Shown here: positions 1 to 64,000 of the stretch, piece by piece | Layout: each line of letters opens with the position of its first letter | How positions within the stretch are numbered: position 1 is the first letter of the stretch | Origin: an uncultured Alphaproteobacteria bacterium | GTDB lineage: Bacteria; Pseudomonadota; Alphaproteobacteria; HIMB59; GCA-002718135 | Direction of reading: 5' to 3' | Length of the DNA stretch: 64,000 bases | Assembly: GCA_902553945.1 (NCBI GenBank) | Contig: CACDMT010000001.1 | Span: 7,239-71,238 of the forward strand | Program-made: the position numbers and the translations under genes | Notes under the pieces: generated by a model | The model's database searches: none | Told to the model about the DNA's origin: nothing | Seen by the model: the letters and a program-made list of their open reading frames with translations, nothing else

Positions 1-591
1 AGAACAAAAATTACAAATTATTTTACATTACCATTTATGATACCTGTGTTTATTTCGCCAGTGGTAGTAGGTTTAATTTGGAAATTCATGTTTAATTATG
101 ATTTGGGAATATTAAATTATCTTCTTGAATATATAGGAGTGGGTTCAATTAATTGGTTGGGCACTCCAAGAAATGCTTTTTGGTCTGTTGTTATTATTGA
201 TACTTGGCAATGGACACCTTTTACAACTTTAATAATTAAAGCTGGATTAGATAGTGTAGATCAAACACCTATTGAGGCTGCTACTGTTGATGGAGCAAAT
301 AGGTTTCAAATTTTTAGACATGTTACTTTTCCATCAATAGCTCCAATTTTTACAGTGGCTCTACTTTTTAGAACATTAGATGCTTTTAAGGCTTTTGATA
401 TTATTTATATCGTTACAAGAGGCGGGCCTGGTGGAAGCACATACGTATTAGGATATAACATTTGGAAAACTGCATTTTATCAAAATCAACTTGGATTAGC
501 TGGCGCTATGTCTGTAATAATGATCATAATAGCAACAATTCTTGCATTTATTTTAGTTAGAATCATGAAGAACTTACTGGAGAGAGAATGA
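1..591 (+). CDS. ABC transporter permease, MalF/UgpA type (5' end cut by window edge)
   Basis: Frame is open from base 1 with no stop before the listed Met at 37. Multi-TM protein with EAA-loop-like motif IEAATVDGANRFQIFRHVTFP. ATGA overlap with the next permease. Confidence 0.85.
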   Translation, partial: RTKITNYFTLPFMIPVFISPVVVGLIWKFMFNYDLGILNYLLEYIGVGSINWLGTPRNAFWSVVIIDTWQWTPFTTLIIKAGLDSVDQTPIEAATVDGANRFQIFRHVTFPSIAPIFTVALLFRTLDAFKAFDIIYIVTRGGPGGSTYVLGYNIWKTAFYQNQLGLAGAMSVIMIIIATILAFILVRIMKNLLERE

Positions 592-1415
592 TAGGGAAGA
601 TCTCAAGAACTGAACTTATATTACGGGTTTCATTACTTGTAATATTTTTTCTTTTTTTTATGTTTCCTATATATTGGATGGTTGTAACTTCTTTAAAAAA
701 TACTGTTGATATTTTTGCCATTCCACCAAAATGGTTTTTTTCTATTTCTTTTGAAAATTACTGGTACATTATGAGTGATGACTCTGGTTTTTTAAAAAAA
801 ATATTAAACTCTGCAATAGCATCAACCCTTAATGCTTTATTTACATTATTATTAGCATTTCCAGCTGCATACAGTATGTCTAGATATAAAACTGGAGGTA
901 TAAATTTACTAATGTGGTTTTTAAGCATTAGAATGATTCCACCAATAGTTGGTGCAATACCATTGTTTATAATTTTTTCTAAGTTAGGTTTAGTTGATAC
1001 ATTTATAGCCTTGCCAATTTTATACATAATCATCAATCTTCCATTTGCTATTTGGATGATAAAATCATTTATGGATGAGATACCAAAAGAAATAGATGAA
1101 AGTGCTTATGTTGAAGGTTGCTCTACAACTGGCGTTATTTTTAAAATAATTGTACCTTTAATTAGACCAGGAATTTTTGCTACTTTAGTTTTTTGCTTTA
1201 TTATGTCATGGAATGAATTTCTTATTGCTTACATTTTTACAAGAAAAGAAGCTATTACAGCACCAGTTGGTGTAGCAAGGTTTATTACAGAAAGACAAAT
1301 ATTGTGGGGATATATAACAGCTGGTGCAACTTTAGCTTCTATCTTACCTATGATACTTTTAATAATTTTTCAAAAGAATCTAGTTAGAGGATTAACATTG
1401 GGAGCTGTAAAATAA
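588..1415 (+). CDS. ABC transporter permease, MalG/UgpE type
   Basis: 275 aa, 6 predicted TM segments, EAA-type motif DESAYVEGCSTTGVIFKIIVPLIRPG. GGAGAG precedes the ATG and the start is translationally coupled to the previous gene. Confidence 0.85.
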   Translation: MIGKISRTELILRVSLLVIFFLFFMFPIYWMVVTSLKNTVDIFAIPPKWFFSISFENYWYIMSDDSGFLKKILNSAIASTLNALFTLLLAFPAAYSMSRYKTGGINLLMWFLSIRMIPPIVGAIPLFIIFSKLGLVDTFIALPILYIIINLPFAIWMIKSFMDEIPKEIDESAYVEGCSTTGVIFKIIVPLIRPGIFATLVFCFIMSWNEFLIAYIFTRKEAITAPVGVARFITERQILWGYITAGATLASILPMILLIIFQKNLVRGLTLGAVK

Positions 1416-1459
1416 CCTTTATTTAGTTTGTATTATTTGCTTAAATTATATTTTAATCT

Positions 1460-2011
1460 CTAAATATTAGTTGATCCTACTGCTATGACATTATTCAAAT
1501 TAAAATAATTTTTCATATTATCTTTATTAATGCCACCAGTCGGTATGAAAAGAATTTCATTATAAATATCATCTAAAACTTTCAGTGACTTTGCTCCTCC
1601 ATTTTGTTCAGCATGAAAATATTTTAAAATTTTAAAACCATACTCTAATGCTGTTAAAATTTCGGATGGAGTTGATACTCCTGGTATAAAAAAAATATTA
1701 TTTTTTTTTGAAATTTCTAACATTTTTTGATTAATACCTGGTGAAACATAAAAATCAAATTTCAATTTAATTACTTCTTCAAGAACAGGCAAGGATTTTA
1801 TTGAACCAATTCCGATATTGATATTTGGATTTTGCTCCTTAAGTTTAACTGCTGTTTTCAAAGCCTCATCACTTCTTAATGTTATTTCGATTAATTTATA
1901 ACTTTCTGAAACAAGTCTATTAAATTTATTTGTGATTTGGCTTTCAGTACCCTTACCAATAATAGGTATAACTTTTTGCAACTTTATAGTTTGAATCAGT
2001 TTATTTGACAT
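1460..2011 (-). CDS. eda: 2-keto-3-deoxy-6-phosphogluconate (KDPG) / 4-hydroxy-2-oxoglutarate aldolase
   Basis: 183 aa class I aldolase-like sequence (IEITLRS, PGVSTPSEI, LKYFHA with candidate Schiff-base Lys, IPTGGI). 11-bp overlap with upstream kdgK. Confidence 0.75.
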   Translation of the reverse strand: MSNKLIQTIKLQKVIPIIGKGTESQITNKFNRLVSESYKLIEITLRSDEALKTAVKLKEQNPNINIGIGSIKSLPVLEEVIKLKFDFYVSPGINQKMLEISKKNNIFFIPGVSTPSEILTALEYGFKILKYFHAEQNGGAKSLKVLDDIYNEILFIPTGGINKDNMKNYFNLNNVIAVGSTNI

Positions 2012-2912
2012 AATTTTTTACTTTGAAATAATCTTTGTGAATAATAGCTCCTTTAAAATTTGCAACAGTTTTTCCAAGATTATGTGCCAATTTCAAACAC
2101 TCTTCAATTTTTTTATTTTTGAAATAATTAAAAAGAAAGCAAGCATTAAATGCATCTCCACATCCGGTAGTGTCTTTAACATTTTTATTTAAATAAAATT
2201 TATATTTTTCTATTTTATTCTTATTGTATATATTCACATTTCCATTACGTAATCTGAATACAATAATTTTGTTCTTAGTATTTATTGGAGTAAAATATTG
2301 AGATTTTCTTAAACCCAAATTTTTTAAATCTTCAGTTGTTATAAAAATAATATCAGATATCTGACTAAATCTAATTATAGACTGTTGTGCATTTTTTTTA
2401 TTACTCCAATTTTTTATTCGAATATTAAAATCAAAATAAATTTTTATGCCACTCTTTTTTAATAAACTTAAGAGTTTATAAAATTTATTAATACTTTTTT
2501 GATTGTAAATTGATAAAGTAATGCCTGAAAAATAAATTGCTTCATATTTAGAAACTTTATTAAACAATACATTAAGATTTACTTTTTCAAATAAACTTTT
2601 AGCAGCTGAATCAGATCTCCAATAAAAGAAATTTCTTTCACCTTTGCTATTATTTTTAATAACATATAACCCTATAGTCTTATTTTGATTATAATGAATA
2701 TTATCGGTCTTTACTTTTTCTTGTTTTAAAAAATTAACCATTTTCTTACTAAGAAGATCATTTCCAACAGAAGTAATGTAAGATGATTTAGCGCCCAATC
2801 TTGAAAGATAAATTGCCGAATTAGCAGTATCTCCTGCGTAACTAAGCTTAAAAGTATTTTCATTAATATTCGATAACTCAATCATACATTCACCTATCGA
2901 ACAGATGCGCAT
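2001..2912 (-). CDS. kdgK: 2-keto-3-deoxygluconate kinase (PfkB/ribokinase family)
   Basis: 303 aa. N-terminal GECMIEL...AGDTANSAIYLSRLG and C-terminal DTTGCGDAFNACF signatures of PfkB sugar kinases. Adjacent to eda. Confidence 0.8.
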   Translation of the reverse strand: MRICSIGECMIELSNINENTFKLSYAGDTANSAIYLSRLGAKSSYITSVGNDLLSKKMVNFLKQEKVKTDNIHYNQNKTIGLYVIKNNSKGERNFFYWRSDSAAKSLFEKVNLNVLFNKVSKYEAIYFSGITLSIYNQKSINKFYKLLSLLKKSGIKIYFDFNIRIKNWSNKKNAQQSIIRFSQISDIIFITTEDLKNLGLRKSQYFTPINTKNKIIVFRLRNGNVNIYNKNKIEKYKFYLNKNVKDTTGCGDAFNACFLFNYFKNKKIEECLKLAHNLGKTVANFKGAIIHKDYFKVKNYVK

Positions 2913-2917
2913 TTATT

Positions 2918-3760
2918 TTATTTGTATAAACTAGAAATATCTATTTCGGTAATATGCCATCTACCTAAATTTGCTGTATACATAGTATTCCCGTCTTCTG
3001 AAATTGCTATATTTGTAGGATGAGCCATTGTGGTACAAATTTTATCCTCTATAAGAATTTTAGTATTGCCTTTTGTATCAGCCATATAAATTCTAGATGG
3101 CTCATAACAACTAATAAATAAATTATTTTCTTTATCAAATGCCAAACCATCTGGAACTATAGCAATATCCTCTGTAAAAATTTCTTTTTTTCCAAAAGAG
3201 CCATCATCATTAATTGGTAATCGAGAAACACATGGGTGGAATGATTCTACAACATATAAAAAAGAACCATCAGGAGATAAACACATACCATTTGCAAAAT
3301 TAAATACCTCTTCAGAACATGGACCACCTTCTCCCGTTAATAAATCAAATCTATATAAACCAATACCTTTTTCATTAAATCCAAAACTATCAGAAACATA
3401 AACACAATTTCGATTTTGATCAATCACAGGATAATTTGGAATTTTAGGACCCTTTGCAAATTCTTTAAAAGATTTATTACTACTATCATACTTGTAAAGT
3501 GCAGCTTCTTTCATTTCACATGCAAAAACATTATTTTTATTATCGATTGCTATACCTAAGATAAATCCACCACTACTAGCTAAGCATTCCATTTTAGATT
3601 TATCTTTTTCAATTTTCATTATTTCTCCATTTTCTGTTCCACAATATACATTACCCTCATTGTCTAGAGCAACACCTTCAGGATGTTGTAATCTTGGATT
3701 AGAAAATATTCCATCAAAATAAACTTTTGCTTTATCTGAATCTAAAATTGGCTCCATCAA
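2918..3760 (-). CDS. SMP-30/gluconolactonase/LRE-like beta-propeller lactonase (copy 1)
   Basis: 280 aa with repeated propeller-blade pattern (PEGVALD, NGMCLSPDG, PDGLAFD, PTNIA). Sits in the operon with kdgK and eda. Confidence 0.7.
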   Translation of the reverse strand: MMEPILDSDKAKVYFDGIFSNPRLQHPEGVALDNEGNVYCGTENGEIMKIEKDKSKMECLASSGGFILGIAIDNKNNVFACEMKEAALYKYDSSNKSFKEFAKGPKIPNYPVIDQNRNCVYVSDSFGFNEKGIGLYRFDLLTGEGGPCSEEVFNFANGMCLSPDGSFLYVVESFHPCVSRLPINDDGSFGKKEIFTEDIAIVPDGLAFDKENNLFISCYEPSRIYMADTKGNTKILIEDKICTTMAHPTNIAISEDGNTMYTANLGRWHITEIDISSLYK

Positions 3761-3769
3761 TTCCTCCTT

Positions 3770-5500
3770 TTAGTTTAAGTTTTTAATTAACTTTTTTTCT
3801 TTTCTAATTATTTCTTCAAGTAATTTTATTCTTTCTTCTCCACTTGTAAACTCTAACTTTCTAATATTAAGTGGGTCAACTATATATCTTAATACATTTA
3901 ATTGACTTGTTGTTGGCATTTTAGTTATTTTACAATCTTTTTTATATTTCACTTTGAAAGATGTATTCTGTTCAATGTCTTTTTTTGTAACTCCTTTATG
4001 AATACTAGCTACTTCTAATAAACCAGTTTTTTTATTTTTTTCAAAAATACATAAATTTGTAAATATTTTAACGTCACCTGGTTTTAAACCTGCTCTTAAT
4101 CTATCTTTATCTTTGAATAAACCTCTACCAGCACTGACATAATCTACTTTTTCAACAAAACTTAATTTAGAATGTTTAGTGACATAACCAACAAAATGTT
4201 GATGAAGATTACATACATCTGCCATGCCGCCTTGACCTGGTAATCTAAGAACTCCTCCACTTTTTTTCTTAATCTCAATATTATTAACATCTCCATATTT
4301 ATCAATTTGTGCCGCTCCTATAACTTCGTGAGTTATCTGACCATTTTGATAATAAATACTATATGAGTCATCACCTCCCCAATAATTTATACATGTTTCT
4401 CTATCTAAAACTTCACTAAAAGATAAAGTCATTGGTCTGAAACTCACATCATGATGTCCATATGTCATCGTTGTAAGTATTAATTTAGGAGCGTGAAGTT
4501 TTTTTGCGAGAAAATAAGAAACGTTTGCTAATGGTGATACTGCACCTGAACTGCATAAGCTATTATTATTATATTCATTTGCTAATGCAAAGGCCATTAT
4601 TTCATCACTTGTTATTTTTTCTTTAGATTTTTTATTCTTGTAATTTTTAGCTAGATAGGTTTTAAAAAATTTAGAACCTAATTTGTTTGACTTAGTTACA
4701 AATTGTTTATTTTTTTTAAAACTTGTTCCAATTTTAAGTGGTGTCTTTAAAAAAGCATTTTTAAGATCTTCGTAATCAGTTATATAGTAAGGCACTGAGG
4801 AAGTTGGATACGCACCGTAAGGTACATGGGCAATTGCTTTGATAAAGTTTTTAGAAATAAGACTTCCTTTCTTTTCACGTGCTAAAATATCTCTAGATAC
4901 AACTTCATCAACTGTTACAATAACTTGCTTGCTAGCACCAGCCATAATAGTGTCTAAAGCACGAGGACCTAGAATTTCTACATTTCCATCTTCATCAGCT
5001 CTACTTGCATGAAGGAGAAAATTATCAATTTTTAAAGATGGGACAATTGCAAACTGATTTTTTGAAATAGGGTCTTTAAACTTTTTACAAAATTTTGTTT
5101 TTATGGGTAAATCAGATCCCCAGGGGTATTGAAATATTTCAGAGTCTATATTTTGTTGTCCTGCACGTAATGCCTTAATTAATCCAAGAGCAGACCAATC
5201 TATAACTTCGATTTTTTTATTTTCACAAGTTTTTCTAAACAAAGGTGCAAGCCCAAAAATATCTAAGCTTGAAAAACAAATTTGAATTTTTTTAACTGCA
5301 TTTTTTTGTAGAAAAAGTTCTAAAGCTAAACCTCCTGACCAGCTAATAAATTCTAAATTTTTTGGTTTATTTTTTAATAAATTATTTATCAATGCAATTG
5401 GCAATCTCGCAAAGTGATGACCTCCTATTCCTATAGAAGTATTATTTTTAATAAGACCTGATAGATGATTTAAAGATTTAAATTTAGATGAAAGTTTCAT
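3770..5500 (-). CDS. Fused class I CoA-transferase (GctA-like N-half + GctB-like C-half)
   Basis: 576 aa. The N-half resembles glutaconate CoA-transferase subunit A (IGIGGHHFARLP; HASRADEDGNVEILG; AHVPYGAYPTS). The C-half carries a PGQGGMAD-type beta-subunit region. Zero-bp junction with the upstream gene. Confidence 0.7.
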   Translation of the reverse strand: MKLSSKFKSLNHLSGLIKNNTSIGIGGHHFARLPIALINNLLKNKPKNLEFISWSGGLALELFLQKNAVKKIQICFSSLDIFGLAPLFRKTCENKKIEVIDWSALGLIKALRAGQQNIDSEIFQYPWGSDLPIKTKFCKKFKDPISKNQFAIVPSLKIDNFLLHASRADEDGNVEILGPRALDTIMAGASKQVIVTVDEVVSRDILAREKKGSLISKNFIKAIAHVPYGAYPTSSVPYYITDYEDLKNAFLKTPLKIGTSFKKNKQFVTKSNKLGSKFFKTYLAKNYKNKKSKEKITSDEIMAFALANEYNNNSLCSSGAVSPLANVSYFLAKKLHAPKLILTTMTYGHHDVSFRPMTLSFSEVLDRETCINYWGGDDSYSIYYQNGQITHEVIGAAQIDKYGDVNNIEIKKKSGGVLRLPGQGGMADVCNLHQHFVGYVTKHSKLSFVEKVDYVSAGRGLFKDKDRLRAGLKPGDVKIFTNLCIFEKNKKTGLLEVASIHKGVTKKDIEQNTSFKVKYKKDCKITKMPTTSQLNVLRYIVDPLNIRKLEFTSGEERIKLLEEIIRKEKKLIKNLN

Positions 5501-6520
5501 TTATAGATTGCTTACAGAAAATGAATAATCTGAATAAAGGGGTTTATCTTTAAAAAGTTTTATACTAGTTGCTACATTTCTTTTAGATATCGGATTTTCT
5601 TTATTCAAAGAAATATGCGTTGATAGTCCAAAAGCAGATGAAATTGGTTCAAAACCAACTGTTACATGATTGCTATTCCATGGATATTCTGTTCTGCCTT
5701 TATTACTAACCCACATAAGCACTGAAGAAAAATGATCAGGATTCCATGAAAAATTAAATTTGTAATTATCTTCAAAATTCTCAAAAGACATATTGCCATC
5801 AATACCACAAAGCTGAAAGAGGTCTTCAAAGTTTCCTTCAAATGGTGGTTTTGAGATATCTATGATATTTCCATTAAATCCTTCAACTTTTTCTAATGTA
5901 GAAAATTCTTTCCCTACAGCTCCTAATGTTTTATCTTTTAAAACTAATCCTGGATAGTTAAGTCCAAATTTAAAATTACCTGGATTTATTTTTATTTTTG
6001 ACATTTTTTTTGGTATGCGTAGCATCGGATGCAAACCAATTGGTAATTCACAATCCTCTTTTACATGTATTTGAAGTGTGCAAAATATTTTATTAGGCTT
6101 GTCATCCTGAACTTGAATAGTTCTTACTAGAAAATTAACTAAATCGTTTTCAGGATAATGTATTTTAAATTCTAGTTTATTTGATTCTTTTTCTATTAAT
6201 TCCCAATTTTTATTTGAGCTATAACCATGTGGTTCATTTACAATGTATGGTTCTTCTGAATATGATTTTTCCCATTCTTTAGTAAGTGCTTCAACAGGAG
6301 AATTAATCCCAAAAGGAACACATGGGAATTCCCCTTTAAGGTTTTGAAGTATACCTGGAAGTGAATTAAATTCTTCTGAATTATCTTCAAGCCACTCAGG
6401 CTCATGAAGGGGTTTAATTTTTTTTCCGTCAAGATTGAATATGGGAATCATTTTACATCCCAATGTATCAACTTCAACTTCTCCACCTTTCCAATTAAGT
6501 AAAATTTTTTCAGCCATCAA
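5501..6520 (-). CDS. Divergent galactose-mutarotase-fold (aldose-1-epimerase-like) protein
   Basis: 339 aa. Spaced motifs PHGYSSNKNWEL, GLHPMLR and VGFEPISS resemble the HG..W / HP.F / EP pattern of aldose epimerases. Assignment is by eye only. Confidence 0.4.
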   Translation of the reverse strand: MMAEKILLNWKGGEVEVDTLGCKMIPIFNLDGKKIKPLHEPEWLEDNSEEFNSLPGILQNLKGEFPCVPFGINSPVEALTKEWEKSYSEEPYIVNEPHGYSSNKNWELIEKESNKLEFKIHYPENDLVNFLVRTIQVQDDKPNKIFCTLQIHVKEDCELPIGLHPMLRIPKKMSKIKINPGNFKFGLNYPGLVLKDKTLGAVGKEFSTLEKVEGFNGNIIDISKPPFEGNFEDLFQLCGIDGNMSFENFEDNYKFNFSWNPDHFSSVLMWVSNKGRTEYPWNSNHVTVGFEPISSAFGLSTHISLNKENPISKRNVATSIKLFKDKPLYSDYSFSVSNL

Positions 6521-6522
6521 TA

Positions 6523-7755
6523 TTACCTATCTACAGTTATTATTTTTTCTTCTTCATATTGTTTAATTTCATCAATAGAATAACCGAATTCTTGCAATAT
6601 TTCATAGCTATGCTCTCCCACTAAAGGAGCTGGCTTAGAAATTTTAGGAGGAGTTTCACTCATCTTAGCTGCTGGAGATACAGTACGAACAGTTCCATAT
6701 TTTTCATGAGTATAGCTAGTAAACATTTTCATATGTTGAACTTGAGGATCATCTAATACTTCTACATGTTTATAAACAGGAGCTACCCAAGCACCTTTGT
6801 CTAATAAGGTATTAAGAAGATATTCACTTGTATACTCTATCGTTCTTTTTTCTATATGGTTAAATATTTCATCTCTTTTAGTAAATTGTATTTGAGATCC
6901 AAATGCTCCTTTAGGGCCATCATCCTTATAATTAGTAGATATAGTTTCATCTTCTAATACCTCAGCTAAAAGTTCGAGTGAGGCAATTGCGATACTTATA
7001 TATTTATCTTTGGTTTTATAAACTCCAAAAGGTGCTGCAGTTCCTGGATGACCAATACCAGAGTTTGCTCTTTCAAATTCTTGGTTTAGGTTAAGCACGG
7101 CAACAAATTCTTGAAGCTCATGTTGCAAAAGAGCACTTAATAAATCAATTTGTATTTCCTGACCTTTCCCAGTTCTGTCCCTATAGTAAACTGCAGACAA
7201 AATACTAATTACCATATTATAAGATCCTAATTGATCTGCCATTCCGGCTCCTACTGTTACTGGAGGTCCATCAGCTCTTCCAGTATTATAGGTAAGTCCT
7301 GACATACCTTGTATTAAAATATCTTGCCCCGGTCTCTTCGCATATGGACCTGTTCTTCCATAGCCAGATCCATTACAATAAATTATTTTTGGATTTATTT
7401 TTTTCAAATCTTCAAATCCAAAACCAAGTTTGCTCATGACTCCCGGTCTGAAATTTTGAATTACAACATCACAATCTTTAACCATCTTATATAAAATATC
7501 TTTACCTTTAGTACTTTTCATATCTATCGCTAAAGATCTTTTATTTCTATTCCATGATAAAAATGTAGCTGCTTGTGTTCCTCCTACTTTTTTATTGAAA
7601 AAGTGCCAGCGCCTATAATCATCTCCTACTTCAGCTCTTTCAATTTTGTAAATGGTTGCTCCATAATCTCCTAAAATTTGTGTAGCAAATGGTCCAGCCA
7701 AAAGATGGCTAAAATCTAAAACCTTCAATCCACTTAATGCTGATTTATCTTCCAT
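6523..7755 (-). CDS. Class III CoA-transferase (CaiB/BaiF family)
   Basis: 410 aa. Typical N-terminus LSGLKVLDFSHLLAGPFATQILGDYGATIYKIE and QNFRPGVMSKLG motif. Confidence 0.85.
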   Translation of the reverse strand: MEDKSALSGLKVLDFSHLLAGPFATQILGDYGATIYKIERAEVGDDYRRWHFFNKKVGGTQAATFLSWNRNKRSLAIDMKSTKGKDILYKMVKDCDVVIQNFRPGVMSKLGFGFEDLKKINPKIIYCNGSGYGRTGPYAKRPGQDILIQGMSGLTYNTGRADGPPVTVGAGMADQLGSYNMVISILSAVYYRDRTGKGQEIQIDLLSALLQHELQEFVAVLNLNQEFERANSGIGHPGTAAPFGVYKTKDKYISIAIASLELLAEVLEDETISTNYKDDGPKGAFGSQIQFTKRDEIFNHIEKRTIEYTSEYLLNTLLDKGAWVAPVYKHVEVLDDPQVQHMKMFTSYTHEKYGTVRTVSPAAKMSETPPKISKPAPLVGEHSYEILQEFGYSIDEIKQYEEEKIITVDR

Positions 7756-7760
7756 AAAAA

Positions 7761-8561
7761 TTACTTACTTCGTGAACCTGCCCCAGGTTTCATTCTTGGA
7801 GTTATTGTAAGTCCTCCATCTACTCTGAAATCAGCACCGTTAGTAAAAGCACCTCCATCAGATGCAAGAAAGACAGCTGTGGCTCCTATTTCTTCTGGTT
7901 CACCAATTCTTCCAATGGGATGCATACCTAATTGCTCTTCAAATAGTTTTCCTGTTCCATCTTCTGAAACAACTTGTTTTACCATCTCAGTATTTATAGT
8001 TCCTGGAGATATAGAATTAGTTCTTATGTTATAAGGACCAAACTCTGTTGCAAGCTGTCTTGTCATAGATATTATTCCTCCCTTGGTTGCAGCATATGCT
8101 GCCCAGCCTGGAAGTGGGGTATGAGCTTGTGCAGAAGCTATATTTATTATTGAACCTCCACCTATTTTTTTAAAAATTGGTATTGAGTGTTTACACCCAT
8201 AAAATACACTTGATAAATTGGAACCGATTACTGCATGCCAATCTTCGTTTGACATATCCGTAACAGGGTAACCGCCAATTGCTCTTGCCGCGTTATTTAC
8301 TATAACATTAAGAGTATTAAATTTTTTTTCAGCAGTTTGGATAACATTCTTTACTTCTTCTTCTTTAGAAACATCAGCTTTAACAAATGTAACATTTGAA
8401 TTGATTTTCTGTAAGTCTGCGCAAACTTGTTCACCTAGTTCTACATTCACATCTGATAATACAACATTAGCTCCAGAGTTAACGAAACTAGTTGCTATAG
8501 CTTTTCCTATTCCTGATGCTGTTCCAGTAACAACTGCAACTTTATTTTTTAAATCAGTCAT
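7761..8561 (-). CDS. Short-chain dehydrogenase/reductase (SDR)
   Basis: 266 aa. TGTASGIGKA cofactor motif, NNAA, catalytic YAATKGG (YxxxK). Confidence 0.85.
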   Translation of the reverse strand: MTDLKNKVAVVTGTASGIGKAIATSFVNSGANVVLSDVNVELGEQVCADLQKINSNVTFVKADVSKEEEVKNVIQTAEKKFNTLNVIVNNAARAIGGYPVTDMSNEDWHAVIGSNLSSVFYGCKHSIPIFKKIGGGSIINIASAQAHTPLPGWAAYAATKGGIISMTRQLATEFGPYNIRTNSISPGTINTEMVKQVVSEDGTGKLFEEQLGMHPIGRIGEPEEIGATAVFLASDGGAFTNGADFRVDGGLTITPRMKPGAGSRSK

Positions 8562-8578
8562 ATTTTTCTCCTTTATCT

Positions 8579-9532
8579 CTATAATGATCTATTTCGTTTT
8601 AATTCATCAAATCCTACAGCAATAATTATTATTACGCCATTAACAACTAATTGCCATTGTGTATCAATATTTAATAATCCTAATCCATTGGAAATTACTG
8701 ATAAAATCAATACGCCAATTGCTGCTCCAGTTAAAGATCCAATACCACCTGCTAGACTAACACCACCTAATACTACTGCTGCAACCACTTGAAATTCAAA
8801 TAAATCTCCTGCAACATGATTTGCAGATCCAATTCTTGACGCAAGAATTATTGCACTTATAGAACTAAGAAAAGAGCAAATAACAAATGCACTTAATTTT
8901 AAAAGTTTTATGTTATATCCAGCTAATCGAGCAACTTCTTGATTGCCTCCAACAGCATATAATTTTCTTCCATAACTGGTATTTCGCATTACAAATATAA
9001 ATATTAATAAAATAATCAATCCTATTATAGCTGCATAAGGGATGGTTCCCATAAATTTACCATTACCAATATAAAAAAAGAAATCTGACATTAATTCATC
9101 TGGAATAGCTCTTTGACCGGTATAAAGATATACAGCACCCCTAAGGATAAATAACATACCTAGTGTTACAATTAAGGAGCTTACACCTAGATAGACAGAT
9201 AAATATCCATTGATAAGACCAATAATAATTCCAAATATTAAACATAAAATTATTCCTAAAGGAACACTTCCAGTAATATTCATAATTTCTATTAGTGGCA
9301 GCGATACAAATGCTAGAAGGGATCCAATTGAAATATCTACTTCACCAGCAATTAGTAAAACTGAAAAACCAATTGCCGCAATTAGAATAATAGACAACTG
9401 ACCTGAAACATTCATAATGTTACGCAAGGTAAAAAAATATTCCGAACTAAAAGAAAAAATTATAAAAACAATTAAAAAAATTATAAATAATGCTAATTCA
9501 CCTTTTCTTAAATATTTTAAAATATTATTCAT
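8579..9532 (-). CDS. Sugar ABC transporter permease (RbsC/AraH type)
   Basis: 317 aa polytopic membrane protein with GEVDISIGS motif typical of the ribose-type permease family. Confidence 0.8.
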   Translation of the reverse strand: MNNILKYLRKGELALFIIFLIVFIIFSFSSEYFFTLRNIMNVSGQLSIILIAAIGFSVLLIAGEVDISIGSLLAFVSLPLIEIMNITGSVPLGIILCLIFGIIIGLINGYLSVYLGVSSLIVTLGMLFILRGAVYLYTGQRAIPDELMSDFFFYIGNGKFMGTIPYAAIIGLIILLIFIFVMRNTSYGRKLYAVGGNQEVARLAGYNIKLLKLSAFVICSFLSSISAIILASRIGSANHVAGDLFEFQVVAAVVLGGVSLAGGIGSLTGAAIGVLILSVISNGLGLLNIDTQWQLVVNGVIIIIAVGFDELKRNRSL

Positions 9533-9533
9533 T

Positions 9534-11030
9534 TTAGTTTACTGATGCCTTAAATATTTCTTCTTGTGTAACTTTGCCTCGATAAAATTCTTTACTAATT
9601 TTACCATCAGCCATTACTAATATTCTATCACTAAGACTTAAAAGATCATTCATTTCTGAAGTCATAAGGAGTACTGACAGTCCTTGTTTAGCAAGATCAT
9701 TAATTAGACTTAATACTTCTGTTTTAGCTCCTATATCAACACCACGTGTTGGTTCATCGAGGATGATTATTTTTAATTCTCTTATTAACCATCTACTAAC
9801 TAAAACTTTTTGTTGGTTGCCGCCACTTAAAAGAGTTATTAATCTCTCAGAGGAAGGTGTTTTTACTGAAAATTTTTTAATATATTCATCTGCTGCCTTT
9901 TTTTCTCTTTTCCGATTGATAATAAACAAATCTTCAAATATTTTAAGACTTGGTAGGCTCATATTTTCTCTTAAATTCATGTCTTTAACAATGCCCTCGC
10001 CTTTTCTATCTTCAGTAATATAGCCAATACCATTGTTAACCATTGTTGATGTATTAAAGCTTTTATAAATATTATTATTAACTTCTATTTGTCCTTCAGT
10101 AATTTTATCATAACCAAAAACAGCTTTTGCTAGTTCAGTTCTTCCTGCGCCCATAAGTCCAAAAAAGCCTAAAATTTCACCTTCATGTAAATCAAATGAA
10201 ACATTTTTAATTTTATTTTTAGAACTAATTTTTTCAACCTTCATGACTGTTTTTGCACTTAAAATATCTTTAGGTCTTTCAAATGTTGCATTTACAGTTC
10301 TACCGACCATATCCTTAATAATTAATTCTTCATTAGTTTCAGATATGAGTTTATTTGAAATATGTTGTCCATCTCTTAGCACTGTAACTTCATCAGCTAT
10401 TTTAAAAATTTCATCAATTTTATGAGTTACATATAAAATTGCTATATTATTTTGCTTCAAATTTTTTATAACGGTAAATAATTTTTCAATTTCATTAGGA
10501 GTTAAAGAAGAAGTTGGTTCATCCATTATAACTACAGAAGCATTTTTAAAAACAGCTCTTGCAATTTCAACCATTTGTTGTTGAGAAATAGATAAATCTG
10601 AAATTTTAGATTTTGGATTTAAATTAAAACCGACTCTGTTAAATAATTCTTCTGTATCTTTATAAAGTTTATTCCAGTTCATTACACCTAAACTATTTGT
10701 AGGAAAATTATCTAGGAATATATTTTCAGCGACAGAAAATTCGGAGATAAGTGATATTTCTTGATAAACAACTTTAATTCCATAATTTAAACTATCATTT
10801 GGATTTCTGATATTTAACTTATTTTGATCAAATAAAATATTACCTGTATCTTTTGAGTAAGCTCCTGCTAAAATCTTTATAAGTGTTGACTTACCAGCAC
10901 CATTTTCTCCCATAAGTGCGTGAACTTTTCCAGCAGAAATTTTCATACTTACATTATCTAAAGCCTGCACACCGGGAAAAGACTTGCTGACTGATTCAAT
11001 ATTCAATTCTTTAAAATTAATATTAACCAC
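9534..11030 (-). CDS. Sugar ABC transporter ATP-binding protein, tandem ATPase (RbsA/MglA type)
   Basis: 498 aa with two NBDs: Walker A GENGAGKST, signature LSISQQQ / LSGGNQQK, Walker B IMDEPT / ILDEPT. Confidence 0.9.
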   Translation of the reverse strand: MVNINFKELNIESVSKSFPGVQALDNVSMKISAGKVHALMGENGAGKSTLIKILAGAYSKDTGNILFDQNKLNIRNPNDSLNYGIKVVYQEISLISEFSVAENIFLDNFPTNSLGVMNWNKLYKDTEELFNRVGFNLNPKSKISDLSISQQQMVEIARAVFKNASVVIMDEPTSSLTPNEIEKLFTVIKNLKQNNIAILYVTHKIDEIFKIADEVTVLRDGQHISNKLISETNEELIIKDMVGRTVNATFERPKDILSAKTVMKVEKISSKNKIKNVSFDLHEGEILGFFGLMGAGRTELAKAVFGYDKITEGQIEVNNNIYKSFNTSTMVNNGIGYITEDRKGEGIVKDMNLRENMSLPSLKIFEDLFIINRKREKKAADEYIKKFSVKTPSSERLITLLSGGNQQKVLVSRWLIRELKIIILDEPTRGVDIGAKTEVLSLINDLAKQGLSVLLMTSEMNDLLSLSDRILVMADGKISKEFYRGKVTQEEIFKASVN

Positions 11031-11958
11031 TATTTTTTTTCCTTACACCATCAAAATAAACAGCTAATATTAATATAAAGCCTGGTACAATAAGTTGAAA
11101 TTCTTGAGGTATTCTCATTAAAATTATTCCATTATCAATAATTTTTAAAATTAGTATTCCTAAAATAGTTCCAATGATTGTTCCTTTACCTCCCATGAAA
11201 CTTGTACCGCCTAAAAGAACAGCGGCAATTACTATTAGTTCAAAGCCTTTTGCTGATCCTTGTTGCCCAGTATCCATTAAAGAAGCAAGAATTACTCCAG
11301 ATACTCCAACTAAAAGAGAAGTAATAACAAAACCTATAACCTTATATCTATTATTATTAATACCTGATAATTTAGCAGCATCAGGATTACTTCCAATTGA
11401 AGAGAAATATCTTCCGTATCTAGTGTAATTTAGTAAAACTACAAAGAAGGGTAAAATAAATAACATTATAACTACTGGCATTGGAATATTTAAGAAAAAA
11501 CCTTGTCCAATAAAACTAAATAATGGAATCAAATGTGTATTGTATATAGCAGCCATAGAATAAACATATACGCTGCCTTGAAGTATAAGCATCATTGCTA
11601 AAGTAGCTATCAAAGAATTTACATTTAAAACTGTTCTAACTAAACCATTGATTAAGCCAATAAAAAGACAAAATCCAAAAACTGCTATTAATCCAAGAGA
11701 AATGCTTCCTGTTATATTTATAACATCCATTACAATTACAGTAACAAATGACATTAAAGCTCCAACAGACAAATCAACTTCGCCACTTGTTAAAAGAATG
11801 GTCATTCCAAATGCAACTATCATGACTGTAGAGCTTGAACGAAGTATACTATGAATATTTTGGATACTATAAAATTGCGGATTATAAAAAGACAAAAAAA
11901 TACACAGCAATACTAGTAAACCAAAAAGTATTGATTCATTTGTTTGAAAATATTTCAT
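11023..11958 (-). CDS. Sugar ABC transporter permease (RbsC type), second subunit
   Basis: 311 aa polytopic protein with GEVDLSVGA motif. 8-bp overlap with the ATPase gene. Confidence 0.8.
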   Translation of the reverse strand: MKYFQTNESILFGLLVLLCIFLSFYNPQFYSIQNIHSILRSSSTVMIVAFGMTILLTSGEVDLSVGALMSFVTVIVMDVINITGSISLGLIAVFGFCLFIGLINGLVRTVLNVNSLIATLAMMLILQGSVYVYSMAAIYNTHLIPLFSFIGQGFFLNIPMPVVIMLFILPFFVVLLNYTRYGRYFSSIGSNPDAAKLSGINNNRYKVIGFVITSLLVGVSGVILASLMDTGQQGSAKGFELIVIAAVLLGGTSFMGGKGTIIGTILGILILKIIDNGIILMRIPQEFQLIVPGFILILAVYFDGVRKKNSG

Positions 11959-11981
11959 TGCATTTGAAATTTATGTTTAAA

Positions 11982-12008
11982 TTAAGCCTCCATAATAAGG
12001 AGGCTTAA
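11982..12008 (-). promoter_or_regulatory. Intra-operon stem-loop immediately after the binding-protein gene (attenuator / mRNA stabiliser candidate)
   Basis: Perfect 10-bp inverted repeat ttaagcctcc (11982-11991) / ggaggcttaa (11999-12008) with a 7-nt loop. It lies between the SBP stop (12021) and the permease start (11958). Only a weak U-run follows on the minus strand. Confidence 0.5.
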
Positions 12009-12020
12009 TTATTTTTAAAA

Positions 12021-13040
12021 TTACAGATCAGAAGAGTACTTAGTACACTTTGTTTCCGTTGGAATTTTAGCTACATTTTCAAAATTAATAGCTCTTTTTT
12101 GACCAGCTTTATCAAAGTCATAGTACTTAGCAAAGTTATGAACTGTTAATGCTAAAGTTGGTGTTACTTTATGTTCTGGAACATCAACACCATTAAATAA
12201 ATCAACAGCAAGATTCATTCCTGTGTAACCAACTCCTTCTGGAAACATTGCTGCTTCGACTAAGTATGGAGTTCCTTCTTTAGTCATTTCATTTAAAAAT
12301 GCTAAACCCTCTGAACCTGTACCAGCAACAACAAGATCATCTTCTGGTAATCCGGCAGCTCTCCAAGCTTGAAGGCCACCTAATGCTGATCCATCGTTTA
12401 TACCATAAATAACATTTATGTTTGAGTCAGCAGCTAGAGCTGCAGAAGCAACTTCTACTGAACTGTCAATCATACCAGAGCCATCTAGTTCATGAACTTT
12501 TACTGCATCAACATGTTGCGCAAGAGCTTCCATGAAGCCAAGAGATCTTAAAAGAGTTGCAGATAGTAATGGTAATCCTACATCCATTACTCTTGCTTGA
12601 CTTTCACCTCTTGATACAAGGATTCTTCCAACTGCATCTCCAGCTTTATAACCAGCATCATAATCACAAATAGCAAACAAGGTTGTCATACCTTTTGCAG
12701 GGTTTCCTTCAAGAACAGTTGGCATTCCTTCTGCTTTTGCTTTTCTTAAAATTGGAACAACCCCTTCTTCATTAACTGGCGTCATGATTAAAACATCAAC
12801 TCCTTTAGTCATGAAATCTTCAGCTTGTTGTGTTTGTTTATTTATATCTAAATTTGCATCCATTACTTCTAAATCAATACCTAATTCATCTGCTCTAGAT
12901 TGTAATCCGAATATAACGTTTTGATACCACTCGTGAGTACCATAGTTTACAATATAACCAATCCTTTTAGGATTAGCAGAAATTGACATAGCTAAAGATA
13001 AAGTAATAATAGCTGCTAAAAACCAACTAACTATCTTCAT
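12021..13040 (-). CDS. Periplasmic sugar-binding protein (RbsB/LacI-fold, Peripla_BP family)
   Basis: 339 aa with signal peptide MKIVSWFLAAIITLSLAMSISA. Type I periplasmic binding fold pattern. Strong GGAGG SD. First gene of the operon. Confidence 0.8.
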   Translation of the reverse strand: MKIVSWFLAAIITLSLAMSISANPKRIGYIVNYGTHEWYQNVIFGLQSRADELGIDLEVMDANLDINKQTQQAEDFMTKGVDVLIMTPVNEEGVVPILRKAKAEGMPTVLEGNPAKGMTTLFAICDYDAGYKAGDAVGRILVSRGESQARVMDVGLPLLSATLLRSLGFMEALAQHVDAVKVHELDGSGMIDSSVEVASAALAADSNINVIYGINDGSALGGLQAWRAAGLPEDDLVVAGTGSEGLAFLNEMTKEGTPYLVEAAMFPEGVGYTGMNLAVDLFNGVDVPEHKVTPTLALTVHNFAKYYDFDKAGQKRAINFENVAKIPTETKCTKYSSDL

Positions 13041-13208
13041 TTAATCCTCCCTTTTAAATTTTACATCATATTATGATATTATCTGCATATGTAAACCCTA
13101 TTTTTACATATAAACAAAATGTTCATATTTGAATTATTAACATATTAGTTACTTGTTTTATTAGTGTTTATATGTAACAATATTTAGAAATAATTAAGAA
13201 GTATTATT

Positions 13209-14183
13209 ATGTTTTTAGTAACTGGTGGAACAGGATTTATTGGTAAAAGAGTTGTAGCACAATTATTACAGAAGAATATTCAAGTCATAGCTACAGATAT
13301 TAATACTAAAAATGAAATGGACAGTTTTGAAAAATATTTATCTGTTAAAGGTGTTTCAATTAAAGACTTAGAGTTATTAGAATTAGATATTTCTTCCAAA
13401 CAAGATTTAAATAATATTTTTAAAAATTATAAAATCTCAAACATTATTGCTTGTGGATATCAAATGAGTAATCTTATTGATAACAATCCAATTCAGGGTG
13501 CTGAGGTAAATATAGTTGGAATGACAAATTTATTCCAGGCTGTTTTAGATAACAAAATTCATAGAATGATTTTTCCAAGTAGTCAAAGTGTATACGGTAC
13601 ATCATCAAAATTATTTAATGATCAACCAGTATATGAGGATGATTATTGTGGGCTTCAACATCAATTATTTACATATGCAGTTATGAAATTATTAAACGAA
13701 TTTATGGCTCAAAAATATGTCTCAATGCATAACGTTAGTATTGCGTGTACAAGACCCTCGGTTGTTTTTGGTTATGGAAGAAAACGCAGTTCATTAATGT
13801 GGGCTGAAGAGTTTGCTACAAATCCTGCATTAGGAAAACCCGTTCATTTACCCTTCCCTGAGTCAAACAAAGATAATTATATATATGTAGAAGATTGTGC
13901 AGAGCAATTTATTGAATTGAGTTTAAAAGAAAAATTGAATCATTTTGTTTATAACACTGGCTCAGAAACTGTTTCAGGAACTGAATTAAAACAAATAATT
14001 AATGAATTGATTCCAAATGCAGAAATAACTTTTGATGAAAATGGAAAACCAACACCTTTTATTGATGATCAAAATGATCAACGCATTCGAAAAGAATTAT
14101 CATTTGTTCCAAAAAGTCTTAAAGAGGGAATAAGAGCTCACATGAACGAAGCAAGAATTGCGAATAATTTAAACCCAATATAA
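13209..14183 (+). CDS. NAD-dependent epimerase/dehydratase family protein
   Basis: 324 aa. N-terminal VTGGTGFIGKRV Rossmann motif and YAVMK (YxxxK) catalytic motif. Confidence 0.75.
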   Translation: MFLVTGGTGFIGKRVVAQLLQKNIQVIATDINTKNEMDSFEKYLSVKGVSIKDLELLELDISSKQDLNNIFKNYKISNIIACGYQMSNLIDNNPIQGAEVNIVGMTNLFQAVLDNKIHRMIFPSSQSVYGTSSKLFNDQPVYEDDYCGLQHQLFTYAVMKLLNEFMAQKYVSMHNVSIACTRPSVVFGYGRKRSSLMWAEEFATNPALGKPVHLPFPESNKDNYIYVEDCAEQFIELSLKEKLNHFVYNTGSETVSGTELKQIINELIPNAEITFDENGKPTPFIDDQNDQRIRKELSFVPKSLKEGIRAHMNEARIANNLNPI

Positions 14184-14194
14184 AAAGGAAGAGT

Positions 14195-15232
14195 ATGTTA
14201 AAAACTACAACTGTTGGAAGCTATCCAAGAAAAGATAAACCAAAAGATACATTAAGGAAACCTACAGTTAGTGAAAAAGAAGCTCTAGATATGGTTCAGT
14301 GGGCTGTTGAAGACCAGTGTAATATTGGTCTAGATTATATTACTGATGGTGAATCATATAGAGAAAATATGTATTGGTTCTATCAATTAAGAATTGATGG
14401 AGTAGATAGTGAAAATAAAAAATATAAACAATTTACAGTTGGGGGATCTACTGAAAATGTTGATTTATCTAAAGCTCATCCTTTAGTAAAAGAAAAAGGT
14501 GGATTTGGTATAGAGTGTGCAGTTGTAAATGATGAAATAAAAAATCAGAAATGGAATTTAGCTTCAAAATGGAAGAAGGCTCAAGATACTGCTGGTGACA
14601 GAGCTGTTGTAAAACAAACAATTACTGGACCTCATATGCTATCAAGATTTTCTGTTAACGAAAGAACTGATTTATATAGAAATGATACTGAATTGGCTTA
14701 TGCTTATGGTAAATGTATAAAAGACGAAATTGATCAATTACAACAATTAGGTTGTGAGAGAATTCAATTCGATGAACCTGTACTTACTGAATCTCCGGAT
14801 GAATGTGTATGGGCTGCTGATGTAATTAATGATATTGTTGATACATTTCCAAATATGTATTTTAGCCTTCATATATGTGGAGGAAACGCACATAGAAAAC
14901 GAGGTTATTTTGGAAAATATGATGATATGGTAGATGGTCTTAAAAAACTTAAAGTGCAAGAATTACATTTAGAACATTGTACTCTTCATTATAGTATGCT
15001 GGATGTTTTTGAAAAATATGATTTTAAAGGAAATATATCTTTTGGAGTTGTTGATCAAAGAACAGATGAACTTGAAAGTGTAGAAGAAGTTCATAAAAGA
15101 ATTAAGCCTGTTATTGAAAAGTTTGGAGCTGATAGAATTATTTTATCTAGTGAATGTGGCTTTGGTCACGTTCCTCTTGAAATTACTAGAGCAAAATTAT
15201 CAAGATTAGTTGAAGCTGCAAAAAAATATTAA
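14195..15232 (+). CDS. Stand-alone MetE C-terminal-domain-like protein (Meth_synt_2 / core-MetE family, Zn methyltransferase fold)
   Basis: 345 aa. TTVGSYPR N-terminus, ITDGE, LHICGGN and SSECGFGH motifs matching the His/Cys/Glu/Cys zinc site of cobalamin-independent methionine synthase catalytic domains. Confidence 0.7.
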   Translation: MLKTTTVGSYPRKDKPKDTLRKPTVSEKEALDMVQWAVEDQCNIGLDYITDGESYRENMYWFYQLRIDGVDSENKKYKQFTVGGSTENVDLSKAHPLVKEKGGFGIECAVVNDEIKNQKWNLASKWKKAQDTAGDRAVVKQTITGPHMLSRFSVNERTDLYRNDTELAYAYGKCIKDEIDQLQQLGCERIQFDEPVLTESPDECVWAADVINDIVDTFPNMYFSLHICGGNAHRKRGYFGKYDDMVDGLKKLKVQELHLEHCTLHYSMLDVFEKYDFKGNISFGVVDQRTDELESVEEVHKRIKPVIEKFGADRIILSSECGFGHVPLEITRAKLSRLVEAAKKY

Positions 15233-16228
15233 TTATGGAGTTAAAATAATTTTTGGTGAAATTGATTTTCCTTTATTAATAAAGTCAAAAATTTTTTGTC
15301 CATTTTTTAATTTTGCAAAACTTTTCCATGAGAAACTTCCTAATTTATTTTTACTTATCATAATTAAGGAATTTTTAAATTCTTGTTTAGTATATGCATA
15401 AGATCCAATTAATTGGATCTCATTTCTAGTAAGTTTTAAAAAATTTATACCATTATTTATTTCTGATAAACCAATATGTATTATTAAGCCCCCAGATTTT
15501 ATTAAATTAAGTGATTGCTTTCTTGAGTCTTTTGATCCAACAGCATCGTAAATAATATCAAATTTTTGTTTTAATAATTTTTTTTGATGAGGTTGGAATA
15601 TAGATGCTTTAGTATGCTTTTTAGATATTTCTAGTTTTTTAAGATTAAAATCAACTATATTTAACTTATTAATTTTTTTTGATCTTAATATTAAAGCAGT
15701 CAATAAACCAATAGAACCAGCTCCAATGATTAACAAATTTAATTTTGCTAAATTTTGATCAGTGTGTTTTTGGGATAAGTTAACAGCATGAAGAGCAACT
15801 GCTGTTGGTTCAATTAAAGTAAAATTATAAATGTTATTAGTTTTTGGAATATATGAAACATTACTTCTAGGTATAGATAATAATTCTGCAAATCCTCCAT
15901 TTTTTTTTATTGGTTTGGTCATGCCAATCATAGAAAGTTTAGAACATAAATGGTCCAAATTTTTCTTACAATTTTCACATTTGCTACATGAAATTATTGG
16001 GTTTATTGCACAATATTTATTTTTTTGTAAATCAATTCCAATAACTTCGTGACCAAGAATTATAGGTGGTTTTTTTTTAACTTTATCTAAACCATTAAAA
16101 GCATGCATGTCTGAGCCACAAATTCCAGTAGCTAAAACTTTAATAAGTATTTCATTTTTTTTAAGCTTTGGTTTTGAAACTGTTTTATATGTGAGTTTTT
16201 TTGTAGAAGAAAAGACAAGCGCTTTCAT
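15233..16228 (-). CDS. Zn-dependent alcohol/polyol dehydrogenase (MDR family)
   Basis: 331 aa. GICGSDMH catalytic Zn motif, structural Zn cluster CSKCENCKKNLDHLC, GAGSIGL Rossmann motif. Confidence 0.8.
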   Translation of the reverse strand: MKALVFSSTKKLTYKTVSKPKLKKNEILIKVLATGICGSDMHAFNGLDKVKKKPPIILGHEVIGIDLQKNKYCAINPIISCSKCENCKKNLDHLCSKLSMIGMTKPIKKNGGFAELLSIPRSNVSYIPKTNNIYNFTLIEPTAVALHAVNLSQKHTDQNLAKLNLLIIGAGSIGLLTALILRSKKINKLNIVDFNLKKLEISKKHTKASIFQPHQKKLLKQKFDIIYDAVGSKDSRKQSLNLIKSGGLIIHIGLSEINNGINFLKLTRNEIQLIGSYAYTKQEFKNSLIMISKNKLGSFSWKSFAKLKNGQKIFDFINKGKSISPKIILTP

Positions 16229-16236
16229 AAAAATCT

Positions 16237-17334
16237 CTAAAAAATTGTTTTTTCAGTCTCCGCGTCAAAAAAATGTACTTTATTTGAGTCAATCTGAAAG
16301 TTAATTTTGTCTCCTACTTTTACATCCTTAGGATTATACATTCTGCTAATTATTTCTTTGTTTTTTATTGTAAAAAATAATTGAGTCTCTGTACCTAATG
16401 GCTCAGCTAAATTTATAGATTTTTGAAAACACCAGTTGCTATTAGTATAGTCACTCGTTTCTTTAGGCATAATATCCTCCGCTCTTATACCTAAATAAAT
16501 TTTATTTTTATTTTCTAATGAACTTTGAATTTTTTGAGGGCATTCTAGATTAATTTCATCATCTATTTTTATAATTAATTTATTTTCTTTTCTTATTACA
16601 TCGCCCTCAATAATATTCATTGGCGGACTTCCTATAAAAGTAGCAACAAATATATTTGCTGGCTTAGTAAAAACTTCAATAGGTGATCCAATTTGTTCAA
16701 TATAGCCATCTTTCATAATTATTATTCTATCAGCTAACGTCATAGCTTCAACTTGATCATGGGTAACATATATGATTGTTGTTTTAAGTTTTTGATGAAG
16801 TTTTTTAATTTCAGTTCTCATTTGTGTACGAAGTTTGGCATCTAAATTTGATAAAGGTTCATCAAATAAAAAAGCGTCAGGTCGTCTAACAATAGCTCTT
16901 CCCATTGCTACTCTCTGTCTTTGACCTCCAGATAATTGAGATGGCTTTCTTTTTCTTAACTCTTCTAAACCTAGTATCTGAACTGCATCTCTTACTCTTT
17001 TTTCAATTTCTTCTTTTTCAACTTTTGCAATTTTTAAACTAAATCCTAGATTTTCCTCTACAGTCATATGAGGATAAAGTGCGTAATTTTGAAAAACCAT
17101 CGATACATTTCTATCTTTAGGATCTTTTTCATTAACTAATTGATCTCTAATAAAAATCTCACCTCCACTAATTTCCTCTAATCCAGCAATCATTCTAAGT
17201 GTTGTAGATTTTCCACAACCTGAAGGCCCTACCAAAACTAAAAATTCATTATCTGAAATTGTTAAGTTCATGTTTTGAACAGCTATAACTTCACCATATT
17301 TCTTTGTTAAATTTTTTAGTTCAACTTTAGCCAT
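16237..17334 (-). CDS. Sugar ABC transporter ATP-binding protein (MalK/UgpC type)
   Basis: 365 aa. Walker A GPSGCGKST, signature LSGGQRQR, Walker B FLFDEPLS, C-terminal TOBE-like regulatory domain. Confidence 0.9.
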   Translation of the reverse strand: MAKVELKNLTKKYGEVIAVQNMNLTISDNEFLVLVGPSGCGKSTTLRMIAGLEEISGGEIFIRDQLVNEKDPKDRNVSMVFQNYALYPHMTVEENLGFSLKIAKVEKEEIEKRVRDAVQILGLEELRKRKPSQLSGGQRQRVAMGRAIVRRPDAFLFDEPLSNLDAKLRTQMRTEIKKLHQKLKTTIIYVTHDQVEAMTLADRIIIMKDGYIEQIGSPIEVFTKPANIFVATFIGSPPMNIIEGDVIRKENKLIIKIDDEINLECPQKIQSSLENKNKIYLGIRAEDIMPKETSDYTNSNWCFQKSINLAEPLGTETQLFFTIKNKEIISRMYNPKDVKVGDKINFQIDSNKVHFFDAETEKTIF

Positions 17335-17335
17335 A

Positions 17336-18175
17336 TTACCCTTTCACTCCTCCAAAAGTTAGCCCAGAAACCAAATGTTTTTGAACAATAAATGTTAGTA
17401 TCAACGCAGGTACGATCATGACTACAGCTATAGCACACATACCAGCCCAATTAATTGTAAATTCATCAAGATAATCCATCATTCCAATTGGTAAAGTTTT
17501 AGAATGAACAGTTCTAGTAATTATTGAAGCTAATGCGTATTCGTTCCATGAAAGTAGAAATGCAAAAATTGCTGCAGCTCCGATACCAGGCCCGGCAAGA
17601 GGTAATTCTACATTCCAAAAAGCTTGAAGTCTTGTGCATCCGTCTGTTCTGGCTACTTCAGACATTTCTTTTGGTATTTGTCTAAAAAAACCATCAGTTA
17701 ACCATATTGTGAAGGGAACATTCATTGCGACATAAACCAAAATAACTCCAAAAGATGTATTGATGATACCAAGTTTGGCAAATAATATAAATAAAGGTAA
17801 ACTTAGAGAAATTCCTGGTACAGCCCTGGCCAGCATTAGACCTAAAAATATTTTATTTTTACCTCTAAAGTTAAATCTTGCAAAAGCGTAACCGCCCATC
17901 ATGCCTATAGTAATAGCTATTACAGTACTAACAGATGATATAATTATAGAATTCATTAGATACTTAAAGGCAGGAACTGAAACATAACCATTAATACTAA
18001 ACATCTGAGTAAATTGATGAATTGTCCACCTGTCAGGAATCCAATTAGCAGGTTTTGATAAAATTTCTGGATTAGGCCTAAAGGCACTTACAAAAATCCA
18101 AATTCCTGGAAGACATATGAGTATTAGTAAAAAAAGGACTAAAAACCAAAAACTAATTTTTTTTATATGTTTCAT
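17336..18175 (-). CDS. ABC transporter permease (MalG type)
   Basis: 279 aa, 6 TM segments, EAA-type loop EVARTDGCTRLQAFWNVELPLAGPG. Confidence 0.85.
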   Translation of the reverse strand: MKHIKKISFWFLVLFLLILICLPGIWIFVSAFRPNPEILSKPANWIPDRWTIHQFTQMFSINGYVSVPAFKYLMNSIIISSVSTVIAITIGMMGGYAFARFNFRGKNKIFLGLMLARAVPGISLSLPLFILFAKLGIINTSFGVILVYVAMNVPFTIWLTDGFFRQIPKEMSEVARTDGCTRLQAFWNVELPLAGPGIGAAAIFAFLLSWNEYALASIITRTVHSKTLPIGMMDYLDEFTINWAGMCAIAVVMIVPALILTFIVQKHLVSGLTFGGVKG

Positions 18176-19065
18176 TATTGTTGTCCCAATTCTCTTCTAG
18201 CAGCTACAAGTTTTGTGAAGAAATAATAAGTAAAAGCAATAGATAAAATAATTGATACATAGGACATTGCATTTGCAAAGCCCATATTTGCATCTTTATA
18301 TCCGATCCTAGCAATCATAGTCCAAAGCAATTCAGTTCTCATAGCTGGACCTCCACCAGTCATAATGTGAACAATATCATAAGCTCTACCAACATCTAAA
18401 GATCTTATTGTTAAAGCAATAAAAACAAATGGCATTAGAAATGGTAAAGTAATGTTTTTAAAAACTTGCCAACTATTACAACCATCAACTCTTGCTGCTT
18501 CAATGGGATCTCGCGGAATTCCCAAAAGACCAGCTAATAATAAAATAGCAAAAATAGATGTATTTGCCCATATTTCCGCAACCATTATTGACCCCATTGC
18601 TAAGTACTTATCAATTAACCAAGGAATTGCAGACTCATAACCAAATAGATACAAAAAATTATTTAACAAACCTATGTTGTCATTAAAAATATATTTCCAT
18701 TGAAAACCAACTAAAATTGGAGAAAACATCATAGGAAACATCATAATTGTTCTTAAAGTTCTTTGGCCCCATGTTATTTTGTTAATTAACAATGCAATAC
18801 CAAGTCCAAATAACAATTCTAAATTAAGCACAACTGCTAAAAATAAAATAGTTCTACCAAAAGCATACCAAAACTTAGTATTATCTATTAATCTTTCATA
18901 ATTTCTGAAACCAACAAAATTAAAAAGGCTATCAGGTCTTGTAAGTTTATATGATGTAAAGCTGGTATAAAAAGAAAAAATTAGTGGTATTATTATTACA
19001 AACCCAATTGCCAATATAGAAGGCAAAAGTAGCATTATGGGGCTTCTTAAAATATTTCTGCCCAT
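18175..19065 (-). CDS. ABC transporter permease (MalF/UgpA type)
   Basis: 296 aa, EAA-type loop IEAARVDGCNSWQVFKNITLPFLMP. 1-bp overlap with the downstream permease. Confidence 0.85.
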   Translation of the reverse strand: MGRNILRSPIMLLLPSILAIGFVIIIPLIFSFYTSFTSYKLTRPDSLFNFVGFRNYERLIDNTKFWYAFGRTILFLAVVLNLELLFGLGIALLINKITWGQRTLRTIMMFPMMFSPILVGFQWKYIFNDNIGLLNNFLYLFGYESAIPWLIDKYLAMGSIMVAEIWANTSIFAILLLAGLLGIPRDPIEAARVDGCNSWQVFKNITLPFLMPFVFIALTIRSLDVGRAYDIVHIMTGGGPAMRTELLWTMIARIGYKDANMGFANAMSYVSIILSIAFTYYFFTKLVAARRELGQQ

Positions 19066-19068
19066 TAA

Positions 19069-20148
19069 TTATGAAACATAATCTATTTTTAATCCACCTG
19101 ATTGACTTGAGATACCGCAAGTATCAACAAGTGCCATAGTGTGAATTGAGTCATCAACAGATGTTATTAATTTATCATCTTCTCCATTTTTAAACCTTTG
19201 CATATTTGCCATTACTCCAATGAATGCATCTGGAAACCATTTACCTTGTATGTCAAATTTTATCCAATCAGTTCCCTCAGTAATAATTTCTAATTCTTCT
19301 GGCTCTCCATTTGGATAGTCTAATAATAAACCCAATTTCATTTTAACTGCTCCTTTGGTGCCCTCTAAACGTATATAAGCATCTTGATTTTTTCTTCCAA
19401 AACTATGAGTATGATTAATTGTCATACAACATCGAATTTGATCTCCGTAATTAAATATTGCACTTGTTCTACAATCAGCAAGTTCTTTTACTTTAGGATG
19501 TTTTACTGATTGGCAATAAAGACCTGTAGGATTTCCTAAAACAGAACGTATCCAATCAATATAATGAATAGAATGGAGTGGCACTTCAACTCGGTCTAAA
19601 GTTTTTAGAAAAGGCCATAACTCCCATGGTGTATGAACATTTACAAAAACTTCTAGCTCTACTAATTCACCCAAAAGATTTTGTCTAATTGCTTCATAAA
19701 CTGGGAGGGAAATTGGACTAAAACGTAATTGAAAATTCATACAAGCTTTGATATTTTTTTGATGACAAATTTTCCTAATTTTACTTCCTTCTTCTAGAGA
19801 TCTTCCTAGTGGTTTTTGAAAAACAGCATAAATATTATCAGGAAGTTTTTCGACAACCTCTAGTAAATTTGCTGGTGGTAACGCTAAATCAAACACACAA
19901 TTTTTATTTTGAAAACAATCATCAAATGAATCAAATACTTTATTAATACCAAATTCTTTAGCCAAACTTTTGGCTTTTTCTTTATCAACATCAAATAATC
20001 CTTCAACTTTTAAACCAGCTTTTTTGTATGCTGGAAGATGGGCATCTTTTACTATCCCTCCAGTACCTATAATTATAATTGGGCTTAATGTACTAGGCAT
20101 CGGCCAAGTTTGACTAAAATTTTTAATAATTTTTTCTTGATCTGTCAT
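19069..20148 (-). CDS. Gfo/Idh/MocA-family NAD(P)-dependent oxidoreductase
   Basis: 359 aa. N-terminal Rossmann-like IIIIGTGGIVKDAHLPAY and FQKPLG segment typical of this sugar dehydrogenase family. Confidence 0.65.
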   Translation of the reverse strand: MTDQEKIIKNFSQTWPMPSTLSPIIIIGTGGIVKDAHLPAYKKAGLKVEGLFDVDKEKAKSLAKEFGINKVFDSFDDCFQNKNCVFDLALPPANLLEVVEKLPDNIYAVFQKPLGRSLEEGSKIRKICHQKNIKACMNFQLRFSPISLPVYEAIRQNLLGELVELEVFVNVHTPWELWPFLKTLDRVEVPLHSIHYIDWIRSVLGNPTGLYCQSVKHPKVKELADCRTSAIFNYGDQIRCCMTINHTHSFGRKNQDAYIRLEGTKGAVKMKLGLLLDYPNGEPEELEIITEGTDWIKFDIQGKWFPDAFIGVMANMQRFKNGEDDKLITSVDDSIHTMALVDTCGISSQSGGLKIDYVS

Positions 20149-20167
20149 GTTAAAGAATAAATTTTTT

Positions 20168-20197
20168 AACTACCCCTCATTTACATGAGGAGTAGTT
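20168..20197 (-). promoter_or_regulatory. Stem-loop immediately after the binding-protein gene (intra-operon attenuator / stabiliser candidate)
   Basis: 13-bp inverted repeat aactacccctcat (20168-20180) / atgaggagtagtt (20185-20197) with one mismatch and a 4-nt loop. It lies between the SBP stop (20208) and the next gene start (20148). No U-tract follows. Confidence 0.45.
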
Positions 20198-20207
20198 TTG
20201 CAAGAGA

Positions 20208-21560
20208 TTAATAGTAACCTGCGTCTTGCATTAAATAGTCAGTTTCTTTTGCTGCATCGTCCAAAGCTTCCTTTACAGACTTATCTCCAACAATTGCTGC
20301 TTGCAATTCTGGAAATATAATATTTGAAAAAGGAATCCACTCAGGAATGAGCGGTGGAGTGAATGCATCTTCTGCCATTGAAGCAGAGAAGGTAGAGAAA
20401 AGATCACTCATAAAGGCATTACCTTCAGCGTCCATTTCTGATGCAATATCTTCCCAAACTCTAGTCATTGTAGGAAGTTTTCCACCTCTTGCTTCATGCA
20501 TTTGAGCTTCATGGTTTGTTAAAATCCATATTAAAGAAGCAGCGGCTTCTAAATTTTCCTCTGGGCAACCATTAAGGATAGAATAAGTGTGTGAGCCTGA
20601 CCAGCCACCTCTTTTTCCACCTGATCCCATAGGGAATCTGACTAAACCAACATCGCCTCCAATTTTAGAATCTTCACTGTTAAAGTAAGCTCCCCAGCCA
20701 CCCCAATCAAGATTAAGTGCAACAGTTCCACTTGCAAAACCAAGTCCGGTTTCATCCCAAAGGTAGTTTAAAACACCTGCAGGTACAGCTTGAGCATTAT
20801 ACAAATCAACAAACCATTGAAGAGCTCTTTGACCTGCCTCATCATTAAATACAGGTTTCCAATTTTCATCAAACAAAGCGCCACCTTCAGCAATTACTAG
20901 TTCATAAAAACGACCAGTGATAGCTTCTTCCTTACCAACATATTGTGTTCCGTAAAAGTTTGGTGGATCTGACCAAAAGATTGCTTGTTCTTTCCATTGT
21001 TCTAAAGTTTCAGGCGGAGCTAAATCATATCCGTACTCAGCTTTAAATCTTTTTTTATTATCTTCATCTTCATATATACTTTTAATATACCAAAGATTAC
21101 TAACATCACTATGTTGAGGTAGTTGTACTAAACGACCATCAACAGTTGAGTGATCTAGAACAAGTGGAACAAACTCCGCGAGAAAATCTTTTGGAACAAT
21201 TCCATTTAAATCTCTATAGATATCACCATATTGAGTTGCAAAACTAGTATGATTTGAAACTACACAGTAACTTATGTTACCTGCAGCAATATCTTGTTTT
21301 ATTTCTTTATCTAATTCAAAGTGACTTTTCTTAGATAAAATTGAAACCTTACCTCCAGTTTTTTCTTCCCAAATTGGAATCATAACTTCATAAAGTGGAT
21401 CGTAAGGAGCTCCACCGATAAGTTTTACATCTAGGGTAATTCCACTAAAATCCCCCCATACAGCAACTTTGTCATTTGAGAAATTTTTATCAACTGCAAA
21501 GGCACTTAATGGAAAAGATAATACTGAAATTGCAATTAGAATTTTTTTGAATAATTTCAT
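20208..21560 (-). CDS. Extracellular solute-binding protein, family 1 (sugar ABC SBP)
   Basis: The track ORF extends to 21602. The Met at 21560 (MKLFKKILIAISVLSFPLSAFA signal peptide) is preceded by GGAGG, so I prefer that start. About 450 aa, MalE/UgpB-like size. Confidence 0.8.
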   Translation of the reverse strand: MKLFKKILIAISVLSFPLSAFAVDKNFSNDKVAVWGDFSGITLDVKLIGGAPYDPLYEVMIPIWEEKTGGKVSILSKKSHFELDKEIKQDIAAGNISYCVVSNHTSFATQYGDIYRDLNGIVPKDFLAEFVPLVLDHSTVDGRLVQLPQHSDVSNLWYIKSIYEDEDNKKRFKAEYGYDLAPPETLEQWKEQAIFWSDPPNFYGTQYVGKEEAITGRFYELVIAEGGALFDENWKPVFNDEAGQRALQWFVDLYNAQAVPAGVLNYLWDETGLGFASGTVALNLDWGGWGAYFNSEDSKIGGDVGLVRFPMGSGGKRGGWSGSHTYSILNGCPEENLEAAASLIWILTNHEAQMHEARGGKLPTMTRVWEDIASEMDAEGNAFMSDLFSTFSASMAEDAFTPPLIPEWIPFSNIIFPELQAAIVGDKSVKEALDDAAKETDYLMQDAGYY

Positions 21561-21736
21561 ATTTCCTCCAATAATAAGAGAGATATTACACGCTATCCTC
21601 AAATTTAAAAGCTAAATTTATATACAATATTGAAAAAAATAATGAAAAAATATAGTTGAGATGTATTTTTAAGTTGATTATTTTAATTACTTTATTTTTA
21701 AATTAGATTTTAATTAATTATTTATAGAGGTATGAC

Positions 21737-22066
21737 ATGAATACAAAAAGATATGCAATGGCAGTCAGGCTAAAAGATGAAAAAAGAGATTTTTATATTA
21801 AAAATCATGCAAATGTATGGCCTGAAATACTTGAAGAATTAAAAAAAGTTAATGTCAAAAACTATAGTATATATTTGAAAGAAGATTTTATGTTTGGTTA
21901 TTTAGAATACGTCGGCAATGATTTTGATGGAGATATGGCTACAATGCAAAAAATTCCAATAGTTGATAAATGGACAAAACTAATGATTGATTGTTTTAAC
22001 CCTTTTCCAAATAATGAAGACAACGAGTCTTGGGTAATGATGGATGAAATATTTCATCTAGATTAA
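21737..22066 (+). CDS. rhaM: L-rhamnose mutarotase family protein (RhaM/DUF718)
   Basis: 109 aa. KRYAMAVRLKDEK...Y.KNHANVWPE...NYSIYL...GYLEY pattern characteristic of rhamnose mutarotase. Confidence 0.75.
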   Translation: MNTKRYAMAVRLKDEKRDFYIKNHANVWPEILEELKKVNVKNYSIYLKEDFMFGYLEYVGNDFDGDMATMQKIPIVDKWTKLMIDCFNPFPNNEDNESWVMMDEIFHLD

Positions 22067-22078
22067 TTAAAGAAAAAT

Positions 22079-23254
22079 ATGTCTAAAATAAAAGATATTG
22101 AGGTATTTTTTTTAGAATATCCTTTCCCAAAAAAACTTGGCTATAAGTATAGTGGCGGTCTTGTAGAGAACATGATTGTTGCTATTATTAAAATTACTGA
22201 CTCTAATGATAATTATGGAATTGGAGAAATTACTCATGGTCAATTTACCCATGAACCAATTATTGGTCTAACCAAACATTTTAGAGATATGCTTGTTGGA
22301 TCTGATACTAATAACATAAATCAAACTTGGGAAAAAATGTATGGATCAAGTGTTTTTTGGAATAGAGAAGGTATTGGTATTGGTGTCATGGGTGGCATCA
22401 ATATAGCCTTATATGACTTATTAGGTAAAAATTTAAAAGTACCAGTATATCAATTAATTGGAGGATTAAATAAAACCAAAATTAGAATTTACGCAAGTAA
22501 CGGTCTTTTTGATAACAAAGATCAACTAATAGAAGATGCTCAGAAAGCTTATAATTTAGGATTTAGGATTTATAAAATGAGAGTTGTTGAACCTTCTTCA
22601 ATTATTGAACTGGTACATGCATTTAAAAAAGAATTTAAAAGTAAAATGGACTTAATAGTTGATGCGGTACAAGGCTCTACTTCAAATCCCTGGGCAACAA
22701 AAGTATCGATAAACATTGCTAAAAAACTTGAAGATTACGAAGTATTATTTTTTGAAGAGCCTTGTAGGGTTGAAAATTTAGATGGATACAAAGAGATTAA
22801 AAATAATACCAATTTAAATATTGCTGGTGCTGAAAGTATACCTACAGCGAGAGCATTTAAGCCTTATTTTGAAAATAATGTATTTGATGTTGTACAATTT
22901 GATATTGCGACTTCTGGTTTTACTGAAGGAAGAAGAATTGCTGACATGGCATATGTGTACAACAAACCTTTAGCGATACATTCATGGGGGAGTGCTATTA
23001 GTATAATGGCTGGAATACATTTTAGTTTGAGTATACCAAACGCAGCATTTACTGAATATTGTTTCATGGATCACCCAATCAATCAAAGTTTATTTGAAAA
23101 TGAAACAATAAATATTTCAAACGGATATATTGAGCCGCCTAAAACTTATGGTTTGGGAATTAAATTTGATGAAAATCTTACTAAAGAGTTTCCATATAAA
23201 GAAAAAATTAATACAATGATATTAACAGATAAAGAAGATATAGGATTAAAGTAA
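22079..23254 (+). CDS. Enolase-superfamily acid-sugar dehydratase (mandelate racemase/MLE family), paralog 1
   Basis: 391 aa. ALYDLLGKNLKVPVYQLIGG, metal-ligand contexts IVDAVQG / FFEEPCR / IAGAES, QFDIATSGFTEG and AIHSWGS (His-Asp dyad contexts). Confidence 0.8.
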   Translation: MSKIKDIEVFFLEYPFPKKLGYKYSGGLVENMIVAIIKITDSNDNYGIGEITHGQFTHEPIIGLTKHFRDMLVGSDTNNINQTWEKMYGSSVFWNREGIGIGVMGGINIALYDLLGKNLKVPVYQLIGGLNKTKIRIYASNGLFDNKDQLIEDAQKAYNLGFRIYKMRVVEPSSIIELVHAFKKEFKSKMDLIVDAVQGSTSNPWATKVSINIAKKLEDYEVLFFEEPCRVENLDGYKEIKNNTNLNIAGAESIPTARAFKPYFENNVFDVVQFDIATSGFTEGRRIADMAYVYNKPLAIHSWGSAISIMAGIHFSLSIPNAAFTEYCFMDHPINQSLFENETINISNGYIEPPKTYGLGIKFDENLTKEFPYKEKINTMILTDKEDIGLK

Positions 23255-23257
23255 GTC

Positions 23258-23689
23258 ATGGATATTAAGTTTATTGAAACACCAAGCCCCATTGGAAATT
23301 TTGTTAATGCAAGGTTGAGCGGTAAATATGCTTATATATCTGGTCAAGGACCATTTGATGATAATGGAAATTTAATAACTGGAAAAGTTGGAAAAGATTT
23401 AAATCAAGAAGAAGCATATGATGCTGCAAGAAGAGTTGGAATTACTATCCTATCAGTAATTAAAAATGATATTGGTTTTGAAAAAGTAAAAAAAGTTGTC
23501 AAAATACTTGGGTTGGTTAATTGTACGGTAGATTTTTTAACCCAACCAAAAGTTATAAATGGTTGTTCTGATTTATTTGTTGAATTTTTTGGCAAAGAAA
23601 AGGGCATGCACGCAAGAAGTGCTATGGGTGTTTATGTTTTGCCCAATAATATACCAGTAGAAATTGAAGCAATTATAGAATTAGTCTAA
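23258..23689 (+). CDS. RidA/YjgF/UK114-family reactive-intermediate (enamine/imine) deaminase
   Basis: 143 aa. YISGQGP, ARSAMGV..LP..IPVEIEAI C-terminal signature of the family. Confidence 0.8.
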   Translation: MDIKFIETPSPIGNFVNARLSGKYAYISGQGPFDDNGNLITGKVGKDLNQEEAYDAARRVGITILSVIKNDIGFEKVKKVVKILGLVNCTVDFLTQPKVINGCSDLFVEFFGKEKGMHARSAMGVYVLPNNIPVEIEAIIELV

Positions 23690-24889
23690 CCAACCAAGCC
23701 ATTCTTTTTTTGATTTAGCAAGATACTCATCCAAAGATATATTACTTTTAATTTTTTTTAAAATTAGATTATTAATAATTTTTTTAAATTCTAACATTAC
23801 AATTTTTTCCTGACCTTTTTTTAAATTACATGTATCCAACTCAAAGTGATTAAAGTGGATCAAATCATCACGAACAAAAATTGCTGGATCATTTTTTTCT
23901 AAATGAAATGCCAAGGATTGGATCGTATATTGGGATTTTTTTGAGTCAACATAAATTCTAAGTCTATTAATTTTATTACCTGTTGGGTCAGCAACAACCT
24001 CAAAAGAGATACCTTTAAATTTTTCTTTAGACAAAAATTTCAACCAATATTGTAAAATGTTATTTTGATTATTAATTTCTAAATCCCAATTTCTGTTATA
24101 CCAATTTTCAACACCAATTATTGCAGAATAAATAGATTCTTTACCTACTTTCATACCTCTACCAATACCTAAATTTTGAAGATAAATGTTTTTGATAAAT
24201 TTTTTCTTACCTGCAATTATTCCAGCTGTTAAAGATCCCATAAATTTATGTGCACTAAAAATTGCAACATCAGCACCAATTTTAAAAAAATCTTCCATAT
24301 ACTCCTCTGATGCTGCATCAATAATAACAGGTATTTTATTTTTTTTGCAAATTTTAATGAAAGAATTTAATTCTAGTGAATCATAATCAGAACAATGATG
24401 TGATACAACGTACATAGCACAAGCAATTTGTTTTTTATTTTTTGAAATTGTTTTTTCAATATTTTCTATCGTACAAAATTTTTTAAAACCACATTTTAGT
24501 ATCTTGGCACCAGAAAGTTTAATTCCCTGCTCTACTTCAGCTCCATAATTTGTAAGATGACCTCTTTGAATTAAAACTTTATTTACCATATTATTGGTGT
24601 CTGGAAGTTTAAAAACTTTCTTTAGATCTTTACCAGTCATCATACTGGCAACACTTTCTGTTAGCCCCCCAGCTGCAGAAGCAGTAATGACGGCAGCTTC
24701 TGTTTTAAGTAATTTAGAAATTCTTTGTGATGCTAAAGCTTGCAATTCATCTATATTAACAAAATATTCAAAAATATCATTAGCAGCTTTAATCGATTTT
24801 TTATTGGTAATTGAAGCACCAATTTTTGTCATAAATCCACTGACATTGATGACAGGTGTAAGATTATTTTTATTATAAAAATTTTTCAC
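23681..24889 (-). CDS. SelA-like PLP-dependent enzyme (DgaE / D-glucosaminate-6-phosphate ammonia-lyase-like, COG1921)
   Basis: 402 aa. PVINVSGFMTKIGAS N-terminus and FSAHKFMGSLTAG (S-x-x-K-x-x-G PLP-lysine context as in SelA). No tRNA-binding N-domain. 3' end overlaps the convergent RidA gene by 9 bp. Confidence 0.6.
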   Translation of the reverse strand: MKNFYNKNNLTPVINVSGFMTKIGASITNKKSIKAANDIFEYFVNIDELQALASQRISKLLKTEAAVITASAAGGLTESVASMMTGKDLKKVFKLPDTNNMVNKVLIQRGHLTNYGAEVEQGIKLSGAKILKCGFKKFCTIENIEKTISKNKKQIACAMYVVSHHCSDYDSLELNSFIKICKKNKIPVIIDAASEEYMEDFFKIGADVAIFSAHKFMGSLTAGIIAGKKKFIKNIYLQNLGIGRGMKVGKESIYSAIIGVENWYNRNWDLEINNQNNILQYWLKFLSKEKFKGISFEVVADPTGNKINRLRIYVDSKKSQYTIQSLAFHLEKNDPAIFVRDDLIHFNHFELDTCNLKKGQEKIVMLEFKKIINNLILKKIKSNISLDEYLAKSKKEWLGWLD

Positions 24890-24943
24890 TTTATTATTTT
24901 AAATATGCAATATCAGCTTATAATACATTATATATAATTAAAT

Positions 24944-26113
24944 ATGAAAATTACTGATGTAGAAACATATGTTCTTTTAGCGGATAACTATGATCCAAGT
25001 CTAACATCTTCAGCTCAAGATACATGTTTGGTAATTATAAAAACAGATGAAGATATAGAAGGTTATGGTGAATGTGATACTAGTCCTTGGGTTGCAAAAG
25101 CTTTTATTGAATCTCCTGGCACTCATACGATGGATCAATGTGTAAAAGAAATTTTGATTGGCTCAGATCCTCTTGATATAGATACATTGTGGGAAAAAAT
25201 TTATGTGGGATCAGCAATGACAGGTAGAAGAGGTGCTGGAGTAAATGCAATTAGTGCAATTGATATGGCGCTTTGGGATATAAAAGGCAAAGCCGAAAAC
25301 AAACCTGTATTCGAATTGTTAGGTGGAAAAAAACAAGAAGAGGTAATTCCCTATGCTTCACTTCAACCTGTTGGACATTCCTTTCAAGAATATAAAGACT
25401 CACTTGTTGCTTGGGCAGAAAAAGCAAAGGGTTTAGGTTTCAAAGCAGTAAAATCAGAAGTAACACTTAACGGACCTTATGCACATAGTGGTCTTCACGA
25501 GGAAGATGATAAAACAACTGAAGTTGTTGCTGCAGTAAGAAAAGCTTTAGGTCCAGAAATTAAATTAATGATTGATGTGCAGTATAGATGGAAAAATGCA
25601 GAAGAAGCTCTTCGTACAGTCAAGGACTGGGCAGAATATGATATTTATTTTTTAGAAACACCTGTTTGGACAGATGATATAAAAAGTTATGCAAGGATGC
25701 ATGATGAAGCGCCAATGAAAATAGCTGCTGGAGAATGGTTAAGTACAAGATATGAATTTGAAGATTTAATTATTAATGGAAAGATTGATGTAGCACAACC
25801 TGATGTTGGAAGATGTGGTGGATTGAGTGAAGCTAAAAAAATAGCAAAATTTTCGCAAGAACATAAAAGGATCATCGTTCCACATTGTTGGAAAACTTCT
25901 GTTTCTATTTCTGCTACAGCTCATTTTGCATTCAATACTGAAAATTGTGCATTTATAGAATATTTGCCACCACAACTTTGTGTTGAAATTTTGCGAAAAG
26001 AACTTGCAACTGAGGGTTTTGATTTTGTTAATGGAAAAATAACACCTCCTACAAAACCAGGTCTTGGCATAACTCTAAATAGGGATGCTATAAAAAAATA
26101 CCAAGTAGCTTAA
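24944..26113 (+). CDS. Enolase-superfamily acid-sugar dehydratase (MR/MLE family), paralog 2
   Basis: 389 aa. ALWDIKGKAENKPVFELLGG, MIDVQYRW / FLETPVW / IAAGEW metal-ligand contexts, AQPDVGRCGGLSEA and VPHCW. Confidence 0.85.
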   Translation: MKITDVETYVLLADNYDPSLTSSAQDTCLVIIKTDEDIEGYGECDTSPWVAKAFIESPGTHTMDQCVKEILIGSDPLDIDTLWEKIYVGSAMTGRRGAGVNAISAIDMALWDIKGKAENKPVFELLGGKKQEEVIPYASLQPVGHSFQEYKDSLVAWAEKAKGLGFKAVKSEVTLNGPYAHSGLHEEDDKTTEVVAAVRKALGPEIKLMIDVQYRWKNAEEALRTVKDWAEYDIYFLETPVWTDDIKSYARMHDEAPMKIAAGEWLSTRYEFEDLIINGKIDVAQPDVGRCGGLSEAKKIAKFSQEHKRIIVPHCWKTSVSISATAHFAFNTENCAFIEYLPPQLCVEILRKELATEGFDFVNGKITPPTKPGLGITLNRDAIKKYQVA

Positions 26114-26982
26114 TTTAAAATTTTAAACTCAACAGCTGCTTCAAAAGATTTCTTAGGATTTAAGATTTTTAATCCGTGATAAGCTTTACTATTTTTCATG
26201 ACTAAGAAAGAGTCTCTAATATTAGTAACCGGCTCAATGCAAAAAAAATTTTCTCTAGGTGGAGAATAAACATGAAGATTTCCAACATTTTTTTTATTAA
26301 TAATTTCTAATTTAATATGTTTATTTAAAATCAATTTTGACCTTCCATTCCATTTAAGAAAAGTTTCATCAATTTTTGTTTTATTCAAATCAAGACTTTT
26401 ACTGTTTATCATTTCTTTTATATTAAATTTATTTATCTTTGTTTGATTTAAATAAGAAAATGTATTTGAGAATATTTTTGAATCTTTACTAATGGTAAAC
26501 CAAGGATGAAACCCAATTCCACAATGAAACTTTGATTTATCTAAGTTGATAATCTTTAATCTAATAATTAATGAGTCTTTAGTAAGATTAAAAGTTTGTA
26601 TAGACTGATACTTGAAAGGAAAACTATTTTTACCATTATGTAAAAATTCTAAAACTAAAATATTTTTAGTATTTTTTTTTACTTTCCATTTATTAACCCA
26701 ACCTTCACCATGTATTGTATCAGGTTCAAGTATATGTGTTCTAGGTAAATTAATATATTTATCTTTATAAAAAAAAGTTTTTTTATGAATTGCACCAAAA
26801 TAAGGAATGGTCGCAAAATAACCAGAAAAATAACAATTATATTTTCCTTGTCTCTTTTTAAGTGGAAAACTTCTAAAAATATTTGTTTTCTTTTCTTTAT
26901 CAATAAATCTTAAGATACTTGCTCCCATATTTGGAGATATCTCCAAAAGTAGTTTTTTATTTTCTAAAATTTTTTGCGACAT
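26110..26982 (-). CDS. Aldose 1-epimerase (galactose mutarotase) family protein
   Basis: 290 aa. HGEGWVNKW, GIGFHPWF and FCIEPVT motifs match the epimerase HG..W / HP.F / EP pattern. TAATG junction with the upstream gene. Confidence 0.7.
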   Translation of the reverse strand: MSQKILENKKLLLEISPNMGASILRFIDKEKKTNIFRSFPLKKRQGKYNCYFSGYFATIPYFGAIHKKTFFYKDKYINLPRTHILEPDTIHGEGWVNKWKVKKNTKNILVLEFLHNGKNSFPFKYQSIQTFNLTKDSLIIRLKIINLDKSKFHCGIGFHPWFTISKDSKIFSNTFSYLNQTKINKFNIKEMINSKSLDLNKTKIDETFLKWNGRSKLILNKHIKLEIINKKNVGNLHVYSPPRENFFCIEPVTNIRDSFLVMKNSKAYHGLKILNPKKSFEAAVEFKILN

Positions 26983-27854
26983 TAAGATATTTTATAATTA
27001 CTATAAGGGATTTTCAATCCTTTATAATTTGTTTTTATTATTAAACTTTGACCTGAATATTTATATTTTTTTTGTAAAATTTTAGAAGTACCCAATTTTG
27101 CAGTTGTAATAAATAGATAATTTAACTCTTTACCAAAAAATGTGATGCTAGTTATATTATATGCTGGTAATTTTATTTCTTTATCAATTTTTTTAGTTTT
27201 TAAATCAATTCTTGTAATTTTAGCACCAGACCAATGTGCTACCCACAATCCATTATTATTATCAAGAGCTATTCCATCTGGTATTCCTTGATTTTTTTTA
27301 TACTTAATCAAAATATTTTTTTTGTTAGTTTTTAAATTATAAGTTAAAATTTTTGAACTTAACGAGTCCGAAAAATATAAATTTTTTTCAAATTTATCTA
27401 ATGCCGGTCCATTTGATACTTTAAATCCCCTGTCAATAACTATAAATTTTTTCTTATATAAATATCCAAAATATCCTAAATTTTTATTTTCTTTAAGATG
27501 AGACAAACCGATCCACAATTTTTTATCTGAAATTAAACCATCATTGTAAGAAATATTTTTTAATTCATTACTTTTTCTAATATCAATAAATTTTTTTACT
27601 TTTTTAGATTTTCTATTAAATATATATAATCCATCAAAAGCACTTATTATAAATAATCCATTATTATGTGGGTATACATTTCCTAGAGGCTTTGGTAGAT
27701 CAAGTTTTTGTTGAGTTAATTTTCTATTTCCAATTGAATAAAAAAAAATTGATGGTTTTAAAAGATCTAAAAAAACAATCTCATTAGTTTTGTAAAGATA
27801 AAAACCACTCTCTCCTAAAATAGTATTGGACTCAACAGCATCAAAATCAAACAT
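26982..27854 (-). CDS. SMP-30/gluconolactonase/LRE-like lactonase (copy 2, extremely AT-rich)
   Basis: 290 aa. SNGPALD, PDGIALDNNNGLWVAHWSGAKITRID propeller-blade motifs. Confidence 0.65.
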   Translation of the reverse strand: MFDFDAVESNTILGESGFYLYKTNEIVFLDLLKPSIFFYSIGNRKLTQQKLDLPKPLGNVYPHNNGLFIISAFDGLYIFNRKSKKVKKFIDIRKSNELKNISYNDGLISDKKLWIGLSHLKENKNLGYFGYLYKKKFIVIDRGFKVSNGPALDKFEKNLYFSDSLSSKILTYNLKTNKKNILIKYKKNQGIPDGIALDNNNGLWVAHWSGAKITRIDLKTKKIDKEIKLPAYNITSITFFGKELNYLFITTAKLGTSKILQKKYKYSGQSLIIKTNYKGLKIPYSNYKIS

Positions 27855-27863
27855 ATAATAAAT

Positions 27864-27902
27864 TAAAAAAATAAAAAGAGGGCGTTAAATAAGCGCCCTC
27901 TT
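27864..27902 (-). terminator. Rho-independent terminator/attenuator after the PotD-like binding-protein gene
   Basis: 9-bp GC-rich stem aagagggcg (27876-27884) / cgccctctt (27894-27902) with a 9-nt loop. On the minus strand it is followed by TTTTTATTTTTTT (27864-27875). Confidence 0.65.
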
Positions 27903-27918
27903 AATAAAATAATAAATT

Positions 27919-28926
27919 TTAATTAGAAGCTTTTACTTCGTTCCAAACTCTATTACGCCATTCGAAATCCTCAGCTGGTTGTAGCCAATTTAATCTACCT
28001 GCATAATCTAAGCCAGGAGACTCATGAGTAACAGTTCCATATCCATATCTCTCATTCATTACTTCTTGAGTAGATTTTTCTATGAAAAAATTTGCCCAAG
28101 CGTGTGCAAGTTCTTCATCAGCACCTGCAGTCATTGCCCAAGTATCAAGCCATCCAATTCCACCTTCTTTAGGAATAATGTATTTAACATTATGTCCCAT
28201 ATCTCTTAGAGCCACTTCCTGGAATTCACCCATAGAGAACATTAGTGAAATTCCTCCACTATCCCATATTTGATTACCTTCATCAAAACCAGCAAAGTAA
28301 GTAACTACTAATTTTTTTTGATCAATCAGCGTTTGTTTTACATTTTCCATTTCAGCTTCAGATAAGTTATAAGGATTGTTCATACCAAGGTATATTGCTG
28401 TATTAACAATATTATTATTAGTATCATCTAATACAATCATTTTACCTGCATTTGCTGGATCGTGCATTACAGACCATGAGTCAACTCCGCCTTCACCAAA
28501 TTCATCAACATCATAAATTAGTCCTAATGAACCCCAAGAAATAGGAACACCATAATAACCGCCATCAATTTCAACTTCTTTTACGTTTTGAAAAGCTGAC
28601 ATAAGACCACTAAAATTACTTAACTTACTTTTGTCATAAGGTTTTAGTAATCCTGCTCCATGATATCGTGGAAATAAACTTGTATCAATTGATACTAAAT
28701 CAAAATCTTCACCCTTACTTGCTTGTGTTAAAGCAAATAATTCATCAACACTTCCAACATATTTAACTTTAACTTTTGCATCATATTTAGCTTCAAATTC
28801 ATCTATCCATTCTTGTTCAGCATATCCTTCAAAACACCCAAGGCTTAATTCTCTTGCAGCGCTTGCAGAAAATGCAAACGAAAAAATAAAGATAAATGAT
28901 AAAATTGAATAAATAAATTTTCTCAT
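27919..28926 (-). CDS. Periplasmic binding protein of the PotD/PotF (polyamine-type) family
   Basis: 335 aa with signal peptide MRKFIYSILSFIFIFSFAFSASA. GYYGVPISWGSLGLIYD and GWLDTWAM segments typical of spermidine/putrescine-type SBPs. Confidence 0.8.
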   Translation of the reverse strand: MRKFIYSILSFIFIFSFAFSASAARELSLGCFEGYAEQEWIDEFEAKYDAKVKVKYVGSVDELFALTQASKGEDFDLVSIDTSLFPRYHGAGLLKPYDKSKLSNFSGLMSAFQNVKEVEIDGGYYGVPISWGSLGLIYDVDEFGEGGVDSWSVMHDPANAGKMIVLDDTNNNIVNTAIYLGMNNPYNLSEAEMENVKQTLIDQKKLVVTYFAGFDEGNQIWDSGGISLMFSMGEFQEVALRDMGHNVKYIIPKEGGIGWLDTWAMTAGADEELAHAWANFFIEKSTQEVMNERYGYGTVTHESPGLDYAGRLNWLQPAEDFEWRNRVWNEVKASN

Positions 28927-29113
28927 TTTCCCTCCATATATAAATTTTTATAATTAAAGCAGTAATTTAAATTGAAGTCAAATTAACAATCGTTGATTTA
29001 GATATAAAATATATATTTATTCATAAAATTAGGCAATAATTGGCTTTTTTAAGTTTATTTAAAAAATATTAATCTATAAATTATGATTAGTATTAAAATT
29101 CAATATAAATATT

Positions 29114-30181
29114 ATGAGTGAAATTTTAGAGTTAAAAAATGTTTCAAAACAATATGGAGAGACAAAAGTTTTAGATAATATTAATTTTAAAATTAATAAT
29201 AATGAATTCTTTACAATTTTAGGATCAAGCGGATCAGGTAAGTCTACAATAATACGAATGATAGGTGGTTTTACAAAACCTTCGGCAGGTGAAATAATTT
29301 ATGAGAATAATATTATTAACGATGAACCAATTTTTAATAGACCATTTAACACAGTATTTCAAGATTACGCATTATTTCCAAATATGAATGTTTTTGATAA
29401 TGTTGGATTTGGACTTAAAATAAAAAATATAAATAAAGGTGAGATAGAAAAAAAAGTCTTAGATGTTTTAGCAGTTGTAGGCTTAGAAAATTTTTCAAAA
29501 AGAATGCCTCAAGAATTATCAGGAGGCCAACAACAACGAGTTGCACTGGCAAGAGCTATTATTTGTGAACCTAAAATTATTTTATTAGATGAACCCCTTG
29601 GTGCTCTTGATGCAGAATTACGAAAACAAATGCAATTATTTTTAAAAGAAATTCAGAAAAAAATTCAAATTACTTTTATATTTATTACTCATGATCAAGA
29701 AGAGGCTATATTTTTATCAGATAGAATAGCCGTCCTAAATAAACATAAATTTGAACAAATAGGTTCGCCAAAAGATTTATACTATTCACCACAAACAACC
29801 TATATGGCAAAATTTTTTGGAGAATGTAATTTAATTAATTGTAGTGTCATTAATGAAGATTCAAAATCTGTAAAAGTTAGCTCTAAATTTGGTAATTTTG
29901 TTATACCTAACAACGCTACTCTAAATCGTGATTTAGATTTTGTTTATGGAATTAGGCCTGAAGAAGTAAAACTAGTAGCTAAAAATGAAAATAGTATGAG
30001 GGTCAAAATTAGAGATATAAGCTTTAAAGGATCTACATCAACAATTAATGCAACAAATGAAAATGAAGATGCGTTATTAAAGATTCAGAATATTAGTTCA
30101 AATATTTCACAATCATTATCTGTAGGCACCTATATTGATGTTGAATTTAATACTGAATTTGGAAGTATTTTTACTGAATGA
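29114..30181 (+). CDS. ABC transporter ATP-binding protein (PotA type)
   Basis: 355 aa. Walker A GSSGSGKST, LSGGQQQR, ILLDEPLG, C-terminal TOBE-like domain. Confidence 0.9.
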   Translation: MSEILELKNVSKQYGETKVLDNINFKINNNEFFTILGSSGSGKSTIIRMIGGFTKPSAGEIIYENNIINDEPIFNRPFNTVFQDYALFPNMNVFDNVGFGLKIKNINKGEIEKKVLDVLAVVGLENFSKRMPQELSGGQQQRVALARAIICEPKIILLDEPLGALDAELRKQMQLFLKEIQKKIQITFIFITHDQEEAIFLSDRIAVLNKHKFEQIGSPKDLYYSPQTTYMAKFFGECNLINCSVINEDSKSVKVSSKFGNFVIPNNATLNRDLDFVYGIRPEEVKLVAKNENSMRVKIRDISFKGSTSTINATNENEDALLKIQNISSNISQSLSVGTYIDVEFNTEFGSIFTE

Positions 30182-31029
30182 ATTCTATATCAAATTATTT
30201 TAATACATCTATCTGGACAATAGTTAGTTTTGTCTTAGTTATTTTTTTAATTCTAATACCTCTTGCTTCTTTTTTATCTTATTCTTTTTTCACAGTTGAT
30301 GGGACAGATATTATTCATGAATTTAGTTTATTTAATTTTAAAGAATTTTTTGTTGATGAAATATATATACGTACTTTCGTAAGAACTATTTTTCTTGCAA
30401 TTATTGTAATGACATGTTGCATCATACTTGGCTACCCTGTTGCATTTTTTTTAGCTAGATATGCCGGTAGATATAAGTATGCCATTCTTCTGATGCTCAT
30501 AATTCCACTTTTTATGAGCTACATAATTAAAATTTACATGATGAGATCGATATTGGGTTATTCTGGACTAATCAATAAAGTTCTAGCAATGGCAGGTTTA
30601 ATTGATAAACCACTAGAATTTTTTTTATGGAATCAAAATTCAGTTATTATAACACTTGTTATAATTTTATTGCCTTTAATAATTATTCCAACTTTTACTT
30701 CTTTGGATAAAATTCCACAAAATATAGTTGAGGCATCTTTTGATTTAGGGTGTAAACCCTTTCAAGCTTTTAAATATATTATATTGCCAATTAGTTTCCC
30801 TGGTCTTGTTGTAGGAAGTATTTTTGTATTTATTTTAGCTCTTGGTGATTTCGTAACACCTCAGTTAGTTGGTGGTACATCAGGATTTACTTATGGTAAA
30901 ATAATATACAGTAATTTTGGGATGGCATTTAATTGGCCATTTGGTGCAGCACTTGCTAGTGTTTTATTATTTGTGTCTGTAATTATTATTTTATTAACTA
31001 ATTATCTAACTAAAAGATTGAACAAATGA
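30178..31029 (+). CDS. ABC transporter permease (PotB type)
   Basis: 283 aa, 6 TM segments, EAA-type loop EASFDLGCKPFQAFKYIILPISFPG. ATGA overlap on both sides. Confidence 0.85.
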   Translation: MNSISNYFNTSIWTIVSFVLVIFLILIPLASFLSYSFFTVDGTDIIHEFSLFNFKEFFVDEIYIRTFVRTIFLAIIVMTCCIILGYPVAFFLARYAGRYKYAILLMLIIPLFMSYIIKIYMMRSILGYSGLINKVLAMAGLIDKPLEFFLWNQNSVIITLVIILLPLIIIPTFTSLDKIPQNIVEASFDLGCKPFQAFKYIILPISFPGLVVGSIFVFILALGDFVTPQLVGGTSGFTYGKIIYSNFGMAFNWPFGAALASVLLFVSVIIILLTNYLTKRLNK

Positions 31030-31826
31030 CCAGATCAGAAAATTACACTAAATATCTTTTAGCTTGTTTAACTGGTTTAATAGTAGCTGCATTATATGCA
31101 CCAATAGTTTTAACAATCTTTTATTCTTTTTATAAATCAAGAAAAGGAAAGGTGGACTGGGGTTCTTTTTCTTATGAGCCATATACAAAATTAATATTTG
31201 AAAGACAGATATTAGAATCCTTAATGAACTCAATTTATGTGGGTGTGGTCACAGTAATTTGTTCTGTAATTATTGGTTTTTATTTTGCAAACTATTACCA
31301 TACGAGTAAAAGCAAAATGAAAGAATTTTTGCAGTTTATTATCTTTCTTCCCTTTTTATTACCACCAATTATAACAGGTTTATCACTCCTGATATTTTTT
31401 AGAGAAATAAATCTTCCAAGATCCTTAAATACTGTTGTAATTGGTCATACAATATTTGTTCTAGCAATAGTATTTAAAATTATTTTAAATAAGTTAGAAA
31501 CTCTTAAACCTTCTTTAATGGAGTCTGCGTACGATTTAGGAGCAAGTAAATGGCAGGCATTTTATTATGTTTTACTTCCAAACATTAAATTATCTCTAAT
31601 AATAGCAGGACTTTTAGCATTTACTATTTCATTAGATGAAACTTTAATCACATTATTCTTGATTGGAAATGACACTACTTGGCCAATAAAACTCTGGGCA
31701 AAAATGAGGGTAGGATTTTCTAAACAAGTCAATGCTTCAGTAACATTAATATTGATACTAACATCATTATTAGTATTATTAATAGCAAGTATAATATCAA
31801 GATCTGAAAGAAAAATAATGTATTGA
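31026..31826 (+). CDS. ABC transporter permease (PotC type)
   Basis: 266 aa, EAA-type loop ESAYDLGASKWQAFYYVLLPNIK. Confidence 0.85.
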   Translation: MTRSENYTKYLLACLTGLIVAALYAPIVLTIFYSFYKSRKGKVDWGSFSYEPYTKLIFERQILESLMNSIYVGVVTVICSVIIGFYFANYYHTSKSKMKEFLQFIIFLPFLLPPIITGLSLLIFFREINLPRSLNTVVIGHTIFVLAIVFKIILNKLETLKPSLMESAYDLGASKWQAFYYVLLPNIKLSLIIAGLLAFTISLDETLITLFLIGNDTTWPIKLWAKMRVGFSKQVNASVTLILILTSLLVLLIASIISRSERKIMY

Positions 31827-31830
31827 TACA

Positions 31831-32604
31831 ATGGATAAAAGATTATTAAATAAAAAAATAGTTGTTACTGGTGGCTCTAGAGGAATAGGGGCCGGCATTG
31901 TGAAAAGACTTTTTGATGAAGGTGCTGAAGTAATCATAGCCGATATTAAAGAGGATTTAGCTAAAAAATTAATTGAAGATTTAGATACAAAAAAAGTAAC
32001 ATTCTTTCAAACTGACTTATCAGAAGAAAATGAAATAATTAAACTAATTGATTTTACTAAAAGTCACTGGGGCTCAATGGATATTTTGATTAATAATGCT
32101 GGTATAGAAGATGGTTTTATGTTGTCAGATCAATCGTATGAAAAATATAGAAAAACTATGAAAGTAAATTTAGATGCTCCATTTTTATGTTCAAAATACT
32201 CTCTCCCATTATTAGAAAAATCAAAGTCAGCAAGAATAATAATGATTTCATCTATTCAAGGTGTAAGAGGATACAAAGGCAATATTTCTTATAATACAGC
32301 TAAAGGTGGTCTTATAAATATGACCAGAGTACTCGCAGTAGAATTAGCAGAAAAAAATATACTTGTTAATTCAGTTGCTCCAGGTTTTATAAATACGCCA
32401 ATGTCTGTAATGAAAGATGGAAATTTAGAGTGGGATACAGATTGGTTTAAGGATGTATATCTTAAATATGGAAAATTGCCTATGGGTAGATATGGTCATC
32501 CAGATGACATTGCAGGTGCTGTCTATTTCTTTTGCTCAGAGGATAGTAAATATGTAACAGGTCAGACTTTACTTGTTGATGGAGGTGTTTCAGTTACTTT
32601 TTAA
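31831..32604 (+). CDS. Short-chain dehydrogenase/reductase (SDR)
   Basis: 257 aa. TGGSRGIGAG, NNAG, YNTAKGG (YxxxK). Starts 4 bp after the potC-like stop. Confidence 0.85.
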   Translation: MDKRLLNKKIVVTGGSRGIGAGIVKRLFDEGAEVIIADIKEDLAKKLIEDLDTKKVTFFQTDLSEENEIIKLIDFTKSHWGSMDILINNAGIEDGFMLSDQSYEKYRKTMKVNLDAPFLCSKYSLPLLEKSKSARIIMISSIQGVRGYKGNISYNTAKGGLINMTRVLAVELAEKNILVNSVAPGFINTPMSVMKDGNLEWDTDWFKDVYLKYGKLPMGRYGHPDDIAGAVYFFCSEDSKYVTGQTLLVDGGVSVTF

Positions 32605-32606
32605 AT

Positions 32607-33743
32607 ATGAAAATTACAAAAATAGAAGTTCATGTAGTTGGCCCTGAAGATGAGCGCTACACTTGGTCAGAAGATATTGAAGAAGTATATCAAAGTAACA
32701 CTTTAATTAAAATTTATACTGATGAAGATATTATAGGAGAGGCAGCTGTATGGAATGCAACATATTTTGAGTATGATAAGTATACCGCTGAGTCACTTAG
32801 ACATTTACTGCCAATATTAATTGGAAAGGATCCTCTTAACAGAGAAGAAATACTTTATGAAATAAGACCTAGGGTTTTTCCTCAGCCACCTGGTGCGCAA
32901 GCTTTAATTGATTGTGCGTTATGGGATATTATCGGAAAAAAAAGCAAAACTCCAATTTATAAAATTCTTGGAGGAAGAAGAGATAAAATTAAATCATATG
33001 CAAGTACAGTAATGTATGACACTATTGATCAATACTTAAAGGTAGTAGAAGATATGAAAGAAAAAGGTTTTTCTGCTGTTAAGTTTCATACCTATTGTAT
33101 TCCAAAAAAAGATTTAGAGTTAGCTGAAGCTGCAAGGAAAGCATTTCCTTCTATGTCTTTTATGATTGATGCTGAAAATAATTATGACTTAGAAAGTTCA
33201 ATTTATGTAGCAAAAAAATTAGAAAAACTTGACTTTACATGGTTTGAAGCTCCTTTACCGGATTATGATTTTGCGGGATATAAAAAAATTACAGATAGTG
33301 TTGGAATAAAAGTTATTCCATCAGGCAATTGGGTTCTTGACCTTCAAAGATTTTCAGAAGCAATTAATAATAAAGTTTGGTCGGCAACAAGAACTGATAT
33401 GGCAATGATGGGAGGAATAACTAATTGTAAAAAAGCTATGGATTTATCAGCGGCCGGAGGCCTTGATTGTGAAATTATGTCATGGGGATACACATTAGTA
33501 TCTGTTGCAAATTTACATGTTATGTTATCATCCGATAATTGCACATATTATGAACAACCTTTACCATACAATAATTTTGAGTTTGGTATGAAAGATGTTT
33601 TAAGAACAAATAAAGATGGGTATATCTATGCTCCAACTAAACCTGGCTTAGGTATGGAAATTGATTGGGAAAAAATGAATGAAAAAATTATTCATTCAAT
33701 TTATTGTAATGATGGAAGAAATATTAGCAATGTTCATTCATGA
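32607..33743 (+). CDS. Enolase-superfamily (MR/MLE family) protein, paralog 3, with atypical active-site positions
   Basis: 378 aa. ALWDIIGKKSKTPIYKILGG, MIDAENNY and WFEAPLP ligand contexts are conserved. The third-ligand context reads PSGNW and the His context reads EIMSW (see finding). Confidence 0.75.
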   Translation: MKITKIEVHVVGPEDERYTWSEDIEEVYQSNTLIKIYTDEDIIGEAAVWNATYFEYDKYTAESLRHLLPILIGKDPLNREEILYEIRPRVFPQPPGAQALIDCALWDIIGKKSKTPIYKILGGRRDKIKSYASTVMYDTIDQYLKVVEDMKEKGFSAVKFHTYCIPKKDLELAEAARKAFPSMSFMIDAENNYDLESSIYVAKKLEKLDFTWFEAPLPDYDFAGYKKITDSVGIKVIPSGNWVLDLQRFSEAINNKVWSATRTDMAMMGGITNCKKAMDLSAAGGLDCEIMSWGYTLVSVANLHVMLSSDNCTYYEQPLPYNNFEFGMKDVLRTNKDGYIYAPTKPGLGMEIDWEKMNEKIIHSIYCNDGRNISNVHS

Positions 33744-33778
33744 TTTAATAATATTTTAAATTGTTCTAATACTATTTT

Positions 33779-34186
33779 ATGAAAATAATTATGATTTATT
33801 TATTTATATGCTTTCTTTTAATGACTAATTATAGTTATTCATCAAATCATATAAAAAATTATAAATGTAAAATAAATTTTAGTACTAGTATAAAAAACAT
33901 ATCCCCTCTTGAAATGTCAGCTCCAAAAGAAATTAAAATTAAATATAACTCGGAAACAAATAGTTTAGTTGAATATATTTGGAATTATGAGAGTGTTATT
34001 AATGACTTTGAATTAATGAATAATAAAAGTAATTCAGAATTTATTGAAATAGCTCGTAAAGGATTTAAAAAAACTTTATCTAATAAAGATATAAGAAATG
34101 GAATATATTTTAAGTTATATTTTAATGATTTAAAAGCTAATCTAAGTAAGCAATTTATTAGACCTGTTAACTATAAATGTTTCTAG
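33779..34186 (+). CDS. Small secreted hypothetical protein
   Basis: 135 aa with a predicted signal peptide (MKIIMIYLFICFLLMTNYSYS). No family recognised. Two Cys only, each within an NYKC motif. Confidence 0.4.
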   Translation: MKIIMIYLFICFLLMTNYSYSSNHIKNYKCKINFSTSIKNISPLEMSAPKEIKIKYNSETNSLVEYIWNYESVINDFELMNNKSNSEFIEIARKGFKKTLSNKDIRNGIYFKLYFNDLKANLSKQFIRPVNYKCF

Positions 34187-34192
34187 TTTTTA

Positions 34193-35035
34193 TTAAATTT
34201 TGTAAATTCTCTTTGCATTCATATTCGCAATTTTAGACGACTCATCAGATGAAAGGTTTGATAAAATTTTTTTTGTTACAATTAGCCATTCGGGTAAACC
34301 CTTACCAAGATCAACTACAGGCCAATCACTTCCCCAAACTATTCTGTTAGGTCCAAAACTATCTAATACATGATCAACATAAGGCTTAATAGTTTCGTAA
34401 GATGAGGTGCCTGGTGCACAATAAGCCATTAATCCAGATAGTTTACAAGTTACATGATCTAATTCTGAAAGAGCATTAATATCTTTTTTCCAGTCATCAA
34501 TATTACCATTTGCAATTGCAGGGACTCCACAATGATTTAAAACTAAATCCATCTCATCACATGATTTGGACAATTCATAAGCAATTTTTAGTTGACCAGC
34601 ATGATAGCACAAATCAAAAGGTTTTCCTTCTTTGCCAATTTTTTTTACATTTTCCTTAAAAATGCTTTGTTGAGATAGTTCATCAGGCATAACATGAAGT
34701 ACTCTTCTATAACCTACTACTCCAAGTGATTTGGATTCATCTAGCCACTGATCAAATTCATTACTTTCCTCTGGCCTAATAGATAAAATTAATCCTTTTA
34801 TTCCATTTTCTGATTTAGACATTAGTGAATTAATAAATTTTGATTCATTTTTATAATCAGGATCATCAACAGCACACTCCATAAATAATGTTCCCATTAT
34901 ATTAAAGTCCTTTGTTAAATCTTGATAATTTTCGACTGTGAAGTCAGAACTTGACAGAGCAGGTATATCTTTAGCCCAACTATAATTTGCTTCTTTTCTA
35001 TATATTAAGTGCTGATGTGTATCTAATAATTCCAT
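34193..35035 (-). CDS. Amidohydrolase_2 family metal-dependent hydrolase (L-fucono/rhamnono-lactonase-like)
   Basis: 280 aa. N-terminal DTHQHL metal motif, LNHCG, and WGSDWPV C-terminal motif typical of amidohydrolase_2 sugar lactonases. Confidence 0.7.
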   Translation of the reverse strand: MELLDTHQHLIYRKEANYSWAKDIPALSSSDFTVENYQDLTKDFNIMGTLFMECAVDDPDYKNESKFINSLMSKSENGIKGLILSIRPEESNEFDQWLDESKSLGVVGYRRVLHVMPDELSQQSIFKENVKKIGKEGKPFDLCYHAGQLKIAYELSKSCDEMDLVLNHCGVPAIANGNIDDWKKDINALSELDHVTCKLSGLMAYCAPGTSSYETIKPYVDHVLDSFGPNRIVWGSDWPVVDLGKGLPEWLIVTKKILSNLSSDESSKIANMNAKRIYKI

Positions 35036-35082
35036 ACTTATACAGTAACATATAATATAGCATGTTTAAACTTTTTTTATTC

Positions 35083-37155
35083 TCATACTTCAATATTTTC
35101 TAATTTTTTATCATTTAATTTATTGTGTACGATAATTTCAAATGCTTTTTCTAAATTTGATACATATTTTTTTGTATTAAATAAATTAGAGTTACTAATA
35201 TTAATTTTAACTTGTTCTTTAATTTTACTTAATTTTGTCCTATCTTTTAAAAGCTCAAAAATTAGATTCTCATATTGTTTTGCATCTGTGGTTATTAAGT
35301 TTTTCATATTAAATGAATTTAAAAGACTTGCACCAACTCTTGAAGAAAAACTTTTTCCTATTTTAGTTATAACCGGTAATCCACTATACAAAGAATCTAC
35401 AATTGACGTATGGCCATTATAGTTAAAAGTATCTAAGTATATGTCGCCAATACTGTGCCTTCCAAGATGTTCTTGATTATTAATATAATTTAAAAATTTA
35501 ATTTTTTTTATATCCACATTTCTTTTATTTGCTTCATGCTGTAAATTTTTTTTAATTTCATCATTCTCTACTAATAATATAAGATAACAATTGTTTAATT
35601 TATTTATGATCCGTGCCCAAATATCAAATTCTTCTGGAGATATTTTATAAGAGTTATTGAAACAGCACAAAACTAAGGAGTCTTTTGAAATTCCTAATGT
35701 ATTCCTTGTAACTATTGATGTAGAAATTTTTCTTTCATTAAATGTTGGATAGTAAGTATCAGGCATAAATATAATTTTTTCTGAAAAACATTTTATATTT
35801 TCATTTGGTATTACAATCTTATCAGCTAAAATATAGTCAATAAAATCAAGACCAGTGGTACCTGGATATCCCAAAAAACTTAATTGCAATGGAGCAGCTC
35901 TATAAGAAAATATATTAGATCTTGAATTTTGACTATGTCCATTTCTATGAATAGCAATGTCTATGTCATGTCTTCTTGATAAATCTGCAATTTGATTATC
36001 ATTCATATCAGCTACGTAAAAAAAATTATCAAAATATTCTTTTATTCTAAAATGAGTTTTATCTTTTTTTTGGTATCCATAATCAAACCCATAAACTTCA
36101 TATTTATCTTTATTGTGATATTTAAAAATTCCTTCCATATTTATCATACCAGCATGCTCAAAAAAATCTGGAGTAAAATAACCTATACGTATTTTATTTT
36201 TTTTCTTAATTTTTATATTTTCATCTGAAGTTTTAAATTTACTTGAATAATTATATGCTCTTTTCAACTCTAAAAATGGGTCATCATCAATTGATAATAA
36301 CTGCCAAGGTGTAGCTTCAATGCATGATTCAGTTATTTCTTTAATATTTTTTTTGCTCTTATCAAAATTTGTCCAATCACAGATTTTTCTCTCTATGTAC
36401 ATCATTTGAACATAGGATTTTAAAAATTTAGGGTTTTTTTTAATTATTTTTTTAAAATAACTTAATGATTTAGAATAATTTTTATCTTCTAGTTCTAAAA
36501 CACCTAAATTGTGATTAGCTTCATAATACTCTGGGTCTAAAGTTATTGCATTTGATAAATATTTTTTTGCAAATTCTTTTTCTTTTAACTTTATGTAAAG
36601 AGCTCCTAAATTATTGTATGCTTTTAAATAAAATTTATTTAAATCTATAGATTTTTTATAGTGATTTATAGATGAATCATTTTCTCCAATTATAGAATAT
36701 ACAATTGCAAGATTATAATGTGCAATCGAGAAATTATTATTTATTTTAATTGCTAGTTTATAATTTTGAATACTTAAACTATATAAATTTTTTTCCTGGT
36801 AAATTATACCAAGGTTAAAATATCCATCATAGTTTTTTGAATTTAATTTTATTGACTCTAGGAAACTTTCTTTAGCTTCATCATATTTGCTCAATAATAA
36901 TTGACTTTTACCCAAGTTATTAAAATATTCATAATTTTTATTATCTAAATTAATAGCTATTTTATAAAATTTAATAGCCTCCTTGTTTTGATTTTTTTTT
37001 GAATAAGATGCTCCAATAAGATTGGGTAATATTGATAATTTTTTATTTTCCTTAAATAGATTTGATGATTGAGAAATTACTTCATCAAAATTTTTATTTT
37101 CAAAAAGTTTAATTAAATATAATATTTGTTGGTCAATTTTAGAAATTTCTGACAT
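35083..37155 (-). CDS. TPR-repeat protein with C-terminal O-GlcNAc-transferase-like (SPINDLY/GT41) domain
   Basis: 690 aa. The N-terminal ~260 aa are 34-residue TPR repeats (AIKFYKIAINLDNKNYEYFNNLG and similar). The C-terminal half has IRIGYFTPDFFEHAGM and FLGYPGTTG motifs like GT41. Confidence 0.7.
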   Translation of the reverse strand: MSEISKIDQQILYLIKLFENKNFDEVISQSSNLFKENKKLSILPNLIGASYSKKNQNKEAIKFYKIAINLDNKNYEYFNNLGKSQLLLSKYDEAKESFLESIKLNSKNYDGYFNLGIIYQEKNLYSLSIQNYKLAIKINNNFSIAHYNLAIVYSIIGENDSSINHYKKSIDLNKFYLKAYNNLGALYIKLKEKEFAKKYLSNAITLDPEYYEANHNLGVLELEDKNYSKSLSYFKKIIKKNPKFLKSYVQMMYIERKICDWTNFDKSKKNIKEITESCIEATPWQLLSIDDDPFLELKRAYNYSSKFKTSDENIKIKKKNKIRIGYFTPDFFEHAGMINMEGIFKYHNKDKYEVYGFDYGYQKKDKTHFRIKEYFDNFFYVADMNDNQIADLSRRHDIDIAIHRNGHSQNSRSNIFSYRAAPLQLSFLGYPGTTGLDFIDYILADKIVIPNENIKCFSEKIIFMPDTYYPTFNERKISTSIVTRNTLGISKDSLVLCCFNNSYKISPEEFDIWARIINKLNNCYLILLVENDEIKKNLQHEANKRNVDIKKIKFLNYINNQEHLGRHSIGDIYLDTFNYNGHTSIVDSLYSGLPVITKIGKSFSSRVGASLLNSFNMKNLITTDAKQYENLIFELLKDRTKLSKIKEQVKINISNSNLFNTKKYVSNLEKAFEIIVHNKLNDKKLENIEV

Positions 37156-37214
37156 ATTTAAAGACTTTAATTACTATAAATTATTGTAAATTACTTTATT
37201 AAACATTGTAAATA

Positions 37215-38195
37215 ATGAATATTCTTCTTACTGGTGGTGCAGGCTATATTGGAAGTCATGTTGCCATATCTCTTTTAGATTCCGGGCACTCAGTCCACAT
37301 TATAGATGATCTATCAACAGGAAATAAATCATTAATTCCTAAAGGTGCAAATTTTACTCATAGTAATATTAACAACGAAGAAATAGTTAGTGATGTTATT
37401 AAAAATAATAGTTTTGATTTATTAATGCATTTTGCTGGATTTATACAAGTTGAAGAGTCAGTCAACAATCCTGAAAAATATTTTAACAATAACACTACTA
37501 ATGCTATTAAACTTTTTAATACTTGTAAGAAAAATAATTTAAATAAAATAATATTTTCATCTACGGCTGCTGCGTATGGATCTACTAAAAATAATTTTGT
37601 TATAGAGACTGATAAAATAAAGCCAGAGAATCCATATGCAGAATCTAAAATAAATACTGAAAAATTTTTAACAACTAATCACAAAGATTTTAAATTTATT
37701 ATTTTAAGATACTTTAATGTGGCTGGGGCAGATCCCTATCTTAGAAGTGGGCAAATATCAAAGAAATCAACACACCTTATAAAAATATTAAGTGAAATTA
37801 TTGTTGGAAAAAAAGATAGCATAGAAATTTTTGGAAATGATTATAATACAAAAGATGGGACTGCAATTCGGGACTATATTCATGTTAGTGATTTAGCGGA
37901 TATTCATGTCAAAGTTGCAAATTACTTACTTAAAGAACTCAAATCAAATTTATTTAATTGTGGCTATGGAAAAGGCTTTTCAGTTTTAGATGTTATTAAT
38001 GTAGCAAATAAAATATGTAATAATAAAATCAAATATACTTTTACAAAAAGAAGAAAAGGTGATGTTGAAACGTTGATATCTGATATATCAAAAATTAAAA
38101 AATACATAAATTGGCAACCAAAATTTGATAATTTAGAAATAATTATTAATTCATCATTAGAATGGGAAAAAAAAATTAATGAAAAAAATTCATAA
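37215..38195 (+). CDS. galE: UDP-glucose 4-epimerase
   Basis: 326 aa. LLTGGAGYIGSHV, STAAAYG, YAESK (YxxxK), RYFNVAGA, DGTAIRDYIHVSDLA. Confidence 0.85.
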   Translation: MNILLTGGAGYIGSHVAISLLDSGHSVHIIDDLSTGNKSLIPKGANFTHSNINNEEIVSDVIKNNSFDLLMHFAGFIQVEESVNNPEKYFNNNTTNAIKLFNTCKKNNLNKIIFSSTAAAYGSTKNNFVIETDKIKPENPYAESKINTEKFLTTNHKDFKFIILRYFNVAGADPYLRSGQISKKSTHLIKILSEIIVGKKDSIEIFGNDYNTKDGTAIRDYIHVSDLADIHVKVANYLLKELKSNLFNCGYGKGFSVLDVINVANKICNNKIKYTFTKRRKGDVETLISDISKIKKYINWQPKFDNLEIIINSSLEWEKKINEKNS

Positions 38196-39228
38196 AAAAA
38201 TTTTTATACGAAATGATAATAATAAATTATTTTTATACGGTTATAATTTACACACAGAAAACCCAGGTGATGAGCTGCCATTAAGTGATATTTCTAGACC
38301 ACATATGCGATGGAACCCATCTAGAGAAGAATGGGTAACGTATTCATCAAGAAGAAAAGATAGAACTTTTTTTCCACCAAAAGAATATTGCCCTCTTTGT
38401 CCTGGTGCTAATTTAAATTATCCAACTGAAATTCCTTTTTCAAATTTTGAGGTAGCAGTTTTTCCTAATAGATGGGCAAGTTTCAATTCTCATGCAGATA
38501 ATGTAACTATAGAAAATATATATACAAAACCATCAAAAGGGGAATGTGAAGTTGTCGTTTATTCATCAGAACACTTAAGTACCTTAGCAGACATGTCTGA
38601 AGAAAGAGTCGAGTTGTTAATTGGAGTTTGGGTAGATAGATATAAAGAGTTATTAAAAATTAATGATGTTAAATATATTCTTCCATTTGAAAATAGAGGT
38701 GTAGAATGTGGAGTTACCCTTCATCATCCTCATGGTCAAATTTATGCTTATCCTTTTATTCCGCCTGTAATTAAAAAGGAAATTGAAGCATTTAAAAAAG
38801 AAAATTTTATAATGAAAATAATTAAAAGTTCAGAAGAAAAGTATTATGTTAATAAAAACGAGCATTTTATTGCTTTAGTCCCACCTTTTGCAAGATACGC
38901 TTATGAAGTTTGGATCGTCCCAAGAAGACAAATACCAGGTCCATGGAAATTTAATAACAATGAAATTAATTCTTTTGCAAAAATTATACAGAAGGTTGTA
39001 AATGGTTATGATAAATTTCTTGAAAAAAAATGTCCTTATATTATGGGATTACATGCATCACCAAAATTAGAAGACGATACTTTTCATTTTCATGTTGAAT
39101 TTTACCCTCCTTTAAGACATGGAGATAAACCAAAAGTACTTGCTGGTTCAGAGTCAATGGCAGGGGTATTTATAATGGATGTTCTTCCTGAGGACTCTGC
39201 AAAGATATTAAGAAAGTTTATGCAATGA
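38179..39228 (+). CDS. galT: Galactose-1-phosphate uridylyltransferase (HIT-superfamily GalT)
   Basis: 349 aa. CPLCPG zinc motif, FENRG, active-site HHPHGQIYAYPF. 17-bp overlap with galE. Confidence 0.85.
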   Translation: MKKIHKKIFIRNDNNKLFLYGYNLHTENPGDELPLSDISRPHMRWNPSREEWVTYSSRRKDRTFFPPKEYCPLCPGANLNYPTEIPFSNFEVAVFPNRWASFNSHADNVTIENIYTKPSKGECEVVVYSSEHLSTLADMSEERVELLIGVWVDRYKELLKINDVKYILPFENRGVECGVTLHHPHGQIYAYPFIPPVIKKEIEAFKKENFIMKIIKSSEEKYYVNKNEHFIALVPPFARYAYEVWIVPRRQIPGPWKFNNNEINSFAKIIQKVVNGYDKFLEKKCPYIMGLHASPKLEDDTFHFHVEFYPPLRHGDKPKVLAGSESMAGVFIMDVLPEDSAKILRKFMQ

Positions 39229-39641
39229 AATCAATTAAGGAAAAAATTACTTATTATAAAGAAAGTCTTGATCTATTTGATGATGGAATGGAAAAGTATA
39301 AATTCTTAATTGATCAAGCTAAAAATGCTAAAAGATTTCCAGAAGAATTTAGAAATGAAACATTTAAAGTTTCTGGCTGTCAAGCACAAGTATGGTTAGT
39401 CCCAATTTATGATAATAATAAATTATCATTTCATTATGATTCTGATGCTTTTATTTCTAAAGGAATGATTACTATTTTATGTGATATTTATCAAAACAGA
39501 GAGCCTGAAGAAATTATAAATTCTGATTTTACTCTTCTTAATATGTTGGATCTTGACATATTATTAACACCAGGAAGAAGAAATGGGGTTTATTCAATGT
39601 TAGAAAAAATTAAAGAATATGCTAATTCATATTTAAAATAG
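39225..39641 (+). CDS. sufE: SufE-family sulfur acceptor protein
   Basis: 138 aa. VSGCQAQVWL active-site cysteine motif and DSDAFISKGM segment. ATGA overlap with galT. Confidence 0.8.
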   Translation: MKSIKEKITYYKESLDLFDDGMEKYKFLIDQAKNAKRFPEEFRNETFKVSGCQAQVWLVPIYDNNKLSFHYDSDAFISKGMITILCDIYQNREPEEIINSDFTLLNMLDLDILLTPGRRNGVYSMLEKIKEYANSYLK

Positions 39642-39716
39642 TAATAACAACAAAGTCAGTTAATAAATAATAATACCAGTGTAATTTTTTACAAAGAGTA
39701 TAAATCATTATTTAAA

Positions 39717-40586
39717 ATGAAAATATTGTTATTAGGTGTTTTATTAATCTGTCTTAATGGATTTACTGGATCAACTTTTGATGCAATAACTAAATTTTTA
39801 AGTATTAATAATTATAAGTGGTTTCATTATTATTCTATAGGTTTAACAATAGCACTTATAACTTTAATAATATTTTTAAGTTTTCAAGGTGGTATTAAAA
39901 AACATATTTTATTAGAAAAGAAGCAATATTATTTTTTACCCTTATTAAGAGGTTTTCATTTTATTATCATTACACCAATAATATTTTATTCACTAAAGTA
40001 TATGCCTATAAATATTTTTACTACAATAGTAATGACAACTCCTTTCTTTCTGATAATTTTTGCAAAATTTATTTTAAATGAAAAACTTAACACTATAAGT
40101 TGGATATCTATAATTATAGGATTTATTGGTGTTATAGTAGTTTTAAAGCCTACTATTACGAGCATAAACATTTATATATTTCTTGTCTTATTTGTTGCTA
40201 TATCAAATGCTTTAAGTTTTACAGTAGTCAGTAAATATTCATATATGGCCACAACTTATGGTTTTACTTTTTATGCTTTTCTCCTTCCTACTCTTTTTTC
40301 ATATTTATTTTTTTTTACTAACCCAATGATACCTTCAGGAAAAGAATTTTTATTATTTGCTAGCTCTGGAATAATATTAATGATTTCTGCTTGGGCCTTC
40401 ACTGCTGCCTTTCATATTGCAGGTAAATATAGCAGTATAATAAGTCCTTTTGTTTTTTTACAAATATTGTGGGGCACTTTATATGGAATTATTTTCTTTT
40501 CTGAAAAGATTAGTACTTTATCTATTATAGGAATTTTTATAATAATAACTTCTGGCTCAATTGCCATTTATAATAAAAATAAATAG
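39717..40586 (+). CDS. EamA/DMT-superfamily transporter
   Basis: 289 aa, about 10 TM segments arranged as two similar halves, typical of the drug/metabolite transporter family. Confidence 0.65.
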   Translation: MKILLLGVLLICLNGFTGSTFDAITKFLSINNYKWFHYYSIGLTIALITLIIFLSFQGGIKKHILLEKKQYYFLPLLRGFHFIIITPIIFYSLKYMPINIFTTIVMTTPFFLIIFAKFILNEKLNTISWISIIIGFIGVIVVLKPTITSINIYIFLVLFVAISNALSFTVVSKYSYMATTYGFTFYAFLLPTLFSYLFFFTNPMIPSGKEFLLFASSGIILMISAWAFTAAFHIAGKYSSIISPFVFLQILWGTLYGIIFFSEKISTLSIIGIFIIITSGSIAIYNKNK

Positions 40587-40592
40587 AATAAA

Positions 40593-41024
40593 TTAATACT
40601 GTGGTTTAATGGTTATTAATTTTTCATCAATCCACGAAGTTATGCCATTTTTTGCATTATAAATAACATTATTAAATTTTTTTATTTCCATCATTTTGGC
40701 AATTATCTTAGTTCTTCTTCCAGTTCTACAAATTAAGATTATTGGCTTACCTTCATCTATTTCTAAACGTAATTTTTCATACCATTCATCATAATTATAA
40801 TTTCCATCTTTATCAAAAAAGGTAAGCAGAATGCTTTTTGGAACAACTCCAGTTTGGTCCCATTCAGAACTTCTTCTTATGTCTACAATTGGAATATTAT
40901 TTTTTGATAATTCTTTAATTTGCTCATTATTTACATCGACAATATCTGCAAATGCAAATTTTATAGTTAATAAAAAACCTATAAATTTTATAAAAAATCT
41001 AATTAACATTATATTTACTCTCAT
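40593..41024 (-). CDS. Rhodanese-domain sulfurtransferase, probably exported
   Basis: 143 aa with a hydrophobic N-terminus (alternative start Met at 41009). Active-site loop ILICRTGRRT (CRxGxR). Confidence 0.75.
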   Translation of the reverse strand: MRVNIMLIRFFIKFIGFLLTIKFAFADIVDVNNEQIKELSKNNIPIVDIRRSSEWDQTGVVPKSILLTFFDKDGNYNYDEWYEKLRLEIDEGKPIILICRTGRRTKIIAKMMEIKKFNNVIYNAKNGITSWIDEKLITIKPQY

Positions 41025-41182
41025 AAAAAATACTACTTAATCAAATATGAATCAACATTAATATATTTTGAATCTTTGAATTATTTTTGGATTCCTCGAT
41101 GACAAACTTTCCTATTATCCCATGTATTTTCATGTTACTATTTACTTAGAAACATAAGGATATATTAGGGAACTTAAACAAA

Positions 41183-41267
41183 GGGAGTATGGCGGAACTG
41201 GTAGACGCGCCGGATTCAAAATCCGGTCACTTCGGTGGTGTGGGTTCAATTCCCTCTACTCCTACCA
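41183..41267 (+). tRNA. tRNA-Leu (anticodon CAA), class II with long variable arm, CCA encoded
   Basis: Hand-folded. Acceptor GGGAGTA/TACTCCT (terminal G-U), anticodon stem CCGGA/TCCGG with loop TTCAAAA, variable arm TCACTTCGGTGG, T-arm GTGGG-TTCAATT-CCCTC (one mismatch), 3' ACCA. Confidence 0.9.
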
Positions 41268-41280
41268 TAGTTTATAAATA

Positions 41281-41865
41281 ATGAAAATTTTTCGAAACCT
41301 GTATAATTGGACATTAAAAAAATCTTCTCAAAAAGAAGCTCCTTGGTTTTTAGCACTTATATCATTTGCAGAAAGCTCTTTTTTTCCGATACCCCCAGAT
41401 ATTATATTAATTCCAATGGCTTTAGCTCAAAGAACAAAAGCTTTTTTATATGCATTAATATGTACATTATCATCTGTGGTAGGAGGTATTTTTGGATATT
41501 TAATCGGTTATTTTTTATTTAATAGCATTGGAATAATTTTAGTTGATTTTTATGCTTTAAATGAATCTATTGAAAAATTTCAAAATTACTATCTTCTATA
41601 TGGGGCATGGATAGTTATTATTGCAGGATTTACTCCATTTCCTTTTAAGGTCATAACTATTGCAAGTGGACTTTTTCAATTAAATATTTTCATTTTTATT
41701 TTTTGTTCAGTAATTTCTAGAGGTGCAAGATTTTATATAATAGCATTACTTCTTAAAGTATTTGGAGAAAAAATTAGAATATTTATTGATAAGTATTTTA
41801 ATTTTCTTACTATATTATTCTTTGTATTATTGATAGGTAGTATATTAATTTTAAAAATATTATGA
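41281..41865 (+). CDS. YqaA/DedA-related inner-membrane protein
   Basis: 194 aa. FAESSFFPIPPDIILIPM motif typical of YqaA/SNARE-associated (DedA-like) proteins. 4-5 TM segments. Confidence 0.6.
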   Translation: MKIFRNLYNWTLKKSSQKEAPWFLALISFAESSFFPIPPDIILIPMALAQRTKAFLYALICTLSSVVGGIFGYLIGYFLFNSIGIILVDFYALNESIEKFQNYYLLYGAWIVIIAGFTPFPFKVITIASGLFQLNIFIFIFCSVISRGARFYIIALLLKVFGEKIRIFIDKYFNFLTILFFVLLIGSILILKIL

Positions 41866-42344
41866 TTTTAAAAAACTGGAATTATATATTATTTTTAATA
41901 AGTATTATTTCACTTTCTTTTGCATTAATAGCTGAACACTATTTTAAAATTCAGCCATGTGATCTATGTCTAAAACAAAGACATCCTTATTACATATTTT
42001 TAATTATTTTTTTTATATTATTATTTACGAGTAATTTTTATAAAATTTGGTTATTTATATTAGTGCAATTTGTAACATTATATGGTCTTTTTTATTCAAT
42101 ATGGCATGTGGGAATTGAAAATAAGCTTCTTAAAGCGCCATCTGTGTGTTCAACTGGTCTTTTACAGTCATCTAATGTTGCTGATTTAAAAGAGCAAATA
42201 TTAGCCAAAAAAATAATTCCTTGTGATGAAGTTATATGGAGTTTTTTTGGTATTTCAGCTGCTACTATAAATTCAATGGTGCTACTATTTATTTTTTTAA
42301 TAAACGCTATATATATATTAAAATTCTATGGTGAAAAAAAATAA
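41862..42344 (+). CDS. Disulfide bond formation protein B (DsbB family)
   Basis: 160 aa, 4 TM segments. QPCDLCLKQRHPYY first-loop CxxC motif and second Cys pair (VCS...PCD) in the second periplasmic loop. Confidence 0.7.
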   Translation: MILKNWNYILFLISIISLSFALIAEHYFKIQPCDLCLKQRHPYYIFLIIFFILLFTSNFYKIWLFILVQFVTLYGLFYSIWHVGIENKLLKAPSVCSTGLLQSSNVADLKEQILAKKIIPCDEVIWSFFGISAATINSMVLLFIFLINAIYILKFYGEKK

Positions 42345-42894
42345 TAAATTAAAAAAAAAAATTTCTTCTAATAAGAAGACACATCCTGAGATCTTAGAAG
42401 AGATAATAAGAGTTGATCATGCTGGTGAGTATGGTGCAACTAAAATATATGACGGCCAAATTGCAATTTTTGGAAAAAATACAAAAATTGGAAAAACTAT
42501 TCAACACATGGCAGATCAGGAGCAAGAGCATATTAATAAATTTAATGAATTAATATTGGAGCATAGGGTCAGACCTACTGCTCTCTTACCAATTTGGAAT
42601 ATTGCTGGTTTTGCACTTGGAGCATCAACTGCCCTACTTGGAGAAAAGGCTGCTATGGCATGTACTGTTGCGGTTGAAAAAGTAATTGGTGAGCATTATA
42701 ATGATCAATTAGCTTTATTAGAGGATGATCATAAAGAGTTAAAAAAAATAATTTCAAAATTTAGAGATGATGAGTTGGAACATCATGATATTGGAATAGA
42801 ACACGATGCAGAAAATGCACCAGGGTATAAAATTATGACGAAAGTAATAGAATTAGGTTGTAAGACAGCTATAGCTATTTCAAAAAAAGTTTAA
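42328..42894 (+). CDS. coq7: Demethoxyubiquinone hydroxylase (di-iron COQ7 family)
   Basis: 188 aa. RVDHAGEYGA, EQEH, VAVEKVIGEHY, DDELEHH di-iron carboxylate motifs. Confidence 0.85.
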   Translation: MVKKNNKLKKKISSNKKTHPEILEEIIRVDHAGEYGATKIYDGQIAIFGKNTKIGKTIQHMADQEQEHINKFNELILEHRVRPTALLPIWNIAGFALGASTALLGEKAAMACTVAVEKVIGEHYNDQLALLEDDHKELKKIISKFRDDELEHHDIGIEHDAENAPGYKIMTKVIELGCKTAIAISKKV

Positions 42895-43445
42895 TTTTCA
42901 AGTTCAGTATCCCAATACAAATAATCGCGCCAGGTATCATGAAGAAAATTTGGTGGAAAGTTTCTTCCATTATTTTGAAGAAGTATTGATGAAGGCTGAA
43001 AAGGTTTTTTATTTAATTTCATATCAGTATTATGAATTAATCTCCTGCCTTTTTTTAAATTACAAGTTGTACAAGCAGATACAACATTTTCCCATGTAGT
43101 TTTTCCATCTAAACATTTGGGAACTAAATGATCAAAAGTTAATTCATTTGCAGAAAAACGATTTACACAATATTGACATGTAAAATTATCCCTTAAAAAA
43201 ACATTAAATCTTGTAAATGCTGGTTTTCTTTTTGGCGTAACATAATCTTTCAAAGCAATAACACTTGGCAATTTAAATGTTATGTTTGGTGAATGAACTT
43301 CTTGATCATATCTTTCAATAATTGATACACGTTCAAGAAAAACTGATTTTATTGCATCTTGCCAAGAACAAAGAGATAAAGGATAATAAGATAAAGGTCT
43401 GAAATCAGCATTTAATACTAAAGCAGGATTATTAAATATACTCAT
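42891..43445 (-). CDS. HNH endonuclease-domain protein
   Basis: 184 aa. CQYC...FDHLVP...WENVVSACTTCNLKKG HNH zinc-finger nuclease motif. Confidence 0.75.
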   Translation of the reverse strand: MSIFNNPALVLNADFRPLSYYPLSLCSWQDAIKSVFLERVSIIERYDQEVHSPNITFKLPSVIALKDYVTPKRKPAFTRFNVFLRDNFTCQYCVNRFSANELTFDHLVPKCLDGKTTWENVVSACTTCNLKKGRRLIHNTDMKLNKKPFQPSSILLQNNGRNFPPNFLHDTWRDYLYWDTELEN

Positions 43446-43509
43446 TTTATTTTTTATTAAACCAAATCATAAATATTAAATGTTACTATAATATGATGAT
43501 TCGATTGCA

Positions 43510-44184
43510 TTAAATAATTTTTTTAATAAATTCTTGAAATAAATTAATTGTTTTTAATGATATTGTGTGTTTATCATCATCAATTAAATGTGACTCGTAA
43601 GAATAATTATTTTTTTTAAGATAATTTATTGATTTATCAAAATTTACAACTGGTAAAATATTATCTTGAGATCCATGAGAAATAAATATGGGTGTTTTTT
43701 GTAAAATTTTATTTAATTTTTCTTCTTTTTGAATAATTCGTCCAGAAATAATTCCTATACCTGCGAGCCTTTCATTCAATCTTCTTGCTAATTCAAAGGT
43801 AATAATTCCACCTTGTGAAAATCCCATCACAACACAATCATTAATAGTTAAGTTAAGCTGTTCCAATGTATAATTAATTGTTTCCTTTAACTTTAAGATT
43901 GTTGATTCAATTTCTTGATTTATAGATTCATATTCTTTTGGTCCAGCATCAGCAATGTAAACACCTCCGGGATATAAATCAAACCATTGATATCCCATTA
44001 TGTTACCATTAATAATACCGGGTCCATTTAATGATATATAGTGCATTCCCCATTCATCTCTATCTAAAGGCTCAGCTAAATGCATAAAATTAGAAGCATT
44101 ATCTCCATAGCCATGAAGCATTACCATTAATTTTTGAGGCTTATCATGCTTTGAAAATGAGGGGCCTCTAAGTAAATTATCCAT
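43510..44184 (-). CDS. Phospholipase/carboxylesterase-family alpha/beta hydrolase
   Basis: 224 aa. LHGYGDN, nucleophile elbow GFSQGG, and HGSQD. The C-terminal segment has a candidate catalytic His. Confidence 0.7.
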   Translation of the reverse strand: MDNLLRGPSFSKHDKPQKLMVMLHGYGDNASNFMHLAEPLDRDEWGMHYISLNGPGIINGNIMGYQWFDLYPGGVYIADAGPKEYESINQEIESTILKLKETINYTLEQLNLTINDCVVMGFSQGGIITFELARRLNERLAGIGIISGRIIQKEEKLNKILQKTPIFISHGSQDNILPVVNFDKSINYLKKNNYSYESHLIDDDKHTISLKTINLFQEFIKKII

Positions 44185-44245
44185 AATATTTAATATGTAT
44201 GAATTCTTGTTTCATTCAAGAAAAGTTTTATATAAAAAGATATAT

Positions 44246-44440
44246 ATGGGAACAATGCAGATAATACTTGTGCTTTTTATGGCCGCTACACTAGGAATAG
44301 TTATATTTGGGGTAATAGCAATGGCTATAAATGGTAAAATTAACAAAAATCACAGTAATAAATTAATGCGTTTAAGGGTTTTATTTCAAGCAATTGCGAT
44401 ACTAATATTTGTTATAATTGTTTGGTTGGCAAGAAATTAG
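44246..44440 (+). CDS. Twin-transmembrane-helix small protein (HIG1-domain-like)
   Basis: Two TM helices flanking the NKLMRLRVLFQ motif. The track ORF starts at 44195. I prefer an internal Met (44246 or 44255) because it leaves room for a promoter between the divergent genes. Confidence 0.55.
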   Translation: MGTMQIILVLFMAATLGIVIFGVIAMAINGKINKNHSNKLMRLRVLFQAIAILIFVIIVWLARN

Positions 44441-44500
44441 GGAAAATTTAGAGACTGGAAAATATTATCAATTTTTAGTATATATAATTAAAGAGCTAAT

Positions 44501-44683
44501 ATGGGAATTCATTTTAATCACAAATCAAAAGCGGGAGACCGCAAAATGCAAAAAGAGCTAAAACTTAAAATGAAAGCTGAAGAACGTAAAAAAAAACGTG
44601 AAGAACAAGAGCGATTAAAACAAGAAGATGAAATGAAAAAGTTGGAGGAACTTACTAGACCTGACAAACCTCCCACTAAATAA
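44501..44683 (+). CDS. Small lysine/glutamate-rich hypothetical protein
   Basis: 60 aa, highly charged, coiled-coil-like (KELKLKMKAEERKKKREEQERLKQEDEMKK). Occupies an otherwise empty gap. No family recognised. Confidence 0.3.
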   Translation: MGIHFNHKSKAGDRKMQKELKLKMKAEERKKKREEQERLKQEDEMKKLEELTRPDKPPTK

Positions 44684-44701
44684 AGTTTTATTATATCTTT
44701 A

Positions 44702-45511
44702 TTATACTGGATGATTGTTTCTTATAAACTTTTTTAATATTTCTAAAGCTTGTCCTGCTTCCTCTAGTAATATCATATGACCACAGTTTGGTATTATTTC
44801 AACTTCTGATGTTTTAATATGTTCGGCTAATTTTTTTCCCTCTTTTAAAGGACACATTCTATCTCGATCACCAAGAATATTTATAGCTGGACATTTTATC
44901 TTTTTTGCCGCTTCAAAACCATTTTTATAATTATCACAAGCTCTAAAATCAACACCAAGAGCATTTTTAACTGAACCATTAATAACAATTGATCCACCCA
45001 AATTAATATGGTGAAGACCAGGTACTGGATGGCCACCAAAATGTCCAGCAGGACCATGAGCCCAATCCATCATAAGATCTACTGCCTTAGGGTCTCCTTT
45101 TTCTGCTAAATCTAAAAGTTCAGGATTCATTGGTATTGCTCCAGCTCCTCCCATCAAACCTATAGATTTTATTTTATCTGGAAACTGTGAAGCACATTCC
45201 AAAACAACCAAACAACCTTGTGAATGACCAACTAAAGAGGCTTCTTCCATTTCAACTGAGTCAATTACATCTGCAATCCATTTTCCTTGTTCTTCAATAG
45301 ACTCTAATGCAGGGCCCTCTGAATACCCATGTCCAGGAAGATCAATTGCTAAAACACTATAACCATGAAATGCAAAATACCTAGTTTGTAAAACCCATGT
45401 TATATGACTTAATCCACTACCATGAATAAAAATAATAAGAGGTTTTTTTTTATCAAATGGCCTTCCTCCAGTAGATGCAAAAACCTCTTTATTATTTACT
45501 TTAAACTTCAT
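44702..45511 (-). CDS. Alpha/beta-fold hydrolase
   Basis: 269 aa. HGSG oxyanion region, nucleophile elbow GHSQG, C-terminal CGHM. ATGA-type 4-bp overlap with metY. Confidence 0.75.
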   Translation of the reverse strand: MKFKVNNKEVFASTGGRPFDKKKPLIIFIHGSGLSHITWVLQTRYFAFHGYSVLAIDLPGHGYSEGPALESIEEQGKWIADVIDSVEMEEASLVGHSQGCLVVLECASQFPDKIKSIGLMGGAGAIPMNPELLDLAEKGDPKAVDLMMDWAHGPAGHFGGHPVPGLHHINLGGSIVINGSVKNALGVDFRACDNYKNGFEAAKKIKCPAINILGDRDRMCPLKEGKKLAEHIKTSEVEIIPNCGHMILLEEAGQALEILKKFIRNNHPV

Positions 45512-46818
45512 TTATTAGCTACCAATCTTGGTTTTTTTGCTGCTCTAAAACCATCTTCAAAATCATTGATAATATCATCAATGTCTTCAATCCCTACTGA
45601 AAGTCTAATCATATCATGAGACATGTTTGCTAATTTCAAAGTGGCTTCATCCATTTGTGAATGTGTCGCTGATGCTGGATGAATAACAAGTGTTCTTGTA
45701 TCACCAACATTTGCTAAATGAGAAGCTAGCTTAACGTTATCGATAAATGCAGCTCCTGCTTCTTTTCCTCCTTTAATACCAAAAGCAATCATTGAACCAG
45801 TACCTTTAGGTAAAAGTTTTTTTGCTAACTCATAGTCAGGATTATCTTTAAGGCTTGCATGAGAAACCCAAGCAACACTCTCGTGATTACTTAAATATTC
45901 AACCATCTTTAATGCATTTGAACAATGTTTTTCCATTCTTACAGATAAAGTTTCAATTCCTTGAAGAACATTCCATGCATTTTGAGGGCTTAAGCATGGG
46001 CCCATGTCTCTCATTCCTTCAGCTCTAGCTTTCATTGTAAAAGCTACTGGACCAAATTCTTCTGCAAAAGATAAGCCATGATAACCTTCATAAGGTTCAG
46101 TCATGGTTGGAAATTTATCAGTTTTAAGAAAATCAAATTTTCCTCCTTCTACCAATATTCCCGCCATTGAAGATCCATGACCAGCCATCCATTTCGTTAA
46201 AGAATGAATAACAAAATCCGCACCATGTTCTAATGGCTTAAATAAGTATGGTGTTTGATAGGTGCTATCAATTACTACAGGTATGCCAGCTTCATGAGCC
46301 ATTTTAGATATCTCTGGCAAATTCATTAGTTCATTACCTGGGTTACCAACTAATTCTCCATAAATACATTTAGTATTTTCTTGTATAGCGTTTTTGAATC
46401 CTTCCGTATCTCTTGGTTTAACAAAAGTTGCTTTAATACCAAATTTAGGAAGAGTTAAACGAAATAGATTTACAGTTCCTCCATATAATTGAGAAGATAC
46501 TACTACATGATCTCCAGCATTACATAATGTCATAATGGTTAAAAAAATAGCACTCATACCGGAAGCTGTAGCTAAAGCTGCTGTTCCTCCTTCTAATGCA
46601 GCAACTCGTTCTTCTAAAACTTGAACTGTTGGATTTGAAATTCTGCTGTATATATGACCACCACGCTCTAAATTAAATAAAGCAGCTGCATGGTCAACAT
46701 CATCAAACATATATGATGTAGTTTGATATATCGGCACTTGTCTAGAGCCTGCATTTTTACTTGGCATGTAGCCAGCATGCAAACTCAACGTATCAAATTT
46801 ATAAGTTTTTGGATCCAT
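45508..46818 (-). CDS. metY: O-acetylhomoserine (thiol)-lyase / sulfhydrylase
   Basis: 436 aa. TLSLHAG, IYSRISNPT, HSLTKWMAGHG (PLP-lysine), and DTRTLVIHPASATH typical of the MetY/Cys-Met PLP family. Confidence 0.9.
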   Translation of the reverse strand: MDPKTYKFDTLSLHAGYMPSKNAGSRQVPIYQTTSYMFDDVDHAAALFNLERGGHIYSRISNPTVQVLEERVAALEGGTAALATASGMSAIFLTIMTLCNAGDHVVVSSQLYGGTVNLFRLTLPKFGIKATFVKPRDTEGFKNAIQENTKCIYGELVGNPGNELMNLPEISKMAHEAGIPVVIDSTYQTPYLFKPLEHGADFVIHSLTKWMAGHGSSMAGILVEGGKFDFLKTDKFPTMTEPYEGYHGLSFAEEFGPVAFTMKARAEGMRDMGPCLSPQNAWNVLQGIETLSVRMEKHCSNALKMVEYLSNHESVAWVSHASLKDNPDYELAKKLLPKGTGSMIAFGIKGGKEAGAAFIDNVKLASHLANVGDTRTLVIHPASATHSQMDEATLKLANMSHDMIRLSVGIEDIDDIINDFEDGFRAAKKPRLVANK

Positions 46819-46819
46819 A

Positions 46820-48451
46820 TTAAATCTCCTTTGCTTTCTTTCTTAGTTCAAATTTCTGTATTTTTCCCGTAGAAGTTTTTGGCAATTCCCCAAAGATAAC
46901 ATATTTTGGCCTTTTAAATCCAGCCATATTTTCTTTACAAAATTGAATTATTTCCTCATCCGTGACATTTTTACCTGGTGACAATTCTACAAAAGCACAA
47001 GGTGTCTCACCCCACTTTTCATCTGGTTTAGCTACAACTGCAACTAATGATACTGCGGGATGTTTTGCTACTACATTTTCTACCTCTACAGATGATATAT
47101 TTTCACCACCTGAAATTATAATGTCTTTTGAGCGATCTTTAATTTGAATATACCCATCCGGATAAACAACGGCTAGATCTCCGGAATGAAACCATCCATT
47201 TTTCATGGAAGTTTTTGTAGCTTCTTTATTTTTATAATATCCTTTCATTACAATGTTACCACGAATAAGTATTTCACCCATAGTTTCACCATCCATTGGC
47301 ACGCGATGATAAGTTACAGGATCAGCAACAATAACTTCTTCTGTATTTGGATATCGTACTCCTTGCCTTGAATTTATGTCAGCTTTTTCAGCTTTAGAAA
47401 GTCCATTCCACTCTTCATTCCATGAACACTGTAAAATATGACCATAAGTTTCAGTTAAACCATAAACATGCATAACTTCAAAACCAAGATTATCCATCTT
47501 TTCAAGTATTGCACTTGTTGGAGGCGCACCTGCAGTTAAAACAAATACTTTATGATTAATTTCTTTTTTATCTTTTTTATCTGCATTAGCAATTAAACTT
47601 AAAACTATTGGCGCACCTCCAAAATGAGTAACTTTATGTTGATCAATTAAATTATAAATATCTTTTGCAATAATATACCGACAACATATAACTTTTGCGT
47701 GTATTAATGCTGCTGTCCAAGGATAGCCCCATCCGTTGCAATGAAACATTGGAACAGTATAAAGAAATGTTAATTTATTAGGCATATTCCATGCAGTTAC
47801 GCTTCCTGTTGACATCAAATAAGAGCCTCGATGATGGTATACAACACCCTTAGGTTTTCCAGTTGTTCCAGAGGTATAACTTAATGAAATTGCTTGCCAC
47901 TCATCTTCAGGTAAAGACCAATTAAAGTTATTATCACCTGACATAAGAAAATCTTCATAAGTCCAATTACCAATTTTTTCCCCCTCACCTTCTTTAAAAA
48001 TGGCTTGGTCATCATGAATATCAATTATTGGAATTTTTTTACCATAAATTTTAAGTGCTTTTTTTATTATTGGTGAAAATTGAGTGTCAGTAATTAATAA
48101 TTTTGCATCACTATGTTCTAAAATATAGGCAATAGTATCGGGATCGAGCCTTGTATTAATAGTATTAATAACTGCTCCTATCATTGGAATAGAATAATGT
48201 GCTTCAAACAATTCTGGAGTATTAGCTGCAATAATAGAAACTGTTGATCCTTTAGTTATACCTTGTTTACTTAGGGAGCTTGCAAACTTGGTGCATCGAT
48301 TATAAGTTTCAAGCCAAGTATACTTTCTATTACCATAAACTAGTGAGTCGTAATTAGGATATATATCTTTTACACGAGAGATAAAACTTAAAGGAGACAA
48401 TGGAACAAAATTAGCAGAGTTTTTATCTAGATTTGTATTAAAATTATTCAC
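46820..48451 (-). CDS. AMP-dependent acyl-CoA synthetase/ligase (short/medium-chain type; DmdB-like is a hypothesis)
   Basis: 543 aa. YTSGTTGKPKGV AMP-binding motif, YGLTET, GWFHSGD, and C-terminal PKTSTGKIQK. Stop lies 1 bp before the metY start. Confidence 0.85.
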   Translation of the reverse strand: MNNFNTNLDKNSANFVPLSPLSFISRVKDIYPNYDSLVYGNRKYTWLETYNRCTKFASSLSKQGITKGSTVSIIAANTPELFEAHYSIPMIGAVINTINTRLDPDTIAYILEHSDAKLLITDTQFSPIIKKALKIYGKKIPIIDIHDDQAIFKEGEGEKIGNWTYEDFLMSGDNNFNWSLPEDEWQAISLSYTSGTTGKPKGVVYHHRGSYLMSTGSVTAWNMPNKLTFLYTVPMFHCNGWGYPWTAALIHAKVICCRYIIAKDIYNLIDQHKVTHFGGAPIVLSLIANADKKDKKEINHKVFVLTAGAPPTSAILEKMDNLGFEVMHVYGLTETYGHILQCSWNEEWNGLSKAEKADINSRQGVRYPNTEEVIVADPVTYHRVPMDGETMGEILIRGNIVMKGYYKNKEATKTSMKNGWFHSGDLAVVYPDGYIQIKDRSKDIIISGGENISSVEVENVVAKHPAVSLVAVVAKPDEKWGETPCAFVELSPGKNVTDEEIIQFCKENMAGFKRPKYVIFGELPKTSTGKIQKFELRKKAKEI

Positions 48452-48491
48452 TATTCCTCCAAAAAATAAATAGATACTATAAGAAATTAAA

Positions 48492-50726
48492 TTAATTTAC
48501 TAATGGTTTTCCTGTTTCTAATGTGTGTATAATTCTTTCTTGTGTTTTAGGCATCTGGATTAGCTTCATGAAAGCTTCAAGCTCTAAATTATAAAGATCA
48601 TCCTCACTTATATCTGAATTTATATTTGTATTACCTCCACTGAGAACAAAAGCTATCTGTTTACCAACCTCTAAACCATGATCCATAATTTTCTTTTCTC
48701 TATGCAATTTTTCAAGTTTTTCATACATTTTATCTCGAACAGAGTTTCCACCAAGTTTAAATATTGGTTGATTTGGTCTTGAATAATTGTTTTCAATTGT
48801 CTTCAATAAATCAATAGCTGTGGTAAGCTGTCTATCTCTATTAATAACAACTTTATCTTTATTTAGGAAAAATTGATTAGGCTTAGCTTCATTTGGAGAA
48901 GCTGAGGTAACAGCATAACCTATAAGATCAAATACTTTCATTGATGCAAATTCAGAATTTTCTTTACCTTCAGGTGTTTGAAGCCACCGCCATAACATTT
49001 CTTTACAGCCACCACCTGCAGGAATTAAACCAACCAAGGATTCAACAAGGCCTAATACAACGTTAGTATGTGATACTGAATAATCACAGTGAAGAACAAC
49101 TTCAAATCCTCCTCCAATTGCTAAACCTGATGGTGCGGCTATAAAAGGTTTTTCAGCATATTTAATTGTTTTACAAGTTTTTTGAAAATCAATGATAAAT
49201 TTTTCAATTTTTGACCACTCATTATTTTTTGCAAAATCCATCACATAATTTAAATTTACTCCTGCAGAAAATTGCATTGCTTCATTAATTACAATTGTGC
49301 TTTTATTATTTTGAGCTGCTTGATTAAGTGCAAGCATTGAATCAGTATCAAGGGCATTTGCTTTAGTTGTAAATTCTACAATTTGATAAGATGATGCATC
49401 TTTAACATTAGCAGATGGATTATTAAAAGTTTTTTTTAGTTTTAAAGAACGCAAATTATCAATACTTTTATCTAAATATCCAGGTCTTTTTTCAAATATA
49501 AAATTGTTTTTAATTGAATTAAAATAATTTATGTCAGAATTTTCTTTAATAAAAGCATTGGTATTAATATTAGATAACATTTCAAATGGGCCTACTGTCC
49601 AATTAAAACCAAGTCTGAGAGCATCATCTATATCAATATATTTCGAGGAAACATCTGGTATTAGAAATGCAGCATAACGAATAACTTTTGTTAAGATTGA
49701 TTTAGCGTATTCTCCATACTTATCTTTTCTTTCAATAAGTTTTTTTATATTTATTTTATCACCTAAGTCTAAATTTATTTTTTTACTCGGGTGGTACTCA
49801 CCTGTGTCTAAGTTAATAGCTTCAAGTATTTTTTTTCCATCTGTTTTATTTATTCTATAAAAACCACCTTTGCCTTTTCTTCCAGTATATCCTGACTCAA
49901 TTAATTTTTTTACTAATGGAATTTCTTTTGCAACTTCATGAAAAGGATCTTCGCTTGGTAATTCTTTTATAAAACTTTTCAGAACATCAGCCATTAGATC
50001 AATACCAATAAGATCGTACAAACCAAAAATACCTGTTTTAGGAATTCCCATTGGTCTTCCAAATATTGCATCTGCTTCCTCAATAGAAATATTTTTTTTA
50101 AATGCTTCTGTCATTGCTACTTGCATTGCATAAACACCTATTCTGTTTCCAATAAAACCAGGTGTATCGTTACAAATAATTACTCCTTTGCCAAGTTGCT
50201 CATCACAAAATAGTTTTAGTGAATTTATTTTTTCAATATCATTTATTGGCTCAGTAACAATTTCCAATAAAGACATATATCGAACGGGATTAAAAAAATG
50301 TGTTATGCAAAAGTTCTTTTTCATTTCATCCGACATATTTGCTGATAATACTTTTAGAGGAATTGTTGATGTATTAGAGGAGACTATTGATGAAGTTTTT
50401 CTTACATTTTGAATTTTTGAGTAAATATCGTGTTTAATATTTATTCTTTCAACAACAGCTTCAACAATCCAATCGGCTTCAGATACTTCTTTGAAATGGT
50501 CTTCAATATTTCCAGTTTTAATTAAACTAGCTTTCATTATCTCAACTAAAAGAGGCGGTTTCGATTTTATTATTCTTTCTTTTGCATTTTCTGTTATTTG
50601 ATTTCTTGACCCTTCTTTGCTTGGTAAGTCTAGTAAAGTTACATTTATACCTGCATTTGCTACTTGAGCAGCAATGCCACTACCCATTGTACCTGATCCT
50701 ATAACTACTACTTTTTTGATATTCAT
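48492..50726 (-). CDS. Bifunctional 3-hydroxyacyl-CoA dehydrogenase / enoyl-CoA hydratase (FadN-like domain order)
   Basis: Start moved to the Met at 50726 (MNIKKVVVIGSGTMGSGIA Rossmann motif); the track ORF runs to 50786. The C-terminal ~260 aa are crotonase-like (GLAIGGGFEV). Confidence 0.85.
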   Translation of the reverse strand: MNIKKVVVIGSGTMGSGIAAQVANAGINVTLLDLPSKEGSRNQITENAKERIIKSKPPLLVEIMKASLIKTGNIEDHFKEVSEADWIVEAVVERINIKHDIYSKIQNVRKTSSIVSSNTSTIPLKVLSANMSDEMKKNFCITHFFNPVRYMSLLEIVTEPINDIEKINSLKLFCDEQLGKGVIICNDTPGFIGNRIGVYAMQVAMTEAFKKNISIEEADAIFGRPMGIPKTGIFGLYDLIGIDLMADVLKSFIKELPSEDPFHEVAKEIPLVKKLIESGYTGRKGKGGFYRINKTDGKKILEAINLDTGEYHPSKKINLDLGDKINIKKLIERKDKYGEYAKSILTKVIRYAAFLIPDVSSKYIDIDDALRLGFNWTVGPFEMLSNINTNAFIKENSDINYFNSIKNNFIFEKRPGYLDKSIDNLRSLKLKKTFNNPSANVKDASSYQIVEFTTKANALDTDSMLALNQAAQNNKSTIVINEAMQFSAGVNLNYVMDFAKNNEWSKIEKFIIDFQKTCKTIKYAEKPFIAAPSGLAIGGGFEVVLHCDYSVSHTNVVLGLVESLVGLIPAGGGCKEMLWRWLQTPEGKENSEFASMKVFDLIGYAVTSASPNEAKPNQFFLNKDKVVINRDRQLTTAIDLLKTIENNYSRPNQPIFKLGGNSVRDKMYEKLEKLHREKKIMDHGLEVGKQIAFVLSGGNTNINSDISEDDLYNLELEAFMKLIQMPKTQERIIHTLETGKPLVN

Positions 50727-50828
50727 TTGAAATGTAAAATCCAGCTTATATAAGAAAAAATTGCTATAGGAAAATAATTTAAGCATAATAGTGGAAATTA
50801 ATATAAATATCTCTTATAGGCCGAAAAA

Positions 50829-52214
50829 ATGAAAAAAAATCCGTCTCGCAATGTCCATTTTACAAAAGGGTCAAGTAATCTTTTAGATACAATAAATGCA
50901 TCTATTGATGTAGATCAGCGTCTCTACAAAGAAGATATCTTAGGCTCTATTGCGCATGCAAAAATGCTAGGAAAACAAAAAATAATATCAAAAAAAGATG
51001 AAACAAATTTAATCTCTGGCCTAAAATCTGTTCAAAAAGATATTGAAAAAAATAAAGTATTTTTTTCAAAAAAACTTGAAGATATTCATATGAATATAGA
51101 AAATTTATTATTAAAAAAAATTGGTAAAGTTGCTGGTAAATTACATACCGCTAGATCAAGAAATGATCAAGTTGTTACAGATTTGAAGTTATGGATTAAA
51201 AGTAATTCATTATTACTTGATTATGAATTAAAAAATTTTCAAAAAACATTAATTAATGTTGCAAAAAAAAATACTGCAACAATCATGCCAGGATATACAC
51301 ATTTACAAATTGCTCAGCCAATTACACTTGGTCATCATATATTAGCTTATGTAGAAATGATTGGAAGAGATCGATCAAGATTAAATGACTGTTTATATCG
51401 GTTAAATGAAAATCCATTAGGTTCTGCTGCTCTTGCTGGTACATCATTTCCTATAGATAGAAAATATACAACTAAAGAACTTGGTTTTAGAGAGCCAACT
51501 AAGAACGCAATGGACAGTGTATCTGATAGAGATTTTGTAATTGAATTTATTTTTGTAATGTCTTTGGCATCTGTTCATTTATCGAGAATTGCTGAAGAAA
51601 TAGTTTTATGGTCTAACCAACAATTTAACTTTATTATTTTACCAGATGAACTTTCAACTGGAAGTTCAATAATGCCGCAAAAGAAAAATCCTGATGGAGC
51701 TGAGTTAGTTAGAGGGAAAACCAGTATTATTATTGGTAATTTGGTTTCAATATTAAATATTATTAAAGGGCTACCCTTATCTTATAGCAAAGATCTTCAA
51801 GATGATAAAAGTCTCGTTTTTAATTCATTTGATAATCTAATTCTTTGTTTAAAGGTTATTAATGAAATTATATCTAAATCTAATTTTAATAAAACTAGAA
51901 TGAAAGAAGTTGTTGACAAATCTGACTCAACAGCAACTGATTTAGCTAATTGGTTAGTTAAAAATTTAAATTATTCATTTAGAGATGCTTATAAGATAAC
52001 TGGTAAAATTATTGTTTATTGTCAACAAAATAAATTAAATATAGAATCCATATCTCTAAAAGAATTACGAAAATTCGATAAAAAAATTAGTATAGAAGCT
52101 ATGAATGTATTATCATCTTCAAATAGTGTAAATAGTAAATCAAGTTTTGGAGGTACTTCACCTGAAAATACTAAAAAAATGATTAAATTTGCTATAAAAA
52201 AATACTTAAAATAA
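50829..52214 (+). CDS. argH: Argininosuccinate lyase
   Basis: 461 aa. HTARSRNDQV, GYTHLQIAQP and GSSIMPQKKNPD fumarate-lyase signature. Confidence 0.9.
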   Translation: MKKNPSRNVHFTKGSSNLLDTINASIDVDQRLYKEDILGSIAHAKMLGKQKIISKKDETNLISGLKSVQKDIEKNKVFFSKKLEDIHMNIENLLLKKIGKVAGKLHTARSRNDQVVTDLKLWIKSNSLLLDYELKNFQKTLINVAKKNTATIMPGYTHLQIAQPITLGHHILAYVEMIGRDRSRLNDCLYRLNENPLGSAALAGTSFPIDRKYTTKELGFREPTKNAMDSVSDRDFVIEFIFVMSLASVHLSRIAEEIVLWSNQQFNFIILPDELSTGSSIMPQKKNPDGAELVRGKTSIIIGNLVSILNIIKGLPLSYSKDLQDDKSLVFNSFDNLILCLKVINEIISKSNFNKTRMKEVVDKSDSTATDLANWLVKNLNYSFRDAYKITGKIIVYCQQNKLNIESISLKELRKFDKKISIEAMNVLSSSNSVNSKSSFGGTSPENTKKMIKFAIKKYLK

Positions 52215-52399
52215 TGAAAAAAATTTTATTAATTATATTTTTATCATGTCTTTATGGATGTGGCAAAGTAGGTCCTTTGAGTTTACCAGAAGATCAAGTT
52301 GATAAATCAGTCATTTCTTATCCTTGTGATGATGATTGCTTAGAAAGATTTGAAGAAGAAAAAAAACGCCAACAATCTGTAGTCGTAGAGACAGAGTAA
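52214..52399 (+). CDS. Small lipoprotein, LptM(YifL)-like
   Basis: 61 aa. Lipobox LYGC followed by GKVGPLSLPED, resembling the CG.KGPL.LP motif of the small lipoprotein conserved next to lysA/dapF in proteobacteria. 1-bp overlaps on both sides. Confidence 0.55.
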   Translation: MKKILLIIFLSCLYGCGKVGPLSLPEDQVDKSVISYPCDDDCLERFEEEKKRQQSVVVETE

Positions 52400-53640
52400 T
52401 GTTAAAATTTAATAATAATGTTCCCTTTATTGAGGGCACCTCTTTAAATGACATTATGAAAGTATGTCAGACACCTTTTTATATATATTCTCAAGATTTA
52501 ATTACTAAAAAAGTTGAAATGACAAAAAAAGCTTTAGGAAATAAAATTTTTTTTTCAGTAAAATCTAATTCCAATCAAGCTATTCTTAAATTGATGCAAT
52601 CGCTAGATATTGGTGCAGACGTAGTTTCTATTGGAGAACTTAAACGTGCAATAAGTGCAGGATTTCATCCAAATAAGATAATTTTTGAAGGTGTTGGAAA
52701 ATCAAAAAATGATTTAATATATGCTAGCCAAAAAAATATACATTTGATTAACGCAGAGTCATTAGAAGAAATCAAATTAATAGAAAAAATAGCTGGTGAT
52801 ACAAACAAAAAAATCAATATTGGAATAAGATTAAATCCTAATATTGATGGTGGAACTATTAAAAAAATTTCAACAGGTAAAAAAACTGACAAGTTTGGAA
52901 TTGAAATAGAGGATATCAAAAATATTATTAACTTAATAAAAAACTGTTCCAATATAAAGCTAATAGGTATTAGCTGTCATATAGGTAGTCAAATAAGTGA
53001 TATTAATGCATATAAAAATACATTTTTAGAAATGAAAAAAGCTGCAGATAAATTTGTAGAAGCTGGAATAAATATTAAACATGTTGATTTAGGTGGTGGT
53101 TTTCATGTTAAATATAATGGAAATGATCAAGAATTTAATATTAATGATATTAAAAAAGAACTAGATCAATGCTTTATTAACTCAACTTATGAATTATCAT
53201 TTGAACCTGGGAGATATTTAATTGCAGAAGCAGGTATACTTGTTACTTCAATATTAACAAAAAAACAAAATGGAGGCATTAACTATTTAATTGTTGATGC
53301 AGGTATGAACACTTTAATTCGTCCCGCTATGTATAATGCTCACCATAATATTGAGGCAATTAACAAAAAATCAGAAAAATTAATTAATTATGCTATTGCC
53401 GGTCCAATATGCGAAAGTTCAGATATTTTTCTAAATAATATTGAACTTCCAGAACAAAATATTGATGATATACTAATAATTAAAGACACGGGTGCATATG
53501 GAAAAGTGATGTCATCAAATTATAATTCTAGAACATTACCTCCGGAGGTTATTGTGCATAAAGATAAATTTGCTATGATTTTTATTCCTGAAAAAATTGA
53601 AAAAAATATATTGGAAGATATTATCCCAACTTGGATGTAA
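52399..53640 (+). CDS. lysA: Diaminopimelate decarboxylase
   Basis: 413 aa. FFSVKSN (PLP-Lys), HIGSQ, DLGGGF, EPGRYL, GPICESSD motifs of group IV decarboxylases. Confidence 0.9.
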   Translation: MLKFNNNVPFIEGTSLNDIMKVCQTPFYIYSQDLITKKVEMTKKALGNKIFFSVKSNSNQAILKLMQSLDIGADVVSIGELKRAISAGFHPNKIIFEGVGKSKNDLIYASQKNIHLINAESLEEIKLIEKIAGDTNKKINIGIRLNPNIDGGTIKKISTGKKTDKFGIEIEDIKNIINLIKNCSNIKLIGISCHIGSQISDINAYKNTFLEMKKAADKFVEAGINIKHVDLGGGFHVKYNGNDQEFNINDIKKELDQCFINSTYELSFEPGRYLIAEAGILVTSILTKKQNGGINYLIVDAGMNTLIRPAMYNAHHNIEAINKKSEKLINYAIAGPICESSDIFLNNIELPEQNIDDILIIKDTGAYGKVMSSNYNSRTLPPEVIVHKDKFAMIFIPEKIEKNILEDIIPTWM

Positions 53641-54087
53641 TCAATTAAGCACATTATGAATTATTTTTGATAAATCTTCAACTATAAGATTGAGATTAAA
53701 AAAAAACTCTTCTATGTAAAAGTTAATTAAAACAAGTGTATTTAACCCATATAATTTTGATATCCAAATCCCAAAAAAAATTAAAGCCAATAAAATAACT
53801 ACAATAGAAGAATTAATTGCACTTGGTTTTTCTTGTTTAACCAAAGTGCTTGGTAAATTTTTTATTTGAATATTTTTATTTTCATTGTTATTTTCAGAAT
53901 TTTTTAAATTTTCGTTTTCTATTTTTTTATTTATTTTTGGTGACAAGGAAGATGTTAATTCAACTGTATCTATGTCTTGAAACCATTGATGTCCGCAATT
54001 TGCACATTCAACCATTCTTCCATTAGGTTTTAAATCTGCTGAATTTATTAAATATTTAAAATCACAATTTGAGCATACAATGAACAT
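53641..54087 (-). CDS. MJ0042-type zinc-ribbon membrane protein
   Basis: 148 aa. N-terminal CSNC...CANCGHQW zinc ribbon, low-complexity linker, C-terminal TM helix. Confidence 0.6.
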   Translation of the reverse strand: MFIVCSNCDFKYLINSADLKPNGRMVECANCGHQWFQDIDTVELTSSLSPKINKKIENENLKNSENNNENKNIQIKNLPSTLVKQEKPSAINSSIVVILLALIFFGIWISKLYGLNTLVLINFYIEEFFFNLNLIVEDLSKIIHNVLN

Positions 54088-54137
54088 AAATTATATATAG
54101 ATCAGTCTACCTAGTATATAAAACAAAATAATTAATT

Positions 54138-54845
54138 ATGTTAATATTTAGAAGTGTTATATTTTATATTTTGCTAACTTTTTGGACATTATTCATGGGT
54201 ATATTATGTATTCCATATTTAGTACTCCCTAATAAATTCTTAAAAGTCCCAACAAAATTATGGATAAAAGTAATATTTATTTTCTTATCAAAAATTTGTA
54301 ATATTAAACATAATATCCAGGGATTAGAGAATATTCCTAAAAGCTCTGTGTTAGTAGTTTCAAAACATCAATCTGCTTTTGAAACATTGGCACTATATTA
54401 TTACCTAAAAGATTGTTTCTTTATACATAAAAGAGAGCTTTTTTTTATACCAATTTTTGGTCAATATTTATTTAAATCAAATATGGTTGCTATTGATAGA
54501 GATGGTGGAACAAGAACAATGAGAAAAATGTTAGATAAGGTAAAGTTAAAATTAAAGTCAGGAAGTTCTATAATTATCTTTCCGGAAGGAACGAGAAAAG
54601 TCCCTGGAAGTAAGCCTGACTATAAAACAGGATTTATAGGAATATATAATCACACAAAAAAGAAAATTCTTCCAATAGCTGTAAATTCAGGTTTATGTTG
54701 GCCAAAACACTCATGGGTTTTAAAAGATGGAGTTATTACGATAAAAATTTTACCAATAATAAATGAAAATCTAGATAAAAAAACAATACTTAATACAGTA
54801 AAAGAAAATATAGAAACTGCTTCTAACAAACTTTTAACTTCTTAG
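54138..54845 (+). CDS. plsC: 1-acyl-sn-glycerol-3-phosphate acyltransferase
   Basis: 235 aa. N-terminal TM segment, acyltransferase motifs SKHQSAFE (HX4-D/E type) and IFPEGTR. Confidence 0.85.
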   Translation: MLIFRSVIFYILLTFWTLFMGILCIPYLVLPNKFLKVPTKLWIKVIFIFLSKICNIKHNIQGLENIPKSSVLVVSKHQSAFETLALYYYLKDCFFIHKRELFFIPIFGQYLFKSNMVAIDRDGGTRTMRKMLDKVKLKLKSGSSIIIFPEGTRKVPGSKPDYKTGFIGIYNHTKKKILPIAVNSGLCWPKHSWVLKDGVITIKILPIINENLDKKTILNTVKENIETASNKLLTS

Positions 54846-55753
54846 TTTTTCTCTGTTGGATCAAAAGTACCAGCTTGTCCAATTTCTTCAATTATTTTTC
54901 TAATTTCTTTAGATTTAGCAAATTTTTTTTCTAAAAAATTTAAATCATTATTTCTTATTGCTTTTTGGTAAGTTAATAAATCTTCACTAAAACGTCCTAA
55001 CATTTCTAAAACTGCATCTTTATTTTTTTCATAAACATCTCTCCACATAATGGGATCACTGCCAGCTAATCTTGTAAAATCTCTAAAACCTGCTGCAGAA
55101 TATTTAATAACCTCATCTTTCATTTGCTTTTCAAGCTCAGTAGCTGTTCCAACAACTGAATATGCAATAAGTTGTGGTATATGAGAGGTCATTGCTAAAA
55201 CTCTATCATGACGTTCTGCATCCATTATTTCTATAGTCATTCCAAAAGATTTCCAAATATTTGATATTCTTTCTATAAATATATCTTTTGAATTTAAAGG
55301 TGTAATAATACAGTATCTATTATCAAATAATTTTGCAAAACCATGCTCAGGTCCACTTTTTTCTAAACCTGCTATTGGATGAGCAGGTAAAAATAATATT
55401 TTTTTATTGTTTACCAAAGATTTATAATCATTAATTACACTGACTTTTGTTGAGCCAACATCAGTAATTAAAGTGGGCTCTTTAATAAAATTATTTAATT
55501 TCTTAAATATATTTCTATAGGAACTTAGTGGAGTACAAATAAATATTACATCAAACTGAAAAGAAATATCATCAATACTTTCATAAATATCTTCTACTAT
55601 ATTTAATTTTTTTGTCATTTTAATTATTAATTTGTCATTATCAACTCCATAAATTTTTTCTGAAATTTTTTTTTCTTTAATTACTCTAGCAATAGAAGAT
55701 CCGATTAATCCCATTCCAATAATTAAAATTGACTTATAAGAATTGTTATTCAT
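54842..55753 (-). CDS. tyrA: Prephenate/arogenate (cyclohexadienyl) dehydrogenase
   Basis: 303 aa. IIGMGLIGSS Rossmann motif, AHPIAG, SHIPQLIA motifs of the TyrA family. Confidence 0.8.
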   Translation of the reverse strand: MNNNSYKSILIIGMGLIGSSIARVIKEKKISEKIYGVDNDKLIIKMTKKLNIVEDIYESIDDISFQFDVIFICTPLSSYRNIFKKLNNFIKEPTLITDVGSTKVSVINDYKSLVNNKKILFLPAHPIAGLEKSGPEHGFAKLFDNRYCIITPLNSKDIFIERISNIWKSFGMTIEIMDAERHDRVLAMTSHIPQLIAYSVVGTATELEKQMKDEVIKYSAAGFRDFTRLAGSDPIMWRDVYEKNKDAVLEMLGRFSEDLLTYQKAIRNNDLNFLEKKFAKSKEIRKIIEEIGQAGTFDPTEKN

Positions 55754-57095
55754 TTAGACTTTTTAGACTTTTAATTGTTTGTTCCATCTCTTCTTTAGTA
55801 CCAATACTAATTCTAAGAAAGTTTGGAAGGCTATAACTATCCAAACGCCTAATAATAATACCATCTTTTAAGAGATGATTTGAAATTTTATTAGCTCCAT
55901 CAATAGACGTTTCGATCAAAGAAAAATTGCCCTCGGTTGTTCTTGTTTTAATATTTAAATTTTTTAGCTCATTTTCAAACCAGGTTTTAATTTCAGTATT
56001 TATTTTTACAATCTTATCAATGTATTGATGATCTTCTAGAGCTTTAATTGCCAAAGCCTGAGATATAGATGTTGTATTAAATGGAGGTTTAATTTTTTTT
56101 ATTATATCCGCAACCTTTTGACTAGTATAACACCAACCAATTCTTAAAGCTGCAAGTCCATAAGTTTTTGAAAAAGTTCTAGTCAAAATTATATTTTCGA
56201 ACTCATTTGAAAGACTAAAGCCTTTGTCATAATCTGACTTTTCCACATATTCAACATAAGCGCCATCAATAACTACAATTATATTTTTAGAGATATTTTT
56301 CATTAGTTTTATTATTTGATCTCTAGCTAAATAAGTTCCTGTAGGATTATTAGGTGAAGCAATATATATTACTTTTGTGGAGTGATTTATATTTTCAATT
56401 ATTGTATCAACATTAAGATTAAAATTTTTATCTTCTTTTATTTTTTTTGGTACTGCTCCAACAACTTTACTAACAATCGAATACATTTCAAAGCCATAAT
56501 TTGCATGTAATATTTCATCTCCATCCTGACAAAAACCTAATGCAGCAAATAATAAAATTTCATCAGACCCTGACCCCAGTATTATTCTTTCTTTATCTAA
56601 TGAAAACCTCTCAGAAATAGCATCTCTAAGCGTTGATCCGTCAATCTCCGGGTATCTATTTAAATTCTTTTTTAAATTTTGAGCTTCTAATACCTCAATG
56701 ATTTTTGGAGATGGTCCATATGGATTTTCATTAGATGAAAGTTTAATAATTTTTTTTTCAGTATCTAGAGTTGATTTTCCACCTTTATATATATTTATAT
56801 TTTTAATTGATCTTTTTGATTGAATATCAGAAACATTAATTTTCTGTAATTTTTCAGAAGATTGAAATATTTCTCTCCATAATCTTACTATTGTATCTTT
56901 TGAATATGATCCTTCTGATTTATTTATCAATCGATCAAGAATTTTCTGTTCTCTATCTAAATCAACAACAGTTTCTTCCTTTTTATGTTTGCCAATTTTT
57001 AATACTATTTCTGATCGATTTGATAATAGTTTCAATATTTCATCATCGATTAAGTTGATTTTCTCCCTTAGAGCATCTAGTTCGTCATTTTTCAT
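55746..57095 (-). CDS. hisC: Fusion protein: AroQ chorismate mutase domain + HisC-family (histidinol-phosphate/aromatic) aminotransferase
   Basis: Preferred start is the Met at 57095 (MKNDELDALREKINLIDDEILKLLSNRSE..., an AroQ CM pattern of about 85 aa). It is followed by KLSSNENPYGPSP, SPNNPTG and RTFSKTYGLA (PLP-Lys). 8-bp overlap with tyrA. Confidence 0.8.
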   Translation of the reverse strand: MKNDELDALREKINLIDDEILKLLSNRSEIVLKIGKHKKEETVVDLDREQKILDRLINKSEGSYSKDTIVRLWREIFQSSEKLQKINVSDIQSKRSIKNINIYKGGKSTLDTEKKIIKLSSNENPYGPSPKIIEVLEAQNLKKNLNRYPEIDGSTLRDAISERFSLDKERIILGSGSDEILLFAALGFCQDGDEILHANYGFEMYSIVSKVVGAVPKKIKEDKNFNLNVDTIIENINHSTKVIYIASPNNPTGTYLARDQIIKLMKNISKNIIVVIDGAYVEYVEKSDYDKGFSLSNEFENIILTRTFSKTYGLAALRIGWCYTSQKVADIIKKIKPPFNTTSISQALAIKALEDHQYIDKIVKINTEIKTWFENELKNLNIKTRTTEGNFSLIETSIDGANKISNHLLKDGIIIRRLDSYSLPNFLRISIGTKEEMEQTIKSLKSLNE

Positions 57096-57208
57096 AATTT
57101 GGCAGGTTCCTTTACAAATTATCGAGGCATAAATCAAAATAAAGTAACATATATTTTAAAATATCACCAATTATTGACTTAGATAAATATATAAATATAA
57201 GCATTTTT

Positions 57209-57278
57209 ACACCGATTTGATACAGCTTGCGGGTGGAGCAATGATCAGCTAAAGCGTTATAAATCCATCTAAAGCTCA
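57209..57278 (+). promoter_or_regulatory. SAM-II-like (SAM-II/SAM-V class) riboswitch candidate in the metX leader
   Basis: The leader reads ACCGAUUUGAUACAGCUUGCGGGUGGAGCAAUGAUCAGCUAAAGCGUUAUAAAUCCAUCUAAAGCUC. The GAUUU, AGCUUG and 3' UAAAGCU elements recall the SAM-II consensus. AAGCU (57272-57276) can pair with AGCUU (57223-57227) as a pseudoknot. It sits 17 nt upstream of the metX ATG. Confidence 0.55.
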
Positions 57279-57294
57279 TCAAACGGTCACTATT

Positions 57295-58452
57295 ATGAGT
57301 GATACAAATATAATAATTAAAAATGACCCTAAACTTGAATGTGATATTGCATTAATTGAAAATGCAAATTTTAATTTAGAGTCTGGAGAAGTATTAAAAA
57401 ATTTAAAAATTGCTTTTAAAACTTTTGGTCAATTAAATAATAAAAAAACAAATGCGATCTTAGTTTGTCATGCACTTACTGGAGACCAATACGTAAGTGG
57501 TACTAATCCATTAACAGGTAGAGAGGGATGGTGGTCAAAAATGGTCGGACCAAATAAACCTGTAGATACAAATAAATTTTATGTAATTTGTTCTAATGTT
57601 ATTGGTGGATGTTCAGGATCAACTGGACCAAAAGAAATAAATGATAAAAATAGTGAAATTTATGGTGGAGATTTTCCATCCATAACAATAAAAGATATGG
57701 TTAATGCCCAATCTCTTCTTGTAGATAAATTAAATATTAAGAAATTATTTTCTGTAATTGGTGGTTCAATGGGTGCAATGCAAGCACTTCAATGGGCAAT
57801 TGATTATCCTGAAAAAATATCAAATGTAATTCATATTGCAGGCGCTTTAAAACATTCTGCTCAAAATATAGCATTTCACGAAGTAGGTCGCCAAGCAATT
57901 ATGAATGATCCAGTTTGGAAAAATGGTAAGTACTTTGAAAGTAATGAAAGACCTGAACGGGGTTTATCTGTTGCTAGAATGATTGCTCATATAACATATC
58001 TTTCTGAAGATGCTATGCATCGAAAATTCGGAAGAAAATTACAATCAAGAGATATTATTTCATTTGGATTTGATGCTGATTTTCAAGTAGAAAGTTACTT
58101 AAGATATCAAGGTAAGTCATTTGTAGAAAGATTTGATGCTAATTCATATCTTTATTTAACTAGAGCTATGGACTACTTTGATCATGACGATACATTTAAG
58201 AAAAAAATTGAATTTAGTCACAAACCAAATAATCATATAAAATATTTGATTGTTTCATTTACTTCCGATTGGTTATTTCCAACAACAGAAAGTAAAATTA
58301 TTGTTAATAATTTAAATAATCTTGCAAGACAGGTAAGTTTTTTAGAAATTGAAACTGACAAAGGTCATGATAGTTTTTTATTAGATGAACCACAATTAGA
58401 TAGTTTAATAAATGGTTTTTTAATAAGTAATTTTGGTAAAATAAATGAATAA
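57295..58452 (+). CDS. metX: Homoserine O-acetyltransferase
   Basis: 385 aa. NAILVCHALTGD, nucleophile elbow GGSMGAMQALQW, and C-terminal TDWLFP...GHDSFL typical of MetX. Confidence 0.9.
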   Translation: MSDTNIIIKNDPKLECDIALIENANFNLESGEVLKNLKIAFKTFGQLNNKKTNAILVCHALTGDQYVSGTNPLTGREGWWSKMVGPNKPVDTNKFYVICSNVIGGCSGSTGPKEINDKNSEIYGGDFPSITIKDMVNAQSLLVDKLNIKKLFSVIGGSMGAMQALQWAIDYPEKISNVIHIAGALKHSAQNIAFHEVGRQAIMNDPVWKNGKYFESNERPERGLSVARMIAHITYLSEDAMHRKFGRKLQSRDIISFGFDADFQVESYLRYQGKSFVERFDANSYLYLTRAMDYFDHDDTFKKKIEFSHKPNNHIKYLIVSFTSDWLFPTTESKIIVNNLNNLARQVSFLEIETDKGHDSFLLDEPQLDSLINGFLISNFGKINE

Positions 58453-59128
58453 AATCGCTAGCATAAGGAAAGATTGGAAACTAATCGAAACATTAATTGA
58501 AGAAAATAGAAGTATATTAGATATTGGCTGTGGAGATGGTATGCTTATGGAGCAACTTGAAAAAAATCTAAATGCCAAAACTTATGGAATAGAGATAAAT
58601 AGAGATTTGGCATCCAAAGCTATTGCAAGAGGATTTAATGTCATTCAAGGAAATGCTGAAATTGATCTATCTCAATACTCAAATCATAGTTTTGACTATG
58701 TTATTTTAAGTCAAACATTGCAAGCAATGATGAAACCTAAAGAAATACTATCAGAACTATTAAGAATAGGATCAAGGGCTATTGTGTCTTTTCCAAACTT
58801 TGGTCATTGGAAAATTCGATTTCAACTATTAATTTCAGGAAGAATGCCTGTTACAGAAGGTTTACCTTATACTTGGTATGACACACCAAATATTCATTTC
58901 TTTACAATTAAAGACTTTTTAAAACTTTGTAATGATATGAATATAGTGATTGAAAAAAGTATTGGCTTATCATCTAGAGGAAGACAGTTTGATATTAATG
59001 ATTCCTTAACAGGTGTTAATTTTTTTACTCATGAAGCAATATTTTTACTTAGTTATAAAAATTATGAACCTATAAAAATAAAATCTTCAAAAAAAATATT
59101 TAGTAAAAATTCTGTAATCGCAAGTTAA
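58445..59128 (+). CDS. metW: Methionine biosynthesis protein MetW
   Basis: 227 aa. ILDIGCGDG SAM-methyltransferase-fold motif and SFPNFGHW..R segment typical of MetW. 8-bp overlap with metX. Confidence 0.85.
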   Translation: MNKIASIRKDWKLIETLIEENRSILDIGCGDGMLMEQLEKNLNAKTYGIEINRDLASKAIARGFNVIQGNAEIDLSQYSNHSFDYVILSQTLQAMMKPKEILSELLRIGSRAIVSFPNFGHWKIRFQLLISGRMPVTEGLPYTWYDTPNIHFFTIKDFLKLCNDMNIVIEKSIGLSSRGRQFDINDSLTGVNFFTHEAIFLLSYKNYEPIKIKSSKKIFSKNSVIAS

Positions 59129-59889
59129 TGAACTCAGTAAAAGTTAAAGTTATAAATCAATTAAAAGATAATTATTCATTTATAATATATAGTAAAAATG
59201 GAAAAGCTTGTGTAATTGATCCAGCTGAAAGTTTGCCAATTATTAAATTTATTAAGAATAATAATTTAAAAATAAAAGATATATTCATTACTCACCACCA
59301 CAAAGATCATACTGGTGGCATTGAAGGATTAATTAAAATTTTTCCTCAAGTAAATATTCATTCTCCAAGCTCTAATATAGAAAATACAAAATTTATTTTA
59401 CAAAATAATGATGAAGTTGAATCAAGTATAAATTCTTTCAAAATTATTTCTACGCCTGGACATACATTAGATCACATAGTTTATTATGACAAAAATAACA
59501 AAATTTTATTTTGTGGGGATACTTTATTTAGACTTGGTTGTGGAAGAGTATTTGAAGGTACTTTAAATCAGATGTATTCAAGTTTACAGAAAATTAATGA
59601 AATAGAAAGTAAAACAGTAATATATTGTGGTCATGAGTATACTATGAAAAATCTAACATTTTTAGAAACGACTTTAGGCAAACAAAATTTGTATCTTGAT
59701 ATTAGACAAAAAATAGAAAGTGAAATTGAATTTCATAATCAATCAATACCCTTTGAACTGTATGAAGAAAAGTCATACAATTTATTCTTAAACCAAGAAT
59801 CCAAAATTGGAGAATTAATCAAAAAGGAATTAAAGTTAGATAACTTTGAATTATTTAAATATCTAAGAGAAGGAAAGGATAACTTCTAA
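59128..59889 (+). CDS. gloB: Hydroxyacylglutathione hydrolase (glyoxalase II)
   Basis: 253 aa. Metallo-beta-lactamase motif THHHKDHTGG, TPGHTLDH, CGDTLF, CGHEYT. Confidence 0.85.
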   Translation: MNSVKVKVINQLKDNYSFIIYSKNGKACVIDPAESLPIIKFIKNNNLKIKDIFITHHHKDHTGGIEGLIKIFPQVNIHSPSSNIENTKFILQNNDEVESSINSFKIISTPGHTLDHIVYYDKNNKILFCGDTLFRLGCGRVFEGTLNQMYSSLQKINEIESKTVIYCGHEYTMKNLTFLETTLGKQNLYLDIRQKIESEIEFHNQSIPFELYEEKSYNLFLNQESKIGELIKKELKLDNFELFKYLREGKDNF

Positions 59890-59925
59890 ATTACTTAATT
59901 TTAAGTAAAAACAGATATTTTTAGT

Positions 59926-59952
59926 TTGACTATTAATAAGGTTCACTATAAA
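59926..59952 (+). promoter_or_regulatory. Candidate sigma-70 promoter for rplU-rpmA
   Basis: TTGACT (59926-59931), 15-nt spacer, TATAAA (59947-59952), then AAGGA SD before the ATG at 59973. The spacer is shorter than optimal and such hexamers occur by chance in AT-rich DNA. Confidence 0.3.
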
Positions 59953-59972
59953 CCCCGCGAAAAAAGGATCAA

Positions 59973-60491
59973 ATGCTTGCAATATTTAAAACAGGTGGAA
60001 AACAATACTCAGCAAAAACTGGAGAAATACTTAAGGTTGAAAAACTTAGTGGTGTTAAAGGAGATAAAGTATCATTTACTGATGTATTAGCAATTTCTGA
60101 TGCTAAAACTAATAATATTGGTCAACCAATTCTTAAAGATGCTTTTGTAGAAGCAAAAATTTTAGATCAGATAAGAGATAAAAAAATAATCGTTTTTAAG
60201 AAAAGAAAAAGACAAAATTATAGGCATACTCAAGGTCATAGGCAATATTTAACTGTTCTAAGAATTGAATCAATTTCTTTTGATGGAAAAAAATCTGTAG
60301 CTAAACCAGAAGTTAAAAAGCCAAAAAAGCTTGAAACGAAAGAAGTATCTAAAAAAGTAGAGAGTAAAGAGCCAAAAGTTGTAAAAAAGAAAGTTATAGC
60401 TAAAAAAACTTCAAAAAAAGCTTCACCAGTGAAAAAAAAATCAGTAAAGAAAACTGTGAAAAAAAAAACTAAGAGCAAAGTAGATAAGTAA
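59973..60491 (+). CDS. rplU: 50S ribosomal protein L21 with long lysine-rich C-terminal extension
   Basis: N-terminal ~100 aa match L21 ([12 protein letters not shown]...[14 protein letters not shown]). The remaining ~70 aa are a K/V/S/E low-complexity tail. Confidence 0.9.
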
Positions 60492-60748
60492 TGGCAACTA
60501 AAAAAGCAGGTGGTAGTTCAAGAAATGGTAGAGATTCAGCTGGTCGAAGACTTGGTGTAAAAAAGTTTGGCGGAGAAAATGTGCTTGCTGGCAATATTAT
60601 TATTAGACAAAGAGGAACAAAGTTCCACCCAGGTAATAATGTTGGAATTGGTAAAGATCATACAATTTTTGCTACTACAAATGGAAAAGTTACTTTTAAA
60701 AAAACTAAAATACGCACTTACGTTTCAGTTGTTCCCGTACAACAATAA
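60491..60748 (+). CDS. rpmA: 50S ribosomal protein L27
   Basis: 85 aa. [29 protein letters not shown]...[13 protein letters not shown] is the canonical L27 sequence. Confidence 0.95.
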
Positions 60749-60769
60749 TTTTTTATTAAATTTTCCTAA

Positions 60770-62850
<2,081 letters not shown>

Positions 62851-62858
<8 letters not shown>

Positions 62859-64000
62859 TATTGAAAAAGAAATAATTTCACTTGGTATAAATGCAAAAAA
62901 AGCGTCCTTAGAAATGAGGCTTTGTAAAACAAATGAAAAAAATCAAGCCCTAAATAACTTAATAAAAAATTTAAATCTAAACAGAGAACATATACTAAAT
63001 GCAAATTTAATTGATTTAGAAAATGGTAGAAAAAAATTATTATCTAATCCAATTATAAATAGATTAACTCTAAAAAATGACTCAATTGACAATTTAATTA
63101 AAAGTATTGAAGATATAATTCTTATTCCTGATCCGATTGGAGTATTATTAGAAGAATGGGAAAGACCGAACGGCCTAAAATTTAATAAAATATCAACACC
63201 ATTGGGTGTTTTAGGTGTAATTTATGAATCCAGGCCTAATGTAACTGTTGATGCGTCTTGTCTATCAATTAAATCTGGAAATAGTATTATTTTAAGAGGA
63301 GGAAGTGATAGTTTTTTCACATCAAAAGAACTTGTAAATAATATAACAAAATCCTTTGAAGAAGCTGGGTTACCTAAATTCTGTGTTCAAATGATTAATA
63401 CACCAGAAAGAGAAGCAGTTGATAAGTTACTTCAAATGAATGATTATGTTGATGTTATTATTCCAAGGGGGGGTAAGGGCTTAATTGAGAAAGTTAATAA
63501 AGCTAGCAAGATACCAGTAATTAAACATCTAGATGGAATATGTCATGTATATGTAGATAAAGAAGCTGACTTAGAAATTGCAAAAAAAATAGTATACAAC
63601 AGTAAGATGAGAAGACCTGAGATTTGTGGAGCAGCAGAAACAATATTAATAGATGAAAAAATTAAAGATAAGTCTTTAGAAATACTAAATCCACTAAAAA
63701 AAATTAATTGTGAAATAAGAGGGGATGAATATATTAAATCTTTGGATAAAAATTTTAAAACTGCAAAAATAGAAGATTGGTCATTAGAATATTTAGATAA
63801 AATTATATCTGTGAAAATTGTCTCAGGTGTTGAGGGTGCAATAAATCATATAAATAAATTTTCATCGGGACATACAGAGGCAATAATCACTAATAATGAT
63901 GAAACTTTCCAGAAGTTTTATAATATGATTGATAGTGCTATCATATTAAAAAATGCATCAACACAATTTGCTGATGGCGGAGAATTTGGATTTGGAGCTG
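62851..64000 (+). CDS. proA: Gamma-glutamyl phosphate reductase (3' end cut by window edge)
   Basis: Not in the ORF track because no stop falls in the window. The frame is open from the ATG at 62851 to 64000. The translation contains LGVLGVIYESRPNVTVDA, KSGNSIILRGGS and IPRGGKGLI, typical of ProA. 8-bp overlap with proB. Confidence 0.85.

Follow-up and report, generated by a model that had tools for sequence, protein, structure and literature searches.

A PotABCD-type importer encoded in the marine HIMB59/AEGEAN-169 lineage has probably moved off polyamines and probably takes up a free reducing monosaccharide for oxidation by enzymes whose genes are linked to its own. The system lies in a 64,000-nucleotide stretch of DNA analyzed as a whole (here, the window). 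We infer the ligand class and all biochemical steps from the observed gene content, fold, residue substitutions, and synteny. A neutral aldose would be the simplest fit as the ligand, and a fucose-, arabinose-, or rhamnose-like sugar is a weak guess. If the system is a sugar importer, ocean surveys that tally it among polyamine transporters would be in error; its homologues are labeled spermidine/putrescine binding proteins in JGI annotation.

The tie between transporter and enzymes, proposed in an earlier note on this DNA, was borne out by synteny kept in >50 species of Alphaproteobacteria, Chloroflexota, and Trueperaceae. Among 58 species-level representative loci from lineages other than HIMB59, the gene for the binding protein (SBP) was accompanied by both permease genes in all 58, by ATPase and SDR (short-chain dehydrogenase) genes in 56 each, and by an enolase-superfamily gene in 55. 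In 53 loci, the enolase gene came immediately after the SBP gene and before the ATPase gene. A GntR regulator was present in 43 loci and an SMP-30/SGL lactonase in 34. The modal order, SGL (divergent), GntR, SBP, eno1, ATPase, permease, permease, SDR, was seen again when genes were called and given Pfam labels. When all ORFs at these loci were clustered without bias, no further family recurred except a 350-aa protein with no Pfam assignment and a second enolase. The association is far beyond chance, and since the importer is linked to sugar-oxidizing enzymes in so many species, it is most likely a sugar importer.

In the window, all nine genes, the TAATG stop/start overlap of the lactonase and epimerase genes (read in the sequence), the gaps of 4 bp (potC-like gene/SDR) and 2 bp (SDR/second enolase) derived from coordinates, and a hairpin after the SBP gene were found where the earlier note had placed them, and the gene labels agreed with Pfam and NCBIfam assignments. 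The span given there, from position 26110, was right in its gene positions but too short, as the conserved module reaches 24944. The transport genes on the + strand encode a potA-like ABC ATPase (29114 to 30181; PF00005 and a C-terminal TOBE_2, PF08402), a potB-like permease (30178 to 31029; BPD_transp_1; best NCBIfam match PotB, 1.4e-51, below cutoff), and a potC-like permease (31026 to 31826; BPD_transp_1; best NCBIfam match PotC, 4e-40, below cutoff). The ATPase is 41 to 48% identical to that of the conserved operon, and its best NCBIfam matches are PotA-type (355 to 369 bits, below cutoffs).

An enolase-superfamily protein (32607 to 33743, + strand) had been stressed as a partner enzyme. 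The conserved partner of the SBP, judged by identity, is instead eno1 (24944 to 26113, + strand; MR_MLE_N/C domains), 52 to 64% identical to the enolase encoded directly 3′ of the SBP gene in loci L001, L002, and L006. The other protein is only 24 to 27% identical to the conserved enolases, has Asn at the third metal-ligand position and no beta7 His, and matches PDB entry 4jhm best (5e-85), followed by the Agrobacterium "isomerase/lactonizing enzyme" 1rvk/4hcd (2e-38). It accompanies the module almost solely in HIMB59 relatives and, on this distribution, is a lineage-specific HIMB59 add-on. Eno1 is a predicted aldonate dehydratase: in NCBIfam it comes closest to dehydratases of galactonate, gluconate, and arabinonate (none reaching the cutoff), its best PDB match is 3sjn (5e-69), and its invariant residues comprise the D/E/E metal ligands and a His/Asp dyad (His of PHCW and Asp of QPD). 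A betaine or other non-sugar substrate, raised previously as an alternative, is unlikely: eno1 scores best against acid-sugar dehydratases, lactonase, mutarotase, and SDR genes accompany it, and the SBP does not belong to the betaine-binding type.

The remaining enzymes are an aldose 1-epimerase (mutarotase; 26110 to 26982, − strand; PF01263, E = 2.7e-20), 56 to 92% conserved in HIMB59 relatives; an SMP-30/SGL (gluconolactonase-family) lactonase (26982 to 27854, − strand; PF08450, E = 4.5e-42), with Caulobacter 7plb and regucalcins as distant PDB matches; and the SDR (31831 to 32604, + strand; adh_short_C2, E = 1.1e-58). The SDR, with a score of 221.5 against a cutoff of 215, qualified for the NCBIfam subfamily "glucose 1-dehydrogenase," is 39 to 44% identical to the SDR ending the conserved operon, and is predicted to be an NAD(P)-dependent aldose 1-dehydrogenase. 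Mutarotase, C1 dehydrogenase, and lactonase activities all require the anomeric center to be free, so the ligand would be a free reducing sugar, and import of a sugar acid is unlikely.

In the route that we propose, the secreted SBP would bind the sugar in the periplasm and dock on the PotB/PotC-like permeases, with the PotA-like ATPase powering uptake. In the cytoplasm, the aldose 1-epimerase would equilibrate the anomers, the SDR would oxidize C1 to give a lactone, the SMP-30 lactonase would convert the lactone to an aldonate, and eno1 would dehydrate the aldonate to a 2-keto-3-deoxy acid. The core operon has no steps beyond this acid, which counts against the reading; the pyruvate-yielding steps would be encoded elsewhere, and the window, which is a sugar island with two more sugar ABC systems and an L-rhamnose mutarotase, contains a PfkB kinase and a KDPG-type aldolase (1460 to 2912). 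On Phaeobacter plasmid pDOK1-1-2, the module gains a second SDR and a FAH-family (fumarylacetoacetate-hydrolase) hydrolase, the pair with which non-phosphorylative sugar routes of the diketo-hydrolase kind are known to end; these two could replace the kinase and aldolase. On Rhizobium pRL12, a homologous SBP with identical pocket residues neighbors FucU/RbsD, an aldo-keto reductase, an amidohydrolase, and a UxaA-type dehydratase; judging from these genes, the same pathway logic reappears there with unrelated enzymes.

The SBP (27919 to 28926, − strand; SBP_bac_8 and SBP_bac_6 domains) has a signal-peptide-like N terminus and a PotD/PotF/YdcS-type fold with a remodeled pocket. The top Foldseek matches of its AlphaFold2 model (pLDDT 90.4) were YdcS, PotD, and PotF (probability 1.0), and its NCBIfam scores for all three fell far under the cutoffs. 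The Pot-family label applied earlier to the importer holds in that Pot proteins are the best matches, but the resemblance is distant, with all components below NCBIfam cutoffs (PotD, 61.8 bits versus 582; PotA, 355 versus 482; PotB, 176 versus 348; PotC, 138 versus 326). The polyamine-binding residues, to which the earlier note had drawn attention, are changed at 7 of the 12 mapped spermidine contacts of PotD. The five that are kept (Tyr37, Asp168, Trp255, Asp257, and Tyr293) are invariant in the SBP family; the changes include Thr35→Glu as well as Glu36→Gly, Glu171→Asn, Trp229→Ser, Tyr85→Ser, and Ser83→Asp, the last five invariant in 30 family members. With Glu36, Glu171, Trp229, and Tyr85 lost, the suggestion that the importer probably serves neither spermidine nor putrescine gains support. 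The mapped pocket has four acidic residues and no basic residue at the contact positions, although this mapping covers the contact positions, and an Arg or Lys may lie elsewhere in the pocket.

Such a pocket would suit a cationic ligand too, and it is possible, if unlikely, that the ligand is an amino sugar (glucosamine, galactosamine, or fucosamine type) whose ammonium is held at the retained PotD Asp/Trp spot. The polyamine-nitrogen anchors, Asp168, Trp255, Asp257, and Tyr293, are invariant together with Tyr37, and the aliphatic-chain box of PotD is now Ser, Asn, and Asp; however, acid-rich pockets with a stacked Trp are also normal in neutral-sugar binders, e.g., maltose-binding protein. 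In this route, the SDR and lactonase would produce a 2-amino-2-deoxy-aldonate, eno1 would take the alpha proton and eliminate the 3-OH, and enamine/imine hydrolysis, RidA aided where present, would give the 2-keto-3-deoxy acid and ammonium. Enolase-superfamily enzymes do act on alpha-amino-type substrates (cis-3-hydroxy-L-proline dehydratase and 3-methylaspartate ammonia-lyase), but we know of no enolase-superfamily 2-amino-aldonate dehydratase. In HIMB59, eno1 lies divergent to genes for a DgaE-family PLP ammonia-lyase and RidA, a DgaE-like/RidA pair lies ~4 kb upstream of the module in 11 alphaproteobacterial species, and two aminotransferases are encoded near the Rhizobium SBP gene, the class IV one overlapping its start. 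In locus L088, however, this pair is part of another operon, that of a CUT1 transporter, which a toxin-antitoxin pair cuts off from the module, and no deaminase, aminotransferase, or other amine-removing gene recurred in the core operon across the 58 species.

It is improbable that the ligand is a sugar acid, a betaine, or a sugar-amine conjugate (opine-like or Amadori), the last two also suggested in the earlier note, and that the enolase catalyzes epimerization or racemization instead of dehydration. Osmolyte binding by a PotD-annotated SAR11 protein (PMC11485210) is in favor of this reading, as is the presence in the structural cluster of the SBP of the Agrobacterium mannopine-family opine binders MotA (mannopine and mannopinic acid) and AgtB (agropinic acid). 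The carbohydrate-derived ligands of these two proteins indicate that the PotD-cluster scaffold is not restricted to polyamines and, together with the ligands of AfuA from the same cluster, also favor the sugar importer reading. The MotA and AgtB ligands are sugar-amino-acid conjugates, though, and the operons of these proteins carry opine enzymes and not the module's combination of mutarotase, dehydrogenase, lactonase, and dehydratase. Both proteins are also remote (profile E = 1e-10; Foldseek identity, 14 to 17%), no amadoriase, deglycase, oxidase, or demethylase recurred with the module, the mapped contacts offer no basic partner for a carboxylate, and a conjugate would not present the free anomeric center required by the enzymes. 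An ordinary polyamine importer, as auto-annotated, with unrelated sugar-gene neighbors is very improbable: all four transport components find their closest families among Pot proteins and the JGI label concurs, but scores lie far under equivalog cutoffs throughout, the altered contacts include Glu36 and Glu171, an enolase gene separates the SBP and ATPase genes in 53/58 species, and no polyamine-catabolic gene recurred with the module.

Compared with Escherichia coli PotABCD/PotFGHI (PDB 1pot, 1a99, and 8y5h), the putative sugar importer shares the SBP fold (Foldseek probability, 1.0; TM, 0.6 to 0.8), the four-component layout, TOBE_2 on the ATPase, and permeases closest to PotB and PotC. It differs in SBP identity (~20 to 22%), in SBP scores that amount to no more than about 10% of the equivalog cutoffs, and in its position in a sugar-oxidation operon, not among polyamine genes. 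E. coli YdcS, the SBP of YdcSTUV (PDB 6nlp), is the closest solved structure (profile, 5e-39; Foldseek, 2.5e-24) and has the GW-D motif in common with the SBP, but it is 22% identical and lacks the family's EGY, DTS, DDxNN, and GEFQ motifs; to our knowledge, no connection of YdcS with sugars is established. Actinobacillus pleuropneumoniae AfuA (PDB 4r72 and 4r73), in the same structural cluster, binds sugar phosphates (glucose-6-phosphate in 4r73) but at first carried an iron-binder annotation, a precedent for a family name that misleads on ligand class. Its ligand is anionic and phosphorylated, unlike that proposed here, and identity is 18 to 20%.

The enzyme set resembles oxidative aldose routes (L-fucose in Xanthomonas/Burkholderia, L-rhamnose, Weimberg/Dahms, and diketo-hydrolase), which likewise combine a mutarotase, an NAD(P) dehydrogenase, a lactonase, and an enolase-type dehydratase; the Phaeobacter module adds the 4-dehydrogenase and FAH hydrolase of the diketo-hydrolase routes. 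No module enzyme reached the NCBIfam equivalog cutoff for a known substrate, which counts against the reading. The described non-phosphorylative aldose pathways use CUT1/CUT2 ABC, MFS, or TRAP transporters, and we know of none with a Pot-type importer. That marine oligotrophs oxidize sugars by non-phosphorylative routes with paralogous enolases is established (PMC10444878), and marine SAR202 and AEGEAN-169 are known for the oxidative sugar theme (PMC10444878, PMC11366302). The published AEGEAN-169 fucose operon differs in having an aldo-keto reductase and an amidohydrolase instead.

One feature of the window counts against the sugar importer reading: the SBP gene is divergent from the ABC genes and has a terminator 3′ of it. 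The terminator-like hairpin noted previously just 3′ of the SBP stop codon (27865 to 27902 with its U-tract, − strand) was confirmed by fold energy (−15.4 kcal/mol; z = −4.57), by shuffling (0/200 shuffles as stable), and by the U-run next to it. It has a G+C-rich 9-bp stem and a 9-nt loop (~27876 to 27902); a terminator consensus scan gave no match at this hairpin solely because the loop exceeds 8 nt. With this arrangement, SBP transcripts would probably exceed those of the lactonase and epimerase. The AT-rich 187-bp region between the SBP and potA-like genes (28927 to 29113), the presumed site of the promoters, contained only weak AT-rich palindromes, no convincing operator, and promoter-like matches no commoner than in shuffled sequence.

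Downstream of the second enolase gene lies a gene for a 135-aa protein (33779 to 34186, + strand) with a hydrophobic, signal-peptide-like N terminus; it had no match in a Pfam search and is 70% conserved in locus L008. Convergent with the operon is an Amidohydrolase_2 gene (34193 to 35035, − strand; PF04909, E = 1.7e-33), which also adjoins the module in HIMB59 relatives (63 to 67% conserved). Its product resembles L-fucono-1,5-lactonase (NCBIfam, 1.7e-30, under the cutoff) and may serve as an additional lactonase or isomerize a lactone.

The gene set between positions 26110 and 33743 of the window, which an earlier note had named and delimited from the sequence, was reproduced gene by gene in our ORF list. 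On the reverse strand are genes for an aldose 1-epimerase (26110 to 26982; Pfam Aldose_epim, 2.7e-20), an SMP-30/SGL lactonase (26982 to 27854; Pfam SGL, 4.5e-42), and an SBP_bac_8/SBP_bac_6 solute-binding protein (27919 to 28926; Pfam and NCBIfam), hereafter SBP. Divergent from these, the forward strand carries genes for an ABC ATPase with a TOBE_2 domain (29114 to 30181; ABC_tran and TOBE_2), two BPD_transp_1 permeases (30178 to 31029 and 31026 to 31826; Pfam and NCBIfam for both), a classical short-chain dehydrogenase (SDR) that scores above the NCBIfam subfamily cutoff for glucose 1-dehydrogenase (31831 to 32604), and an enolase-superfamily protein (32607 to 33743; Pfam and NCBIfam). The close packing described in the note, with a TAATG stop/start overlap between lactonase and epimerase and gaps of 4 bp before the SDR gene and 2 bp before the enolase gene, is present, as is a hairpin 3' of the SBP gene with a 9-bp G+C-rich stem and a U-run (-15.4 kcal/mol; 0 of 200 shuffles as stable). 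The SBP/potA intergenic region yielded no operator-like palindrome. The string of potABC-like, SDR, and enolase genes is closed by a gene for a 135-aa protein whose N terminus is hydrophobic and resembles a signal peptide (33779 to 34186). This protein matches no Pfam family, has a sole, subthreshold NCBIfam hit, and shows 70% conservation in L008, the closest relative.

The module lies in a sugar island at positions 1 to ~40 kb of the window, whose G+C content is ~28%. The island encodes one CUT2-type and one CUT1-type sugar ABC system, an L-rhamnose mutarotase, a PfkB kinase, a KDPG-type aldolase, three enolase-superfamily proteins, two SGL lactonases, and a DgaE-family PLP lyase with RidA; beyond 41 kb, housekeeping genes predominate among the window ORFs scanned.

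The SBP is predicted to have a bilobed periplasmic fold of the PotD type, since the top 30 Foldseek matches of its AlphaFold2 model (pLDDT 90.4) were all YdcS, PotD, PotF, or SpuD/E (probability 1.0; TM up to 0.80). Its N terminus resembles a signal peptide. The SBP scored below the equivalog cutoffs of NCBIfam PotD (NF007048; 61.8 bits, cutoff 582) and PotF (NF007962; 59 bits, cutoff 636), and its top NCBIfam model was YdcS (78.3, cutoff 725), the E. coli protein of PDB 6nlp. The best NCBIfam matches of the ATPase and the two permeases were PotA, PotB, and PotC, respectively, all under the equivalog cutoffs. Judged from these scores, the name "Pot" is here merely a best-match label.

The pocket was read from sequence alignment to PotD alone, using contacts transferred by a profile alignment (with numbering checked against 8y5h) and by a separate MAFFT alignment; Q327 could not be mapped. 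We take the spermidine contacts of PotD to be W34, T35, E36, Y37, S83, Y85, D168, E171, W229, W255, D257, and Y293 (1pot literature), of which the SBP keeps 5 of 12. Tyr37, Asp168, Trp255, Asp257, and Tyr293 are invariant in the SBP family; Glu36 is replaced by Gly, Glu171 by Asn, and both Trp229 and Tyr85 by Ser. At the other positions, Ser83 is replaced by Asp, Thr35 by Glu, and Trp34 is either Phe or Trp. The aromatic box of PotD has largely given way to small polar residues. As these replacements are invariant or nearly so across 30 members with overall identities of 43 to 60%, the pocket appears to be under selection for a ligand that is not a linear polyamine. Together, the subcutoff PotD and PotF scores and the few contacts kept favor the proposal of the earlier note that spermidine and putrescine are unlikely ligands.

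Scanning a single genome for each species recovered 181 SBP relatives, of which the best 80 loci were analyzed; gene content was taken from tblastn with reference proteins and from all-against-all ORF clustering, and counts refer to the 58 of these 80 loci that lie outside HIMB59 and have sufficient flanking DNA. Both permeases were found at 58/58 loci, the ATPase at 56, the SDR at 56, the enolase at 55 (at 53 directly after the SBP gene), a GntR/FCD regulator at 43, and an SGL lactonase at 34. The gene linkage exceeds chance, and the association of transporter and enzymes that had been noted in the window is kept in related genomes. The commonest order at the 58 loci is SGL (divergent), GntR, SBP, enolase, ATPase, permease, permease, and SDR, and the same order is seen from independent gene calls and Pfam labels in Boseongicola, Devosia, Geminicoccaceae, and soil and other marine contigs. 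Most carriers belong to the Alphaproteobacteria; the others include Thermomicrobiales, further Chloroflexota, and one Trueperaceae genome. Cultured carriers are Roseibium album CECT 5095, Labrenzia sp. DG1229, Phaeobacter inhibens DOK1-1, Mesorhizobium sp. AR07, and Frigidibacter sp. ROC022. SBP genes with 95 to 97% identity occur in single-cell and metagenome assemblies labeled HIMB59, MarineAlpha5, or uncultured Alphaproteobacteria, which places the window in the marine HIMB59/AEGEAN-169 lineage. Apart from a second enolase type (~10 species) and a Pfam-less protein of ~350 aa (10 species), all-ORF clustering yielded no further recurrent families. The latter gene lies just after the SDR gene (L006:18365-19435, L089:16106-17215, and eight other loci). 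Its assignment as an aldose epimerase was rejected (hhalign probability, 0.2%); hhalign gave a weak hint of DUF4432 (probability, 26%), a family that holds the same position in Devosia.

The genes for the ATPase, two permeases, and SBP share one operon at 56 to 58 of the 58 loci. The divergent layout in the window is a HIMB59 rearrangement. An extra enolase paralogue, 41 to 48% identical to the product of the window gene at 24944 to 26113 (+), stands directly after the SBP gene in seven HIMB59 relatives (L009, L010, L011, L012, L014, L015, and L020) and is absent from the window, L008, and L013. Gene order near the SBP varies between close relatives, which indicates that the island rearranges often.

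The conserved enolase partner is not the one that the earlier note had singled out (32607 to 33743) but the orthologue of 24944 to 26113, which lies just outside the start of the region described there and is convergent with the epimerase gene. Its product, here eno1, shares 52 to 64% identity with the enolases encoded next to the SBP elsewhere. The metal ligands and the His/Asp dyad of eno1 are intact, and its highest scores are with galactonate, gluconate, and arabinonate dehydratases. The product of 32607 to 33743 shares only 24 to 27% identity with the conserved enolases. It lacks the beta7 His, carries Asn in place of the usual third metal ligand, and occurs with the module almost exclusively in HIMB59 relatives; its closest structure is the uncharacterized 4jhm, followed by the Agrobacterium "isomerase/lactonizing enzyme" 1rvk/4hcd. 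With eno1 as the query, thousands of marine homologues were recovered, none with an informative name. A 74%-identical copy in marine Chloroflexi (L093 and L094) has no Pot-like transporter alongside, and the enzyme is therefore common to distant marine oligotrophs independently of the transporter; for the same reason, the copy gives no clue to the substrate. It lies near an MFS transporter, an FAH-family hydrolase, and two SGL lactonases.

The standard oxidative route that converts a reducing sugar into a 2-keto-3-deoxy acid with no kinase step uses four enzymes: a mutarotase, an NAD(P) dehydrogenase, a lactonase, and an enolase-type dehydratase. Predicted enzymes of all four types are encoded together in the window, and an imported reducing sugar would pass through them in that order to yield such an acid. 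An oxidative enzyme route of this kind is already documented in marine oligotrophs (PMC10444878). On balance, the imported ligand is probably a neutral reducing sugar. Our strongest argument comes from an SBP homologue on plasmid pRL12 of Rhizobium ruizarguesonis (L007; 567568-592509), which has the same pocket residues but unrelated neighbors, the four roles being covered there by FucU/RbsD, an aldo-keto reductase, an amidohydrolase, and a UxaA-type dehydratase. That different protein families make up one and the same pathway logic points to a reducing sugar as the imported molecule. In this locus, the genes for FucU/RbsD, aldo-keto reductase, amidohydrolase, and a DUF1349 protein are divergent from the SBP gene, and the UxaA-type dehydratase is found nearby with a DHDPS-like protein, a DegT aminotransferase, and an aldehyde dehydrogenase. 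On Phaeobacter plasmid pDOK1-1-2, the operon is extended by a second SDR and an FAH-family hydrolase, a known ending that gives pyruvate and a short hydroxy acid. This ending, FucU in Rhizobium, and a fuconolactonase-like amidohydrolase at 34193 to 35035 of the window hint faintly at a fucose-, arabinose-, or rhamnose-like sugar. The PDB matches of the SDR and lactonase were at the generic level of FabG, regucalcin, and xylonolactonase, and none of the enzymes had an equivalog-level match to a fucose, rhamnose, xylose, arabinose, or galactose enzyme. The module is not the fucose operon described in part of AEGEAN-169, which comprises an aldo-keto reductase, a mandelate-racemase-type enzyme, an amidohydrolase, and a mutarotase (PMC11366302): the aldo-keto reductase and amidohydrolase set the two enzyme sets apart, and a GH29 fucosidase is present there. 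No GH29 was found among the window ORFs scanned against Pfam, a scan that took in all but a few short ORFs after 41 kb.

An amino sugar is a less likely ligand, and we regard it as doubtful. The PotD residues that anchor nitrogen are invariant in the SBP family, and the mapped contact positions are acidic, with no basic residue identified among them; one ammonium-binding Asp/Trp site would be kept, while the rest of the polyamine box would have turned into hydroxyl-binding residues. Also in its favor, the Rhizobium SBP gene start is overlapped by a class IV aminotransferase gene, and in HIMB59 the conserved enolase has a divergent pair of neighbors, a DgaE-family ammonia-lyase and RidA, which lie 55 bp from it in the window (PLP-dependent lyase, 23681 to 24889, -; RidA, 23258 to 23689, +). 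The RidA, lyase, enolase, epimerase, and lactonase block is kept in HIMB59 relatives (L011, L014, and L016). A similar lyase/RidA pair, in a set with an ATPase within a CUT1 sugar-transporter operon, occurs ~4 kb upstream of the module in 11 other, unrelated alphaproteobacterial species. However, in L088 (2940-5691) the pair is clearly part of another operon, that of the CUT1 transporter, and the core operon contains no amine-removing gene across the 58 species. The RidA/DgaE-like neighborhood may represent an amino-sugar-acid route next door. It is similarly improbable that the SBP family is the first on the PotD scaffold to be specific for amino sugars and its invariant enolase partner a deaminating 2-amino-2-deoxy-aldonate dehydratase, which would be a new kind of enolase-superfamily enzyme. 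If both were so, abundant marine oligotrophs (HIMB59/AEGEAN-169) and many roseobacters could obtain carbon and ammonium from dissolved amino sugars by a route that needs neither a kinase nor PLP.

Conjugates, betaines, sugar acids, and true polyamines share what probability a neutral sugar and an amino sugar leave. The betaine substrate that had been entertained earlier fits poorly, given enolases that score best against acid-sugar dehydratases and lactone cycloisomerase-like proteins, an SBP of PotD type, and the presence of a lactonase and a mutarotase; likewise, neither a racemase/epimerase-type enolase nor a betaine-type SBP, as in an HpbD-type system for betaine or amino acid derivatives, was found. 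A uronate or other anionic ligand was rejected because no basic residue was seen at the mapped pocket positions and a mutarotase is present. A MotA/AgtB-type opine importer was also rejected (AgtB, 1.4e-10 by profile; 14 to 17% identity by Foldseek; no recurring opine enzymes).

In layout, the importer agrees with PotABCD and TC 3.A.1.11, having a TOBE-domain ATPase, two separate PotB/PotC-like permeases, and a PotD-fold SBP. It would work in a like mode within the same broad family, but its SBP lacks the scores and contact residues of a polyamine binder. MotA and AgtB, whose ligands are opines, and AfuA, whose ligands are sugar phosphates, fall in the same structural cluster as the SBP; as these ligands are carbohydrate derived, a sugar ligand would be a plausible extension, with no break with precedent. 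To our knowledge, a simple monosaccharide or amino sugar would be new to the ligand range of polyamine/opine/phosphonate importers. Literature searches, including those on PotD-cluster and opine binders, uncovered neither a characterized member of the SBP family nor a publication on the operon, and an exact-sequence lookup of the window SBP returned no record. Searches for a functional study of 4jhm, 3sjn, 3mkc, 3nzg, or 3mqt, or of the gene combination, likewise found none. This compact, widely conserved system could help to assign functions to the 3sjn-like and 4jhm-like groups of the enolase superfamily, both uncharacterized.

AEGEAN-169 reconstructions count pot genes as polyamine transporters (PMC10308909, PMC11366302), whereas in SAR11 experiments a PotD-annotated protein bound osmolytes instead (PMC11485210). 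The module is likely a further, widespread case of a Pot-annotated system with a nonpolyamine ligand. Marine genome, transcript, and protein surveys routinely score Pot-like genes as polyamine transporters, and if this SBP family carries sugar, part of that signal would reflect carbohydrate use rather than use of nitrogen-rich polyamines. The outcome is well supported as a testable reannotation and introduces no new principle.

Two other features of the window were observed. A 339-aa ORF at 5501 to 6520, with no Pfam or NCBIfam match, lies between CoA_trans and family III CoA-transferase genes. Directly adjoining the sugar island, a gene at 35083 to 37155 encodes a 690-aa protein with TPR repeats and a GT41 (O-GlcNAc-transferase-like) domain; after it come an NAD-dependent epimerase/dehydratase-family gene and a galactose-1-phosphate uridylyltransferase-like gene.

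Follow-up and report, generated by a model that had tools for sequence, protein, structure and literature searches.

3-Methylmercaptopropionate (MMPA) is the demethylation product of DMSP. Enzymatic proof that the ligase of the SAR11 cluster is an MMPA-CoA ligase was reportedly provided by Reisch et al. in Nature in 2011. In Candidatus Pelagibacter ubique (SAR11), this cluster has the order dmdA - alpha/beta hydrolase - dmdB - dmdC, with dmdA, dmdB and dmdC being the names used for this species (PMC5069961, PMC6850173). Pelagibacter has no DmdD orthologues, and "alternate enzymes are hypothesized" (PMC5069961). In the Ruegeria-type chemistry, MMPA is activated with CoA and dehydrogenated, and a two-glutamate crotonase then hydrates the product and frees methanethiol. 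MetY condenses methanethiol with O-acetylhomoserine (PMC5069961), and direct methanethiol capture has been measured in Ruegeria (PMC7157515). Strain HIMB59 carries a dmdA (PMC7487153), two metY and three bhmT genes, and neither metE nor metH (PMC5069961).

The window analyzed here, a 64-kb stretch of DNA, originates from a marine bacterium of the HIMB59/AEGEAN-169 lineage. Its minus strand carries four genes, encoding a FadN-like protein (48492-50726, 744 aa), a ligase (46820-48451, 543 aa, GTG start), MetY (45508-46818, 436 aa), and an alpha/beta hydrolase (44702-45511, 269 aa). For the FadN-like protein a longer ORF exists (48492-50786); the real start codon is the ATG at 50726, at which the family models and the orthologue in locus L002 begin. 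The ligase start lies 40 bp behind the fadN stop, the metY ATG (46818) follows the ligase stop (46822-46820) after a single base, and metY and the hydrolase gene overlap by 4 bp (ATGA). The sequence-only reading had described the same four ORFs and the same junctions, and its family assignments were confirmed with Pfam and NCBIfam (3HCDH plus ECH fusion, AMP-binding ligase, MetY, alpha/beta hydrolase). The layout recurs in seven further loci (L002, L003, L004, L084, L105, L108, L112), in which the identity falls to 73% for both the ligase and MetY, and therefore the gene order is not due to chance. In the divergent argH/fadN intergenic region, a block at 50791..50822 (no strand assigned) is almost invariant in seven type A loci, the FadN proteins of which differ by up to 46%. 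No Rfam family matched this block, which is probably a shared promoter or operator region of the operon.

The ligase contains the domains AMP-binding and AMP-binding_C and belongs to the PRK08162 family (NF006020, 841 bits, cutoff 677). It shares 65-69% identity with its counterpart in the Pelagibacteraceae cluster dmdC-ligase-(hydrolase)-dmdA, in which the ligase gene is located between those for a 587-aa acyl-CoA dehydrogenase and DmdA (NF009133, 602 bits, cutoff 410) in 17 of 17 loci. The sequence-only reading had proposed a phylogeny of the ligase, and in an NJ tree the window ligase formed the sister group of the Pelagibacteraceae dmd-cluster ligase. In the model search, however, it remained below the cutoff of the DmdB equivalog model NF005426 (342 versus 822 bits), which is roseobacter-based. 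As sister to the ligase of all 17 Pelagibacteraceae dmd clusters, the window protein is, as judged from its sequence, the orthologue of the SAR11-type DmdB, the 3-methylmercaptopropionate-CoA ligase. Its identity to the ligase2 of the beta-oxidation operon is 25-27%, and it is only distantly related to the crystallized DmdB of Ruegeria (245 bits, different NCBIfam family). The window ligase retains the catalytic Lys and, in the MMPA pocket, the His and Trp (positions according to PMC6850173), but the pocket residues are also found in the fatty-acyl-CoA synthetase of T. thermophilus and are therefore not discriminating. Since characterized DmdB and DmdC enzymes also accept ordinary short fatty acids (PMC5395565), the orthology leaves the substrate unfixed.

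The SAR11 cluster and the window operon thus share the PRK08162 ligase (as sister clades) and a hydrolase family, and in both a start/stop overlap couples the hydrolase gene to its neighbor. The window operon differs by lacking dmdA and dmdC, neither of which was found in a search of the 64-kb window, and by metY, which separates the ligase gene from that for the hydrolase. In the HIMB59 order, an ordinary beta-oxidation operon that includes a thiolase gene encodes the DmdC-like dehydrogenase.

The hydrolase, which the sequence-only reading had treated as an appendix, turned out to be the hub of the association, with metY, FadN, ligase and DmdC-like dehydrogenase genes as its recurrent neighbors. 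It matches Abhydrolase_1/6, possesses a catalytic triad of Ser97 (GHSQGC), Asp217 and His245 and a conserved cap motif DxxACxxY, and finds its best family match in the alpha/beta domain of AcoC (PRK14875). The best PDB sequence match is 5FRD, an esterase crystallized with CoA (PMC4861933); structure comparison retrieved generic esterases only. The protein is 43-44% identical to the hydrolase encoded between dmdB and dmdA in Pelagibacteraceae, where the gene is present in 10 of 17 dmd loci, overlapping dmdA by ATGA, and absent from the other seven. The best match of these Pelagibacteraceae hydrolases outside their own group is the window protein. In all 66 HIMB59-type metagenomic loci, metY is followed by the hydrolase gene as a translationally coupled pair. 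This pair occurs in three contexts, a ligase-linked one and two others (types B and C) lacking the ligase, and therefore the tightest link is that between metY and the hydrolase rather than between metY and the ligase. In type B the pair directly follows a gene for a homocysteine S-methyltransferase (PF02574) behind SAM-II/SAM-V leaders. In the MetY tree the ligase-linked form is found in each of the two deep clades, and this context appears to be ancestral among the three. In five more distant lineages (L170-L174, 33-53% GC), the hydrolase gene again adjoins metY, FadN, ligase or DmdC-like dehydrogenase genes: metY-hydrolase in L170 and L171, metY-hydrolase-FadN-DmdC-like ACAD in L172 (53% GC), FadN-ligase-hydrolase in L173, and hydrolase-FadN in L174.

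The FadN-like protein is bifunctional, with an N-terminal dehydrogenase (3HCDH_N, 3HCDH) and a C-terminal crotonase/enoyl-CoA hydratase (ECH_1). The model NF052272 (Staph_FadB) has the same architecture and aligned end to end, yet the score was 486 against a cutoff of 999. Both crotonase glutamates are kept, in GGGFE and in LVESLVGLIPAGGG (aligned to 5JBW), and the His/Glu pair of the dehydrogenase is intact (HFFNP...LLEIV). In some SAR11 loci, a FadN of the window type is encoded upstream of dmdC: this is the case in 2 of 17 Pelagibacteraceae dmd loci (L006, L014), directly adjoining dmdC and with 52-62% identity to the window protein, the value for the orthologue being 58%. In contrast, the identity to FadN2 of the canonical beta-oxidation operon of the HIMB59 order (ligase2-thiolase-fadN2-ACAD) is only 36-40%, and the window protein is not the FadN of the ordinary beta-oxidation operon of the lineage. 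The domain order is that of FadN (FadB) in the FadN(FadB)-FadA-FadE operon of Bacillus and Staphylococcus, but the window operon contains no genes for a thiolase or an acyl-CoA dehydrogenase, and in contrast to the Bacillus/Staphylococcus system the HIMB59 order possesses a separate canonical operon with the different FadN2.

MetY was assigned as O-acetylhomoserine aminocarboxypropyltransferase (NF006004, 649.5 bits, cutoff 636; Pfam Cys_Met_Meta_PP, 2.9e-129) and carries the PLP-lysine motif HSLTKW. Its Shine-Dalgarno sequence AAAGGAG (46826..46832, minus strand) lies within the last codons of the ligase gene and is kept 7-9 nt ahead of the start codon in 10 of 10 other type A loci examined. 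An Rfam scan of the ligase end found no riboswitch at the metY start. The window metY is thus leaderless, with its ribosome-binding site in the ligase gene, whereas the SAR11 metY occupies a separate site and is preceded by a SAM-V riboswitch of its own (PMC5069961). O-Acetylhomoserine for MetY is supplied by the homoserine O-acetyltransferase MetX and its partner MetW, encoded on the plus strand at 57295..59128 (metX 57295-58452, NF001209, 512 bits, cutoff 331; metW 58445-59128, TIGR02081, 236 bits, cutoff 189.5). The distance to metY is about 10.5 kb, in agreement with the 10 kb given previously. The SAM-type riboswitch that had also been placed before metX fared less well: in a weak SAM-II-like leader (57199..57273, plus strand), the SAM-II core motifs CACCGAUUUG...GCUUGCGGGUGG...AGCUAAAG are visible at about 57209-57260, but the score against RF00521 (SAM_alpha) was 10.4 bits (E 4.3) with a gathering score of 36, and the wider scans were without a match. 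With a MetY scoring above the model cutoff and with metX-metW present, the window resembles the direct sulfhydrylation or "direct capture" systems of SAR11, Corynebacterium and Ruegeria. It differs from these in that metY is embedded among genes for a presumed methanethiol source and, in the HIMB59 type, always precedes a dedicated hydrolase gene; we found no report of such an arrangement in the literature searched.

The identity of the genes, their junctions and orthology, and the recurrence of their neighborhoods, as described above, are observations, from which we infer the substrates, the step order and what FadN and the hydrolase do. The ligase, as SAR11-type DmdB, would convert MMPA to MMPA-CoA, from which methylthioacryloyl-CoA would be formed by a DmdC-like acyl-CoA dehydrogenase whose gene would lie in another part of the genome. 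The crotonase domain of the FadN-like protein may then hydrate methylthioacryloyl-CoA and, together with the hydrolase acting as a thioesterase, free methanethiol. These two proteins would thereby replace DmdD, which is absent from SAR11-type genomes. Finally, MetY would form methionine from methanethiol and O-acetylhomoserine provided by MetX/MetW, although it could just as well take sulfide and form homocysteine. We expect metY to be translated off the ligase mRNA and the hydrolase gene off the metY mRNA. The logic proposed is that the FadN dehydrogenase domain may oxidize a hemithioacetal to a thioester, from which the hydrolase then frees the thiol. In glutathione-dependent formaldehyde oxidation, a hemithioacetal dehydrogenase forms a thioester and S-formylglutathione hydrolase, an alpha/beta-fold serine hydrolase, frees the thiol; the resemblance would be a mechanistic analogy only, with no sequence relationship. 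The predicted chemistry equals that of DmdB-DmdC-DmdD (or AcuH) of Ruegeria pomeroyi and R. lacuscaerulensis, but the hydratase is fused to a 3-hydroxyacyl-CoA dehydrogenase, a separate serine hydrolase is added, and there is no DmdD orthologue.

FadN and the ligase might instead serve short/medium-chain fatty-acid oxidation, the thiolase and the dehydrogenase being provided by genes at other sites. In this view, a mobile metY-hydrolase pair would have landed alongside in a streamlined genome and be co-transcribed without metabolic coupling. PRK08162 ligases with 51-60% identity are common in Proteobacteria, mostly with no dmdA nearby, DmdB and DmdC have broad specificity (PMC5395565), and the metY-hydrolase pair is known from three contexts. 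Moreover, fadN2 and ligase2 are missing from an abundant variant of the HIMB59 order (L167/L168) in which thiolase-ACAD is present, and therefore FadN and the ligase of the window could be the only ones of the cell. We nevertheless consider this explanation unlikely, although worth keeping in mind. It accounts neither for the hydrolase family inside the SAR11 dmd cluster, nor for the hydrolase beside FadN, ligase or DmdC-like genes in L172-L174, nor for the grouping of metY with FadN and DmdC-like genes in L172, an unrelated lineage with 53% GC. The apparently ancestral state of the ligase-linked arrangement in the HIMB59 order and the maintenance of the metY ribosome-binding site inside the ligase gene also argue against it.

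Two other explanations alter the chemistry. If 3-mercaptopropionate or a related thiol acid were oxidized, H2S would be released, MetY would form homocysteine, and methyltransferases of the betaine/SMM type would yield methionine. This would fit the type B loci, where metY-hydrolase follows the homocysteine S-methyltransferase gene, the three bhmT genes of HIMB59 in the absence of metE and metH (PMC5069961), and the general acceptance of sulfide by MetY enzymes. It appears quite improbable, as translational coupling in Pelagibacteraceae ties the ligase and the hydrolase to DmdA, an enzyme that yields MMPA and not 3-mercaptopropionate, and SAR11 was reported to grow when its sulfur is provided as methanethiol and DMSP (PMC5069961). 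An acrylate/3-hydroxypropionate route that starts from the cleavage of DMSP, in which the ligase forms acryloyl-CoA, FadN hydrates and oxidizes it, the hydrolase removes CoA from malonate-semialdehyde-CoA and MetY is an unrelated passenger, is in our view very improbable. With acrylate and propionate as substrates, activity of R. pomeroyi DmdB1 could be measured (PMC5395565, Table 3), acryloyl-CoA is a substrate of AcuH-type crotonases, and the window module includes a hydratase as well as a dehydrogenase; however, this route leaves the universal pairing of metY with the hydrolase gene unexplained, and DmdC-like dehydrogenase partners are not needed for acrylate.

The four genes thus probably constitute one operon joining the SAR11-type MMPA pathway to methanethiol fixation into methionine, which suggests that sulfur may be released and captured within one unit. 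Of the corresponding proposal in the sequence-only reading, a DmdB-like ligase, a crotonase freeing methanethiol and MetY capturing it, the parts borne out are the relatives of ligase, hydrolase and FadN in the SAR11 dmd cluster and the recurrence of the hydrolase neighbors in unrelated lineages; the ligase failed the DmdB model, and the window contains neither dmdA nor dmdC. Taken together, SAR11 orthology and recurrent neighborhoods lend strong comparative support to release and capture as the predicted function. The window operon is a variant, not previously known, of a known pathway, and its FadN-like protein and hydrolase represent two testable candidates for the DmdD step, which SAR11 lacks.

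The operon consists of four co-directional genes on the minus strand, encoding an alpha/beta hydrolase (44702-45511, Abhydrolase_1/6 in the family scan), MetY (45508-46818), an acyl-CoA ligase with a GTG start codon (46820-48451, Pfam AMP-binding and AMP-binding_C) and a FadN-like dehydrogenase/hydratase fusion (3HCDH_N, 3HCDH and ECH). The ORF of the last gene extends to 50786, and its start was placed at ATG 50726, since the family models and the orthologues begin there. The ORF list and the family scans agreed with the positions, including this start, and with the family names that the sequence-only reading had given for all four genes. The junctions also corresponded to its description: fadN and the ligase gene are separated by 40 bp, a single base lies between the ligase stop codon and the metY ATG, and metY and the hydrolase gene overlap by ATGA. 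Within the 40 bp, GGAGG precedes the ligase GTG. A scan for promoters and terminators was uninformative in this AT-rich DNA, giving fewer promoter-like sites than shuffled sequence and no useful terminator. The GC content of the window is about 29%, and the nearest genomes as judged by the ligase (86-90% identity) are SAGs and MAGs labelled HIMB59 or 'uncultured Alphaproteobacteria'. The window thus belongs to the HIMB59/AEGEAN-169 lineage (former SAR11 subclade V), outside the Pelagibacteraceae proper.

Within the divergent intergenic region of argH and fadN, a block of about 32-45 nt (50791-50822, GCGCCTA-TAAGAGATATTTATATTAATTTCCAC) was nearly invariant across loci, the proteins of which differ by up to 46%. 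It matched no Rfam family and could be a shared operator or promoter. On the plus strand, a small ORF convergent to the hydrolase gene (44510-44690) encodes about 60 amino acids rich in lysine and glutamate (MGIHFNHKSKAGDRKMQKELKLK...), and a gene for 61-64 aa was called at this position also in three comparison loci (L082, L084, L085). A GGAGG...CCTCC hairpin followed by Ts is located at its 3' end, just beyond the hydrolase stop codon. In every locus with the arrangement of the window, the operon is followed by genes for an Abhydrolase_2 esterase (224 aa) and a 184-aa HNH-domain protein (42891-44184, minus strand). The latter showed weak matches to the HNH domain of IscB/Cas9d, and its conservation at 65-90% identity is the behaviour of a housekeeping gene rather than of a mobile endonuclease. 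Genes for SufE and a rhodanese are present at 39225-41024. A further cluster (24944-34186) comprises two mandelate racemase/enolase-family genes and genes for an SMP-30 lactonase, an aldose epimerase, an SDR and an ABC transporter, which suggests sugar-acid catabolism without relation to the operon finding.

The ligase had been proposed to be DmdB-like. Against the DmdB equivalog model NF005426, which is of the roseobacter type, it reached 342 bits and remained below the cutoff of 822; it passed NF006020/PRK08162 (841 bits, cutoff 677), and the crystallised DmdB of R. lacuscaerulensis is a distant relative (245 bits). Dismissal of the ligase as a DmdB by the NCBIfam model alone proved wrong, as it is reversed by the genomic context in SAR11. 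A ligase sharing 65-69% identity with that of the window is encoded in 17 Pelagibacteraceae loci, and in all of them its gene is located between the gene for a 587-aa acyl-CoA dehydrogenase with an Acyl-CoA_dh_C domain (dmdC) upstream and dmdA downstream. The dmdA product scores above the cutoff of NF009133, the model for DMSP demethylase (602 bits, cutoff 410). This cluster represents the genes named dmdA, dmdB and dmdC in Ca. P. ubique (PMC5069961, PMC6850173). A neighbour-joining tree placed the HIMB59 ligases as sister to the dmd-cluster ligases within PRK08162 and the roseobacter DmdB far outside. As judged from sequence and gene context, the window ligase is orthologous to the ligase of the SAR11 dmdA/dmdC cluster and is predicted to have activity as a CoA ligase for 3-methylmercaptopropionate (MMPA). 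Reportedly, Reisch and colleagues showed in 2011 the activities with recombinant SAR11 proteins, including the ligase. The SAR11/HIMB59-type ligase is overlooked by annotation pipelines that rely on the roseobacter model of DmdB.

Other PRK08162 ligases are likewise found together with DmdC-like dehydrogenases in Halomonas and Neptunomonas and with a DmdA homologue in Roseibium. The Pfam matches of the window ligase indicate the adenylate-forming fold of the ANL superfamily, and its alignment with 6IHK keeps FHxNxW, with the His/Trp of the acyl pocket, and the C-terminal catalytic lysine (TGK). The pocket residues were dropped as evidence for a DmdB, because the unrelated fatty-acyl-CoA synthetase of T. 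thermophilus keeps them too. The first search for homologues of the ligase was filled by almost identical copies from metagenomes and added no context. A ligase 67% identical to that of the window is encoded on a contig assigned to a 'Desulfobacula' MAG (L005, 6001-7629) and groups with the HIMB59/Pelagibacteraceae clade in the tree; the assignment may be due to a binning error or to transfer.

The hydrolase has a GHSQG nucleophile elbow (Ser97) and the residues Asp217 and His245, all of which are invariant and indicate an intact serine hydrolase; the cap motif DxxACxxY is conserved as well. Ten of the 17 Pelagibacteraceae loci have a gene for a 258-aa alpha/beta hydrolase between the ligase gene and dmdA, onto which it overlaps by ATGA. 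This protein is 43-44% identical to the window hydrolase, which among the family representatives is its best match outside its own group. The AlphaFold model of the window hydrolase (pLDDT 80) gave Foldseek TM scores of 0.7-0.8 to many esterases, and comparison with the PDB returned only generic esterases, lipases and C-C hydrolases, which gave no hint of the substrate. The annotated proteins nearest to the window hydrolase deal with thioesters or CoA, namely the alpha/beta domain of AcoC and an archaeal esterase that was crystallised with CoA (PMC4861933). A role as a small MetX-like acetyltransferase was rejected as the main explanation, because a full metX-metW pair is already present in the window and the gene for the SAR11 homologue is flanked by dmdB and dmdA, a setting in which O-acetylhomoserine plays no part. 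On contig L137 (1-3357), a HIMB59-type hydrolase gene (product 85% identical to that of the window) is convergent with a FadN2-ACAD pair, which again places the hydrolase beside genes for acyl-CoA oxidation.

The FadN-like protein is a fusion of 744 aa. Its C-terminal crotonase domain retains both catalytic glutamates (GGGFE and LVESLVGLIPAGGG, which align with the catalytic Glu residues of 5JBW); the His/Glu pair of the dehydrogenase is kept as well, and both activities are therefore expected. The protein is not an orthologue of the stand-alone SPO3805/AcuH crotonases of about 260 aa, the best stand-alone matches reaching about 43 bits. Its alignment with the FadN/FadB-type model NF052272 was end-to-end, in the order dehydrogenase then crotonase, with 486 bits (cutoff 999). 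In two Pelagibacteraceae loci (L006, L014), a FadN 58% identical to that of the window is encoded directly upstream of dmdC. A canonical beta-oxidation operon, SDR-ligase2-thiolase-FadN2-ACAD, is present in the HIMB59 order as well (L166, L169). Identity to the window proteins was only 36-40% for FadN2 and 25-27% for ligase2. Judged by these values, the window FadN appears to be a paralogue distinct from FadN2, and the operon genes form a separate set of paralogues, which falls together with the dmd-linked genes.

The canonical operon occupies 4887-11803 of L166 as ligase2-thiolase-FadN2-ACAD-NDUS4; in a more abundant variant (L167/L168, 8811-11791) only thiolase-ACAD is left, and such genomes might have no FadN and no ligase of this kind left other than those of the metY operon. 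L014 carries at 7637-8899, between the ligase and hydrolase genes, genes for an additional ECHDC3-like stand-alone enoyl-CoA hydratase (NF006008, 372 bits) and a 149-aa ORF; the hydratase is a second candidate methylthioacryloyl-CoA hydratase in that lineage.

MetY was assigned by NF006004, an O-acetylhomoserine aminocarboxypropyltransferase model (649.5 bits, cutoff 636), and by TIGR01326 (604 bits, cutoff 495), and its translation contains the PLP-lysine motif SLTK. Scanning metagenomes with the hydrolase alignment yielded 80 HIMB59-type loci. Of these, 66 include sequence upstream, and in every one of the 66 metY is the gene immediately before that of the hydrolase. The pair occurs in three settings. 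Type A is the arrangement of the window, with argH divergent from fadN-ligase-metY-hydrolase-esterase-HNH. In type B, a homocysteine S-methyltransferase gene behind SAM-II/SAM-V leaders precedes metY-hydrolase, and in type C the pair and rplM-rpsI-asd-hom are divergent, with a second Cys/Met PLP paralogue often located after the pair. Type A was found in both deep clades of the MetY tree, type B was sister to one of these A clades and type C was nested in the other. These positions make the ligase-linked arrangement look ancestral in the order, the pair having later been copied or moved as a unit. Rfam scans of the window and of the metY leader detected neither a leader RNA nor a SAM riboswitch at type A metY, the ribosome-binding site of which is a conserved AAAGGAG within the last ligase codons.

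In the type B locus L118, the SAM-V match (45.2 bits) was above the gathering score. Tandem SAM-II and SAM-V leaders precede the homocysteine S-methyltransferase-metY-hydrolase genes in L083 (7322-7504), L118 (3438-3503) and L143 (3366-3441), and in L083 this operon adjoins polyphosphate genes (PPK2, Ppx). Such a tandem had been described as peculiar to bhmT of Ca. P. ubique. In L122, L125, L136 and other type C loci, the second Cys/Met PLP enzyme (439 aa, 42-44% identical to MetY) is encoded directly after metY-hydrolase (e.g., L136 6880-8199), and other type C loci have a gene for a 296-aa protein without a Pfam match in its place (L128 6833-7723).

The five most similar hydrolase-family representatives outside the HIMB59 and Pelagibacteraceae groups were inspected as well, and operon partners recurred in all of them. 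L170 (GC content 36%) and L171 (45%) carry metY-hydrolase, L173 (33%) FadN-ligase-hydrolase with a ligase identity of 67-69%, and L174 (49%) hydrolase-FadN. L172 (53%) has metY-hydrolase-FadN-DmdC-like dehydrogenase and a GcvT-family gene 3 kb further on; its FadN is nearer to the window type than to FadN2, and its dehydrogenase is 48% identical to SAR11 DmdC. Across these loci, a set of partners recurs with the hydrolase as its hub, comprising the window-type FadN, a PRK08162 ligase, a DmdC-like dehydrogenase, MetY and DmdA. Methanethiol is the one metabolite that joins the dmd genes to MetY.

The best-supported reading of the operon is a SAR11-type breakdown of MMPA by ligase, FadN and hydrolase, with capture of methanethiol by MetY. 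The ligase would activate MMPA, a DmdC-like dehydrogenase encoded elsewhere would form methylthioacryloyl-CoA, FadN would hydrate this intermediate, the hydrolase would complete the release of methanethiol, and MetY would fix it onto O-acetylhomoserine supplied by MetX/MetW. Use of methanethiol is assumed for SAR11 MetY (PMC5069961). The genes metX and metW are located at 57295-59128 according to the family scan. A SAM-type riboswitch proposed before metX could not be confirmed: core motifs of SAM-II are recognisable by eye in the leader, and the score against Rfam SAM-II (RF00521) was 10.4 bits at a gathering score of 36. A tblastn search of the 64-kb window found neither dmdA nor dmdC; strain HIMB59 has a dmdA (PMC7487153). 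Pelagibacter lacks DmdD, for which 'alternate enzymes are hypothesized' (PMC5069961), and FadN and the hydrolase are candidates for this missing step. The hydrolase is absent from 7 and FadN from 15 of the 17 SAR11 dmd clusters.

A more specific version, rather unlikely and purely inferred, is a thioether-acid cycle resembling beta-oxidation, in which the serine hydrolase would replace thiolase. After formation of methylthioacryloyl-CoA by the ligase and a DmdC-type dehydrogenase, the FadN crotonase domain would yield the hemithioacetal 3-hydroxy-3-(methylthio)propionyl-CoA, which the dehydrogenase domain would oxidise to the S-methyl thioester of malonyl-CoA. The hydrolase would split this thioester into methanethiol and malonyl-CoA, right beside MetY. 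If true, this would explain why a bifunctional FadN and not a plain crotonase travels with the module, and why the hydrolase is a hub for metY, FadN, dmdB, dmdC and dmdA in lineages of 30 to 53% GC. It would also identify the missing DmdD function of SAR11, with malonyl-CoA and NADH as products instead of acetaldehyde and CO2.

DmdB and DmdC enzymes have broad specificity (PMC5395565). Three rival readings stand beside the one based on MMPA and methanethiol. The operon might be a generic fatty-acid module with metY-hydrolase as a passenger pair, a sulfide-releasing variant acting on 3-mercaptopropionate, or part of an acrylate route. MetY may use sulfide, and the type B setting would fit the second of these. 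All three, however, explain the full association pattern less well than MMPA breakdown with methanethiol capture.

The route from DMSP via MMPA and methanethiol to methionine by MetY is already established for SAR11. In the literature open to search, which included the genome papers on HIMB59/AEGEAN-169, we found no report of a dmdB-metY operon, of the universal metY-hydrolase pair or of FadN and the hydrolase as candidates for the DmdD step; these genome papers mention neither DMSP nor methionine nor the operon genes. SAR11-type DMSP demethylation is among the largest organic-sulfur fluxes in the ocean and sets how much sulfur leaves as gas. The operon touches two questions concerning SAR11, namely which enzyme releases methanethiol without DmdD and how this volatile, toxic thiol is retained for methionine synthesis. 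Together with its relatives, it supplies candidates that can be cloned, namely a dedicated paralogue of FadN and an uncharacterised, conserved hydrolase. The enzyme for capture would, in the abundant HIMB59/AEGEAN-169 lineage, be encoded on the same predicted mRNA as the genes for release.
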